Below are positions 1-64,000 of a DNA stretch of 64,000 bases, piece by piece (positions within the stretch are counted from its first letter, which is position 1; the number at the start of each line of letters is the position of its first letter). Source of the stretch: Balanoglossus misakiensis (lineage: Eukaryota > Animalia > Hemichordata); contig CM082584.2 in NCBI GenBank assembly GCA_040954595.2, positions 1,040,281 through 1,104,280 of the forward strand. The letters are read 5' to 3'. The translations under genes were made by a program, and so were the position numbers. The notes under the pieces are model-generated. The model did not search any database. It saw only the letters and a list, made by a program, of their open reading frames with translations, and was not told the DNA's origin.

Positions 1-2443
1 CTCAAAGTATATCAGGTATGATGACATTACCTACATGCATACAAATGTTCATAGCAGTCTAACCAGTTGTTGAGTTTTGATCAATTCCACATATTTCACA
101 GGTTATTTGCGTATTTTTGCAATGACAACTTCATTTAAGCAAAATCCCATCTACACACCAAAATAAAAAAAGCGTGGTTTCATGTTTTGGATCAGGGCAG
201 ACATACATCCATATATACATGTAACATGCATACACACATGTACACACACACACAAACACATGCATACATGGCTGCATACATACATACATACATACATACA
301 TACATACATACATACAGAGGGAAACGGTCTGGTAATCAATGTTGTGACACTAGCATTAGGCCTTAAACCCCGGTGCGGAAAGTACTGGGGTTCGGATTAA
401 CGTGTGTTTGTACAGTTGTTTATTTGGGAGTGGTCGTCGTGCATAATAACTGTGTAATTGATCTCATGTACATAGAAAATAATTGAACACTTTACACCTC
501 TGTGCGATTGACAGCTGTTTGAATGGCGTGGTTATTGTTTCCCAGGGATGCTTCTGAAAAGCACTGAAACCAGATTTCTCCCAAAATCATCGTTGTTTCA
601 AAAGCTCGTGTACTTTTTCATCGATAACTTTATGTTGTGTGTGTTTATAAAGCCAACCACTGTCGTTGTGTGGTGTAATTCTTTATGCTTGGATCTGTTT
701 GGGCCGATTTTCATAGAGCCAAGATCGTTGGTGTTGTCTGTTGTCAGTCAAACGGCATTAAGATTCGCCACTGATTTGGGGGGTCTTTTATACCACGCAT
801 CGGGGTTTAATGTTTATCAATTTATATCATATGAAGTTTTATGTATTCATAATTATTCAGAGAAGCAAATTTTTAAAAATGTGAAATTGTTATCAATCGG
901 ATGTGCACTGACAGCATGCTTATATGGAATACAGGTACTCTAACACAATCAGTCAAAACACTTTTGAATCATCAATAAATAACATATAGAATAATTTTAC
1001 AGGATTTAATTATTTATATTTGAACGCAAAGCGTAAATTCCCTTGTGCCATGGAATTCACAATCTGCAACTGGTGGGGTCCTTCTGCCAGTAAGAAGCAT
1101 CAGATAAATTCTGCATGCTCATCACCGAGGCAATTTAGGTGTACTTTTGTACTTTGAGAACTGTCGGTTTTCGCAACTGAAACTATGTTCACAGGACAGA
1201 GGAAAAACTAGAATGACAACAGCTATGTAAGCTAACAAAAGAAACACAGAGCATAGTTCTCCATACTCATATTTTAATGCAATAATTTTTGCTGAAATTG
1301 GGGCGTCCGTGGGCAGGCAAAGGCAGTTCTAACTCAACTTGCAAATCAGGCCCATGTCTCTTGTTCCCTGAGACTGTCTGGTTCTAATAATAGCTGTAAG
1401 AACATAATCGTTGACCAAAGGGTTGGTTCAATTTTGCAACATTTTATGATTTCAAGCTGTGCAATATTTGCAACTCAGTTTCAACTTTGGTTGGAGGGAT
1501 GATGATGAAGCCATTTCACTGACAAAATAGCGCTACTGACTGATGTCAATGTTTGTTTACAGTCAAATGCATTGCCATCAGAAAAATGGATACGAAACAA
1601 TTCTTATGTGAATAATACACACTTTCTTGCACAACTGCAAACTCTGTCACATTTGTGAAATTTTAAGGAAATTCATTCATTGGGTAGCTTTATGAATTCT
1701 TAAACAAACTTAGTCATGAAACCTAAATGGTTACCTTACACATCTGGCGGCTCGACTTCTGTGATATGATAGTCTTCAATTAATGTGTATGTGATTCCAT
1801 ACAAATCCATATGATTACCTGAACGTACAAAATAAATAAAAAATAAAAAATAAATTAAAAATAAATAAGTATCTCATACATATGCATAAGTGCTTGTGAT
1901 AAATATATCCTGTATTTAAATAAACCTGTCATTTATTGACCTCGTTTTCCTATTAACCCAAAGGACTAGATTGCACTGTAATATTATTACAGCTTCATTT
2001 CAATGCAACAGGTACACTACATCATATTGGAGCAAATATGCCAGCTCAACATTGATATAAAGAGTGTCAAAATATTGGTGGCTACAAAAGCTTGTGTCCC
2101 TTCAATCCATCCTCGCACTCAGGTGAAAACGAACGTCATTAGTTTTTGGGAAAAAACCTCTGAAATCAATTTCGGTGAGGCCAAATGTGTTCCAAAGGCA
2201 AACCGTTTCTGGTAAACAAATCAATGGCAAATAATTACTTTGGCGACATACCAATCAGTCAACATGGCTGCCTAATCGTTGGATAGCCCGGTTTCATCTC
2301 GCGATCATTCTGTCTTCCGATATGGCGTTGCATGGTTAAATTCGTCTCTTCTTTGCCGACATAGTCAGGCGACAGCGGTCGAGAAGCATAGGCAGCGACG
2401 CCATCTTGTTTACAATGTGAAGCATCGACTGCGCATGCTCAAT
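1..2443. repeat. Left arm of a >=2.4-kb diverged inverted duplication (partner 26405-28692); composite of non-autonomous repeats; extends past the window start
   Basis: Colinear reverse-complement matches to 26405-28692, e.g. the near-identical spurious peptides at 2279-2494(+) and 26396-26584(-), and 1-90 vs 28600-28692. Further partial direct copies occur at ~35200-35632/36464-36667 and ~38864-39005. Confidence 0.9.
367..806. mobile_element. MITE with TTAA target duplication
   Basis: TTAA|ACCCCGGTGCG...CGCATCGGGGT|TTAA (11-bp TIR, 1 mismatch). The paralogous arm at ~28246 has a single TTAA (empty site). Confidence 0.8.
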
Positions 2444-3495
2444 AATTTTCCGCGTTTTTTTTTGCCAACGGCGCGCGCGCGGTGTCTGGTATAGAGAAAA
2501 TAACATGCAAGTGCGCGATTATTCATTTGTAAAAAATCAGTTATACATTTGTCATCAACGTTTGAAAACTTTCAATGATCTTACCTCGGTAAGCATTTCA
2601 AATAGGTACATTTTTATTTAGAACCATCGTATGTGGAAAATAATAAAACACAGAGTGGGGATTGGCCCTATGTTTGACTTGATCATACCCAGCTCGGTTT
2701 GCGTTTTGTCATTGACGAGGGTGTCAGACTTTTGCTGAGAGAGTGAGTTTCTATAGCGTAAACGTTTATCGACTGGACTTTCTGTGCGCCAACAATTACA
2801 TTATTTTTGGCCGGGGAACACGTGCAACTTTTGATGACTGTTTTTCTAGCGCCGTGTTTTTATCTTACGACCTAGAATACCTGCTTTCGTCACCATGGTC
2901 TGCTCTGCACGTACTATGCTTTCCAGTTTATGTAGCTTGAAGTTGTACCACATTTTGGTTTCCGAGCTGTAGCGAACATAAAACCGAAACTAATAGCTAC
3001 GTGTTGACCGCAGCGACTGCGTGTTTTTTTGTTGTATTCCCAACCTACAGTTTATTCTCATGCAGCTCAGACTGAGGTCGCTTCTAAGAGAAAAAACAAC
3101 AACATATTTTGGCTGCTGCCAGACCAGGAATGGAAAATCTTGAGTGGCGCTGGGCTGCATTTCTCTGTAGGACTGTAGTTGTATTGTGCAAGGGTTCGCC
3201 AGCATCGCCTTCAGACTTGTTGTCATAGTCACTGGTGGCGGTTTGTCCTGCACTACTCGTCGTTCTATTTGATGTGGTGGTATTATTCCCAGATGTCTGT
3301 GCCGAGGATCCTGCCCGTTTTCCGATTCTCTTCGTTTTGTCGGCCATTTGCTTCACTTTTTCTGTCATTGTTGCGACGTCAGTCTCTGTTGTTGTTCGAA
3401 GGAGGCGAAAGTCCATTCACCATTAATAGCCGAATTTCCAAGATCGTCCGTTAATTACAATGCGACGTCACGCTACCATGTCCTAAGAAAGACTA

Positions 3496-3670
3496 CAGGG
3501 CACATTTTTTTATCTCGTGCGCACGACTTACGTGTGCATGTGATATTTTCTCGTGAACACGAGTGCGCTCGCAATTTTCTCGTGCGCACGAGATATGCAC
3601 GAGATAGCATGTTTCTCGTGCACACGAGAAAACATCTCGCTGGAACAAGATACTATCTCTTGCACAAGAA
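3496..3670. repeat. Cluster of short palindromic (CTCGTGCGCACGAG-like) repeats, probably a non-autonomous element remnant
   Basis: Repeated tctcgtgcgcacga / tctcgtgaacacgag / tctcgtgcacacgaga motifs. Confidence 0.55.
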
Positions 3671-6169
3671 ATAGAATAACTGGCAGCCACTATGATGTCT
3701 GCCACAGGCAAATTTAAATATTCCACTCTGGATCTTCTTTCAGCCCTTCGGAAAACATGAGCATTTATGAAATCCGGCTCTCAATTTTTCGAGAAGTTCC
3801 AGCAGTTGTGGTGTCGCCAAAAACGAATGTATGCCATTCCTGGCGGAAAAAAATATGCAAGAGACGCTTGCAATACACTGCCATCTACCTGACCGCCCTA
3901 CATGCCTTAATGTAAGGTAGAAGGTCGGGCGGTAGGAAGAGTTCACCAAAAGAGGGCGCATTTTATCATCCATTGATTTATACTGTGTACGAGCAGAGAA
4001 GCCTCAGTGTTTGCGGTTAGAACCGTATCGGTAAGACAAAGACAGAAGAGTTGACAGACAACAAACTTATTCAGTTTATATCATATAATTCTTACTGTAA
4101 AACGTTCCCTGAATAAAGCCTTGTGCTCATAAGAACATTGAAGATTGTCGCATACAGACCGACACCCTTTTATCTATTGTAGGTATTGAATAGAACGCTA
4201 AATACCTGTGTATTTCTTATTCATTATGCAATGATGTAACACAACAAGTTTCGGACAGTGTGAAGAAAGGGCCAAAGCACTCTTGCAAGTTAGTGTTGTG
4301 TACTCTTTTCCAACACTGCTGCAAGCTGTTCAGCAACTGATGCTGCTTGTATCTCCGATGACAAATGGACAGTCTGTGTGCTGTCAAAGTAAATCCATCA
4401 ATTTTGCGGAGCTGAAAGGAAAATGGCAGCTTGTCAAACTCAAATCTGCCAGACGAAATAGGGAAAGAAATGCATAACAGGTAATCCACCATAGTATGAA
4501 TTTTAGCCAGCATCCTATGAAATGCGGTGAAACGGAACTGCAATTAATTTTAAATGAATTCTGCTCAAATTGTTTTGTTAGTTCTCAACATTGGATTGGA
4601 ACCGTTAAATATATTGTACCGTATAACATTATCATACAGGTTAGTATGTCAAATATTTTTCCATTTGGCATTTTCTTCTTGAGGTCATTTCAACAGTATG
4701 CACACCACAGTTTGTGAGATATGGACAGAAACAAACAGGAATCTATGCAATGTTATAATAGTATATTATTGTTAACAAGAAAGCGGCAACTCTCTGCCTG
4801 GCAGAGAATAATGATAGTCTTTTTGAAAAAAAGGGCGTGCTGAGGATATGGTCAGTCAAAAACATACATGTATAAGGTATGCCTGAACTAATTTTTAATA
4901 TGGTGTACATAAATATTTATGCATTGTCGCAATGACTGGAGGTCTTTAAATGACCAAGCTGTATGGACACCTCATTCAATGTTACATATATTTGTTATTA
5001 CATGTTTTATTGAAATTGCCAGTTGTCTGTTTTAATTCTGGCAGTTCTGCTGTGTCTTTTGTCTTGCCCTGACAGAATGCAGTAATATTTGCAGTACAAG
5101 AGGAGTGTCAGTAAATAGTGGAGCAATATCTTTCTACGAATGTACTCATGCATTGCTCCAAAGTGAAGTACATTCGCAAAACCAGTTTGGGAAATCGGGA
5201 CTCTTTTCAAGATAATACCACATTTTTGTGGATGTCACATGACATGGAAACACTCTAGAATCACGATTGAGATAAGGTTTCGGTTTGATATACCACTTCC
5301 TTGTTATTTCAATCTGTATGTTTTCTTAACCCCCTCCCTCGAAAAAAGGTAATTGAGGTTATTGTAAAATTACCTGAAAACAAACAGGCTACTCTAGCCT
5401 CCTTTTTATGAGGTTTGTGATGTAACATATTTTGAATTTCGTGAATCGATCAAAAGTTTCCGTGCACTAACTATCAAAACTATACCAAAAAATAATTTGG
5501 GCAATTCATAAGGAGAATCTAGTGGGTCAGCGGCTATAGAACTGACGTAAGTGTAAGTATCAGAGGATTGTGGATACGAGGCTGGGAAGAGCAAAACTCG
5601 AACACTCATGAAATCTACACGTGACGCCAAATTCTTTGTAATATGAACAGTGGAAAACTGCCATGCCATCCCTCTAAGTGCAAACTTCCAAAGATTTCAA
5701 TCTGGTGATATTTAAAAAAAATATTTTATTCAAATTCATGTGGTGATATTTAAAAAAAATATTTTATTCAAATTCATGTTATAAATTAAACTTGCATCTA
5801 TGATATAGAAATGACTCTGTCTTATATAACAAAAATACAAATAACTTGGTTAGATGACCAAAGATTTCCCATCTCGAAAAGTTTCTACCAAAATGACTAA
5901 CTCCAAATCTGCTAAGAGAGCCCTAGCAAATTTAATCACTGCACATTACTCTCGATAAAACGAAATATTGCGCATTCATTTTGTCCTTGAATTGAAATGC
6001 ATGGCCAGTGTTCATAGACTTCACACACACAGGATGTTTAAGGAGTTGAATTGTTATTGACAGCGACCAGGTCGGTAGATTCTATTGGATGAAGAAAAAA
6101 TGAAAAGACAGTCAGTACATAGCTAAATTCTCCTATACAAGGGCGTCTTCAATTGGTACAGTGACTGAC

Positions 6170-6245
6170 TGAATGGATGAATGAATGAATGAATGAATGA
6201 ATGAATGAATGAATGAATGAATGAATGAATGAATGAATGATGAAC
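6170..6245. repeat. (GAAT)n microsatellite
   Basis: Direct reading. Confidence 0.95.
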
Positions 6246-6924
6246 GGATGAGTCGTAATAATATGCTTCAATCATAGGGGCTTTGAAAATTATTAAAATA
6301 AAATAAAAAATAATGTACTCACAACCGACATTTATACAACAGACAGCTCAAGAAACTCCTCCATGTGTACAATACTTTGCCAATTTAGTGACAACATCAG
6401 CTTGCAGAGCACGTGAGCACCGCTTTCGCCAGCCTGTGGTGCCCGCATATCTTTTTTGTTCAGCAGTAACATGCACGACACATGCAGAGACACAAACGTC
6501 CATGTTGCAAATTGTAGATGAAAGCATCAGCTGCGCTGGTTTTATGGTCAGCATCACTGGCTGTTACATGAAAACTGTTTGTCACATACCTTAACCAACA
6601 TATACGTGTATCTGTATGGAAAGAAAGTAGGCTCACCCCCGGTACAGTATTATTTTATTTTGCATGCACGCAATGGCCTGAATTTGCTAAACTGGGATCA
6701 TCTGCGCGCATTTCAAAACGTGCTCGTTGCTTAACTTCGCGTGCTTTACTACTCACAATTATTCCACTTGTGAACGAACACGTCACCCAATTTTACAGTG
6801 TAGCCATGTGGAAAACTGGTGACAAGGTAATATTTCATTCGAAGATCAACCTACGTTCAGAAAGTTTGCATTGTGGTGAATTCTCACTGCTCTCGCAATG
6901 CGGTCTGTGGCTCACTGCCGCAGA

Positions 6925-6967
6925 CACAGCCGTATTCAGCCTGAATTCTAGTTGGAGTAAAGAAATA
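6925..6967 (+). repeat. Left-hand (3'-end) bipartite TIR: CACAGCC + 11-bp spacer + GAATTCTAGTTGGAGTAAAGAAATA
   Basis: The box at 6943-6967 is the exact reverse complement of 14344-14368. Confidence 0.92.
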
Positions 6968-7548
6968 CAAACTCACAAACCTTACCAAATTACATCGATA
7001 GAGGGCGATATTCATATGGCAATCCTGATCTGTGCTGTGGTCACAAATTTAATACAATACACATTTTAAAAGTACAAGTTTAAAAAAAAATGTATGTAGT
7101 TTGAAAATTTATATTATTTCACTTTTAAATTCATAGATTTTTTCAATTAAATTATATTTTTAATTAATGTTTTTGGCCACGACCTTAAAAAATCATTGCT
7201 CTTGTTTTGTTGGACATACCATGAACCATTTGGTGGGATCTGTTCACTGGATATACTAAAAAATATGACAATAGGGGATTGTATATATATATATCTATAT
7301 CTATATATATATATATAGACACATATCTATATATATATGTATATATGTAATATTTAGACACATGGGCACACACACACACACTTATATAAATATATACCGG
7401 TATATATGTGTGTTCCGATCCATACACTCACACCTCTATGAACTACATCCAAACATCACAAGAAATGATTACTGACAAAACTTGTACTTTTTTAACCATT
7501 TATTCTTTTCTTTAGCAAAGTGCATGCATATCACTTCATCTTAAACAT

Positions 7549-10500
7549 TTAGCTGCTATCTTTGCGAGCCCTTTTCCTTATAGGTGGTTTAGGGTTTCCT
7601 GGGTGATTCCTGATATGATGATCTTTCACCATGCACTTCAACCTGTCTACGTCATTTGGCATTGAGGCATAACTCCTCTCTGCTGTGTTGAAGTGATGGT
7701 GAATGACCTCAATACCTTGCTCACCTAGAAAACCCAGCCCCATATTTGTCATTTCAATTTGACTGACAACATGACATTCAAGAAGGTGCATCTTTGGAAA
7801 CACAGATTCTTTAGGGAAATTTGATCTGTAATATTCCATAAGCCCTCGTATGTTGATACCTAGGAGAAAAAGAGAAAATATAAAATCCTTAGTGAGTGGT
7901 AATTTAAGAAATTGCAAGAGGTTTATCACTTTATCCACTAAACACTAAGGAATCCAAATGTAAAGAGTTACAACTACAACATGAACATACATATAAATGT
8001 AAACATCAAAATAAAATAAAATACAATAAATATAAAAATTATACACTCAGAGAGAGAACAAAAAAGGTGAACACAAGAAAAAATACAAATACAAAATAAA
8101 TTATCGTTGATTATCCAAACAAGAAAATAATACTTATTTTATGCAAACTTCAACATTGAATACATTTACAGCATGCAGCAACCAGGCTTCTAAATCTGCC
8201 CGTGGCTTCTCTGGTATAATTCAAGTATCTACAAACTGCCAAATAGAAAAAAAAACACCATAGAACACGGTTAGTTCAAATACATTATGAATAATCGAAC
8301 AAATGTGATTATCTTGATAAGAATAGTCACCAAGCTCAGTTATTTCATCTTGGGTCAACCTCCTTGAAAGAGAATATGTGTTGTGGCATGATGCAAACAG
8401 TGTCAGTAATGGTTTGAATTTGTCCCTTATGGCCTCTGCATCAGTAATCAGTTCTGGTGTCATCTCCTCAGTACACTGTACCACACTATCAACAATGATG
8501 TTGATATTCTTGTCCTGAATGTGAGATGGAAAAGATCTTATGTTTAATAGGTGTACGTGTTTGCATGAATGCATGAATAAGAAAATGTCAGAAACAAATT
8601 GAAAATGTATTTGTGAATATCTACAACAAAAGCAGAGTAAAACTAAATATTAATTTAACCTTTTCATTTCTAGGATTTGACCTGTATGAAATGAAAATAC
8701 CAACAGGCAAGCATACAAGCAGCAGATAACTTACTGCCTTGGGGAAACTTAAAATTTTAAGAAAGCTGCATGCCATTGTTATCTACATAAAAAAATGAAC
8801 TGGGGTCAATAACCACAAATCATGCCTTATTTTGCAGTTACTCTTATCCTCTGAAGTAAAACAATTTCTTCACTAGATTTAAAACTTGAATATTTGGGAA
8901 GCAATACAATATACTAGTATTATAGAAACCTTGCAGCATGTGTTGACATGGTTTCCAATGAAAGACTTTCCATGGTAAGCCTGTCTGTACACATGAATTT
9001 TATTTAGACTCCTATCAAGTTTCCTGACTGTATATCCAGCATCCCTTGGTAAGTTTCCTTTCAGGCTTGCTGCATCCTCTCTCTGTGTGGAAACAAAACT
9101 GTCAGTGAAACTATTGCAAAGCTGAAGTATGAAATCAAGAGTAGCATGGTTATCCAAAAGACAGGTGAAAATGAGGTGAAAGACTAGGATTATGTCCAAA
9201 ATAAATGTTTGTTTCTCATACCTCAGCACTTGAAATAACTATGGCAACAATTTTCCTGTTATGAGTACACATAAAATTTGGTTTTCTTTTTTCTGGTGTC
9301 ATATGAAACATTATATTATTCTGTTTCTATTACTGCAAATAGAAAAAAATCATTGACATGATCAAAACCTAGCATGAGAAACAAACACTGCAAAGTACTC
9401 TAACCCTAACCTTGGCCTTGGCACTTGCAATTAGCTTTTCCTGCACATCTGATGCTTTTGAAATAGCAGCTAATGAAAGGGAATCATCATCGCTGTCGTC
9501 ATCACTATCATCATCAAGAAGTTGTCTCTGAATGTTATTCTCCATGGCAGCAGCCCTGGCTTCTTGAGAGTCGGCCTCCCTTTCCAAGACAAGGGCCTCA
9601 CGAAGCAATGACACATATGCATCAAAACGTGCTGGTTTGAAGACAGGTTCATCAATGTCGTCATTTTTTTCCATAGCACAGAACATCTTAAGATCAAGTT
9701 CTGCACATGCATTTTCCAGCAACTCAAAAAACCTCTTATATAAGCCAAGGCTTATATGCAGTGCTGGAATTGCAACCTGGAAGCAAAACAAAATCAATGT
9801 AACTGTGAATAAAAAAAATACTGAGTTAAGTAAACTTTAACAGGCCTATTTGGAATATACTGTCTGGCTACTTAGTATTCCCTCAACAATAAATGTAATT
9901 ATTTATAGAGAAGATCATCAGTATACAGTTATGTTTTACATATTTTAGATTTTTTTGAGACAAACCCAAGACCTGAAGTAGCATTCACAAAGCCAGGACT
10001 CAAACCCACTAAGCTAACTTCCCAAGCTAAAAAAAGACTTCTTCTTTAGTTGCAATTTGATCCTGCATGTCTCCATCACATGTGCATATCATATGGTAAA
10101 GTGACAACTGGTAATGCTAGGAGCAAATAAAACTGTTTAACAACCAAGTCAAAATGACAATTATTGATTAAACTGCACACCCTGTTTAGAGGAATATCAA
10201 ACAAAGGCTTGTTGATACAGTTGTTGAACATCAACGCAGTCTTCTTATCACTCCCTGCTGCTACATAGGCCTGGTTGTCAGCTTTCAGTTGCTCAAGGGA
10301 CCGTTGTTTTATTTCTGGTCTGTCTCCTGGTTCACGCTTTGCTTCCTCCTTGGTAATAGTACACCAAAGACAGAAATATCTGCCTAAAGACAAATTACCC
10401 ATGAATTATTGCACATTTTGTACATTTGCTGAAAATAAATTATAATCATTCTTTCACATGGTAAATTACATATAGTGACTGGCTGACTGATAAACAAAGC

Positions 10501-13500
10501 TGCTGATAAACACTAGAGCACAATACTATTATCTAATAACTCCATCATTCATGAATGGAAAACAAGTGATTAGTAGCTCACAATTGACTAATACCTTATG
10601 TGTACTTACCACTTGCACCTGATAACCCATAAATGGTTGTCAGATATTCATAGTCACCAGCAAGAAAAGGAATAACCTTCTTATCTCTATGGAAGAAAGG
10701 TTTGAAAGTTAAAGGCATGGTACATAGCATAAAACATGTTGAAATAACAAATATTCAGTTTGCCAGCACAGTCACTATGAGTATGGCCAGCACTGCTATT
10801 GTTGACAATTGAATTGATTTCAATTGTAAGCGATAACAGTGTTTGTTATACATACACTGGTTGTGCTGACAGAATCGATATTGTGTGTTTCAACATGGTA
10901 TAAGGAACAGACAACACAGTGTTAGTTGAAAGAATCAAGCTAAAAGTATCTGAAACAAATAAAAGTTACAGCTACATGTACTGAGTGTCAGAAAACCAGC
11001 CATTGTAAGAAAAGGTGTGCATCAGTTTGAATAGAGCTGAACAGTTATGTACAATCCTCTACCATGGGTAATGCTGCAGAAGAGAAAACTATGACTAGAT
11101 ATTTTAATGCATAATTGAAATATTTGCATCATTTACATGTATATCATGTACTCACCTCCATGTGCAACTCTCTAATGAGTTGATTTGGTCTAAATTAACC
11201 TTGTAGGCAATCTCAAGGTTATGCCTTGTATCCGGTGCAGCAAAAATATTCCACACCACTGTGTTTTCAATTGAATTAAGGTTGGCCACATTACAAATCT
11301 GAAAGACAGATTTCATGCTGCCACCTCCCTTATCGCCCCCAACTTTACACCAGACTTCATCACAGGGAATAGTGCTTTCCTGCCAAGTAAGTTTATTTTC
11401 TCTGAAATATAAAGTAGATTGATATAATAATATCAATATAATAAATGCATTACAAACATGGTAGTAAAAAATGTTGAAGAATGAGAATGAAAAGACCACG
11501 TGTACAAAATATTGTCTAAAATGTGAAGTGAAATGTAGGTACCATTAGTCTAATTTAATTCAATTGAAAATGTGTAAAGTAAGGTCAAAACAAAACATAC
11601 TATTTATTTTTGACATTATATGATGTCTTTCATTTTTACGTCAATGAAGTTGAATGTTAACTCCAAATTATACTCCCTACCAGCATTCACAAGAACATTT
11701 TAGGGATAACTGAAAGTAAAATCCAAATTTGTTGATTATTCTCAATGTTACCTTTCCAAACACTCAAGCCTAGTAATGATTGCATCCTTCACATTCTCTA
11801 TTACTACCAATGGTGCAAGTCTGATTTCTGTGCAGTGTTTGCCATCTGTTCCCCTCACTTTAAATGTGAAGGGAAGTCTTTCCGCAGAAAGGGGCAGGGA
11901 TAGCGTTTCAGCAATTTCTCTGTCCCTTGTCTCTCCTTGGACATGTATGTTCCAATTTCGCAACCATCTGAGGAAAAAAATAGATTATGTTGAAATGCAT
12001 GTGTACTTACCCATCCCATGACACATTGCCACTATTGACAGGTTTGACTGTACTAGTAAAATATGCTATAAAAACGCTGGCATACACACCCACTTAATCC
12101 TTACCTCCTCAGTGCCCTCAACTTATTCCATGGTAGTGACAAACTGGTCTTTAGCATTAGACCAGCTCCAGGAGGAACATTAGGCAAAAGACCAAGGGAA
12201 TGTAGTTCAGTCTTCCCAAATCTGCCCAGCTCCCGCCTAACCTGTTGTGCTACTGCTTTGCTGTCACCTGACGCACCTGACGCACTTTCTCTTGTCTTCT
12301 CTACAATGGTTGCTCGATGTGCCTGTGTACGAGTTGATACTCTGGTGGAATCCTTCGCTGCCTTTGGGACATACATCAGGTGAATAGGCTTATGGGAGAA
12401 AAATGACACACGCAAATATTTTATTAACATGGGGACATATGTAATGCAGGTAAATGGCCTTACTAGGAAAAATTACACACAAATACATATGTCATGCTTA
12501 AACATATCAGATATGTCAACAATTGAACATTGTGACAATATTACAAAACACTATAACTACTTATTCATTCCTACTACAGTCATAATAATTATGACATTAA
12601 TTTCAAATCAACACTGTTTTTTCCTTACCTTTGATCTAGTTTTGAATGTTATCGCCTCTCCCTTTCTAGAGCCAGGGGTTTGTTCCAGTTTCAGTTTGAT
12701 TATTTTGGTTGCCACTGTATCGAAACCAGCCATCTTGTCGATTTTTTCAGAACAGTTAGCAATGGTGTCAAGTGCTTCTTGTGGGGATATAGTACTGGTT
12801 GTTTTCACGGTCTCTGGCTGGTGTACCGACCCATTCACATCGATGTCAGTGTCATTGCAATTTACATGTAATTGCTGTTGCTGTTCAGGGAGCTTGGCTG
12901 ACGCATAATGATGATCATGGGCAATTGATGTGTAGGGGCAGCTTTCAAAATGGCCTTTCAGATCCCTCAATGGCAGTTCTCTAGTACATCCCCAATTACT
13001 ATAATCGCAGTGTATTGTTAGTGAACTTAGGATATTTCCCAACATGACTGGAATCGAAGCAACTAAATTGCTGTCTATTGTAACCCGACAGACAGGACAT
13101 GTTGGGGAAACTTTGAACCACTCTGCCAAGCAGGGGGAACAAAATGTGTGGGGGTTAGCACACAGAATTTGGACAGGCTCGTCCACAATTTCTTTGCAAA
13201 TAGGGCAATCGAGTTCTTGGCCAATATATGTGCTGTGAATGAATCGTTGTGGAGACAGTCCCAGTGAACACCTAAACCTCTTGCCTGCTTTGGTCTTTAC
13301 AACATTGACGAAATCTATATCAACGGGTGTGTCAGTTTGACTTTGAGTTCCTGAACCCAACTTCCTATCATCAGAGTCATTAGGAGTAGACACGATATTT
13401 AACTTTTTTTTTCACGTCCTCGTTTCGTCTGTTTTGGTTTCCTTCCGGGTCGAGACCGAAGGCAAACATCACACTCACCGTTTCGCGGATGTTTTTTCCA

Positions 13501-13767
13501 CAATGTCACCTTCGTTCTCGGGCTATAGCTAGCTGTACTGACCTGTGTTACATGTAAACAGTAGTCGACTGTCCGCTTGCAATTCTTGCAGAAACTATTT
13601 GGATGAACTGTCGATTCGTCGTTGTTTACGTCAACATTGAACGTATCGCGCAATTGGGTTTGGAAGCTCTTACACGCGTACGAAGTACTGACGATTTTTG
13701 TACCACAAATTCTACACAGTGTTGAGATTAGACCCAAATGTGCATCCAAATCTTTCTTGGTGGCCAT
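7549..13767 (-). CDS. RAG1-like (Chapaev-type) transposase, 10 coding exons, ~1059 aa after correcting one frameshift in the A9 run at 13404-13412
   Basis: Exons read by eye, all GT-AG and phase-compatible: 13767-12629, 12388-12105, 11967-11752, 11401-11156, 10686-10610, 10383-10181, 9776-9411, 9082-8930, 8514-8331, 7859-7549. Motifs: HLGLISTLCRICG..D..HPNSFCKNC..WKKH..CDVC (RAG1 N-terminal Zn finger); C3HC4 RING CPIC..C..H.FC..C..CPVC; HCDY..GC..HFESC finger; KVGGDKGG (D1); LAGDYEYL..GLSGASGRYFCLWC (D2 + CxxC); PALHISLG; FIGNH; PKMHLLECH; LGEQGIE (E). Confidence 0.9.
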
Positions 13768-14343
13768 ATTTTGCTTCAAAGATGATCTGTATTTTGATTA
13801 TGGCGCCACAGACACCGGTAACAGGTAGCGTATAGACGCCGTGACCATGGTGACATTGAGTCAATTTACGTCAATCACAATCACGAACTCTACCGAAAGT
13901 GTAATTACGTAGCCACACGCTAAATTCCGAAGCCACACCAACACTACAAAACGATCGTACATACAGCAAATTACCCCAGAAATTTGTTATTTACGTTGTG
14001 AAAATTGATTTAATTTTAAATCAAGCGCAAAAAAATACACATCATAATCATGCTCACCTACAGATCGCACGGCTACCGTGAAAAAAATCGCCACTAACGC
14101 AACCACAAAATCACACTTTGAGGCGATTGCAGTACATCCGGAAGCCAGCAAAATATCAGTGAGGTTGTTCGGACATCTTCGGAAACCAATTATACTTAGC
14201 AAATGTCACGATTATGTCCATATTAGGTAGTTACCCCGCCCAGAACTTGCTTCGATCGATCGGCGGCAATTCTCAAAAAACATGTGATTGAAATCCCGCC
14301 GCGAGTTCTCCCTATACACGAGATCTCGTGCGTTTGACATTGT

Positions 14344-14395
14344 TATTTCTTTACTCCAACTAGAATTCGCCTTACGTACGATATTAACAGCCGTG
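14344..14395 (-). repeat. Right-hand (5'-end) bipartite TIR: CACGGCT + 20-bp spacer + GAATTCTAGTTGGAGTAAAGAAATA
   Basis: The reverse complement of 14344-14395 reads CACGGCT GTTAATATCGTACGTAAGGC GAATTCTAGTTGGAGTAAAGAAATA. Confidence 0.92.
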
Positions 14396-14606
14396 CAGAC
14401 CGCATTACACGTAGAAATAAATTCTGTACGTCACAGTTCGTAGGTCGCATAGGTCATGGAGTTAATCCATTATACATTGCGGCTTACAATTTCTCGTGAC
14501 CCTCTTATCATGCAGCTTGTGTGTTACTGACCACTGACGCATGTCAAAACACTCAATATTTTTTTTAAATTTGCAAAATCTTTCATTTTAAAGTTGTGAT
14601 ACTCAC

Positions 14607-14757
14607 TGCAGATAGCATTCTTTTCAGTAGGAACTATTTCTGCTGCCATTTCAATATTGTCTTTATTCCATGTAAATATATTTCCTCCAATTGAACAGTC
14701 CCCCGCCACAGCTGCAACCTCTTCTGCAGTCAGAACTTTTGACCACATGTATGTCAT
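14607..14757 (-). pseudogene. Orphan exon fragment resembling the C-terminus of a pentraxin/LamG-like domain
   Basis: YMWSKVLTAEEVAAVAGDCSIGGNIFTW fits the pentraxin pattern (MW..VL...EI......C...GN...W). It ends at a GTGAGT donor, and no other exons were found. Confidence 0.5.
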
Positions 14758-15450
14758 TTAGTCAAGACAATTTGGGAGAACTGTAGTTTAAAGCCTCCAA
14801 AGCTGCCACTTTTAGCATTATTTTCATGATTTTATTTTCCAACTTAAATTGGTTCATCAAAATAAGCTTACTGATAGGTATACATAAACATCTTATCGAT
14901 GCCCGATTGTGACTGCATGTTGCAATTGGAACATGCTATGTATTAAAACGGTGCCTCACCGATTTAATCAGCCTTCATACAAACAATAGCAGCTAAGCAG
15001 CTATCGTGAAATGCGACGCCAAGTTATGACAAACCAATGCAAATGCAAGTAATATGGCTCAATGGTCACGGGTGAAGATTTTAGGGAATAGGGAATATAC
15101 ATATGAAGTATTGTACTCTGGAAAAAAATATGCCAATTTTAGCAGCTATAGGGTTTTTAAAGCGCGGGCGAAGTATGAACAGATGCAGTAAATATCGATA
15201 CATTGTATTTTGGAGGTTTCTCATAACCATGATTGGTTGGCTAATTATGCGGCGTTTTCTAAATAAAAGGAACAATATTAATTTATTGTTGGGGCTCATC
15301 TCTGTTAACATCTTGCCGTCTCTGCTGAGTGTTGGCCTCTTCCAGCGGCACGTGTTTGTCCTTTAGGGCATGCTGTAAAATATTTAGAATAGCGCTGCCA
15401 TTTGATCAAAGGATAAGCTGGCTTCGCGTGTTAGGGATGTGTGTCTTACG

Positions 15451-16184
15451 TGTGACGATATTCTGTGATATAGCATAATTGTATGTACTTGTAATTGTCT
15501 CTCTAGAGTTTACGCCCTCGGTGGTGAGATTTAGTATATTGAATACGTGTGTTTTAGTAGCTTGGGGAGTCTTGAGGACCACCTGGTCTGACTACTTCCT
15601 AGGGGATTTGATAGGATGGCAGCCATAGCGTTTGACGTGTATGATTTTGGATCCATAGACATCCTCCAACCATGTGAGTTTTGACTATCACTTTTCATCT
15701 CAACCTGTGGTATATTTTAATAACCCAGCACACTACACTGAATTGATGTCGAGATGTTCTGAAATTGGGCGTTTAGCCGTACGGAACTTTGATCTGTCAA
15801 TGGACATTGCTGGTGTGGAATGAATGTGCGGTGACGTCTCGGTGTACTTTGGCAAGTGCACGAAGAGTATCTGCGTCGCGGTCAAGTCGGACAGGAGGAA
15901 GACCTGGATGAATTACCAGACTCCACATGCATGCCAACGAGGATGATGTTTGTCGGACTTTATTTATTAGATTTAAGTTAAGTTAAGATAAGTTAAGATT
16001 GTAACGGATTATTTTCATAAGTTTGACCACGTGGCGTTTTGATTGTCATGTCTGTATATGGTATTTTGATGTACGGGTAATATTTTCATGATTAGTAATT
16101 AAATCCCCAGGTGGAATATATTTTCGTAGATTTGATCGTTCGATTCGATTTGTCTAGTTCACGTATAGCCGTCGATGCGTGACA
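15451..16184 (+). repeat. 5' LTR of Gmr1-like Gypsy
   Basis: Direct repeat of 24887-25620; TGTGACG...CGTGACA. Confidence 0.96.
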
Positions 16185-16202
16185 TGGGGGCTCGTCCGGG
16201 AG
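16185..16202 (+). promoter_or_regulatory. Primer-binding site, tRNA-Pro
   Basis: TGGGGGCTCGTCCGGGAG, 17/18 to the canonical Pro PBS TGGGGGCTCGTCCGGGAT, immediately after the LTR. Confidence 0.9.
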
Positions 16203-16276
16203 TTTTAACCGTAGTATTAGTTACGTAGTATAGATTGTGGTATAGATTTATTTTTGAGTATAAATATAGAAGAAAC

Positions 16277-17758
16277 ATGGATATCGCAGAATTTATTGAG
16301 TCACCATCCCTTGCCGGATTGGAAGCATGTAAAAAGGTGGATTTAATTGAGATTGCAAACAAACTTGAGCTCAGCGTGAAAACTTCCATGCGTAAAGATG
16401 AAATTAAGCGTATCATTGTTGCATTTCTGGTCGATGAGGATAAATTGCCACTAGATGCTTTAATTCAGTATCCTGAAATTGAAGAAAAGTCGACAAATGC
16501 TGATTTGCGTCTGATGGAATTAAAAATGGAATTTGAATTGAAGGAGAAATTGAAATTAAAAGAAATTGAAATGCAGGAAAAATTGAAATTAAAAGAATTC
16601 GAAATTAGAGTAAAAGAAATTGAAACTGCGGAAAAGATGAAAATAAAAGAAATGGAAATGAGAAATAATCTTGAGAGAGAGTCAATGGGTCTTCGACCAG
16701 ATGTAAGAAATGAAGAGAGTTATTTTGATTTGGGAAAACAGATACGCTTAGTACCTCAATTTAATGAGGATGATATAGATAAATATTTCCAACATTTTGA
16801 GCGTGTCGCCAATAGTTTGAAATGGCCTAAGGATAAGTGGCCTTTGTTGTTGCAAAGTGTTTTGAGAGGTAAAGCTCAAGAAGCATACTCGAATTTGTCC
16901 CCTGATGAGTATGTCGATTATGAGGCAGTTAAAACTGCTATTTTGAAAGCGTATGAGTTGGTGCCGGAGGCATATCGACAGAAATTTAGAAATTTGCAGA
17001 AGTCGAGTCGTACTCATGTTGAATTTGCCCATTTGAAAGAGGTGTATTTTGACCGATGGTGCCGTGCTAAAGATGTTGGAAACGATTTTGATAAATTGAA
17101 ACAGTTAATTTTGATTGAAGAATTTAAGAGTTGCGTGCATGATGAAATCAAAACATATTTAGATGAAAGAGATATTGAGTCATTGCATAAAGCTGCCACA
17201 ATGTCTGATGATTTTGCATTGACACATAAACTTTCTTCTTACAGAGGTAAAGACCATGGACCAGGTAGGGCAACAGCGTCAGCGACTGTCGCCAATGCTG
17301 GAGGGTATAAACCAAATTATTCAAAACCTCCCATTCAGGTAAATCGTACAAGTGGATCAAATTTTAATCATCAGAATAAATTGAGAATTGGCTCGAGCCC
17401 TCCCATATGCCATTATTGTAAGAAACCGGGGCACGTAATGTCGTCATGTCCTACGTTTCCTCAGTGTTCATATTGCCAAAAGAGGGGACACACAAGAAAT
17501 GAATGTTTGCTTTTGAAACGGGCACAGCAAAATGTAGCGTCGCCTAATGCTTTTGTGTCTGCTTGTCCAAAAGTTGTTTCGGAAGCTTTATCAAGTCGTA
17601 TTGATGAAATTAGAAAACCCGTAATTAGAAAGGAATTTCAGCCCTTTGTTACAGATGGGTTTGTGTCAGTTGTTGGGGGGAAAACCTATGCCCATTCGGA
17701 TCTTGCGGGACACAGGTGCAACCCAGTCTTTGCTGTTAGAAGGAATTTTGCCTGTTGA
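16277..17758 (+). CDS. gag: Gag of Gmr1-like Gypsy (coiled coil, capsid/SCAN-like region, two CCHC knuckles)
   Basis: LVPQFNEDDIDKYFQHFER..W...W..LLQ; AYELVPEAYRQKFR; CHYCKKPGHVMSSC; CSYCQKRGHTRNEC. The homologous frame probably shifts to pol at the G6A4 run near 17675-17685. Confidence 0.9.
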   Translation: MDIAEFIESPSLAGLEACKKVDLIEIANKLELSVKTSMRKDEIKRIIVAFLVDEDKLPLDALIQYPEIEEKSTNADLRLMELKMEFELKEKLKLKEIEMQEKLKLKEFEIRVKEIETAEKMKIKEMEMRNNLERESMGLRPDVRNEESYFDLGKQIRLVPQFNEDDIDKYFQHFERVANSLKWPKDKWPLLLQSVLRGKAQEAYSNLSPDEYVDYEAVKTAILKAYELVPEAYRQKFRNLQKSSRTHVEFAHLKEVYFDRWCRAKDVGNDFDKLKQLILIEEFKSCVHDEIKTYLDERDIESLHKAATMSDDFALTHKLSSYRGKDHGPGRATASATVANAGGYKPNYSKPPIQVNRTSGSNFNHQNKLRIGSSPPICHYCKKPGHVMSSCPTFPQCSYCQKRGHTRNECLLLKRAQQNVASPNAFVSACPKVVSEALSSRIDEIRKPVIRKEFQPFVTDGFVSVVGGKTYAHSDLAGHRCNPVFAVRRNFAC

Positions 17759-18578
17759 TTCTGGGACGGATACTGGGGAGCAAGTTATTATACAAGGTAT
17801 TGAGGGAAATTTCCTTACGGTACCTCTTCATCGAGTAGTCCTTGATTCAAGTTTGGTGTCTGGTCCTGTAGTGGTGGGGATTCGACCGTCATTGCCGATT
17901 AAAGGTATATCTTTGTTGCTAGGCAATGATTTGGCCGGAGGTCGGGTCATTGCTGATCCTAAAGTGGTGTTTGGTCCAGTTACGTCTGCCGAAACCGAAA
18001 AGCTGGAGAATGACATTCCCGGTATTTTTCCTGCTTGTGCCGTAACACGTTCTCAGGTCAAGCACATGAACAAAGAAGCGCATAATTTAGAATCGATGTC
18101 TGATGATCTTGATTTGTCTGAGACTTTTATGGGAAAGTTGATTTCGAATGTTGTAGACGATGAAAGTTTATTGAAAGTTGATGATAATGTTTCGAAAACG
18201 TCAGTCGATAAAGTTGATTCGAAAATGTCGCTGTCTCGTGAGAAATTGATATCAGAACAGAGTAAAGATTCCGATCTTGCTCCACTGTTTGAAGTGGTTT
18301 TGTCTGTCGATGAGTTGAAAAAGGTTCCAAGGGGTTACTTTGTGAATCAGGGAGTACTGATGAGAAAATGGCGTCCTCCCACTGAGCCTGCGTCGAATGA
18401 ATGGTCGGTATTGTACCAAATTGTTGTTCCTGAAAGTTATCGATCTCAGATTTTGGGATTGGCCCATGAGGGTCCAATGGGTGGACACTTGGGTGTTTCC
18501 AAGACTATGTGGAAAATTACTCGACATTTCTATTGGCCAAAAATTAGAAAGAGCGTTGCTGATTATTGCAGAAATTGT
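17680..18578 (+). pseudogene. pol: Pol part 1: aspartic protease and integrase Zn-binding N-terminus, cut by nested insertion
   Basis: ILRDTGATQSLL protease motif; LAHE..MGGHLGV.KT...F.WP...V..YCRNC, continuing as HVCQ at 22258. Confidence 0.9.
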
Positions 18579-18920
18579 TGAAACGTCTACACACAACTGT
18601 ATTTCAATGGACTCTTTATTCACATCAGACCATGCTCGACATCTACAATCACACACCAAAAACAAGATGGCGTTCCCTCTCCAAAACGAGGCTACCCACC
18701 TCCCACCTCTTGACACAGAGGGCGCCATTCACAAAAGTACTCAAATGTCTCATAACTTCCCCCCCTTCCCTGCACATGTCCACATGTGACAAGAATAAAT
18801 TCAAGAGTCCAAGTGTTCCATGCCTGTTGCAAATAATTAAATAAAATAAATAAATAAATAATGTTTAACAATCAATGCATTTTTTTCATACACAGTAGTC
18901 GACAGTCAACAAAGACAGTT

Positions 18921-20122
18921 TTAGTCCGATATCTGTTCCGTGAGTACATAATCCTGCAACCGACGTGGAATACGGCGCACTCTGGTAGAACGACGCAAAT
19001 TAGATTCTGCACCATGGTTGCCATCAGTCTGCTGGCTCCCTGACCCTGCAGCATCCATCCCTTCATTTCCAGTCGGCTCCATTTCCGTCTGACGGTCTGG
19101 TACCACACTCCCCTGGGTGGGTAACACACTCCCCTGGGTTGGTATATTTCCTATACGTGAACTTCCCAAAAGATCCCCATCCTCAGAATCGGAATCGGAA
19201 TCACTACTATCGGCAACTGACGGTTGGTCATTACCATTAGTTGACACCTCTGGATCTCGCAAAGGCGAACCAGCATCAATTGTCTGCTCACTCGTCTTAC
19301 TGTATAAATGTCCTGGCCTCTCTCTGTATGGACGAAGTTGATCATGATGTATCACTTTCCTTCTCCGCCCCCCCCCCCCCCCCCCTGGCTTATCCTGTAC
19401 AACACATCGCTGATTACCTTGACGACGATGTAAGGACCATTCCATCGGGCACTGAGTTTAGGTGAACGTCCCTTCCTTCTGGCATTGTTAGCAACCATAA
19501 CTTTGTCACCAACATTGTATTTACAGAATCGGCTGTTTATCTTTGACTTCTCACAACGTCTGTCTCTCAATTTAGCCAGTCTATCATACACCAGTTTTCT
19601 GGCCTTGGTGAGTTTGTCAAAATGATCTTTGACCCTGTCCCGGGCTGTACACAAACCTCTTGAATTGACTGTGTCTGTGGGTACTGGCTGCAATGCAGTT
19701 CTAACCTCCTGACCGTACAGTAAGAAATACGGTGTATGCCCGGTAGCATCATGTTCACTCGTGTTATAGGTGTGGATGACTTTTGGTAGATGGTCATCCC
19801 AATTGTCTTGACACTCGTTAACATAGTTCTTTAACATGTCAGCCAAAGTAAGGTTGAAATGTTCTGTTTGTCCATTTCCAGATGGGTGGTAACTTGATGT
19901 TCTTGTTTTTGATGTGTTGAACATTCTGCACACCTCAGACAGGAGATTACTTTCGAAATTTCGTCCCTGATCACTGTGTAATGTCTCTGGTGGACCAAAC
20001 AACAAACACCAATCATTGATGAATATTTCTGCTATGGTAGAACTTTCTTGATTGGGTACTGCTTTAGCTACAACAAATTTACTAAAGCCATCATTTATGG
20101 TTACAATGTAGCGATTTCCTTT
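18921..20122 (-). pseudogene. N-terminally truncated integrase of the nested element, frameshifted at a poly-G run (~19367-19385)
   Basis: GNRYIVTINDGFSKF..FGPPETLHSDQGRNFES..YHPSGNGQTEHFN..TGHTPYFLLYG..WNGPY; C-terminal LRRSTRVRRIPRRLQDY. Confidence 0.88.
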
Positions 20123-20232
20123 GGGAAGGGGGGGAAGTTATGAGACATTTGAGTACTTTTGTGAATGGCGCCCTCTGTGTCAAGAGGTGGGAGGTGGGTA
20201 GCCTCGTTTTGGAGAGGGAACGCCATCTTGTT

Positions 20233-20865
20233 ATTTACAGGTTTGCTGAGGTAAGTATTAGGTTGTGTCAGTCCTTTGAAAGTCACATTTTTCTTTACAA
20301 AATCAACTTCCATGCTTCCCAGTTTTTCCATAACATCCGTTCCCATCAAGAATTCATTGCGCATGAGCTTTGGAGACATTACATACACCCATGTTGGACC
20401 AATGACAAAATTTTGAACAGTAAGATCGACTTGCACCTGGCCATCAAAGCATACGGGTGTACCATTAACTGCTTCTGGCTGAATATTCACAGGATACAGT
20501 GGCAACCCGTTTATGGCTGGTAGATCACTTCTGACTATGGTAATTTGTGAACCACTATCTACGAATATGGGCGTCTCAACTCCATTTATCATACCCGTAG
20601 TCCTATATTGGTCGCCGCATGTGCGTGAAGTCATTGTGGTTAATATTTGGGGTGAGAGTTCATCGTTGTTCATTTGTTGTTCGGTAACAGTTTGTTGACT
20701 ATGATACTGATTCTGGTCATGTGGCAATCCCCAGGCTCTAAGGCCCCGGACAGGCAGTTCCGGGGTCCCCCGAACATTGCCACTCACCAGATCATCAGTA
20801 CACAGACCATCCATGGCCGTCTTCTCAACAGAGGTCAAGGGCTGGCCAGCGCCCCGACCTCCCAC
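20233..20865 (-). pseudogene. Protease portion of nested pol (-1 frame relative to gag), truncated before RT
   Basis: INGVETPIFVDSGSQITIV..FLMGTDVM. Confidence 0.85.
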
Positions 20866-22058
20866 TAGTTTGGGTAAAATTCAGGACAATTGGCTGCCTT
20901 ATGTCCGTAACGATGACACTTGAAACACTGGAACCGATTAGGACAGTTTCTTCTAAAATGGCCGAACCGTCCACATTCAAAACACTTACCAGTTGTCTGT
21001 GCAGGCCTTGTTGATGAGCGACTGGTTCTACCACGACCTCTTTGTTGGTTGCTCTGGTTTCCGTACACCCGATTAACTTGCGCATCAACCATTGCTGAAA
21101 TTGTTGGCTCTAAGCTTGAAATTGCAGATTCAACAGCCTCGCGTACCACACTACTTACGGTTGTATCGACCTCCCCTACTTGCATGACGTTGTCAACAGA
21201 AATAGTGTTCTCCTTTGTCTGATATTTTTGCCAGTTCGTGGCAAACAGAAATGAAGAGAGATGAATTGTCAGCACAGCGGGAATTTCATTGCACAGATTA
21301 CGGTCGCTGCATCTCCTTTCAAACATATATTCCGATTCTGAGGATGGGGATCTTTTGGGAAGTTCACGTATAGGAAATATACCAACCCAGGGGAGTGTGT
21401 TACCCACCCAGGGGAGTGTGGTACCAGACCGTCAGACGGAAATGGAGCCGACTGGAAATGAAGGGATGGATGCTGCAGGGTCAGGGAGCCAGCAGACTGA
21501 TGGCAACCATGGTGCAGAATCTAATTTGCGTCGTTCTACCAGAGTGCGCCGTATTCCACGTCGGTTGCAGTTCGTGGCAAAATCCACGACCTCACTTAAC
21601 TCCGCTTCGGCAACTTTGTAGTGTAAGGCAACAGATAACTGGTCGCCCAATTCCCTAGGAAGACCGACGATAAACTGACCTTTGATAATTGAGTCTAATC
21701 CGCTACCAACGCATTTGGGAAATCCTTCAATTGCAAGCTTTCTTAGGGAACGCACGAACTTCCCAATGCTCTCCCCGGATTCCAGTTTACGGCAATGAAA
21801 TTCCCGCTGTGCTGACAATTCATCTCTCTTCAATCCAAAATGTTTTCTCAACTCTACCTTTATCTTATCTATGTCCTTTTTGTCATCTACCGACAGCAAT
21901 TGGATTACGGTCGCTGCATCTCCTTTCAAACACGTGCGTATTATTGCTGCAGCTTTGTTCTCTTTACCTTCTGCCTCAATGATAGCATCGAATCTATCCA
22001 ACCAAGGTTCCAGTTCTCCTCTCTCCTCCCCGGTGAAATATTCTACTTTTTTGGCCAT
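20865..22058 (-). pseudogene. gag: Gag of nested element, interrupted by a 322-bp mosaic insertion (21246-21567)
   Basis: MAKKVEYFTGE..WLDRFD..ESIGKFVRSLRKLA..QFIVGLP. Removing the insertion and one 14-bp duplicate rejoins VVDFATN-WQKYQ..., leading to CFECGRFGHFRRNC and CFKCHRYGHKAANC knuckles. Confidence 0.88.
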
Positions 22059-22253
22059 CGTTTACACCGCTGCCACCATTGAAACGTCTACACACAACTG
22101 TATTTCAATGGACTCTTTATTCACATCAGACCATGCTCGACATCTACAATCACACACCAAAAACAAGATGGCGTTCCCTCTCCAAAACGAGGCTACCCAC
22201 CTCCCACCTCTTGACACAGAGGGCGCCATTCACAAAAGTACTCAAATGTCTCA

Positions 22254-24708
22254 TTGTCATGTTTGTCAGTTGGTCGGAAAACCTAATCAATCTGTTCCTG
22301 TCGCTCCGTTGAAACCCATCCCTGCCTTCGATGAACCGTTTAGTAAGATTCTGATTGATTGTGTAGGGCCTCTGCCAAAAACTAGATCTAGGAATCAGTA
22401 TTTGCTGACTATTATGTGTATGTCTACGCGTTTTCCTGAGGCGATTCCACTTCGGAACATAACGGCTCCAGTGATTGCCGGAGCACTGTCACGTTTCTTT
22501 GCATGGGTTGGATTTCCACGAGAGATTCAATCTGACCAGGCAACTAATTTTATGTCTGGGTTATTTCAGCAGCTAGTTTATCACATGGGGATAAATCAGG
22601 TTAAATCCAGTGCGTATCATCCAGAGTCGCAGGGGGCTTTAGAGAGGTTCCATTCTACCTTGAAAAATATGATTCGAGTGTATTGTTTCAACAATGACAA
22701 GGATTGGGACGAAGGGGTGCATTTGTTGCTTTTTGCAGTTCGAGAGTCTGTTCAGGAGTCGTTGGGGTTTAGTCCATTTGAATTGATATTCGGCCATCGA
22801 GTGCGCGGTCCTCTTAAATTGCTGAAGGAACAATGGCTTGACGACAGTCCATCGGGTATGACCTTGTTGAAGTATGTGTCCACATTTAAATCCAGACTCA
22901 GTGAGGCATGTGAACTTGCTCGAGCTAATTTGAAATCATCCCAAAATAAAATGAAACACTTGTACGATAGGGTAGCGAAGAGTCGCGCCTTTAAACCTGG
23001 TGACAAAGTATTAGCGTTGTTGCCCATAACCGGAAATGCTTTGAGCGCACGTTTTCATGGTCCGTATAAAATTCTAGAGAAGGTTGATGATGTAAATTAT
23101 GTAATTGAAACTCCTGATCGTCGAAAGGCGACACAATTATGTCATATAAACATGTTAAAGCTTTATCGTAATGAAAACCATGTACATAATGTATTGCCTA
23201 TAATGTCTCCAGAAGTAGATCATGAAACAGACTCGACATATGTAGCAGTTGCTGACGTTAAGAGCGACCATGATGTAAAATTGAAAAACTCAGAGCTGTT
23301 GAGTAATCGGGATACTTTATTGGGGCATTTGTCACCTGACCACAGGAAAGATATTAGTCAGTTATTAGATAAGTATGTCGATTTGTTTCCTGATGTGCCG
23401 AAGAGGACTAATGTGTGTTTTCATGATGTAGATGTGGGAAATACCAGACCCATCAAACAACATCCATATCGGGTGAACCCTGAGAAGCTTGAGAAAATTC
23501 GGGGTGAAATTAAATATATGTTGAATAATGATATCATCGAAACTAGCAATAGCTGTTGGGCTTCGCCATGTCTTTTGGTGGATAAGCCTGATGGCGGTGT
23601 AAGATTTTGTACTGATTACAGGAAAGTTAATGCCATCACCAAAACTGATTCTTATCCCATCCCTCGGATTGATGACTGTATAGATCGCATTGGTAAAGCA
23701 CAGTATATAACTACTTTAGACTTGCTTAAAGGTTATTGGTGTGTTCCATTGACTGAAAGAGCCAAGGAGATATCTGCTTTTGCCACACCAGATGGTTTGT
23801 ATCAGTATAAAGTTATGCCTTTTGGCATGAAAAATTCTGGAGCTACTTTTCAACGAATGATGAATTCATGTGTAGAAGGGATGAAAGAAACAGATCCCTA
23901 TATCGATGACATTGCCTCATATGGTGGTGTACTTTGGTCTGAACATCTAGCATCACTTGACAAATTGTTTGACCGATTGCGACGAGATAACTTGACTGTA
24001 AATTTGAGTAAATGTCAATTCGGAAAGGCTAAAGTTAGGTATTTAGGCCATATTGTGGGGGGAGGTGAAGTGGCTCCTCTTACTGCTAAGATTAAAGATA
24101 TTGTTGAATATCCGGTGCCAGTAAATCGACGTGGTTTAATGCGTTTCTTGGGGATGGCCGGTTACTACAGGAAATTTTGTAGAAACTTTTCTGAAGTGGC
24201 TGCCCCTCTAACCAATTTGTTAAAGAAGGGCAGAAAATTTGAATGGTCTTCGTCATGTCAGATATCATTTGACAAAGTCAAATCGTTGCTGTGTACTGTA
24301 CCAGTGTTGAAAGCACCCGACTTTACCAAACCATTCGCATTGAATGTAGACGCGAGTGACGTGGGAGCTGGGGCTGTATTACTTCAATTTGATGGTGCTA
24401 ATGTGGCACACTCAGTTGCTTATTTTTCTAGGAAATTTAATTCTTGTCAACAGAATTACTCTACTATCGAGAAGGAAGCCCTTGCTTTAGTCTTAGCAGT
24501 TCAGCACTTTGAAATCTATGTAACTTCATCTGGGAAACCCGTTGTAGTTTTTACAGACCATAATCCGCTGGTATTCTTGCATAAGATGAGAAATAAGAAT
24601 CGACGATTGCTTAATTGGAGTTTGTTGTTACAAGAATATGACTTGGAGATTAGGCACATTCGGGGAAAAGATAATGTATGCGCCGATGCTTTATCCCGTA
24701 TGTATTAA
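22254..24708 (+). CDS. pol: Pol part 2 of Gmr1-like Gypsy: integrase core, RT, RNase H (open frame)
   Basis: IDCVGPLP..QSDQATNF..HPESQGALERFH (DDE); GPY; then WASP, DYRKVN, LDLLKGYW, MPFG, YIDD, YLGH; DASDVG, YSTIEKE, TDHNPL, ADALSR. Confidence 0.95.
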
Positions 24709-24886
24709 TTAACTGTAATTGACTGGTGTATATATCTCTCATGAAAGATATATTTTGCTACTTAAGAGGAAAATATTTAAAGTTGTAAAAAAAAAAAAAG
24801 TATATATTGTATTTGTAAATCTAGAGTTAGAATTCTTAGAAATTTTGGAATCTTCAATACCAAAATTTCTTGTTCTGGAAGGGGGG

Positions 24887-25620
24887 TGTGACGATATTCT
24901 GTGATATAGCATAATTGTATGTACTTGTAATTGTCTCTCTAGAGTTTACGCCCTCGGTGGTGAGATTTAGTATATTGAATACGTGTGTTTTAGTAGCTTG
25001 GGGAGTCTTGAGGACCACCTGGTCTGACTACTTCCTAGGGGATTTGATAGGATGGCAGCCATAGCGTTTGACGTGTATGATTTTGGATCCATAGACATCC
25101 TCCAACCATGTGAGTTTTGACTATCACTTTTCATCTCAACCTGTGGTATATTTTAATAACCCAGCACACTACACTGAATTGATGTCGAGATGTTCTGAAA
25201 TTGGGCGTTTAGCCGTACGGAACTTTGATCTGTCAATGGACATTGCTGGTGTGGAATGAATGTGCGGTGACGTCTCGGTGTACTTTGGCAAGTGCACGAA
25301 GAGTATCTGCGTCGCGGTCAAGTCGGACAGGAGGAAGACCTGGATGAATTACCAGACTCCACATGCATGCCAACGAGGACGATGTTTGTCGGACTTTATT
25401 TATTAGATTTAAGTTAAGTTAAGATAAGTTAAGATTGTAACGGATTATTTTCATAAGTTTGACCACGTGGCGTTTTGATTGTCATGTCTGTATATGGTAT
25501 TTTGATGTACGGGTAATATTTTCATGATTAGTAATTAAATCCCCAGGTGGAATATATTTTCGTAGATTTGATCGTTCGATTCGATTTGTCTAGTTCACGT
25601 ATAGCCGTCGATGCGTGACA
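24887..25620 (+). repeat. 3' LTR of Gmr1-like Gypsy, preceded by PPT GGAAGGGGGG (24877-24886)
   Basis: Direct repeat of 15451-16184. Confidence 0.96.
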
Positions 25621-26404
25621 GACGACTATGCCTCGAAGCAAAAGACACAGCCGACCCTGCCACGCAGATTCATTTGTTGTGTCACACATTTTCGATCCAA
25701 GAAGAGAATATCAACCTTGACGTTGCGAAAATGACAAGAAACTTTCACTCATATAGGTTGTGTGATTACTTACCCGCAACTTGTTGGGAATTGCTGTCAC
25801 CAGAGGTGCCCACAGCGTGAAAGCCAGAATGACTGCGACGCCTGCATTGGAGTTCGTCATGAATGGAAACATCGATGAACACGTTCGGTCTTCGATGAGG
25901 CTAGTGTCCACAGAATAGGCATTCTTTTATAACGCAGCTGGGAGGTGGTAAATCCATTGTGATCACCATGCTATTAGTAGCCCAAGCAGTCAAAATTTGC
26001 GAAAAATATATAAATATGGAAAAAATATATCAATGGGATCAATAGTTATTAAGCACTTTTTAAAAACAAATGACACCGTAAGATCAATTATCTTGTTTTC
26101 CGCGACAAGTTTCAACATGGTATGTCAGCGCTACCAGTGAATAATATTATTAGAAACTATGACAGCTGTAACCGTGCGATTAATGATTTCATCAATTTTA
26201 ATCATATACTTGTGAATATTTGCGCGGGTGCTGGTTTAATAAACTGTGTTGATATATAGGTGGAAGACTGTTTAGTTTTCCAGTCAATTATGTGATGTAT
26301 TACGCCTGACGCTTAAATGATTTGGTCTAGGGAGAATAACCGCGTTTGGCCGGTCAAGCGAACCCTGGATCTTGCAGGCTCTGCCCACTTTCCAATCAAC
26401 AACC

Positions 26405-28692
26405 ATTGAGCATGCGCAGTTGATACTTCACATTGTAAACAAGATGGCGTCGCTGTATATGCTTCTGGACCGCTGTCGCCCGACTATGTCGGCAAAGAAG
26501 AGGCGAATTTAACCAAGCAACGCCATATCGGAAGATAGAATGATCGCGAGATGAAACCGGGATATCCAACGATTTGGCAGCCATGTTGATTGATTGGTAA
26601 GTCGCCGAAGTAACTATTTGCCATTGATTTGTTTACCAGAAACGGTTTGCCTTTGGAACACATTTGACCTCACCGAAATTGATTTCAGAGTTTTTTCCCA
26701 AGAACTAATGACGTTCGTTTTCACCTTTCTGTCCCGAAGTTGCAAACGTGTTGTCTCTGAGAAAATAAATGTGATTTGTACCCGCGATAATCATAGTTCG
26801 GATTTCAACCCACAACATCAGCGCCAGCCATTCACCAACATGTGCCAGATAATGTTTATCAGTCATATTTTCTCAGTCTGAATTTACAAAAGACTAATTG
26901 TATATTATGCACATTGCAATTTTAATATGTAACACGTTTGACCTGAGTGGGAGAATGGATTGAAGGGACACAAGCTTTTGTAGCCACTTATATTTTGACA
27001 CTGTTTATATAAATGTTGAGCTGGCATATTTGTTCCCTTATGATGTAGTGTACCTGTTGCATTGAAATGAAGCTGTAATATTAAAGTGCAATTTAGTCCT
27101 TTGGTTTACTGGGAAAATGAGGTCAATAAATGACAGGTTTATTTAGATATATGATATATTTCTCACAAGCACTTATGCATATGTATGAGATACTTATTTA
27201 TTTTTAATTTATGTATTTATTTTTAATTTATTTTGTATGTTCAGGTAATCATATGGATTTGTATGGAATCACATACACATTAATTAAAGACTATCATATC
27301 ACAGAAGTCGAGCCTCAACATGTGTAAGGTAACCATTTAGGTTTCATGACTAAGTTTGTTTAAGAATTCATAAAGCACGAATTCTACCTAATGAATGAAT
27401 TTTCTTAGAATTTCACAACTGTGACAGGGTTTGCAGTTATACGAAAAAGTGTTATTATTCACATACGAAACTTTTAGTATACATTTTTCTGATAGCAATG
27501 CATTTAACTTTGAACAAATATTGACGTCAGTTAGTAGTGCTATTTTGTCAGTGAAATTGCTTCATCATCATCCCTCCAACCAAAGTTGAAACTGAGTTGC
27601 AAATATTGCACAGCTTGAAATCATAAAATGTTGCAAAATTGAACCAACCATTCGGTCAACGATTATGTTCTTACAGCTATTATTAGAAGCAGACAGTCTC
27701 AGGGAACAAGAGACATGGGCCTGATTTGCAAACTGAGTTGGAACTAACCTTGCCTGCCCATGGATGCGCCAATTCAGTGAATCTTATCGTATTAAAAATG
27801 AATATGGAGAACTATTCTCTGTGTTGTGATTGTTAGCCTACATGTATACATATGTACCTTGAGTGATTCCACTTTCTTCAGTGTCCTGTGAATTCAGTTG
27901 CCATAACTTGCGCTTCACACAGCGCATACATGTAGGTCTAATCAATTGGGCAACTGGGTCTTACAATATTATCTGATGCCTCTTACTGGCCGAAGGACCA
28001 CAAGTTGCATTTTCATATCGCATATAAATAGAAAACCCATTAATTTCTACTGTATGATTTTATTGACGATTCAATAGTTTCATGACTGTTAGTGTTAATT
28101 ACAATACCTAAATTCCCAAATGAAAGCATGCTGTCAGTTTTCATGTGATTGATATTAATTTTACAATTTCAAAATATGCTTAGCTCTGAATGATTATGAA
28201 CATATCAAACTTCATGTTAAATAAACTGTCTTGATATTGTATACATTAAGGCCTACTACCAGTGTCACAACATTGATTTCCTGCATTTTTGCTCATGCCT
28301 TCTGACCAGTCAGTTGCCTCTGTATGTGTGTATGTAGTATGTATGGATGTATGTATGTCTGTCCACATCAAAAACTTGAAAACCCCTTCGCGTATCCCCT
28401 TGATATTTGGTGTGTAGATGTAGGCCAGCCTGTAAATAGGATTTTGTTCATATTAAGAAGGTTGAAGTATTTTCATGATTGGTTTTATTTGATTACTCCA
28501 GAAACATACAATACAGAGTCTGTGTGGTAAGTCTTGATATTGGGTTTTTAGATGCAGGCACGCCTGTTCAAATGAAATATGCTAATTACCTGGAGCAATG
28601 TGAAATTGATCAAAACTCAGAAACTCAACAACTGGTCAGATTGCTTTGAACATTTGTATGCATGTAGCCTATGTCACGCCTGATATACTTTC
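26405..28692. repeat. Right arm of the inverted duplication (partner 1-2443)
   Basis: Reverse-complement colinearity. It carries a private ~214-bp insertion at ~26727-26940. Confidence 0.9.
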
Positions 28693-29249
28693 AGCTAATA
28701 TCGTGAATTGTATCTATAATTTAGTAAGCTATTTCCTATAGGTAATCTTTGTTAGTATTGTTTAAATTGTGGCAAAATTTGTAATTTTTGGGAAATATAA
28801 TTTTGTCATTTTTGGTCAAAAATCATTTTCTCTGAAACTCCATGTCAGGTCAGGTTGCATTTAAATTTTGGTTTGCTTGTTCCATGAGGTAACCCAAGTA
28901 ATGTTGTATATCATTTTGGTGAAATTTGCATATTTGTGGTCTTGAGGCAATTTTTGCAATTTGTATTCTTTGAAACCGCATGTCAAATTGCTTTCAATTT
29001 TGGTAGGCATGTTCCTTGTGGTGATTGAAGTGAGATATTGTTGGATTTGTTGATATCTGAATTTTTGTGGTTGAGGCAGTTTTTGTCATTGTTGAAGAAA
29101 TGTTGTTTTCACTGAAAATACTCCGATTCCTGTGAAATTGTATTAGGTTACCTGGTAGGTCATATCTGCTTGGCAATGTCACAGCGGTGTACACACCTAT
29201 TTTTGTGTAATCCAAAGTGTGTAATAACCTAGCAAATATTTACTATTAT

Positions 29250-29558
29250 ATTATACCAGTATATTGATGGTGTAAATCACGCTATTTGATTGGTCGAGAC
29301 ACGACACGTGACCGTGATATATTAGCCATATACCACAGTCATATATCATAGTCAAAGAAAATGCCTTTTTAAAATGTTTTATGCAAAGTTTCAATATACT
29401 GGCATAATATAATAGCAATAAAACACCCCCAGCCATGGTATACCACTCGATTTTGACCAGTTCAACTCCATATACGCACTCGCTATCGCTCGTGCGTATA
29501 TGTCGTGAACTGGTCAAAATCTCGTGGTATACCATGGCTGGGGGTGTTTTATTGCTTA
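29250..29558. mobile_element. Short non-autonomous element ending in a ~145-bp near-perfect palindrome (29414-29556)
   Basis: AGCAATAAAACACCCCCAGCCATGGTATACCAC...GTGGTATACCATGGCTGGGGGTGTTTTATTGCT. The family is uncertain (Crypton-like by recollection). Confidence 0.65.
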
Positions 29559-30200
29559 AGTAAATCATGTATGTTCTACTTCTTACAAGGTTGAAGTATG
29601 TTGATGTCTGGGTTAAATGGGATTCTTCAGAAACATACAATACAGAGTCTGTGGTACAGTTCATGGTCACATTCAGAATTACCTAGTCTATATCCAGCCG
29701 TGTTCTGTCCGCTTTGCTTCCAAAAGTATCGTCTAGTGTCATGCATGCCACTTGCCCAATAATCTGACACCCCTTGCTGGGAAATTTGATGTAACAAGTG
29801 TCCCTTAGTGAAATTATTAACATAAACTGAACAATGTTGATTTGGCGTAAGATTATAGTGAAGGCAGGGCTTATTACATTGAAAATGCTATCCAGCCTTA
29901 ATTACACATTATGAATATCCTTTGTCCAATCATTGGAAAAACAATGTACCGTAGACTTGCATAGCACTTTGAAGGTGAATCGCAAGTGGTCACTTTAATT
30001 ACATTACCTCAAGCAGTCTTTTACATGTAGCTATAATAAGACAAACATTCCCGGTGTAATTAACATCACTGTTGTTATTAGTATCTATCTCCGATAAGTA
30101 TCAAGTCTGCCTTATGTTATTTTAAGTCAATTGTCAGGTTCATGTACATATTTTACAACTTATCTATCTTGTCAAAAACTTTCGCATGTACCTAATTCTA

Positions 30201-31398
30201 GGCTTACCAGTAGGGTTATAGATACAGTGTATTATATTAACATGCATTAATATGAAACTAAATGTTGATGGTTAATTAAAGACCCCCTTGAGCTATGGTA
30301 ACCTCATTAAATATGTGCATATCTTATTCTAGAGGATGTGGTAACCTGGACATGGACAACTCTGGGGTCAAAATCTTTTGACAAACTTTTGGGTGATCTT
30401 GGGTAAACTTTGACCTACATTCCTATATCTTGGCATCCGGCACAGATACATCCTTGACACTTGGAGTTATTGAACTATGTAATGGAATATTATGTCTTGT
30501 CTCATTAATTATGTACATACCTAATGCCAGCCTAACCAATAGGGCTGGAAGTCTGCCTTTTTTTGGACATGATACATTTGAGATCAACATTTTTCTACAG
30601 CAGCCAGCCTTCTCTTAAAAAGAATGGACAATATAAAGGCTTTGCTGGTATACTGAACTTTGGACTCCCTCCCTGAGACTGTGTGCCAATGACGGGATAG
30701 CCTACTCAGCGTTGGGTAGATCCTAAGAAGGCCTCAGCCAGGCATCAGATACAAAAAGCGGAAATCCAAGCTTTAATGGTGGGTTACATCGTTAACTTCC
30801 CTGCAGAGCTGATTTCTCAGACTGTGAGCCAATGACGGGTAAAGCCCCTAGGTAGGGGCCACCTAAGACAGGCCGGTCATGCTTTAGTCACAAAGAAGGG
30901 CAAGTTCAGTCATACCATAACGTTGTCTGCTGTATATGCTTCATAATGATTGCATGGTATTTTGAGAATACATTGTCTTAAGGCAGTGTGACCAGCTAAA
31001 AAGTACTGGAAAACACAGCCAATGTGTAATAAAAAACATCTAATTTGGCTGAATAAAAGACATAAAACACAGCAAAAGCACTGTGACTAGCTGAGACATA
31101 ATACTCCATTATGCATTTCCATCACTCCAAGTGTCAAGGTTGCATCTGCTCTGGATGCCAAGATATAGTAATGTTGGTCAAGGTTTACCCAAAGTCACCC
31201 AAAGTTCTGTCAAACAATTTTGACCCCAATGTTGTCCATGTTTAGGTTTCTCCCTCCACTGGATAGCCTACAATTAGATATGCAAATATTTAATGACGTT
31301 ACCATAGATTAAGGCGGTCCTAAATTAACCATGAAATTATAGTTTCATGTTAATTCTTGTTATTACAAAACACTGTATCTATAACCCTTCTGGAAGCC
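30201..31398. mobile_element. Old MITE/foldback element with ~280-bp diverged TIRs
   Basis: 30201-30480 (GGCTTACCAGTAGGGTTATAGATACAGTG...) is inverted at 31120-31398 (...CACTGTATCTATAACCCTTCTGGAAGCC). Confidence 0.75.
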
Positions 31399-32152
31399 AT
31401 ACTTTTTTTCATGCTACCCAATATGTGAAAGTAGGTAAAAAATCAGCCAAGGTTATTTGAAATTTTGCTGAAAAAAATCCGGTCCCTGACATTTGGTAAA
31501 GGAGTCAAGACACTTGGCAACAAATTTTTGTCCCAGATTAGAACATATTCATAAAAAACTCAGGGAAAGAAGGAAGTTTTTCACAGCTTTGGTGCTTCAA
31601 ATAGTAGAGAGGTTCCCAAGTTATTTCAATGAAACCTTAATGTCAACATTACATCGTTAGACTCGAACTCATCTGGCATAAAGCTGCTAGTTAAAGCCCT
31701 AAGGGTTGTGCCACTTTTTCATTATTTTCATCTAAGATTTGTCAATCTAAATAAGCTTACTGCTAGGTATACATCTACATGAACATCTTGTTGACAGACG
31801 ATTGTGGCTGTAATTTAAAGAAGTCAGATATTTAACAGGTACCACACCTGTTTAATCTGCCTCTATACAAAGGGTACACATCTATAGTGGTATGCATCAC
31901 CTAGATATGACAAACATAAGCACTACAAGTAATATGGCTTTATGGTGGCGATTTTGAAGGATGTGGAGAAGATTTGAAAAACACTCTTGAGGAAAAAGAT
32001 GTTAAATCTTTGAAATGTGTTTTATTCTTTGGTTCCCATTTCGTATATGTCTATCTACCACTGGGACCAATGTGAAATTGGTGGAAACTGGTCAAATTGC
32101 TTTAGAAATTGGTGTGTATTCATTTTGAGACCTCATGGATTTTTTTTCATTT

Positions 32153-34506
32153 TTAGCTCACGTGAAAATCACGTGAGCTTATGGTTTAGCGATGTCTGTG
32201 TGTGTGTGTGTGTATGTATGTATGTGTGTGTGTGTCTGTCTGTATACCCGATATCTCAAGAACCGCTGAACCGATTTCAACCAAATTTAGTACACAGGTT
32301 CAGATATCATATGGCAAGAACTGAAAATGTTTTGGTGGGTGTAGCTTTGATATTAATGAAGTTATTTAAGTTTTAATTTTTCTATTACATGGTTGTCTAT
32401 GTGAGCTTTCGTTAATGCCGCATATATGACCAGTGGAAACGATAGTTTGAGGAGATCGACTGTTTGAGGGCGCTGTGAAATGAGACATTCCTGGCGATAT
32501 TGCCGTTGTTCTGTCCATGCTCAGACGATGTACCCGTCGTTACGAATAACTTCCCTACGTGAATCCACAAGGAAGCTAACGTTGTTTAGTTGCTTCATAG
32601 AGCGTAAATTGTTAATCTACAGGACTGTCAGACGAATACTCTTTTCAAATGAAGTTTGAAACTACTTACGAGTAAGTTAGTGGAGACAATATATGGCGGA
32701 TAGTTGGCGTGCAGCCGAATCCGCGTTATGACTATGACGTGACCCATTCATCAAGACAAACCGTAAATGATTCACGCATATTGTGGTCCTCACGCAGTCA
32801 ATCTCAAAATGTCACCAGGCTTTCTATTTGTCTATTGTTCAGAGAAAAATAACGTGGCGGTTGATCACACTCAACAGTAAAATCCGTTTTGTGAGTTTAT
32901 AGACAGTCTGTTATCGCCAATACTATATAGCGATTGCTAGATGGCTTACCCAATATGTGATCGAGCGAGAATGATAACATTGAATGTCTGTTCAGATCTC
33001 ATTCCGTACGTCATACGTCAACATTTCGATTTCGATTTAATCCATTCATAAAGAATTTAGAGAAAGTCGTCTTGAATTGTGACCCCGACTATCAATTTTA
33101 CGATGATTTTTTGGCGACGGAATACACGAGACGCCATTGCATAACTACGTCAGCTGGACTTCCAAGGTTACCATTTTGTGTGTATGGAATCTTATCACAG
33201 AGACTACGTACTTTGACAATATGCCATGCTATATCAATGACGCCCCAGAAAATTTGTCGAAAAATGAATTTGTCTTCTCATGGTGGTGCAATATATTTTA
33301 ATGTCTATTTTGAGGTTGATTTTGGTTTTTGGCTAACATGTATATCAATGTCAGCTTATAGCATAAGTTGGTGTCCGTCGTCTATGTATGTCTGTATGTG
33401 TGCCTCATACAGAATTATGTATTTTGCGAATGGATCAGTTTCGTCTAAATGTATTGATGTATGTATGTGTATGTCCATCAACATCAAAAACTTGAAACTA
33501 CTGATATTTAGTGTGTACATAGAAATTGTTATTGCGAAAAAATGCATACTGGTATTAACTGGAAAAATGTTCAAATAGTCAAAATTGAAAAACTTAATAA
33601 CAGCGGATCAGATTCAGTTAAAAATTGGCGTGCATTGGTGTGCAAGTACTATGGGAAGACCTCGTATGATTTTGTTCAGGTGGAGTCAGTATCTGGCGTT
33701 TGCTATTTTTTATGAATGTTTGGGGGAATTTTCTGCAGTTTTGTTTAAAAAAATTCTTCTCTGAAATTACATGTCCAATTGATTGGAAACTTGGTATGGA
33801 GGTTCATAGGGCTTACCTGAATCACATTTGTGCAAACGGTGGTGAAATTTGCAAAAATGCATTTTTGGGCAATATTTCCTGTTTTTGTCAAAAAATCAAA
33901 TCCCGTGAAACTGTAAGTGCAATTGTTTTGATACTTTGTATTTGGGTTTCTAGGGGTGATCTCAGTCAGATATGATCAAATTGTAAAGAAATTTGCATAA
34001 TTGTATTTTTTGGGAATTCTGCAGGGTTTGGCCAAATAGTCTTCAGTGAAACCACAAGTCCAATTGATTGGAAACTTTGAATGGGAATTCATATATGTGA
34101 TATCAGTCAGATTTGTCTGAATTACCTGTTGTTTGCCAAAATGTCTTCCTTATTGAAACTTGTTAAAGAGGTTCTTAGGCATGAACAGAAATCAGATTTG
34201 TTGAAATCTGGTGAAATATTCATACTTTTTGGTATATTTCTTGCCATTTTTGATTAACGAGTTTTAGAATTCCATAGACTTATCTTTTTATGCAGTTCAG
34301 GATGGGGTACATGACTCATAACCCCTTACAAAAATTGACAAGGCAACAATTCCACAAACATGTTTACATTTCACAATGGTGCAACACACAACCCTTACAC
34401 CATATACACTATAAACCAAATTGGTTTAACACTGGTTTTTCTAATCTTGTTATTCTGTCAACCAATCACAGTACTGCACGTGAGCATATTCAGTTAATAT
34501 CTGGTT
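32153..34506 (+). mobile_element. Helentron-associated (HINE/DINE-1-like) non-autonomous element
   Basis: T-run start, 5' palindrome GCTCACGTGA-AAA-TCACGTGAGC, (GT)/(GTAT) microsatellite, internal A/T-tract repeats, and 3' subterminal CACGTGAGC at ~34478. Confidence 0.55.
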
Positions 34507-35632
34507 TGAAGTATATTTTTGGGGTGATTTTGGTCAAATACTCAAAAACCTCTACTCACAGTTCTTTGAAATTTGGTTTGCAGGTTCCTAGGTGTGTTAT
34601 CACGACATTTTAACAAATCCTATGATGGAACTGTCAATATAGTTTTTGTGGACAATTTTTGCCATTTTTGTTTGATTGCTTTGCAATTTTTTGTTTTGCA
34701 GTTTCCAGGGGATTTTTTTACTGTGATATATCATAAATGTTCTGAAAATGAAAAAATTGTATTTTGGGGGCATAAAAAAAATTCTCAGAAAGTGCATGGT
34801 TGATCACTTTAAAAGTTTAGTAGTGAGTTAATGATATGTGCTTCTTTAGAATGATAATTGAATCAAATCATAGCTGAATTAGTTTTTTTGTTTATTTTGT
34901 TTGATATTTTTTCCTTATACCTCAAAAATTGTTATTATAAAAGGGAAATTACCATTACATAGTTGTTTGCAATTAAGGAGGACCCCCTCCCCCACTGAAA
35001 ATCGTATACACCTTGATCTCTCTATGTCTGTATTCATGTCTGTATGTATGTTTTACAAATGTATGCTCCCAATAAGAGTGAAATGATTTTATTTTATCGT
35101 AATACTTCTAAAGTGATTATTTCCTATGAGATATACAGTCTTATTACCTAATCTTTTCTGAAATTCTACCTCATGCTGTGTATGAAAAGTCTAATATATG
35201 TCATTGTCAAGATCCCCAAAACAGGCTGATATAGTATCACATAACATTTGATAAAAGTATCCCAAACAGTGTGGCAATTTTGGTATACAGAAAAAAAACA
35301 CTAGAATGACAACAGCTACATGTATGTAGGCTAGCAATAGGAACACAGATAACAATTCTCCATATTCATTTTTAAATACGATAAGATTCGCTGAAATTGG
35401 CACATCTGTGTGCAGGCAAAGTCAGTTCCAACTCGGCTTGCAAATCGGACCAATGTCTCTTGTTCGCTGAGACTGTATGGTTCTAGTAATAGCTGTAAGA
35501 ACTTGATCATTGACCAAACTCTTGGTTCAATTTTGCAACATTTTATGATTTCAAGCTGTACATATTTAACTCCGTTTCAACTATGGTTGGAGGGATAATA
35601 ATGGAGCCATTTCACTGACAAAATAGCGCTTA

Positions 35633-36463
35633 GGGACCATTCAGTTTTTACGGTGGGGGGAGGCTGGCAAAATCCAGGGGGTCACTTAAATTTTGAAATC
35701 CAAAAGAGGGAGTCATCTTTTTTTCAAACGTTTAGGGGGGATGTCATATACATGTACCCACCGATGCTAACTTTGAGTGGAGTGGCAACAGTAAAATTGG
35801 TCCTTTCAAACATTGAGATACATGTAATTTGCTTTTGACTTCATTAAAATGCAACTTTGAGCTACATATTTTACAAAGTTTTCTTATGTGGAAGGAGGAC
35901 ATCCCCTCCCACACCCATCCCCTTATTTCTTCGCCACATATAGTGTACCAGGGCAGAATACTTGCCATCCCACCCCCACTGATGTTAACTTTGAGTGGCA
36001 AAAGTCAAATTTGTCCTCCCCAACATTAAGTTAATTTGCCTTTGAGTTCATTAAAATGCATTAATTGTATTTTACAAAATTGTCCTACGTACACCCACCC
36101 CTTCCACTTTTCTTGTTTTACCAATTCTACCAACTATTGTATTGACGTGTCCTTTTAATTTATCCATAGACCTTCTTTATTGCAACGCTATACTATTATA
36201 CACTTCAAATTATAAATTTCTTTAAGAAATTTAGAATTGAGGTGTGAGGAGACCCTTTACCTTTATTGCATACAGTCAGTGTACATAAGATAAGGATGGC
36301 GAATGTTTTCGGGGTGGGAGGAGGGTCATCATATTTTGGTCCTGTCAAAGGGGGGGGGGGTCATCATTTTTTTGGTCCTGGTTGAAGGGGGTGTCGGCCT
36401 GATTTTGAAAACCAATGACACAAACTTTTGCCCCCCCCCCCTCCACCATAACTGAACAGTCCC
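35633..36463. mobile_element. PIF/Harbinger-type MITE, TSD TTA
   Basis: TTA|GGGACCATTCAGTT...AACTGAACAGTCCC|TTA. The host repeat is uninterrupted in the paralogous copy at ~1530. Confidence 0.8.
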
Positions 36464-36819
36464 TTACTAAAGGACGTCAATGTCTGTTTACAGTCAAATA
36501 CATTGCCATCAGAAAAAAAAAATGCAAACAATTTCTTATGTTTGTAGTACGCACTTTTTGTATATCTGTAAACTGTGTCTCAGTTGTGAAATTCTAAGGA
36601 AATTTGTTCCTTGGGTAGAATAAAGGATTCTTAAACAAACTTAGTCCTGAAAGCTAAATGGTTACCTCAGAGAAACTGTGTTAAATTTGGTCATCATTGT
36701 TTTAAATCACACAAGACATTCCCACAGCTAAGTTACTGCAGCAGTCAGTTTCAACTCAGCTTGCAAATTGGGATCATGTCTTGTGTTCATCGAGACTGTC
36801 TGTAGTCGAGTTGACAGTC

Positions 36820-38860
36820 ACTACAACTGTATTGCAAATATGGCAGGGTTGGGCAACTCTTCCAATTTGCATTTGAACACCTTTTCTGTTTGCGTCAAAA
36901 TGATGAATAATGTTTCGTTTTCAAGAATGCCTTAATATGGGCACCCAATACAAGACAACTGCATTGCAAATGGCATTTTCATTCAACTCTCCTGGGTACC
37001 TAAAACAATTTCAACATGGTTGACATGGCAATATTAGACAACTGTTCTAATTTGCATAATCCAAAATGGCCGCCAAATTTCTCTAACATGTTAATTTCCC
37101 ATATTTGTTTTAAATGGTGTGTAATATCGAATTTGCAGGGTTTCCATTAATATGGGTACCTAAAACAATTTCAACATGGTTGACATGGCAATATTAGACA
37201 ACTGCTCTAATTTGCATAATTCAAACACCTGCTGGATAATTTAACTTTTGCCATTCTTGTCCCATGATTGTATGTATTATATCTCATAACAGGCAATTAA
37301 GTGTGCTAATTGTCAAGCCAATCTTAATTCTTCATCTGCACCACAAATCAGATGCAAGGTTTAGGACTGGGAGTGTATGTGGGAGCAGCATATAGGGGCC
37401 TACAGGTATCTTTAATGGCAAGTCCTCGGTTAAAGCCAGAAGGTTTTCAGGTTGTAGGCCTCTATTGTATCTACAACAGTTTCTATCACCTCCATCCCAC
37501 TGGCCGGCACCCGAGGGGGGGGGGGGGGTACTTGAAATATTTTCGGATGGTAGTCTGTCGCCCCAGTCGATAACATCAACACGTGTAAATGCCCAAAACC
37601 CGACCTATTTGTATTATAAGTCAAATTTTCTGGTCATTTACCCCAAGTTTTTCTTAAAGACTACATACCTATACACCTTTGTATGGGAGAACACATCCCC
37701 CACCCCCCTGCCAACACTAATTGGACAACTTTATTCTTGTTATACTTCTTTATAAGTCAAAATGTTCAGTAAGAAAAGGCAACAAGTTATTGAAGCTGCT
37801 GACGATGGAAACTATGATGAAGTATATTTTTTTCCTAGCTGTACACATGTACAGTATAATTGGCCCAATGTACCAATTGGAGATGTGTGCCTTACAAGCA
37901 ACACAGGTTGTATATCCAAGCCTTGTCTGTTGGCACTATGAAGGGTATTGGAAGAATGTCTCTGCTGGCCACTTTGGCCAGCCACTTTTGGCCAGCAGAC
38001 TATCAAAAGGGTCAAGAAAATAGCCCTAAAAGGTATGGCACTGTATGCAAATCTAGTGCAGGTTTGGATTGATACATTTCCCATCACTGTACATGCATCA
38101 TCCTGTATGGATGATATGTACTCTAGCATTATGCACCAGATAAAAATGGTCAAAATTGCAAAAAAAGGAGATGAAACTCCCACTGGCCTTTAACGCAATC
38201 CATAGATAAAGAGACAACATGTTCAGGCATTGGATCTAAACATGGTGGATACTGACGAGGGTGTGGTGAATGATGGTGAATGCCTGGATGTTTTGAGGTC
38301 GGAATTCTGAAAAGGATTCCCATCGTGAAGTTGAGGAACAGGATGATGCAGAGGGGCTGGCTCTTTGTGAGTGGGGATAGACATATATTTGGGATACAGA
38401 GGTTGCACTTCCTTGCTTCATGATTAGTACGGTAACACTGCCAAATTTGCAACACAGTTGTATTGTTAAAGGTACCCATATGAATGTGCTAATCCTGAAA
38501 ATACGATATTGCGCATCATTTTGGGAAACATGGCAAAATTTCACTTTTAGTGGTGATTGGCGGCCATTTTTGATTATGCAAAATAGAAAAGTTGCCAAAC
38601 ACTGCCATATTTGCAATACATAACCAATATGGATGCAAATCCTGAAATTTTAGATATTACACATAATTTTGAGAAAAAAGGGCCAAGTTTTATTTTAGAG
38701 AAGGTATTTGGCGGCCATTTTTGATCATGCATATTAGAAGAATTGTCCAACATTGCCATTTTGGCAACTCAGCTGGAATAGGTCTAGGCTCCCATATGAA
38801 TGCCAATAAGCAAAAAACTTCATAGGAAAGAAAATTTCTAGGTAGGAAAATTTTGACTCA
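36820..38860. mobile_element. Degenerate non-autonomous DNA element with inverted subterminal repeat arrays
   Basis: TGTATTGCAAATATGGCAG/AAAATGGCCGCC/GGGTACC units at 36820-37230 are mirrored at 38430-38790. Boundaries are approximate. Confidence 0.45.
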
Positions 38861-39259
38861 ACTTCTGGTTCTAATAATAGGTGTAAGGATGTGATCGTTT
38901 GATTTTGCAACATTTTACAATTTCAAGCTGTGTGTATTTAACTCTGGTGCAATTCTGGTTGGAGAGACAAATGGCTTAAGCCATTTAATTGAAAATATAG
39001 CACTACTTCACCAGGGTTGTGCAGTACCTTTGACAACGCTTTGAACAATGTTGCAAAAAGCTTTGTGTTGAAGCTTGCTACAAGACTTGGCGTGCTGAAG
39101 CCTCTTATACTAGTCTTAGTTGAACCTCAGCTGTAACTACGTTTGTGAAACCTTAACATTCAAATCTTTGGCCAAAGTTAGGGTTGCAAAGCTTCTTCAA
39201 AGTTTTGTGAACCTCAACAATGCTTTTCTATAGAAACCTTTAAACATGCGGGGGGGGGG

Positions 39260-39463
39260 TGTAGTATTCTGACAGCTACGATCAATATAGCGCCCTCTAG
39301 TGTTGCATTGTTGATGTTCCACTTGTTTATGAATTGCTGTACGACGTCACTTCCGCCCAGATAAGGCGAAGCACATTGTTGAGTCTTTTCAGCCGATCAA
39401 TAAATAGGTTGTTGTTATACCTTATGATCGCATTATTATTCCCATGTTGATGGAAACATAACA
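39260..39463 (+). mobile_element. Probable solo LTR (204 bp)
   Basis: TGTAGTA...CATAACA termini, internal AATAAA, flanked on both sides by G runs (GGGG TSD-compatible). Confidence 0.6.
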
Positions 39464-40885
39464 GGGGGGACACCAACATCGTAGTCAGTGAGGTCATCTA
39501 TGGTGGTGGGCGCGTCTTCCACTCGGCACTCCTCCGCGCACGCTTGGGGGATAAAAAATGCATCAAAAACCCCTGGCGCGTCCTCGCTCCCCCTGCGTCG
39601 ATGGATTCTGTGCGACTGCTTCCGCCCCCGTCCTCTCTGGTTGCTGTGTCCGGATTGATGATGTTTTCCGGTGAGGTCGGATTTCCCGGAATTCTTCCTG
39701 TCGTGATTGGGATACCCACCTCAGCAGTATGCTAAGGACACGCCAGTGGATGAGAATCGCTGGTGTGGTGGGGGAGCTCAGTCGGAACCTGTTCGGCACC
39801 TCCCACCCCTGGAAGACGCACAGGCGCTTCATCATCACCATGGACTCCGGTGAACAAAAGGATTCCGTAGGGATCCGTCCAGGTCCGCCCCTGCGGATAT
39901 AGAAGTCTAGCAGGTCGGGTATTTCATTTCCTGGACCACACAGCCAGTATAGGTGAGTTTCTCTAACGCCTCAACCGCGTCCCGCTCGCGGAATACTACC
40001 GGCTTCTCAGTAAAAATAACTGGAAGGTGGCACTGAAAGGCGTGTTTCTTCAGTTTGCGCGTGGACCTCCGGCCTCCCGGGAACGGACATGGAGAAGGGC
40101 CTGATGAGTAATGTGGAACAGAGGATAGGGGGCTCCTTCGGGCCGGCCTGGCGCTCCTCCAGCGGCGTTCGTCTTCTTTGGGCGGTTCCGGCGTCGGATA
40201 CCGGATCGGTGATCGACGTCTGGGGCTGAGATCTCCCCAGCGTGAAAAGGATGGTCGTTCACGGGAAGGTGGGCGGTCCCGCCTTTCCTCTCGAGAACGC
40301 TCCGGTCGCGGCGACCGGGTTGGGGATCTGGACCTAGTAGGGCTGCCGGGGTGGCGTCGAAGTTCCCAGGGGATTAGATATTCCCCCGCCTCCAACGTCG
40401 CCTCCAGCTCCAATGGGTTGATCAGTGACTGCAGCGGCAGCATTTCTTGGCGTGGGGGTGATGGCTCCTGCAGCAGCCCTTGGTTTCCCCCGTCTCTCGC
40501 TACTGCTATTGGGGGTGATACACGGGTGCGGGGTGGGTCTGGCCCTTCCGACACCTCCATCGCCTGGTCCTTGTCGCCACCGAGTACCTGTTTTTCCAGC
40601 TGCGGATCCCGGAAGATGCTCAAAGTTTCCTCCAGGTCGTCAGCTGCGGTGGTGGTTCTTGTGGGCTCTTGCGGGGAGATATGGCCAACGAATCCCCCAC
40701 GTACGCGGCCTGGATTGAACTCCCGAGGTAGTGTGCAGGTTTTTATGGCTGCGTCGGATGGTACGGGCAGGTTGGCTTCATTCTTTTCCTTCCCGTATAC
40801 ATGCATGGCCTCCTCCCGTACCGTGGACATCCATCCTATGTCGCCTAGAACCGTGGCTACTTGACAGTTCTCACGGAGCATCAGG
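39464..40885 (-). pseudogene. GC-rich fragment of a TE-borne accessory ORF (RS/RP-rich region, C2H2-like finger, P..P..L.HWRVL motif), frameshifted
   Basis: Abrupt rise in GC. CPFPGG..LKKHAFQCHLP; after a frameshift, LLDFY..MKRLCVFQGWEVPNRFRLSSPTTPAILIHWRVLSILL. Confidence 0.5.
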
Positions 40886-40905
40886 AACAGTATTTTATGT
40901 CTCAC

Positions 40906-41812
40906 CTCCACTTCAGTTGTCGCTGTTGTATTTAATGTGGACGATGTTTTATATCTGTTGATAACCAATGGGCCTAGTTTAACTGTGGCACCTACATCCA
41001 GTGGCAGCGCTGTTTTCTCACCCCAAAGGTTGACTTCAGCATCTCTTGTGCCATCAGTTATGGTCAGTTTACGTCTCTTTGTAGAATTCGATGTATGTGT
41101 CACTGATTCATACTGTAGTGGAAATAAAATGGAAAACATTGAATGTTAATAATTACGAGTAGTAAATGTTGTGGAGAAATAGTGCAAGAGTGGTTGTTTT
41201 TTGTCAGTTGCTTTTTAAAATTTGAACTGCAAAATGATGAATCGATGGCAGTAATTTTGACCCGAGGTGAGTTGACAAGGCATGGTTGTATCATATAAAT
41301 GGATTTTCAATGTACGTGATCGCATGGAGGCTGCCATATTGGATTACATCTGAAGACCTTCCCATTGGGCTTCGGTTGAATTCGGGAAAGGTCTCTAAAA
41401 TGTAATGGGTCATTCAATTTTGTAGAGTAAATTTCTAAAAATGTAGAAGATGGGAGGTTAAGATACCCAAAATGACTACGGCAAAAAAAAAGTCAGGCCC
41501 ATAAGTTTCGGGGTGCGATTATAACGTACCTTTGCTCTATCATAGAGGCAAATGGTATTATCTCTTCCAGTGGAAAAGTTGCGGAGCTGTACGTATTCTC
41601 CCTTCTGTAATCTGTTCAGCCACTTCGGATTTTCTTTCCAGAATTTAAGTTCCAGAACGTTGCCATCCTGCTGCATACAAGGCACGCTAAACAGTTTCCC
41701 GTTGGCGGAATTCCGGATCTCGACATCCTCCATGAGGCGCAATTTCAGTGCCACGCCTTGGCTGGTTGGGGATGAGGGACCGGGAGCCGGGGATGCCATA
41801 ACGCCGTTAAAC
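40906..41812 (-). pseudogene. Spliced gene remnant encoding RPA-like OB-fold domains
   Basis: Exon 41812-41530 (..LELKFWKEN..LQKGEYVQLRNF..) and exon 41112-40906 (RKLTITDGTRDAEVNLWGEKT..VGATVKLGPLVINRY..LNTTATTEVE) have canonical AG/GT. The middle exon carries a stop. Decayed copies lie at 42245-42615, 43050-43200, 61180-61340 and 61815-62054. Confidence 0.6.
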
Positions 41813-44800
41813 CTGAAATATAGATTGAGAGTGGATATTGTTTTACACAATTTTTGACAATTGAAGTAAAGTATTAGAATGATGGAGTCCGATAAAAAAA
41901 GTGAGTTGGTGATTGCGGTATCCGACTTCGTTATTAAAAATGGAAAGATTTGCGATTTGAGATTCGGTTACCATTTGCAAGTTTGAAAGGAAATATTTCA
42001 TTGAAGCACAGTGGCAACTACTGGGTTATGGAGAATTTTTGAAATGTTGATGAACGGAGACTTATTAGAATCAATGAAAACCTACCTTTAACGGTGTTAC
42101 GGTTACTAAACGTGAGAGACCGCTTGTCTCGTTCATCCGATTCTGAGCTCCTAGCTCTTGTGGAGACATGCGGAGGTACAGCGGGTTAACGGTTAGAAAG
42201 TGTTGATGAAAGAAATAAGTTTATAGGCCAATCAGGAGTTAGAGTCTCTAAAATGTAATGGGTCATTCAATTTTGTAGAGTAAATTTCTAAAAATGTAGA
42301 AGATGGGAGGTTAAGATACCCAAAATGACTACGTCAAAAAAAAGGCCCATAAGTTTCGGGGTGCGATTATAACATACCTTTGCTCTATCATAGAGGCAAA
42401 TGGTATTATATCTTCCAGTGGAAAAGTTGCGGAGCTGTATGTATTCTCTCTTCTGTTATCTGTTCAGCTATTTCGGATTTTCTTTCCAGAATTTAAGTTC
42501 CAGAACGTTGCCATCCTGCTGCATACAAGGCACGCTAAACAGTTTGCCGTTGGCTGAATTCCGGATCTAGACTGTATCCTCAATGAGGCACAATTTCACT
42601 GCCACGCCTTGGCTGTCATTGTGGGTATGTTAACCTCCCATGTCCTACAGTTTTAGAAATTTAGTATACAAAATTGGATGACCGATTATGTTTTAGAGAC
42701 CTTTCCCGAATCCACCTGAAGCCCAGTCGGAATGTCTTGGGATGTAACCTAAATTCAGTATGGCCGCCTCCATGCGTTCACTTGCATTAAAAAAAAACGT
42801 TGATTTTATCTCCGAGTGGCGGTGTTTATCGTCAGTACCAATTGAAACGCGGCACTCGCTTACAGGTCGCATTTTTATTTTTGAGCGCGTTCTAATATTC
42901 TAGAAAGAAAAAAATGATAGTTTCGAGTACAGATTACATGTATTTTAAAACGAGGTTTGGTCACAATGGTATCACTACTAAATGACTTACAATCGATGTT
43001 TTTAATTGTCTTTGCACCACAGTATGAATCCTGTGATGGTAAATCGCATTCAACTTAGAAGGCGTGGAGTAAGTGCAACTGATGGTAACTGGGATACCAA
43101 ACTGAAACGTTTGGGAGAGAAAACCTTGCCATGCATGGACGTGGGTGGCACAGTTAAACTTGGGTTAAATACTACAGCGACAACTGAAGTCCCGGTGAGA
43201 TATTATAAAATACTCTTACATCATAAAATTGAAATCCTACATGTCAATAATTTCATATTTTCACTAATGTTTAGCAAAAAACAACTGCTCTCAACAAACC
43301 TTACCCCTCCCCCTCTTGTATTGTCAGTGCTTTGTAATCTATCAGTAACAATCCATTTTTTTCTCTCAAGGTGTTAAAAGAACCTATAGCTACTGGTGAT
43401 GACATGATACCGTCCATGGGGTGTTGGAGGTAATACACTTTGTAAGTATTAACCAGTCAGGACGAAAGTGGGGTAATTACGGCGGTGAGATCAAAGAGAT
43501 CTATTTGAATGTGAAAGTCGCTGAGTGGCAGTTACGGCCAGTTCGAAAAATTTTCAAACGGAGATTTTCGGTACTACAAGTGATCGTAGTGCACCCATTT
43601 TTCTAAGACGTGTATGAAACACCATAGTCAATGATAGGATGATTTTTCGTGAAGTTTTAACGACGCTTTCCCGAGAAAGACAGTTTCGGTATGTTGGTTT
43701 AAATTGTGGTCCTTGACTCTCGGCAAAGATTTCTTGTCTTGAAAAAAATTGGGTAGGTTAGGAAGATATTGAACTAAGTTACCGTGAAATTATAATAGTG
43801 TGAGCCGCTCCGTTGTGGAGTAATGACGGTGTAAAAATTGCCTTCGCCATCGACGAGTACAGCCGTGTTTGCCATGTGTGTATGCATTGAAGTAGGTCAA
43901 CGCATGTTAACCCATGACGTAATGGCTTCCTTTTCAACGCGTCGTTATCTCTCATTAGCATATTACATAAGGAGTCTATACACTATTCACGCTGACTGAC
44001 TTCTCAGGACTGACCTATGGCACAGTAAATTGTGGTCCTTGACTCTCGGCATGGATATATTCATGTCAAAATTATGAATAGAGGAGTTTAATAATGTTTC
44101 TAAAACCTGAGGGGGTTAATTTTTGTGAGGGTATGGCTGATATTTTTTTTTGTAACTTCAAGGTCACTTTGAATTTCGAGATCACAATTTTGTCAGTGGA
44201 AGTAAAGAAATTCTTCTCGATAAAACTTCATGAAAAATCACATGTAGTACACTCATAGTACCAGTAATGTGCCTGGGGTGAAATAATTGTCAGAAATGGG
44301 TTGCTAGTTGCTTAACTTTCGTTGTGAAAAAAGTTGAAAAACTGTATGCAAATGAGCAATTCAAACGTTACTGGCCAGTTCAAGTGTTTGCATTGCATGA
44401 TCCCCTGCTGTTTAATTATCCCACTTACGTCCTGACTGTAACTGCAGTAGTTGCTTACATCAGACTCCCACTATCTGCATGCAAGTTGTGGATGGATTTG
44501 CAGAGAGAGAGGCTAGTACACGGCACTCATGTGGACCTGCACTACCACATTTCTATTCAACATCAGGTCTCTGAGTAAAAAGATGGCCATGTAAATTTTC
44601 TCTAAGTTTGTTAGAGAAATAAAGTACAACTTTAGTGTTTCACTAATTGAGTTTCAGTGTTCTTGTATTGTCTCGTTTGCCCCATGCCAACCTCAAAGTA
44701 AACGTCAAATTTGCCATTTTTGACTTATTTGTCCTTGTAGTGGGCCACATAGCATTTTAGTGCAACTTATGAAAATCTGAAGAACCAAATGCCTAATTTA

Positions 44801-46914
44801 CCCACTCTGCACAGATTTATTTCAATGGTACAGACTTGATGATCAGTATAGCGCCCTCTGTGGTAGTATTGGGGGGGGGTTAACCTAGCCTTTGTATGTT
44901 TATCCCTGTCCGGTTCCATTCCACTTGTATCTATGGTAACCTAATTATCAGCAGTAAAGGCCACAGCTTTGAAACAGTTTTAATATCAAGCACTCTGAAT
45001 TACACGGCCATTCTCATTGGTGCATATAGTGTAGTCACGTTGTATTTTACTGCAACTGGTGAAAGTCTCCTAAAAAACCAAATATGTCTTTACCCACTGT
45101 GCACAGAGTATTTGAAGGATACTCAGTTGATGGTCATATAGTATAGCGCCCTCTGTGGTAGTATTTTGATTATGGAGGTGGGGTTAAATCTTGTCTTTGC
45201 ATATGTTTATCCCTGTCATGTTGCATTGGGCTTGTATCTATGGTAACCTAATTATCAGCAGTAAAGGCCACAACTATGAAACAGTTTTAATATCAAGCAC
45301 TCTCTGAATTACATGGCCATTCTCATTGGTGTATATAGTGTAGTCACGTTGTATTTTACTACAACTGATGAAAGTCTCCTAAAAAACCAAATGTGTCTTT
45401 ACCCACTGTGCACAGAGTATTTGAATGATACTCAGTTGATGGTCATATAGTATAGCGCCCTCTGTGGTAGTATTTTGATTATGGAGGTGGGGTTTAATCT
45501 TGTCTTTGCATATGTTTATCCCTGTCATGTTGCATTGGGCTTGTATCTATGGTAACCTAATTATCAGCAGTAAAGGCCACAACTATGATACAGTTTTAAT
45601 ATCAAGCACTCTCTGAATTACATGGCCATTCTCATTGGTGTATATAGTGTAGTCATGTTGTATTTTACTGCAACTGATGAAAGTCTCCTAAAAAAACAAA
45701 TAAGTCTTTACCCACTGTGCACAGAGTATTTGAATGATACTCAGTTGATGGTCATATAGTATAGCGCCCTCTGTGGTAGTATTGTGATTATGGAGGTGGG
45801 GTTTAATCTTGTCTTTGCATATGTTTATCCCTGTCATGTTGCCTTGGGCTTGTATCTATGGTAACCTAATTATCAGCAGTAAAGGCCACAACTATGAAAC
45901 AGTTTTAATATCAAGCACTCTCTGAATTACATGGCGATTCTCATTGGTGTATATAGTGTAGTCACGTTGTATTTTACTACAACTGATGAAAGTCTCCTAA
46001 AAAACCAAATGTGTGTTTACCCACTGTGCACAGAGTATTTGAATGATACTCAGTTGATGGTCATATAGTATAGCACTCTCTGTGGTAGTATTTTGGTCTC
46101 TCAGATACTGTTCTCATGTGGTTTAAGTCATACCTTTCCAATCGTAGTCAGTGTGTACTTGTAAATTCCACCCAATCACCTTTCTATCGGCTCGACACTG
46201 GGGTACCACAGGGATCAGTTCTTGGTCCCATACTTTTCAATATGTACCCGTCTCCATTTGGTGAATTAGTTCAAAGTCATGGTTGTCTTTATAGTTTTTA
46301 TGCAGATGACTCTTCACTTTATATGTCTTTTAGTAAAGACAACGCAGCAAGAACTGTTTCAAATCTTGAACTTTGTATATCCGATGTTTGGTTTTGGATG
46401 TCTGAAAACTTCTTGTGCTTATACGATGATAAGACTGAATTTGTTATTTTCTTTGGTATTTCAGGTGATCTGTCTGCTAGAGGGATTTCAGAAATTCGTG
46501 TTGGCGATTCTCTGATTCCTGTCCATTGTCAGGCTAAGAGCCTTGGTGTGATCCTTGACTCTTGTCTGACAATGAAGCCACATATTGGACAGATCTGCCG
46601 CTCTGCCACTTTTCATTTACGTCGCATTGCGCTTATCCGCAAATATTTATCTCATTCTGCTACAGAGCAATTAGTTCATGCATTCATTACTTCTCGAATT
46701 GATTCATGTAATTCACTTTTATTTTGGCTCCCGAAGTATTCAATCAACCGTATCCAACGCGTTCAGAATATTGCTGCTAGAATTGTTACTCATTCAAAAA
46801 TCACCTGTCACATCACTCCAATTTTGTATCAGTTGCACTGGCTACCTGTTACACAGCGTATTGTTTTTAAGATGTTAGTTCTCATTTTTAAATCCATTCA
46901 TAAACTTGGTCCAA

Positions 46915-49900
46915 CGCCATTCCATAAGTGTTGCTGGAGTGCGTTCGGTAGCACGCCCTCACTCGTAGTTACTAGTTTATACTTTTGTTCCTTTTGCGCA
47001 TGCTCGGTCCTCTCTCTCCCCGCTGGACCGCCATTGCTCTATGTATGTTTATATATCGATCGACGAAGTGTATCGATTAAACTGGTTATTGTTCTCAACT
47101 TCCAAGTGTCTGGTTGTGATTCCGACTCATCGATAATTGGGCTTGCATCCCCACTGGCGTGGTGGCAGCGATTTCGAATCTACACGCCTCCTGAAGACAT
47201 AACAGTCGTCGCTGGACCATATATTGCCTGGTCAACAAGTTGTCGGACACACACACATAGTGTACAACCGGTCAGTATACATTAACTGGATAGCACAGAA
47301 GTTGTAGTCATTACCAGAGTACATCATGGCATCATTCCAGCGGGCACCCAAGCAATGGTGTCTCAGTAAATCAGAGACTATTAATTCCTTCGAGAATTGG
47401 CGCCAAAACCTCAGATATACGTTATCACTTGATGCTAATTTTGCACCTTTCCTCGCTGAGGGCGCACAATGGACAAAGAAAACGAAGTCTAGTCCACTGA
47501 GAGGGTTTACCAACGACGGTGAGGACATCAGCGCAAACAAACGCCTTACAGCCCAGCAGAAGGTTAATGCTCTGGAGCTTATGTTGGGCCAAATAGCCAA
47601 CTACTGCCCCGTTATAGCCCGCAGTACTATTGTCAAGAACTCGACATCCATAGACAGTATTTGGCAGGTAATTCGTTTACATTATGGTTTCCAGTCTACT
47701 GGCGCTCATTTCATCGATTTTTGCCAAATCCACCTTCAGCCCGATGAGCGTCCTGAAGACCTCTACCAACGCCTCACCGCATTCATTGAGGACAACCTAC
47801 TCCGTCGTGATAGCGGTATATCCCACCACGGCGATGCCATTACCGAGGATGAAGAGCTTTCCCCATCTTTGGAAAATTTTGTGGTCTTAACCTGGTTGCA
47901 GCTAATACATAAAGATCTCCCGAGACTTGTTAAACAACGGTACGGCACGGAGTTACGCACCCGTACATTAGCCTCCGTAAAGCCAGAAATTTCAAAGGCA
48001 TTATCTTCTCTCCTGGATGAGATACACACTACAGAAGACGCCACTGTCATGCGCACCGCCGCAGCCAACTACCACAACACCACTCGTTATAAGGACAACT
48101 TTCCCACTCGCTCTACTGGTCCGCCCAAAGCAAGACAGAGAAGCCGTAAAACATATCGCTCCTGTCCCCTGTGCAAGCAAGCCGGCAGACCGGCTCAGCA
48201 TTTTCTAAGTGAGTGTGAGTTCCTACCAGACCAAGATCGCCGGTTCATGACCAAAGCACGACAGGTTGCTAACATATTCGACATTAACAGTGATGAAGAT
48301 GACTGTCTTCCAAGTGATGAACTCTCACAACAAGACTCAAGCACTACCAACACCGCCCTACGAATTCAGGTCCGCCAGTCACCATACCTGGATACTTTCT
48401 ATGGTTACCAAACCGTCCGCGCGATTATCGACAGTAGTGCCACTGGTAACATGATGCGCCTGTCTTTAGCCAGACGACTGAATGTACCAATAAAATCCAG
48501 TTCCCAATCCGCACATCAGGCCGATGGCTCTTCCCCCTTGAAAGTTGTAGGCGAAACTAGATTCCAATTGACACGCGACAACATCAACTTCATATTCGAG
48601 GGCCTAGTTGTGGAAAACCTGGATGTCGACTTATTGGCAGGGACTCCCTTTATGGAGCTAAATGACATCAGTGTCCGCCCAGCCAAGTGCCAAATCATGA
48701 TCGGTGACGGTACGACATACACCTACGGGTCAACACCAGCAACCGGCCACAGCATCCGCAGGACCCATGTACTCAGGGCCCCTCCCGTGTCTTCTACCAT
48801 TTGGCCAGGTGACTTCATCGAGGTAGAGTTACCACCAGAACTCCAGGCCACTGACACGACGTACGCAGTCGAACCTAGATCAGACACACGTCCTAACAAG
48901 ATGTTCACGCCTAACAACACATGGCCAGCACCAGACCTGTTGACAAGTGTAGCTGGAAAACTTCGCATTCCCAACTTATCTGACAGTCCACAAACACTTC
49001 AGCGCAACGAACACTTTTGCCAAGTACGCGCCACCTTCACCCCAGTCATAGATCACAGCAGTTCCACCACGAAGACTCTCCCCACCAAGTCTCCAACCAC
49101 TGTCGGCAACTACTCAAATGACATTAAGCTTGACCCTGACAATCTCCTATCACAAGCAGACCGTACAGCTTTCCGCTCTCTTCACCAAGAGTTTGATGAC
49201 GTTTTCAACCCTACCGTCAAGGGCTACAACGGTGCGTCGGGTCCCTTCGAAGCAGTTGTCAATATGGGCCCTGTGCAACCACCACAGCGAAAGGGGCGCC
49301 TCCCCTTCTATCCACATGACAAGCTGTTGGAACTACAGGCCAAGTTCGATGAGTTGGAAGAAATGGGTGTATTCGCCCGACCAGAAGACCTGAGTGTTAG
49401 CGTCGAATACATAAACACCTCATTCCTGGTAAAAAAAGCCAACGGTGGCTCTAGACTAGTCACTGCCTTCGCTGACGTGGGTCGCTATAGCAAACCCCAG
49501 CCGTCTGTATTACCAGATGTGGATGGTACTCTTCGCCACATCGCGCAGTGGAAATACATAATTACCACAGACCTCACCAAGGCCTTCTACCAAATACCGC
49601 TTTCAAGGACGTCCCTGAAATATTGCGGCGTAGCTACTCCGTTCCGAGGCATACGCGTCTACACACGATGTGCTATGGGCATGCCCGGTTCTGAAACTGC
49701 CCTCGAAGAACTCATGTGTCGCGTCCTAGGTGATCTCCTTGCAGATGGTGTTGTAGCTAAACTAGCTGACGACTTATTCTGTGGTGGTAATTCCATACAT
49801 GAGCTCAAGACCAACTGGAAACGTCTGCTACAGGCATTACATGCGTTGGCATTATGCCTTTCTGCCGCCAAAACGGCTATATGCCCAGCTACTACCATGA

Positions 49901-52744
49901 TCCTGGGATGGATTTGGCACCAAGGAACAATCAGTGCCAGCAAACACCGTATCGCACCCCTTTCCTCATGCTCTACACCAGAGAATGTTCGTGGACTTCG
50001 ATCTTTCATAGGTGCATACAAGGTCTTAGCTAGAGTAATTCCAGGCTGCGCATTTCTCCTCACAGCGTTAGAAGATGCCGCCGCTGGGAAACAGTCTAGC
50101 GACCGTATTGAGTGGACTGACAAGCTCCGTGAGGCTTTCCACACTGCCCAGTCTGCACTTTCCACAAGCCGATCGATCACTTTGCCACGCCCATCCGACC
50201 AACTTTGGATCATCACAGATGGTGCCGTGAAGTACAACGGAATTGGTGCTACATTATATGTCTCCCGAGATGACAAACTCCACGTTGCTGGATTCTTCAG
50301 TGCCAAACTTCGTGGTCGGCAGGTCACTTGGCTCCCCTGCGAGGTTGAGGCTCTATCCATTGCAGTTGCCACCAAGCATTTTAGCCCTTATATTATACAG
50401 TCTCATCACAAGCCATGTGTACTCACAGACAGTAAACCATGCGTACAAGCATATGAGAAGTTGTGCCGCGGCGAATTCTCCGCCAGCCCACGAGTAACAA
50501 CCTTCCTCTCAACCGTGAGCCGGTACCAGGCCTCTGTGAGACATCTTGCTGGCAGCGAAAACATCCCATCAGACTTCGCCAGTCGTAATGCCCCAGATTG
50601 TGACTCTCCCACTTGCCAAATCTGCACATTCGTCGCACGTACCGAAGATTCTGTTGTCAGATCCCTGTCCGTACAGGACGTCATCTCCGGTAACGCAAAG
50701 CTACCATTTACCAACAGGGCGACTTGGCTCAGCATACAAGCCGACTGTCCAGATTTGCGTCGTACTCACGCCCACCTAACTCAGGGAACGCGTCCATCAA
50801 AGAAGCTCACCAACATCAGGGATGTAAAACGCTACCTGAACAACGTAACTATTGCCAAGGATGGGTTGCTTGTTGTCTCCCGGACGGATCCCTTTGTCCC
50901 TCCTAGTGACCGCATCGTAGTTCCCCGACAAGTTTTGGATGGCTTTCTGACTGCCATTCACATTCGTCTAGGTCACCCATCATGCCACCAACTGAAGCAA
51001 GTGACACATCGCTACTTCTACGCCCTGGACTTGGACAAATCCATCGAGCATGTCTCCTCTACATGCCACCATTGCGCCTCACTCACCAAGGTTCCCAATA
51101 CCATAGTCACACAGTCAACTACAGATCCGCCTGAAGTCATCGGCATTTCCTTCGCTGCTGATATAATCAAGCGTGAGCGTCAATTAGTCCTAGTACTCCG
51201 CGAATGCGTCACATCATTCACGTCAGCTTGTCTTATTGAGGACGAACGCCATGATACCCTACGTGTTGCCCTCGTGAGACTTTGCATTGAACTTCGACCT
51301 TTAGATGGTCCACACGCTGTTATCCGTACTGACCCAGCTCCGGGCTTTGCAGCCCTCATCAACGATGACCTCCTTCGTCAGCACAGGTTGACCATTGAAA
51401 TTGGTCGCATCAAGAATCGTAACAAAAACCCTGTCGCAGGTAGAGCTATTCAAGAAATTGAAGACGAGCTCCTACGCCAGGACCCTCTGTGTTCTACCAT
51501 CACACCACTCTCCCTGGCCATAGCCCTCTCACACGTCAACTCCCGCATCAGGTCTAGAGGTTTGTCTTCCCGTGAAATGTGGACTCAAAGAGACCAGTTT
51601 ACCCATGATCAGTTACCGATCAGTGACCAACAGCTGATTCTTGCACAACACGCCCTCCGCAAGGCCAACCATCGCTCCAGTGAGACCTCCAAAACTCCCA
51701 GTAGACGCATGCCAATAGCCCCGTCGCTAGAAGTTGGGGACCTGGTATACCTACACTCAGACCGCAACAAATCCCGTTCTCGAGACCGCTACTTGGTCAT
51801 CCAGAGCGACCCGCCATGGTGTTGTATCCGTAAGTTCCGCGGAAACCAACTCCGTAAGACTTCGTATCGCGTCAAGCAGTCAGAATGCTACTTAGTGCCA
51901 TTTTCAGCGACCGATCACTCAATACCCATGAAGGGAGCGAACGAGGAGCACTCATCTGATGACGATACACCGTGTCGGCCACCAACCGCAGTGCCTGAAC
52001 CCCCAAGCATTCCTTCGGAACTCGCATCGCCCAGGAAGTCAGATCACATACAAAGTACCACACCTGGTGTCTGCGATACTACTACTACCAAATGCGACAC
52101 CAGTACCAGTGATATCCAACCCACAGTGTGCAGCCCCATGGAAACCACTGACATGTCAGCTCCTGCTGAAGATAGTCGACCAGATCAACCTCTCACCACT
52201 GAGGGTACAAGAAAATCCACCCGCGCTCGCCGTCGTCCCACCCGCTTTGATGACTATGAAGTGAACTTTTAGAGTTTCAGACCTTTATATTTTTGTGCTG
52301 AACAGTGTTGCCCCCAGTACTCCCATTTATATTTATTGACTTTCATGTTCTCACTTTCATTGCAGCTTTTGACTTTTGTAGGACTCAGTCAACATGCATG
52401 TTCATGTTTTTCTTTGCATTTTATGCTCACATTTCCTGTGTCAAATGTTTTTCCTGCTCGATGGACAGAAAGAGAAGTGGATGTAAGAGAAGGTGGCTAC
52501 GCCATTCCATTAGTGTTGCTGGAGTGCGTTCGGTAGCACGCCCTCACTCGTAGTTACTAGTTTATACTTTTGTTCCTTTTGCGCATGCTCGGTCCTCTCT
52601 CTCCCCGCTGGACCGCCATTGCTCTATGTATGTTTATATATCGATCGACGAAGTGTATCGATTAAACTGGTTATTGTTCTCAACTTCCAAGTGTCTGGTT
52701 GTGATTCCGACTCATCGATAATTGGGCTTGCATCCCCACTGGCG
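46915..52744 (+). mobile_element. Gypsy-like LTR retrotransposon with CG...CG termini and 3-bp TSD (Troyka-type)
   Basis: 245-bp LTRs at 46915-47159 and 52500-52744 (CGCCA...TGGCG; one mismatch seen). TSD CAA at 46912-46914 and 52745-52747 restores the LINE frame GGT CCA ATC TAT. PBS TGGTGGCAGCG at 47160-47170; purine tract at 52485-52496. Confidence 0.92.
47326..52272 (+). CDS. Single Gag-Pol polyprotein, 1648 aa (gag, CCHC, PR, RT, RH, INT)
   Basis: [18 protein letters not shown]; IIDSSATGN; [22 protein letters not shown]; ITDGA, CEVE, LTDSKP, PSDFASR; [21 protein letters not shown]. Confidence 0.93.
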
Positions 52745-54284
52745 CAATCTATCTTTCTAGCATGACTAATCTATATGTTCCGTGTCGCAATTTAAGGTCA
52801 GCTGATCAGTTCAAACTCTGCCTTGTTCGATCACGCACCAAAAGTTATGGTGATCGTGCTTTTACTGTTGCTGCTCCAATTCTTTGGAATAATCTTCCAC
52901 TTACCATTCGCCAGGCACCAGACTTATCTGTTTTTAAATCAAATGTTAAAACTTTACTTTTTAAATCTGTTTTTTAGCCATTTGTTGTATTGTACTTTTG
53001 CTTTAAGCGTCATTGATCACATTTTTGTGGATACTGACACTATACAAATAAATTATTATTATTATTATTATTATTTTGATTACAGAGGTGGGGTTTAATC
53101 TTGCCTTTGCATATGTTTATCCCTGTCCTGTTGCATTGGGCTTGTATCTATGGTAACCTATTATCAGCAGTAAAGGCCACAACTATGAAACAGTTTTAAT
53201 ATCAAGCACTCTCTGAATTACACGGCCATTCTCATTGGTGTATATAGTGTAGTCACGTTGTATTTTACTGCAACTGATGAAAGTCTCCTAAAAAAACAAA
53301 TGTGTCTTTACCCACTGTGCACAGAGTATTTGAATGATACTCAGTTGATGGTCATATAGTATAGCGCCCTCTGCGGTAGTATTTTGATTATGGAGGTGGG
53401 GTTTAATCTTGTCTTTGCATATGTTTATCCCTGTCCTGTTGCATTGGGCTTGTATCTATGGTAAACTAATTATCAGCAGTAAAGGCCACAACTATGATAC
53501 AGTTTTAATATCAAGCACTCTCTGAACTACATGGCCATTCTCATTGGTGTATATAGTGTAGTCATGTTGTATTTTACTGCAACTGATGAAAGTCTCCTAA
53601 AAACAAATGTGTATTTACCCACTGTGCACAGAGTATTTGAATGATACTCAGTTGATGGTCATATAGTATAGCACCCTCTGTGGTAGTATTTGGATGATAG
53701 GGGAAGGGGTAACCTACCTTTTCTATACATGTATATGGTTATCCCTCTTCTATTGCATTCCGCTTGTATCTATGGAAACCTAATTATCAGCAGTGAATGC
53801 CAAATTGTAAAACAGCAACATATTTATTATCAAACACTGTATGGAATTGAATATACACAATATGTTTTGTGTGTTTGCTGGCTACATACATGCATAAATA
53901 CGTACATACATATATTACACTCATACTCAAACACACAGCTAATGGACTCTTTTTTTCATCATCCCCACCAGGAATCGAACCTGGATCTCTTATCACAAAG
54001 TGACAAGTGTGTTAACCATTACACCATGAGGATTTTTTATCTCCACTAACTGCCAACACACTGTCCAATTGCACATTCACTCACTGACATATTCAACTAA
54101 CACACCAGTTTCTTTATTTCAAAAAGTACACAGTAAAACATCACAAATGACAAGACAGGGGTATCAGGAATCACACAAATCATACTCAATGTTTTACTGA
54201 AGCCATTGCTGTAAGATTGCTGTAAGTAATGGCACTATTCAATGGTGTTAACACCACATAGCACAATGATGTACTGCACACATT

Positions 54285-55521
54285 CAAGTCACATACCTTT
54301 TTGAAGTATTAATAAACACTGATTCTATGAACTGTTAAAATTATTTTTTCTTACATCATCCCTGAATACCAAATTTCAAACAAATTAGGCTAGTGCTTTC
54401 ACATGTTAACACACAATGCATGGCACTGGACAATCATCCTATCCGATCTGAAACCTCAGTGTCACTTACCACAAAACTAAACACGTCATCTACAAATGAT
54501 TTACGAAACTAATTCGTACACGACACAATACACATTTGAGTGTGTTGATCTCTTAGTTTGTACATGATACTTTGCACTGATGTACACCAACACTCACCTT
54601 GAGAACTCTTTGGTAGCCAAAACTGTCAAGAAAATAAACAAAACTTTTAAATTAAATCATTAAGTATAATTGTGTATTTAAACAAGTACATCAAGATATA
54701 CACTTGCCTGCATAACACACACCTCTCAATAGCCATAATGTATCAATGTCGAGATGACATCACTCCAAGTACAAGATAGCGAATGATGATTTTTTTACAA
54801 TAACCCCACTACTTAAACAGGACAACAAATTACAATGAATTCACTATCAACCTTGTGATATTCAGAAAATCAATTCTTGGTCACATAAATTGTCCTGTCC
54901 ACAAGTCACATACCTTTTTGAAGTATTAATAAACACTGATTCTATGAACTGTTAAAATTATTTTTTCTTACATCATCCCTGAATACCAAATTTCAAACAA
55001 ATTAGGCTAGTGCTTTCACATGTTAACACACAATGCATGGCACTGGACAATCATCCTATCCGATCTGAAACCTCAGTGTCACTTACCACAAAACTAAACA
55101 CGTCATCTACAAATGATTTACGAAACTAATTCGTACACGACACAATACACATTTGAGTGTGTTGATCTCTTAGTTTGTACATGATACTTTGCACTGATGT
55201 ACACCAACACTCACCTTGAGAACTCTTTGGTAGCCAAAACTGTCAAGAAAATAAACAAAACTTTTAAATTAAATCATTAAGTATAATTGTGTATTTAAAC
55301 AAGTACATCAAGATATACACTTGCCTGCATAACACACACCTCTCAATAGCCATAATGTATCAATGTCGAGATGACATCACTCCAAGTACAAGATAGCGAA
55401 TGATGATTTTTTTACAATAACCCCACTACTTAAACAGGACAACAAATTACAATGAATTCACTATCAACCTTGTGATATTCAGAAAATCAATTCTTGGTCA
55501 CATAAATTGTCCTGTCCACAA
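54285..55521. repeat. Apparently exact 617-bp tandem duplication with CAA microhomology
   Basis: CAAGTCACATACC at 54285 and 54902; the second unit ends at CAA 55519-55521. Confidence 0.93.
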
Positions 55522-57098
55522 AATGGTTTCATGGCATCAAAATATGTTAACAAGTCAACTCTACTTTTCATGCTCCAACCAGATTTCATTGTCTATGTTT
55601 TTAACATGCCTGTCACGACTAGAAAGCATACACACTAAACAGAGTGGTCACCAGCATAATTTGGCCAATTCTATGCTTGTCCTCACATTCTTACGAACAA
55701 TTCAAATGTCAAATTATCTAGCAATGTTTCTGTTATGTACTCACACAGATTGTTCCATATTTGAAGCAAATAATTATCATAAACAAATTGATTACCCTGA
55801 TATAAATTCCAATGAAAACCTTAAGGCTTTTGGTCATGTAAACATACAATATTAACAGAAAAAATAATGGAAAATACAATCCATTTTTACTACTGTTTAT
55901 TTTTTGACAAATACATATAAGAGACATGGAAACTATTGAAGTACACATCCCAAAATAATATCCTACCACTGCTTGTACGTTTCATACACACGATACAAGA
56001 CCGATCGCCCGAATTCAGCAGATTCACTTGCCTAAAACCGTTTCTAAATAATCATATGTACCTGTATACACTCCAAAAATAAGCTTAATTTCAACTTGTA
56101 TGGAATGAAATAGAAACTCCGATGTACCCAGCCTCTGATGTTTCTATTCCTTCAAGCAAACTTCACCATCTTAACATATATACAATTTGCCAAATCATGC
56201 ATACAAACGAAACCCTTTCAGTATATAACGACAACCGCCATATTGGATGTCGCTCGACACGAAAATAAAAAAAGCCTGACAAAACTGCCATCGCCTCATA
56301 CACAATTAAAATCACACTACCATTAGATAAAACACAACTACATAACCAATACCATCAACTCTTACACGTTCAAACCACCGATTCTGTCATTTATACTCAT
56401 TAAAAATAACCACGAGAATATACACATATCCCACTAACCTATATTCAGCTGCTGAACAACAAGAGCACTTGATTCGTTTTCGGATGTGACTACGTGCAAC
56501 AACATACGCATCACCATCACATTCGCGTTGGGATTCAAGACAGTTTCAATATCTCAAGAAGCAATACAACGAGAAGACCTTCTCGGGATTTTATGCACAT
56601 CCTGTTGGATATCGCTGCCAAATGTCCACAGATGATAAAACATGATACCAGAATGTTGTATTGGGGACAACCATCAAATGTTCCCGTGCCAGCGCCCTCT
56701 ATATTCTAGAAACCCTGGTATATCTCAAGAAACATTACCATTTTTAATTATTTTTAAAAGCAAAAGTAAGTTGTCATTTTATTTGTACAATTATTTCTCT
56801 ATATTAAACAAGTATACATAAACACTAAAACATGTTTTGCCATGTTAACATAAATTTATGACCATTTTAAAATACTATATAGCTTATATTTATTAAAGTA
56901 CAAATTCAGATGTTTTTCATTTTTAACCATTTCCACAATCAAAATGAAAAAAAAAATCGCATTAATAGTAGATTGGGTTATATTGGATATCATTATGTAA
57001 AACTGAAGAGTCACTATGGCATGGAAACTACTGAGATATGTGGTAGAAAACCAAAATGCCCAACAAATATACACAGTGTGTGTTGTGTGTTAGATAGG

Positions 57099-57351
57099 TA
57101 CATACATACATACATACATACATACATACATACATACATACATACATACATACATACATACATACATACATACATACATACATACAAACATACATACATG
57201 CATGCATGCATACATACATACATACATACATACATACATACATACATACATACATACATACATACATACATACCTACATACATACATACATACATACATA
57301 CATACATACATACATACATACATACATACATACATACATACATACATACAT
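57099..57351. repeat. (TACA)n microsatellite
   Basis: Direct reading. An inverted copy with the same unique flank is at 59193-59425. Confidence 0.97.
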
Positions 57352-58999
57352 GCGCCCTGTATTGACCAAATACCGTCGTGCAAGCTCATGTACAAGCTAT
57401 TTCTTTATGCCTGTACAAAAATTGACCAAATTCTACTGTTTATTATGATTCATTCTTCGAAACAATTCATCTTCTTGCCATATTTTATTTGTTCATATAA
57501 CACATTTTGAAGAAAAGTTGTACAAAGACTACAATATACTAATGGGCTATATTCTCAAAACAGATATATTACCACAAATACTACTAGGGATTGTGTAGTG
57601 GTTTCTTTCTCACTATAAGACATATGATATCTGATATCAACCATACAAACAATATCAATAATAAAAAGCATAAAACACCAATTTATTTTATATAGCCTTA
57701 TATTAATTTATTTCAATTGTGAAAATAGACACACATACAAAAAAGAACAGAAAAACAATCACAGTATCTGGTTTATGAAATAAAAAAGACCAAACAAGCA
57801 ATTGCTTCCGAAATAACATATTCCACATTCTGTCACAAATTGAGCAAATTCCAGTAAAATCAACCCCAAGGACCTACACACTAAATTTCAAAGTAATTGT
57901 ACAAAGAATTTAACTAAACACAACTAAAATTGATCAAAAATTACACATTTCACCACAATTTACATAAACTCTACCAACTTCACCCTAGGAACCTGCATAC
58001 TAAATTTCAAAGTAATTGGCCCCGTGGTTTCAGTAAAGAAAAGTGACAGACAGTGACACCACTCACCCAATAAGACAATCACCCAATCTAATAAGCTCAA
58101 CATAACTGACAACACAGCTAAACAGTTCACCGACAATATAAATACAATTGTGTACATTTCACAAATGACAATATTAGCCTTTTAGTCACCTCTGACTCTA
58201 ATGTAAAGTACATTATGGTAACTGTTCATTGAAATGTTTCTGGGAAATGTTTACTAAGGCTATTTAATATCTTCTAGTTTTTTTTTATAACACATGGTTT
58301 CTCTTGCAATTCCTCTTTCAGTAAACAGGATAAACTTTCTACACCATTACACTTATATGCTACTGCCAAATGGAAGTAATCTAATCCTGTAGTAGCTATA
58401 AAGCAGCATTGTCAGGGCCCAAGCAACATGATGAAAAAAGGTGAAAGCACAAGTTATAGTTACTCAAACTTTTACCAGAAAATTTTGATAGATCATATTG
58501 GTTCACGTCCAAGCAAATCGGACTTCTAACCATATTGGTTAGCTTACAATTTGATAAGTATATAAATTAAAGGGACCCTTTTCCATTAATTATGTTTGAT
58601 GCAAGACACCATTTATGTTAATGTACATGTGGATATATAGTGAATCAACATTCAACAACACACACTGCTTGTAGACACAAGAGTGAAAAATCTTGCCAAA
58701 ATGAATAATTGGTCTTTACCATTTATTCATTTTGGGCGAGTTTTTACTGTCATATCCTACAAACGGGATGGAAGCTGTGTGTGGTCGAACGTTGATTCAC
58801 TATATATCCACATTAACAGTCTCTTGTATCACACATAATTATTAAAAAAGGGCAGCAAAGAGACTTTCTGCCTTTAATAAGCTAATAAAAGTGTTAGACT
58901 GCATTGGCTGCTCTATAATACCATATAGCAATGCAGTAACTCCTGTGGATGCCAATTTCTGACTCTCTGTTATTTCTCACATGCATTTGTGAATTTTTA

Positions 59000-61900
59000 T
59001 TGAAATAAAAAAACTGGTGTGTTGAATATGTCAGTGAGTGAATGTGCAATTGGACAGTGTGTTGGCAGTTAGTGGAGATAAAACAATCCTCATGGTGTAA
59101 TGGTTAACGCACTTGTCACTTTGTGATAAGGGATCCTGGTTCGATTCCTGGTGAGGATGATAAAAAAGGAGTCCATTTGCTGTGTGTTTTCCATGTATGT
59201 ATGTATGTATGTATGTATGTATGTATGTATGTATGTATGTATGTATGTATGTATGTATGTATGTATGTATGTATGTATGTATGTATGTATGCATGCATGC
59301 ATGCATGCATGCATGCATGCATGCATGCATGTATGTATGTATGTATGTATGTATGTATGTATGTATGTATGTATGTATGTATGTATGTATGTACCTATCT
59401 AACACACAACACACACTGTGTATATTTAATTCCACAATGCTTGATACTAAAACTGTCCACAAAAAAACATTTCTTTATAACCCCTAAGTGCTTGTCTTCC
59501 ACATTTACCTTCTCTTGGCATTTATTTCCACAGATGATGAAATACTGCTCGTCTCTTCATCCTGGTCTCTTGCGCTCCCCTTTTTACTCTCCCTGAATGC
59601 TGACAACACGTACCGTCTCATTGTTCAGTGGATATGCCTTGCTGTCATCTGCATCTGCTCCCTCAGTACCCCCTTCTCCCTGGCACAATCATCCAAATAC
59701 TATCGCAGAGGGCGCTATACTATATGACGATCAACACAATATCATTCAGATAATCTTTGCACAGTGGGTAAATTAAGCATTTGGTTTTTCACGAGACTTT
59801 CATCAGTTGTACTAAAATGAAATGTGTCTACACTATACAAATGACAATGGCCTTCTAATTCAGAGACGTTGGGAAGGACTAGTGAGCACATACAGCAAAT
59901 CAGAAGGCCCAAAATGGCAAAGTTGCATGATTACTAATGGGAAACAAAGAATACACAGGGTATATTTAATTCCACAGAGTGCTTGATACTAAAATTATTG
60001 CTGTTTTACAATTGTGGCATTTACTGCTGATAATGAGGTTACCATAGATACAATTGGAATGGAACCGGACAGGGATAAACATATAAAGGCAAGGTTAACC
60101 CCCCACCCCCTACCACAGAGGGCGCTATACCGATCATCAAGTCAGTACCATTGACATAAATCTGTGCAGAGTGGGTAAATTAGGCATTTGGTTCTTCAGA
60201 TTTTCATAAGTTGCACTAAAATGCTATGTGGCCCACTACAAGGACAAATAAGTCAAAAATGGCAAATTTGATATTTACTTTGAGGTTGACATGGGGCAAA
60301 GGAGACAATACAAGAACACTGAAACTCAATTAGTGAAACACTAAAGTTGTACATGTACTTTATTTCTCTAACAAACTTAGAGAAAATTTACATGGCCATC
60401 TTTTTACTCAGAGAACTGATGTTGAAAAGAAAACAATGTTACATCATAAAATTGAAATCCTACATGTCACTAATTTCTGATTTTCACAAATGTTCATAAA
60501 AAAACCTGTTCTCTGCAAACCTTACCCCCCCCCCCCCCCCTCCTATTGTCGGTGCTTCTAATGTAACTCTCAATTTTTCCCTAAGGTGTTAAAAGAACCA
60601 AATGGTGATGATATGGTAGAAGGGATATTTGAGGGAATAGACATAGATGAGTAAGTATTAACTGCAGTACTTGCTTCCACCAATTTCCTATCATTTTGTG
60701 TACATGTTCACGTCTCTGTGTCTTACCAATCACATTCTGTCCTTTTTATTTTTTTCTAGAAGTGGCATCTTCTGTGTCAGACGGCAAATACTTACAGTGT
60801 CCCACCTTATGCCAGACCTTGGGTACAGAGGAGGCCATATTAGAAAACCTGCCAATGCATGTACACTACTCTATCAATCAAGAAATGCAACAGTCACAAA
60901 GATTGAGTAAGTTAACTAAACCAAAGCAATCTCCACCCTGCAACTTCCCCAGCACTTACTATCTGCATGCAAGTTGTGAACTTTTAATTTAGTATTCATT
61001 ACAGAAACATTTCAGTCCTACAATTCACATGCATCTTATTTTCGTCAACACCAACTTATACAAAATATGATTTAACCATCTTGTTCTCATTTCTCTCCAA
61101 TGTACAGAAAGCAGTAGCCTGGATGTATTTACAGAGAGAGAGGCTAGTACACGGCACTCATGTGGACATGCACTACCACATATCATATCTCAACGGGACT
61201 TCGGTTGTCGCTGTAGTATTTAACCCAAGTTTAACTGTGACACCCACGTCCGTACATGGCAAGGTTTTCTCTCCCAAAAGTTTCAGTTTGGCATCCCAGT
61301 TACCATCAGTTGCGCTTTCTCCATGCCTTCTAAGTTGAATGCGATTTACCATCACCGGATTCATACTGTGGTGCAAAGACAATTAAAAACATCGATTGTA
61401 AGTCATTTAGTAGTGATACCATTGTTACCAAACCTCGTTTTAAAATACATGTAATCTGTACTCAAAACTATCATTTTTTCTTTCTTTCTAGAATATGACT
61501 TGTGAGCGAGTGCCGCGTTTAAATTGATACTGAGAATAAACACCGCTAATCGACGATAAAATCAACGTATTTTCAAATGCAAGTGAACGCATGGAGGCAG
61601 CCATATTGAATTTAGGTTACATCCTAAGACATTCCGACTGGGCTTCAGGTGGATTCGGGAAAGGTCTCTAAAACATAATCGGTCATCCAGTTTTGTATAC
61701 TAAATTTCTAAAAATGAAGGACATGGGAGGTTAACATACCCACAATGACTACACACAAAAAAGGGCCCAGGCGTTTCGGGGTGCGATTGTTACGTACCTT
61801 AGCTCCATCATCTGCAACCAGCCAAGGCATGGCTGTGAAATTGCGCGTCATGGAGGATGTCGAGATCCGGAATTCCGCCAACGGGAAACTGTTTAGCGTG

Positions 61901-62455
61901 CCTTGTATGCAGCACGATGGCAACGTTCTGGAACTTAAATTCTGGAAAGAAAATCCGAAGTGGCTGAACAGATTATAGAAGGGAGAATACGTACAGCTCC
62001 GCAACTTTTCCACTGGAAGAGATAATACCATTTGCCTCTATGATAGAGCAAAGGCCGGGGATGCCATTACGCCGTTAAACCTGAAATATAGATTGAGAGT
62101 GGATATTGTTTTACACAATTTTTGAACATTGAAGTAAAGTATTAGAATGATGGAGTCCGATAGAAAAAGTGAGTTGGTAATTTCGGCATCCGACTTCGTT
62201 ATTAAAATGGAAAGATTTGCGATTTGAGATTCGGTTACCATTTGGAAGTTTGAAAGGAAATATTTCATTCAAGTACAGTGGCAACTACTGGATTATGGAG
62301 AATATTTGAAATGTTGATGAACGGAGACCTATTAGAATCAATGAAAACCTACCTTTATTGGTGTTACGGTTACTACACCTGACAGACCGCTGGTCTGCGT
62401 CCGACCGATTTTGAGCTCCTAGCTCTTGTGGAGACATGCGGAGGTACAGCAGGTT
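59000..62455. repeat. Shuffled, mostly inverted duplicate of segments from 41380-45150, 53930-54120 and 57062-57350
   Basis: Inverted: 60020-60425 vs 44555-44955; 61183-61750 vs 42616-43203; 59000-59190 vs 53930-54120. Direct: 60441-60660 vs 43218-43450; 62054-62450 vs 41786-42182. Confidence 0.85.
59193..59392. repeat. (ATGT)n/(ATGC)n microsatellite
   Basis: Direct reading. Confidence 0.97.
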
Positions 62456-64000
62456 TATTGTTTTTTTGTAAAACCATAGTTAAACTCCAAAAATCTTCTT
62501 CTCCAGAACGAGCGATGACTGAGTCGCAAGATTCGGGGAGTATGGTCACTACACTGATGTCTATCAAGTTTGCAAAGAGCATTGTGATTGGTCGAAGATT
62601 ATGGCGGCCATATTGGATTTTGTAAAAAACAGAGAAAAATTGAAATTCCTTTTTCTAGTCCAAAAATTGATAGCATACAAATTCTTTTATGGATATCAAT
62701 CGTCATGTGACTAAAATATATAACAATTTTTTGGCGATTTTTCACATGACCTTTGACCTAATTATCACACATTATTATTTCTGCATGTCTAATTCCAGGC
62801 TAACCTATAGGGCTAGAGGTTTGGTTTTTGATGAATGTGGATTAGTGTGTGATCAAAATATTTTGCTACTTTTCATGACCCCTTTGACCTCTGCTGACCT
62901 CATTAATTATGCACATACCTAATTACAGGCGAACCAATAGAGCTAGAGTTTTGGTTTTTGTTGGACATGGACCAGTATGGGTAAAAAAAAATTGCCCAAA
63001 TGTTGGGTGACCTCAGGTGACCTTTGACCTACTTCACCCTATTTCAGCAGCAAAAATACACACATCCTTGTTATGTCATGAGATAATACATCCGATAGAA
63101 AATTCTGTTTCTTCTCATTCATACTGTGCATATATAATTCAAGATCAGCGCTTGGGCCCAACAATGCTGCTCGCAGCTTTAATTAGGGCCCAAGCGCAAG
63201 CAAGCGCTTGGGCCCTATTGGTTTCGTTGGGGTTTTTTAGGGCCCAAGCGCATACCAGCGCTTGGGCCCTATTGGTTTCGTTGGGGTTTTTCTTTCTTCT
63301 TTCTTTCTTTATTCTTGTGTCAATTCTTTGTCGCTCTAGATCTCAGACACCGCTGCAGGTACACTTCTGAAACTTGCTACAGTGGTCAAGGTCAATGAGT
63401 AGTCGTGCATTGAACCTGTGAATTTTTAATTAGTCACGTGACCTGGCGGCCATATTGGATTTTCTGAAAAAATGCAAATCTCAGATCTCCGAAACTACAA
63501 GTCAGATCGACTTCAAATTTGGTGTGCAGGTAGTCTACTTTCTACCCATCATTTTTGTAATTGGATATTTTGCTGTAAATGTTGCAGTTTTTTTGCTACA
63601 ATTTTTTTTCTGAAATCTGGCTTAAATTTCAAAAATCTTCTTCTCCAGAACCGGTGATAACTGAGTCACGCGGTTTGGGGTATGTGGTCACCTAACTGAT
63701 GTCTATCAAGTTTGCGAAGATCATTGTGATTGGTCGAAGATTATGGCGGCCATATTGGATTTTCGAAAAACCATAGTAAAACTTCAAAAATCTTCTTCTC
63801 AAGAACGGGCGATAACCGAGTCACAAGATTTGGTGTGTGTGGTCATTAAACAGGTGTCTATCAAGTTTGCGAAGGGGAATGTGATTGGTCGAAGATTATG
63901 GCGGCCATATTGGATTTTGTGAAAAACGATTAAAAAGTAAAAATTCCTTTTCTAGCCTAAAAATTGATAGCACAGAAATTCTTTTTATGGATATGAATCA
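62456..64000 (+). mobile_element. Head-to-tail Helentron-associated (HINE-like) non-autonomous elements; junction ~63184
   Basis: 3' end GCGCTTGGGCCC..GCTGCTCGCAGC is followed by TTAGGGCCCAAGCGC..GCGCTTGGGCCCTA palindromes (63184-63217, 63238-63271). Internal repeats GTCTATCAAGTTTGC..GGCGGCCATATTGGATT. Confidence 0.6.

Follow-up and report, generated by a model that had tools for sequence, protein, structure and literature searches.

The window, a 64,000-nucleotide stretch of Balanoglossus misakiensis contig CM082584.2, contains a 7,471-bp transposon at 6925..14395 with CAC…GTG termini and the tetranucleotide CAGA duplicated at both flanks. Its left end, from 6925, reads CACAGCCG, and its right end, as the reverse complement from 14395, reads CACGGCTG. 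The features of the element are the following.

6921..6924, plus strand: left copy of CAGA, a duplication of the target site (TSD) that is 4 bp long; the empty-site joint skips 7,475 bp
6925..6967, plus strand: short end (3', downstream of the gene), with terminal CAC decamer and, from position 19, the shared 25-bp block; a run contig starts at 6925
7549..7859, minus strand: exon 10, aa 957-1059 and stop, with H981/H986, E1003 and catalytic E1007
8331..8514, minus strand: exon 9, aa 896-956
8930..9082, minus strand: exon 8, aa 845-895, with the GN motif
9411..9776, minus strand: exon 7, aa 723-844, with the LH motif plus a predicted long helical hairpin whose acidic loop is unalignable to RAG1
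10181..10383, minus strand: exon 6, aa 655-722, with C659/C662
10610..10686, minus strand: exon 5, aa 629-654, with the second catalytic Asp, D640
11156..11401, minus strand: exon 4, aa 547-628, with the first catalytic Asp, D570; Pfam DUF1280, E 7.9e-11
11752..11967, minus strand: exon 3, aa 475-546
12105..12388, minus strand: exon 2, aa 381-474, with predicted NBD-like helices (about aa 399-445; fold from homolog P0006) and the start of the dimerisation/DNA-binding region
12629..13767, minus strand: exon 1, aa 1-380, with the three domains that follow
12938..13009, minus strand: second zinc finger, aa 254-277, C-C-H-C spacing, Sina/TRAF-like (weak Pfam match)
13088..13207, minus strand: C3HC4 RING finger, aa 188-227, followed by Arg228; Pfam zf-C3HC4, E 4.7e-7
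13462..13740, minus strand: Chapa/NZD zinc domain, aa 10-102; Pfam RAG1_imp_bd (PF12560), E 5.9e-14; RAG1 NZD 21wb, E 8.6e-8
13403..13411, minus strand: A9 run, sole frameshift of the window copy; run contigs are one base longer here
14344..14395, minus strand: long end (5', upstream of the gene), with terminal CAC decamer and the identical 25-bp block starting at position 28; 14395 is where run contigs end
14396..14399, plus strand: right copy of CAGA

The boundaries are supported by contigs assembled from sequencing runs, which break precisely at 6925 and 14395; none of those listed crosses the right junction. The insertion disrupts a high-copy repeat that the run contigs also show in its empty form, where the joint omits exactly the element and one copy of CAGA. 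A 6-bp duplication, GCAGAC, formally fits at this one site, but it was excluded because the contigs end exactly at both termini, and it is also opposed by relatives with the same core, each of which has exactly 4 bp. The two ends share a perfect inverted 25-bp match (6943-6967/14344-14368), with a naive chance of about 2e-11.

The gene consists of ten minus-strand, phase-compatible exons separated by nine introns of 137-471 bp, all GT-AG. The exons, ends and TSD described by an earlier sequence-only reading were confirmed. An AATAAA signal lies at 7504, past the exon 10 stop. The spliced product is predicted to be a Chapa/RING/zinc-finger/DDE protein of 1,059 aa; over 911 columns it shares 64% identity with a protein of Ptychodera flava. 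Homologs align without gaps over eight of the nine exon junctions, and at the exon 7/8 junction only the closest homolog does so. Between the stop and the element end there are 624 bp (estimated at ~620 bp in that reading) and on the other side 628 bp; with these flanks and introns, no RAG2L partner gene was found within the ends, in agreement with that reading.

As it stands, the window copy cannot encode the full protein, since the frameshift in the A9 run makes it stop at codon 123. In contigs from both DNA runs, which come from one sample, the frame is open. Divergence between run contigs and window copy is about 0.2%; over the whole element, 15 substitutions and 3 single-base homopolymer indels separate it from run X1. 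That this is a lone dead or host-domesticated copy, rather than a member of a recently mobile family, is suggested by the frameshift and by the lack of a second copy of either terminus within the 64,000-nt window. Nevertheless, both ends and the TSD are intact, the frame is open in both runs, the insertion lies in a high-copy repeat with its empty form seen, and the element appears to sit at more than one flank, because contigs break exactly at both termini; we therefore give this explanation little credence. The element is complete and likely from a young family. Its description as complete and apparently young thus holds for ends, TSD, exons and divergence, while the frameshift was understated, and the open frame in the run contigs supports the proposal that it is near-active, as judged from sequence.

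All the motifs listed for the core (D, D, CxxC, LH, GN, HxxxxH, E) were recovered in the spliced product as D570, D640, C659/C662, L728-H729, G887-N888, H981/H986 and E1007, and the catalytic and zinc residues are near-invariant across 40 homologs. It is the second Glu of exon 10 that lines up with the catalytic Glu motif of RAG1L. In the N-terminal Chapa/NZD domain, the ligand pattern H10, H93, C99, C102 fits type I (RAG1-like), and the three Chapa motifs (H-x3-L-x3-CRxCG, D-x3-I-HP-x2-FC-x2-C and W-x2-H-x3-6-C-x2-C) are all present, with Ile instead of Leu in the first and Val instead of Ile in the second. The C3HC4 RING is intact and carries Ile190, Trp217, Pro225 and Arg228, which we take to be relevant to E2 binding; relative to the nearest homolog, 32/43 RING positions are identical and 23/60 in the linker. 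From these sequence features, activity as an E3 ligase is plausible. RING fingers were detected in 14 of 31 long family members. The second zinc finger sits where RAG1 has its C2H2 finger.

The fold was modelled for homologs P0006 and P0004, which are 36-37% identical to the window product. The homolog model aligns with the RAG1 core (Z 28.8, rmsd 3.6, 456 aligned), BbRAG1L (Z 26.0) and HzTransib (Z 25.4, 12% identity in the structural alignment), with the next unrelated rows below 9; both homologs have a predicted RAG1-type core fold. The model also places helices where the RAG1 nonamer-binding domain (NBD) lies: model residues 76-121 overlay RAG1 405-458 in 2 of 35 RAG/Transib rows (rmsd 9.8-12.8), the others beginning at model residue 122, equivalent to RAG1 459. 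By profile search no sequence-level match of this segment to the RAG1 NBD was found; among 31 long new family members, 29 have the segment.

The earlier reading was of a RAG1-like transposon that has the full architecture but lacks RAG2. Its Chapaev type, its RAG1-type N-terminus and its fold, shared with RAG1 and Transib, were upheld; it is not a RAG1L. Hallmarks of Chapaev are CAC…GTG ends, a 3-4-bp TSD (4 bp outside Chapaev3) and C(2)C, LH and H(4)H motifs (PMC4079192, as far as consulted); the element has such ends, the 4-bp duplication CAGA, and a DDE core with these three motifs. The core matches Pfam DUF1280 in exon 4, as do six of six homologs, each above cut-off, and DUF1280 has been equated with Chapaev transposases (PMC3985635). 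A RAG1L-family, Transib-derived transposon that lost RAG2L would account for RAG1 ranking first among both N-terminal matches (E 5e-23) and fold matches, for Atlas neighbours that include RAG1 clusters at 0.92-0.94, and for a left terminus starting CACAG, like the RSS heptamer. Against this, the TSD is 4 bp rather than 5 bp, Pfam RAG1-core matched none of the 11 exon frames or 6 homologs, core profiles gave no significant RAG1/Transib core in PDB (best BbRAG1L, E 0.025), and structural alignments of the homolog give 12-18% identity, compared with more than 30% between TransibSU and the RAG1 core (PMC4411706, in part). From D to E there are 367 aa, against 253 in RAG1 and 206-214 in Transib, and the N-terminus resembles Chapaev-NV/BF rows by eye (PMC4411706 supplement 5). 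This origin is consequently highly improbable. The element is very probably a RING-bearing Chapaev DNA transposon, which would excise at its CAC ends, insert with a 4-bp duplication and likely read its short and long ends via NBD-placed helices; the assignment rests on the hallmarks and DUF1280, with Repbase Chapaevs compared by descriptions and by eye.

The RING-bearing Chapaevs (Chapaev-1/2_BF, -1/2_NV, -4/6/7_HM; PMC4411706, PMC4079192) share with the element, in the portions of these sources consulted, CAC…GTG ends, a 4-bp TSD, a single transposase gene, and Chapa, RING, second finger and a DUF1280 DDE core with C(2)C/LH/H(4)H. Compared with them, the window element is a new, near-intact family, nearest to unannotated acorn-worm proteins. 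A RAG2 gene was not found described for Chapaevs in the sources consulted. Because seven Chapa+RING+C2H2 Chapaevs without RAG2 were already aligned in 2015 (PMC4411706 supplement 5), the architecture and missing RAG2 are to be expected, and this combination is not unusual.

RAG1 and RAG1L/ProtoRAG (PDB 4wwx, 6xnz, 6b40; PMC10629977, in part) share with the element the domain order NZD-RING-finger-(putative NBD)-core, the core fold (homolog Z 26-29), CAC ends, and a difference of about one turn between the two ends (12/23 RSS; 10 bp in PflRAGL-A). By contrast, the element has no RAG2L, a 4-bp instead of 5-bp TSD, a core only 15-18% identical, a long helical insert between LH and GN, a CCHC second finger and an inner motif that is not A-rich; neither a GRPR/K motif before the NBD-like helices nor a CCGHC tail was seen. 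Transib (HzTransib, PDB 6pqx; PMC1131882) is likewise a single-gene transposase with RAG1-fold DDE core and CAC ends that works without RAG2, but, as far as that source describes it, has no Chapa or RING and usually a 5-bp TSD, which varies within Transib. N-RAG-TP of Aplysia (PMC8355894, in part), compared by description, also carries a RAG1 N-terminal-like region on a DNA transposon, whereas the window element has in addition the full catalytic core and RING.

Among viral contigs, none of 53 pattern matches was a relative; in prokaryote genomes one of 12 stretches matched, a 2.3-kb contig in a bacterial bin that is likely host contamination. An exon 1 search among longer proteins gave 1 of 1,407 candidates.

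The sequence-only reading was right that both ends are intact (CAC…GTG, CAGA), but it missed their asymmetry: the inner block starts at position 19 in one and 28 in the other, an offset of 9 bp, or about one helical turn, as in a 12/23-type arrangement. In related Chapaevs the inner motif lies at 20-21 versus 30-32, a register corresponding to that of RSS nonamers (20, 31). Most relatives show an offset of 9-12 bp, with two exceptions, although this band was chosen after the data were seen and most relatives come from one clade. Of 7 TSD-defined families, 4.5 were scored as having the offset (shuffle P 0.0013); a count of 8/11 did not serve as the main test, since the inner block had partly guided the initial choice of L001 and L002. 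Asymmetric ends are spread over four deep lineages in a quick, unrooted tree of family members only, with locus rows from tblastn pieces, and the cores are just about 30% identical. Polarity, that is, which end is long, flips among lineages. L030 and L036 have clean 4-bp TSDs without offset, and the L030 family has moved, as L029 and L072 carry the same 3' end.

Because the ends differ by about one DNA turn, like RAG signals, the enzyme may pair a short with a long end. The element could instead be an ordinary Chapaev with unequal ends as a structural habit, inner-motif spacing varying by a helical turn without pairing of unlike ends. Two of seven TSD-defined families without offset, the free polarity, and the 23-like ends at both sides of most Transib families (PMC1131882, in part) agree with that explanation, which comes close to an even chance. 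What speaks against it is that the 9-12 bp offset and the motif positions 20-21/30-32 persist despite cores ~30% identical, and that the end pairs called include no two-short or two-long motif-bearing family. In Transib, the end pairs of some families are 12/23-like (PMC1131882, in part). A 12/23-type rule proper to Chapaevs, acting via an NBD-like dimer, with asymmetric ends, NBD and Chapa-RING N-terminus all from a common ancestor of Chapaev, Transib and RAG1, is put forward tentatively, as quite possible though with doubt prevailing. No description of unequal bipartite ends or NBD-like helices in Chapaev was found in the literature searched outside Repbase reports, nor a Chapaev transposition assay among the papers listed.

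By analogy with RAG1/Transib chemistry, a dimer would nick and hairpin the flanks using D570/D640/E1007, and C659/C662/H981/H986 would bind zinc. The core would recognise the terminal decamer and the NBD-like dimer the inner motif (at about position 21 or 30); this dimer may tilt to accept a short end together with a long one, in the way RAG handles 12- and 23-RSS. The RING might serve as an E3 ligase that targets the transposase or chromatin; it is considered accessory because many relatives do not have it.

How the 12/23 rule and the RAG1 N-terminal NZD/RING region arose is still debated. Several models have been published, and the proposal that the element is related to the donor of RAG1's non-core region is one of them; the shared fold, predicted NBD-like helices and unequal ends fit better the model of PMC4411706, which argues, in the part consulted, for a common ancestor already having Chapa, RING and core. 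If the asymmetry is not enforced, the element is a well-preserved but ordinary Chapaev. If the unequal ends of Chapaevs are enforced, asymmetric end pairing would be older than the Transib/RAG lineage. With a young element that combines both ends, the complete RAG1-like series of domains and a frame open in the population, the question can be tested without RAG2 and, should the common-ancestor 12/23 reading be true, this near-intact element would provide a RAG2-free enzyme for testing the rule and the RING.

The element occupies positions 6925-14395 of the window (7,471 bp), begins with CAC and ends with GTG, and has CAGA, its target-site duplication (TSD), on both flanks; a perfect 25-bp inverted block is common to both ends. 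Contigs from X1 and X2, two DNA runs of one sample, break exactly at 6925 and 14395, so the termini are fixed, and the breaks at both of them suggest that the element has more than one flank. A 6-bp TSD, GCAGAC, which fits this single site, was ruled out by the same breaks. The complete element proposed in the sequence-only reading was thus confirmed. An empty site was found in one X2 contig lacking 7,475 bp, which is most likely paralogous because the flank is a high-copy repeat: X1 contig depth was ~3,500-4,000 in the host repeat (~6450-6924 and 14400-14830) versus ~230 inside the element. The element is inserted into one arm of a 35-bp hairpin, which is whole again in the empty site. Among the run contigs, one has the 3' end (6941-6972) fused to 8927 in exon 8, with four differences, and one has the outermost 74 bp on the 5' side (14322-14395) joined to a different interior; they suggest derivatives, internally deleted or unrelated, carrying the same ends.

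The gene, on the minus strand, has ten exons and nine GT-AG introns (137-471 bp), with a predicted product of 1,059 aa when the frameshift is read as X. Over 911 columns, this product shares 64% identity with an unannotated Ptychodera flava protein, and homologs align over the exon junctions. The window copy as it stands has a stop at codon 123 and one frameshift, in the A9 run 13403-13411, where one extra base is present in both X1 and X2. Compared with X1, the element shows 15 substitutions and 3 indels of a single base, each within a homopolymer; the X1/X2 listing contains 17 variant places, 5 of them coding (3 synonymous and 2 not). Since both runs carry the extra base, the frameshift is either an assembly slip in the window or the mark of a freshly broken copy, and the family form of the reading frame is open. 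Between the gene and the termini lie only 624 bp on the stop side and 628 bp on the ATG side, leaving no room for a RAG2L, in agreement with the earlier claim. The 117 bp 5' of the ATG (13768-13884) show conservation relative to the P. flava homolog, where they are coding by annotation, and contain stops here; they are probably promoter or 5' UTR. Intron 4 contains an imperfect 84-bp inverted repeat (10730-10902, 70%), possibly an old MITE.

Other features of the window
16229-24708: nested LTR retrotransposon pieces (SCAN/gag, protease, integrase, RT, RNase H)
39907-41967 and 43006-43377, minus strand: long frames (412 aa, 163 aa); the plus strand bears a related piece
46089-47285: broken LINE-type RT, adjoining the 1,654-aa polyprotein frame
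47308-52272: LTR-retrotransposon polyprotein frame, 1,654 aa uninterrupted (RT, RNase H, integrase zinc domain)

In the plus-strand LTR element within 16229-24708, integrase precedes RT. The frames at 39907-41967 and 43006-43377 gave no Pfam match.

A RAG1-like protein with full architecture had been proposed. Pfam matches to RAG1_imp_bd and RING in exon 1, and Chapa zinc ligands fitting type I (RAG1-like; typed as in bioRxiv 10.64898/2026.01.24.700457), uphold this for the N-terminal part, but the core is DUF1280 (exon 4), and the RAG1-core family was matched by 0 of 11 exon frames in the Pfam scan and 0 of 6 scanned homologs. DUF1280 is equated with Chapaev transposases (PMC3985635), and the Chapaev hallmarks (CAC…GTG, 3-4-bp TSD, C(2)C, LH and H(4)H; PMC4079192) are all present. 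Chapa followed by RING occurs in two Chapaev subgroups, with seven such proteins aligned (PMC4411706). The element is real, was well described in the sequence-only reading and belongs to a known Chapaev kind. The family is large, with 947 representatives at E ≤ 1e-30; profiles run on 31 long new ones found the segment resembling the RAG1 nonamer-binding domain (NBD) in 29, Chapa in 24 and RING in 14, the RING being optional in the family. The nearest homologs are from acorn worms, with which the window groups at SH-aLRT 100 (quick, unrooted tree). At one related locus, L081, a Chapaev-type transposase lies on a 2.3-kb contig that was binned with a bacterial genome but is likely DNA of an animal host.

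The fold was obtained from two homologous proteins, P0006 and P0004 (37% and 36% identical to the window product, respectively). The P0006 model (pLDDT 88) matched RAG1, BbRAG1L and HzTransib with E values of 2.6e-15, 1.4e-11 and 1.2e-7 and Z scores of 28.8, 26.0 and 25.4, compared with <9 for unrelated rows, at 12-18% identity in the structural alignments. In sequence, the core profile reached only E 0.025 on BbRAG1L. This profile puts the second Glu of GEQGxE (E1007 in the window product) on the GNE Glu of RAG1L. The model aligns from residue 122 with RAG1 459 onward; two of the 35 RAG/Transib rows place two helices at residues 76-121 (window aa 399-447) over the NBD (RAG1 405-458), with rmsd 9.8-12.8, which suggests but does not prove an NBD-like nature. 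Unlike RAG1, the element has, in the homolog model, a long helical hairpin between LH and GN that is not alignable to RAG1, and D640-E1007 spans 367 aa versus 253 in RAG1 (PMC1131882). The predicted hairpin (9411-9665) has an Asp/Ser-rich loop, is absent from RAG1 and is weakly conserved in sequence over the family.

The two ends of the element are unequal: the 25-bp block begins at position 19 in the 3' (short) end and at position 28 in the 5' (long) end. Generality was checked in 80 of 114 related metagenome loci, 47 of which had enough coding span and flank to be tested. Ends called from terminal identity and a 4-bp TSD alone gave 11 pairs from 10 loci, four of these loci being one family; the pair of locus L030 was added from a separate end comparison. 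Two candidate pairs were dropped, one a different long-TIR element and the other a microsatellite. Of the seven TSD-defined families, which do not include the window, four have their best inner match shifted by 9-12 bp between the two ends, L049 gives a tie (motif at both 21 and 31), and L030 and L036 show no such offset. The offset score was 4.5/7, where shuffling gave a mean of 1.34 (P 0.0013; the 9-12 band was set once the data had been seen). It became 4.5/9 (P 0.005) with both dropped candidates; adding the window and three pairs lacking a TSD instead gave a partly circular 8/11 (null mean 2.15). At L030 (5034-5060), the 5' end repeats the first 20 bp of the 3' end without the inner motif, a natural exception to the short/long pattern, as if converted.

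The inner motif reads ATTCTAG in the window element and CA(C/T)TTAG in most relatives, and its start lies at 20-21 on one end and at 30-32 on the opposite end; nonamers of the RAG recombination signals start at 20 and 31, by the definitions in PMC10629977 and PMC1131882. It accompanies 60 of the 457 terminal-like decamers in all 81 loci. In loci outside the motif definition, several of them close kin of training families, 13 of 22 distinct matches fell on five of 45 positions (20-21, 30-32). Three of four end pairs found by motif had a 4-bp TSD, and two single ends had no partner. On the quick, unrooted tree the asymmetry falls into four deep branches, three with a 5' long end and one, the large clade, with a 3' long end; independent cases therefore number about four rather than eleven.

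Judging from fold and residues, the protein would most likely be a cut-and-paste transposase with RAG1/Transib chemistry. Tentatively, the core might recognise the terminal decamer, and an NBD-like dimer taking one short and one long end might recognise the inner motif, an arrangement that is possible rather than probable. The RING is intact and more conserved (32/43) than the linkers (23/60) relative to the nearest homolog, and E3 ligase activity is plausible from its sequence.

Unequal ends are known in some Transibs (PMC1131882) and in RAGL elements (PMC10629977). None are described for Chapaev in the excerpts of the literature found; Repbase Reports (2007-2008), Panchin and Moroz 2008, and Yuan and Wessler 2011 may hold them, and features of the ends or NBD-like ones may be treated in the supplements of bioRxiv 10.64898/2026.01.24.700457. 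The interest lies in the end asymmetry of autonomous elements, together with a near-intact enzyme that makes this asymmetry testable.

Follow-up and report, generated by a model that had tools for sequence, protein, structure and literature searches.

The DNA analyzed here (the window, 64,000 nucleotides of Balanoglossus misakiensis) harbors a complete Chapaev transposon of 7,471 bp with CAC...GTG termini. The limits of the element and its 4-bp target duplication are real, since a contig from read run X2 is an empty site that joins position 6922 to 14398 and skips 7,475 bases (7,471 + 4). Contigs from run X1 begin precisely at 6925, end precisely at 14395 and are gap-free in both ends. The X1 and X2 contigs differ from the window elsewhere, none of the differences being an indel within the ends. 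A second family is present in the same read runs. The element and its exons are as follows:

6921..6924, plus strand: target-site duplication CAGA, left copy
6925..14395, no strand assigned: whole Chapaev transposon (CAC...GTG ends, 4-bp duplication, empty site, contigs terminating at these bases)
14396..14399, plus strand: target-site duplication CAGA, right copy
12629..13767, minus strand: exon 1, Chapa/NZD zinc finger, RING, zinc finger A and start of the NBD-like region
12105..12388, minus strand: exon 2, NBD-like region and start of a DDBD-like region (AG/GT borders; family profile alignable to mouse RAG1 residue 490)
11752..11967, minus strand: exon 3 (tblastn with P0001; splice borders)
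11156..11401, minus strand: exon 4, putative first catalytic Asp (GGDKG, D570; Pfam DUF1280, E 3e-11)
10610..10686, minus strand: exon 5, putative second catalytic Asp (GDYE, D640)
10181..10383, minus strand: exon 6, C(2)C motif
9411..9776, minus strand: exon 7, LH motif and long helical insertion (tblastn with P0001)
8930..9082, minus strand: exon 8 (tblastn with P0001)
8331..8514, minus strand: exon 9
7549..7859, minus strand: exon 10, H(4)H motif, putative catalytic Glu (E1007), short basic tail and stop

The ten exons form the one gene found in the element, which encodes a Chapa finger, a RING and a core of predicted RAG1 fold. Exon 1 has Pfam matches to RAG1_imp_bd (E 1.9e-13) and RING (E 8e-9); its frame is broken in an A-run (13404-13412) in the window copy, but is unbroken in the X1 and X2 contigs. 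Catalytic roles of D570, D640 and E1007 were assigned by likeness, and the remaining motifs are CLWC at 659, PALH at 726 and HLLECH in exon 10. A frame survey of the element detected no RAG2-like gene: about 630 bp lie outside the gene at each end, and plus-strand frames reach at most 174 aa. The CX2CX3GHX4C tail is missing from exon 10 and from all 52 relatives whose sequence extends to the last Glu.

The two ends of the element

Each end has a CAC tip, a spacer and an internal box, and the two spacers are unequal:

6925..6935, plus strand: short-end tip motif, downstream of the gene (11-bp profile of relatives, score 12.6; window in the training set)
6943..6967, plus strand: short-end 25-bp box, starting 18 nt from the tip
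14344..14368, minus strand: long-end 25-bp box, starting 27 nt from the tip
14385..14395, minus strand: long-end tip motif, upstream of the gene (tip profile score 15.4; window in the training set)

At the left end, CACAGCC (6925-6931) is followed by 11 nt and the box (6943-6967, plus strand). At the right end, read on the minus strand, CACGGCT (14395-14389) is followed by 20 nt and the box (14368-14344), and the 25-bp arms are 100% complementary. This is exactly the layout that a sequence-only reading had described. No further copy of the box was found within 7 mismatches on either strand of the window, the next three sites having 8.

The conserved Chapaev tip motif is about 11 bp long (CACRGNNGTTT), and a heptamer as the tip unit was rejected. 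CAC with GT at positions 8-9 occurs in 20/20 training ends, the GT being part of the selection rule. Both window spacers open with this GT, which corrects the earlier description of the spacers as largely unrelated; they do not align after a 9-bp gap. The likeness of CACAG to the start of the RSS heptamer, pointed out in the same reading, is nothing special, because CAC is an invariant terminus in Chapaev (PMC4079192, available portion) and A occupies position 4 at one end only. Identification of the box with the RSS nonamer was also rejected, the Chapaev box being CAYTTAG-like with no A-tract. Against the box profile of the other families, the window boxes match best at offset 20 (first bases) in the short end and at offset 29 in the long end, both with a low score (-2.2).

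Spacing of the ends in related families

Families of relatives were taken from metagenome contigs. There are 98 confirmed loci, of which 80 were examined, and 37 of these 80 were too short around the gene for both ends. In 10 of 13 two-ended families (window included) the distance from tip to shared box is 19-20 nt at one end and 29-31 nt at the other; eight of the 13 are not independent, since they come from a single assembly (prefix WLWD01) and one clade. A box profile built with each family left out in turn places the best sites 9-12 nt apart in 10/13 two-ended families, and none of the 13 has two clear boxes at equal offset. Equal or freely varying spacers, named beforehand as the finding that would speak against a conserved asymmetry, were sought in the relatives, and this check did not refute the asymmetry. 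Spacer length is fixed and spacer sequence variable over transposases that are 30-72% identical in the core.

Pairs of ends were also selected blind to the box, by CAC and GT at both tips and an exact 4-bp duplication. The best inner match is shifted by 9-12 nt in 7/10 families (6/9 without the window), the shuffle control giving a mean of 1.7 families with 0/1,000 shuffles reaching 7; the GT rule, the 7-of-11 threshold (chosen to let the window pass), the CAYTTA motif and the 9-12 nt range were all set after the ends had been seen. Two of the 17 pairs in this set (L060, 8810-16377, and L067, 5629-16296) are probably not element ends and are not family representatives. The motif-free test missed L041 (best offset -15), for which the box profile gives 20/30. 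Among ends found with the tip profile alone, CAYTTA (at most one mismatch) is present at 19-20 in 13/22 upstream ends and at 30-31 in 10/14 downstream ends; at 30-31 it occurs in none of the 22 upstream ends (background 0.012 per position). Some of the nine upstream ends without CAYTTA at 19-20 are probably false ends. Relaxing the tip score to 5-11 gave 195 candidates, which added L002 and L003 (both at 20) and L029 (at 30); five further matches at 30-31 were judged to be chance or other elements.

Three families depart from the pattern: L011, whose 20-bp repeat is perfect, whose upstream box is degenerate and which is nonetheless multi-copy, its sister L068 (23/31), and L037, in which the box is not clear. 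Single copies shift as well, L067 having 29 instead of 30 and L017 36 instead of 31. The usual Chapaev offsets are 19-20 and 30-31, which is 12/23-like, and the 11/20 spacing of the window is a 9-bp variant with the smallest difference among the clear cases. The proposal that this RAG2-less family with 4-bp duplications has an asymmetry of about one helical turn is borne out, the asymmetry being kept across family and clade and not produced by an indel.

In one branch the end upstream of the gene is the short one; in the window, in L001 and L002, and probably in L003, it is the downstream end. The tree needs a single change for this flip (support 93/91), and the asymmetry is kept through it. 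With the short end occurring on both sides, the constraint follows the end pair, not the promoter or terminator side. The box pattern had 0 matches in viral contigs, and a search of viral contigs with the family alignment gave 86 pattern matches, 0 of them confirmed. In prokaryote genome contigs 1/38 stretches was confirmed; this 2.3-kb contig, which has no transposon ends, is likely a stray eukaryotic fragment and was not used.

Likeness to RAG1 and possible pairing of unlike ends

Searched against PDB, a family profile of 89 sequences is collinear with residues 101-490 of mouse RAG1, a stretch extending through the NBD (E 8e-13), and the family profile matches NZD structure 21WB (E 6.7e-12); an earlier 32-sequence profile had reached RAG1 weakly, via the RING region. 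The modelled protein is the relative P0005, not the window's own transposase. Its model resembles RAG1 (Foldseek E 3e-16; residues 414-1080, VIA Z 29.4, 513 aligned, rmsd 8.6, the next unrelated row having Z 10.6), as does its core alone (Z 27.3, 456 aligned, rmsd 3.5), and the model also resembles HzTransib 6PQX (Z 24.1, 409 aligned, rmsd 3.5). A RAG1 fold with an NBD-like region is predicted for the Chapaev transposase. A single-sequence model of exon 2 has pLDDT 57 and pTM 0.23, and a two-copy prediction of the NBD-like region made with no alignment scored 0.02, which weighs neither for nor against a dimer. R431 of P0005 is kept in 81/84 members. The GRP motif at the start of the RAG1 NBD is present in 6/83 relatives and absent in the window; with GRP mostly absent and the box not an A-tract, the chemistry of box contact would differ from that of RAG1.

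Kapitonov and Koonin (2015) counted Chapaev among the clades that make up the Transib superfamily. On this placement, the collinearity and the predicted fold, a position of Chapaev outside the RAG1/Transib lineage was rejected, and the suggestion that asymmetric synapsis is older or more widespread than that lineage is unsupported in that wording. Because the transposase is RAG1-like and Chapaev belongs to the Transib superfamily, the finding widens the pattern within the lineage.

We lean towards a Chapaev transposase that works best when a short end is paired with a long one, in the manner of RAG on a 12- and a 23-RSS. A single RAG1-like transposase would cut at the CAC tips; its predicted NBD-like module would bind both boxes and, as a dimer with a flexible hinge, may bridge the two ends. 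Symmetric pairs would be disfavored, with no RAG2 partner involved. Flank-hairpin cleavage is established for RAG and Transib, and Chapaev may cut by the same route. The NBD-like region is likely the box reader because the CX2CX3GHX4C tail, which serves tip-proximal binding in invertebrate RAG1L (PMC10629977, PMC7204232), is absent in 52/52 relatives. It is the NBD dimer that imposes 12/23 in RAG (PMC10629977), and ProtoRAG requires its spacer lengths (PMC8289069, available text).

A less probable explanation is that the box of these unequal ends is a transposase site but each end is bound and cut alone, the inherited spacing being tolerated but not required. RAG1 alone requires heptamer and nonamer, yet its preference for 12/23 is not significant (1.4- to 2.6-fold; PMC4840297), and this indifference, together with the absence of RAG2 from Chapaev, speaks against a pairing rule, as do the three deviant families and the low score of the window box. 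Martin et al. 2020 argue that invertebrate RAGL is fairly insensitive to asymmetry (PMC7204232), and the upstream box is shifted or lost in L011 and L068, the former having multiplied all the same. However, drift would have scattered spacer lengths across such divergent transposases, and instead two values persist while spacer sequence varies; the lack of any family with two clear boxes at one offset also argues against mere tolerance.

It is unlikely that a host factor or another transposase domain (the Chapa finger) reads the box, with the spacing serving transcription, bending or a piggyBac-like higher-order complex. The scarcity of GRP and a box unlike the RSS nonamer would fit it, the Chapa/NZD finger (bioRxiv 2026.01.24.700457) would be a candidate reader, and piggyBac, with an unrelated enzyme layout, has identical palindromes unequally placed from the tips, piggyBat requiring unlike ends (PMC11707139, available part). 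Nevertheless, the box sits at the offsets of the RSS nonamer, collinearity and R431 are retained in the NBD-like region, and the short end occurs on either side of the gene. Very improbable, and largely refuted, is the idea that an ordinary inverted repeat has acquired a 9-bp indel at one end in this copy only. Single copies do shift and the difference of 9 is the smallest, but the X1 and X2 contigs have no end indel, the spacers do not align once the gap is made, and the relatives have the same design.

The origin of the 12/23 rule (transposase, RAG2 or a particular Transib) is debated in RAG evolution (PMC4840297, PMC8355894, PMC10629977). Should Chapaev both retain and depend on 12/23-like spacing, this geometry would be older than the split of RAG/Transib from Chapaev and independent of RAG2. 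Rather more tentative than preferential pairing itself is the idea that this geometry, read by an NBD dimer, was already in force in an ancestor shared by Chapaev, Transib and RAG1, prior to the capture of RAG2, and that Chapaev, a single-protein enzyme with all RAG1 domains in order, still obeys a one-turn rule without RAG2. Chapaev isolates the NBD-like region, since the RAG1 N-terminus (lacking in Transib) is present and RAG2 and the CCGHC tail are absent. Natural variants (differences of 9, 10, 11 and 12 nt, reversed polarity, one family whose box has decayed) make the rule testable, and the young, near-intact element in the window is suited to direct testing.

Relation to known systems

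No description of unequal bipartite Chapaev ends was found in the literature, Repbase descriptions lying outside that survey. RAG2-less Transibs and piggyBac were known before to have unequal ends; new here are the exact 12/23 offsets, the polarity flip and the near-intact test element. Chapaev DNA transposons were reportedly treated by Kapitonov and Jurka in 2007. The window element agrees with the Chapa plus RING subgroup of Chapaev in its CAC...GTG termini, a duplication within 3 to 4 bp, a single gene, a DDE core with C(2)C, LH and H(4)H, and a Chapa finger followed by a RING; the available parts of the Chapaev descriptions mention CAC tips alone and no bipartite, one-turn-asymmetric end (PMC4411706, PMC4079192, PMC12730594). 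Chapaev has two subgroups in which a RING accompanies the Chapa finger. The duplication is the 4-bp CAGA, not the 3-bp TWA of Chapaev3.

piggyBac and piggyBat also have an identical inner motif unequally placed and unlike ends that are required together, but their end sequences and binding domains are unrelated and the inequality bears no relation to RSS offsets (PMC11707139, available part). Transib in the narrow sense shares the catalytic fold, as predicted from the P0005 model, but has 5-bp duplications and a core-only protein. Asymmetric Transibs (Transib5, Transib2_AG, subgroup I) are likewise RAG2-less with a RAG1-fold enzyme, and have a tip and a distal block, with 12/23-like spacing in some families; according to the accessible text of PMC1131882 and PMC9435367, they differ in GC-rich 5-bp duplications, an A-tract nonamer and the lack of Chapa or RING. 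Chapaev has 4-bp duplications (21/56 bases G or C) and a CAYTTAG box.

RAGL transposons also have bipartite unequal ends, with a 10-bp asymmetry in PflRAGL-A and 27/31 in ProtoRAG. They carry RAG2L, 5-bp duplications and mostly a CCGHC tail, none of which is found in the window element. AanRAGL, with 13-bp and 10-bp blocks and 4/13 spacers, has a 9-bp difference (offsets 17/26) near the 18/27 of the window. Compared with vertebrate RAG1, Chapaev has the same order NZD-RING-ZnA-NBD-core, but about 12-16% structural sequence identity, no RAG2 and a long helical insertion. The A-tract nonamer and GRPR/K reader of the 12/23 RSS are absent, and the distal sequence is unlike the nonamer. The CAC tip is shared, and the distal block of the RSS lies at offsets 19 and 30, values matched by the 19-20 and 29-31 of most families; in the window the 25-bp box starts at 18/27 and its motif-like core at 20/29.

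The Chapaev element, its ends and its insertion site

The transposon under study has a short end, with the box nearer the tip, downstream of its gene and a long end upstream. The following features were located in the window.

6925-14395: Chapaev transposon of 7,471 bp, gene on the minus strand
Left (short) end: CACAGCC from 6925, then 11 nt, then the 25-bp box at 6943-6967
Right (long) end, minus strand from 14395: CACGGCT, then 20 nt, then the identical box at 14368-14344
13767 to 7549, minus strand: single transposase gene, ten exons with AG/GT borders
10730-10902: intron 4 contains imperfect inverted 84-nt arms that match at 70%, perhaps a small, ancient insertion
16229-24708 and 47308-52272: extended reading frames, which we take to be Gypsy-type LTR retroelements (gag, protease, RT and integrase by eye); one presumably sits inside another of opposite orientation
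39907-43377, minus strand: three unannotated frames; they contain short, mutually related segments rich in beta structure as well as an RS/P-rich stretch
46089-47285: presumably an RT-like frame

The 11/20 ends with an identical 25-bp box, described in the sequence-only reading, are borne out by the sequence; the box has two sites in the window, and the next best sites carry 8 mismatches. CAGA adjoins the element at both ends, and a contig of reads links 6922 to 14398, omitting 7,475 bases, which corresponds to the element and a single 4-bp duplication copy. Within the element there is neither room nor a reading frame for a RAG2-like gene. These flanks, the empty site and this lack of space support the earlier description of a RAG2-less element with a 4-bp duplication. 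The empty target site (6897-6924 plus 14396-14413) is predicted to form a hairpin whose stem counts 15 pairs (-21.7 kcal/mol for an 85-base piece, calculated without a shuffle control), and the insertion point lies in its 3' arm. The flanks belong to a very high-copy repeat, with a read depth in the thousands versus about 230 inside the element.

The unequal spacing could be an indel of this one copy, and reads from two public sequencing runs of one sample (X1 and X2) bear on this. They contain 89% and 81% of the sampled window words and are not independent of the window, because the sample is possibly its source. In X1, one contig begins exactly at 6925 and another ends exactly at 14395, with gap-free ends at depths of 216-257, and no indel is listed at the ends of the element in either run. 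Inside the element the X1 contigs differ from the window by 15 fixed differences and 3 one-base indels, and are therefore not merely the window copy read again. Since they keep both ends unchanged, a one-copy indel is very unlikely. The exact breaks at both tips, without flank, suggest from contig branching that the element occupies more than one insertion site. One of the indels falls in the A-run 13404-13412, the site of the frame break in the window copy, so that the consensus of the family in these runs is open at this point. Another X1 contig (depth 161) matches the window at the box (6941-6972) and in a conserved part of exon 8 (8927-9000) but differs elsewhere; it is taken as a second family in the same runs, with the box in common.

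Layout of the ends among relatives

A scan of metagenome contigs gave 98 confirmed loci, of which 80 were returned and 43 had room for both ends. A box-blind test accepted a pair of ends if each tip had CAC and GT, if the tips agreed in at least 7 of 11 bases and if the 4-bp duplication was exact. This left seventeen pairs, from 10 families including the window; two of them are probably other elements, and neither represented its family. In 7 of the 10 families (6 of 9 without the window) the best inner match was displaced by 9-12 nt, under a GT rule, threshold and 9-12 window that, like the motif of the next test, were chosen after the ends had been seen. Shuffled controls reached a mean of 1.7 families, and 7 in none of 1,000 trials. 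The misses were L011, L037 and L041.

Ends were also chosen by tip profile alone, one per family, and searched for CAYTTA with one mismatch allowed. Of 22 upstream ends, 13 carried this motif 19-20 nt from the tip, and of 14 downstream ends, 10 carried it at 30-31, against a background of 0.012 per position. It was found at 30-31 in none of the 22 upstream ends, and at 20 in one downstream end (locus L001). A leave-one-family-out box profile was applied to 13 two-ended families (10 with a matching duplication, 3 without), 8 of them from one assembly and one clade. Best sites lay at 19-20 and 29-31 in 10 families, with offset differences of 9, 10 (six times), 11 (twice) and 12; L011, L037 and L068 depart from this layout, and the window has sites at 20 and 29 with low scores. 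Offsets are stable within families (7/7 and 6/7 copies in the largest, 3/4 in another), and spacers keep their length while varying in sequence, between families whose transposase cores are 30-72% identical. The unequal-end architecture is very probably a real clade trait. The window is a variant of it in that the spacing differs by 9 bp and the box runs to 25 identical bases. L001 is similar, with a long block of some 27 bp shared at an offset of 10 nt.

Most loci have the short end upstream of the gene. The window and L001 show the reverse, with the long end upstream, and the short end is downstream in L002 and probably L003. On a midpoint-rooted core tree of 36 rows, 12 of them unlabelled and several labelled from one end only, polarity changes once, with support of 93/91, below the strong mark. 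That the asymmetry persists although the sides have been exchanged suggests that the two ends are constrained as a pair. The two clearest exceptions are L011 and L068; they form a sister pair inside the short-upstream branch, so their relaxation looks derived.

Other observations were made at these loci. In L055, L069, L071, L074, L075 and L041, each end has its own conserved motifs past the box, 35-60 nt from the tip: TTCCGG near 52-58 nt at the upstream end, and ACACCCC followed by an A/T tract at the downstream end. Promoter elements or further binding sites are possible. In L060, a CAC-ended element (8810-16377) with inverted repeats of about 60 bp and a GTAC duplication encloses a Chapaev copy. 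At L077 (14203-14450), two copies of one family form a local cluster: 250 bp past the long end of one copy lies the short end of the other, facing away. L081 (17-1927) is a Chapaev-like core on a contig of 2.3 kb; the bin is titled Deltaproteobacteria, and the contig is likely stray host DNA.

The transposase and a possible reading of the box

The transposase translation has 1,059 residues and no internal stop (X placed at the frame break). Pfam detected a Chapa/NZD finger (RAG1_imp_bd, E 1.9e-13), a RING domain (E 8e-9) and DUF1280 (E 3e-11). D570, D640 and E1007 are present, as are C(2)C, LH and H(4)H motifs. The closest protein found, P0001, annotated from Ptychodera flava, is 66% identical over 877 aligned residues; further relatives belong to the hemichordates, echinoderms, lancelets and sponges. 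The element fits Chapaev as set out in PMC4079192 and PMC4411706.

A profile of 89 relatives matches mouse RAG1 101-490 collinearly (NZD, RING, ZnA, NBD and the start of DDBD; E 8e-13), with weak additional segments at 644-740 and 905-1001. For P0005, a relative 39% identical to the window protein, an AlphaFold2 model (pLDDT 75) ranked RAG1 first in Foldseek (E 3e-16). VIA-align gave Z 29.4 against RAG1 (513 aligned, rmsd 8.6, model 414-1080 including the NBD range), 25.1 against ProtoRAG RAG1L, 24.1 against HzTransib and 10.6 for the first unrelated row. Profile collinearity and model scores identify Chapaev as a predicted enzyme of the RAG1/Transib fold that has the complete domain order of RAG1. 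Kapitonov and Koonin 2015 count Chapaev among the four clades of the Transib superfamily; other authors assign it to the CMC or wider CMCT clade.

By likeness to RAG and Transib, the 11-bp tip would be bound by the transposase core and cut at CAC; insertion occurs with a 4-bp stagger. The box would likely be read by the NBD-like region. The NBD dimer of RAG accepts one short and one long signal by pivoting (PMC10629977). A CCGHC tail lets invertebrate RAG1L depend on the first 15-17 bp (PMC7204232); this tail was found in none of 52 Chapaev relatives reaching the last Glu, so the box would be more important. Three points speak against this picture: GRP stands at the NBD start in just 6 of 83 relatives, RAG1 that lacks RAG2 fails to follow 12/23 (PMC4840297, section 6), and the L011 family spread with a decayed box. 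We consider a short/long preference enforced by NBD-like box reading somewhat more likely than not.

Comparison with RSSs and other asymmetric ends

In a literature search that covered mainly openly available papers, no description of unequal bipartite Chapaev ends was found, including in the accessible parts of PMC4411706, PMC3014272, PMC4079192 and PMC12730594, nor in those of bioRxiv 2026.01.24.700457 and 2026.08.26.747230. This is a new Chapaev element; the conserved 12/23-like layout of its ends, in a RAG2-less RAG1 relative, is apparently undescribed so far. Unequal bipartite ends occur in all subgroup I Transibs (PMC9435367). Other papers report them in several RAG2-less Transibs (PMC1131882), in AanRAGL (4/13 spacers, a 9-bp difference) and PflRAGL-A (10 bp; PMC10629977), in ProtoRAG (27/31; PMC8289069) and, outside the RAG/Transib lineage, as unequal ends in piggyBac and piggyBat (PMC11707139); Yakovenko et al. 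2021 (PMC8355894) hold some Transibs to be the only known transposons with 12/23 asymmetry. In the RSS, a 7-bp heptamer and 12 or 23 bp place the nonamer at offsets 19 and 30 (PMC1131882), and the Chapaev box starts at these nonamer offsets. However, the Chapaev box reads CAYTTAG instead of an A-tract, and conservation at the tip covers about 11 bp (CACRGNNGTTT), in contrast to the 7-bp heptamer.
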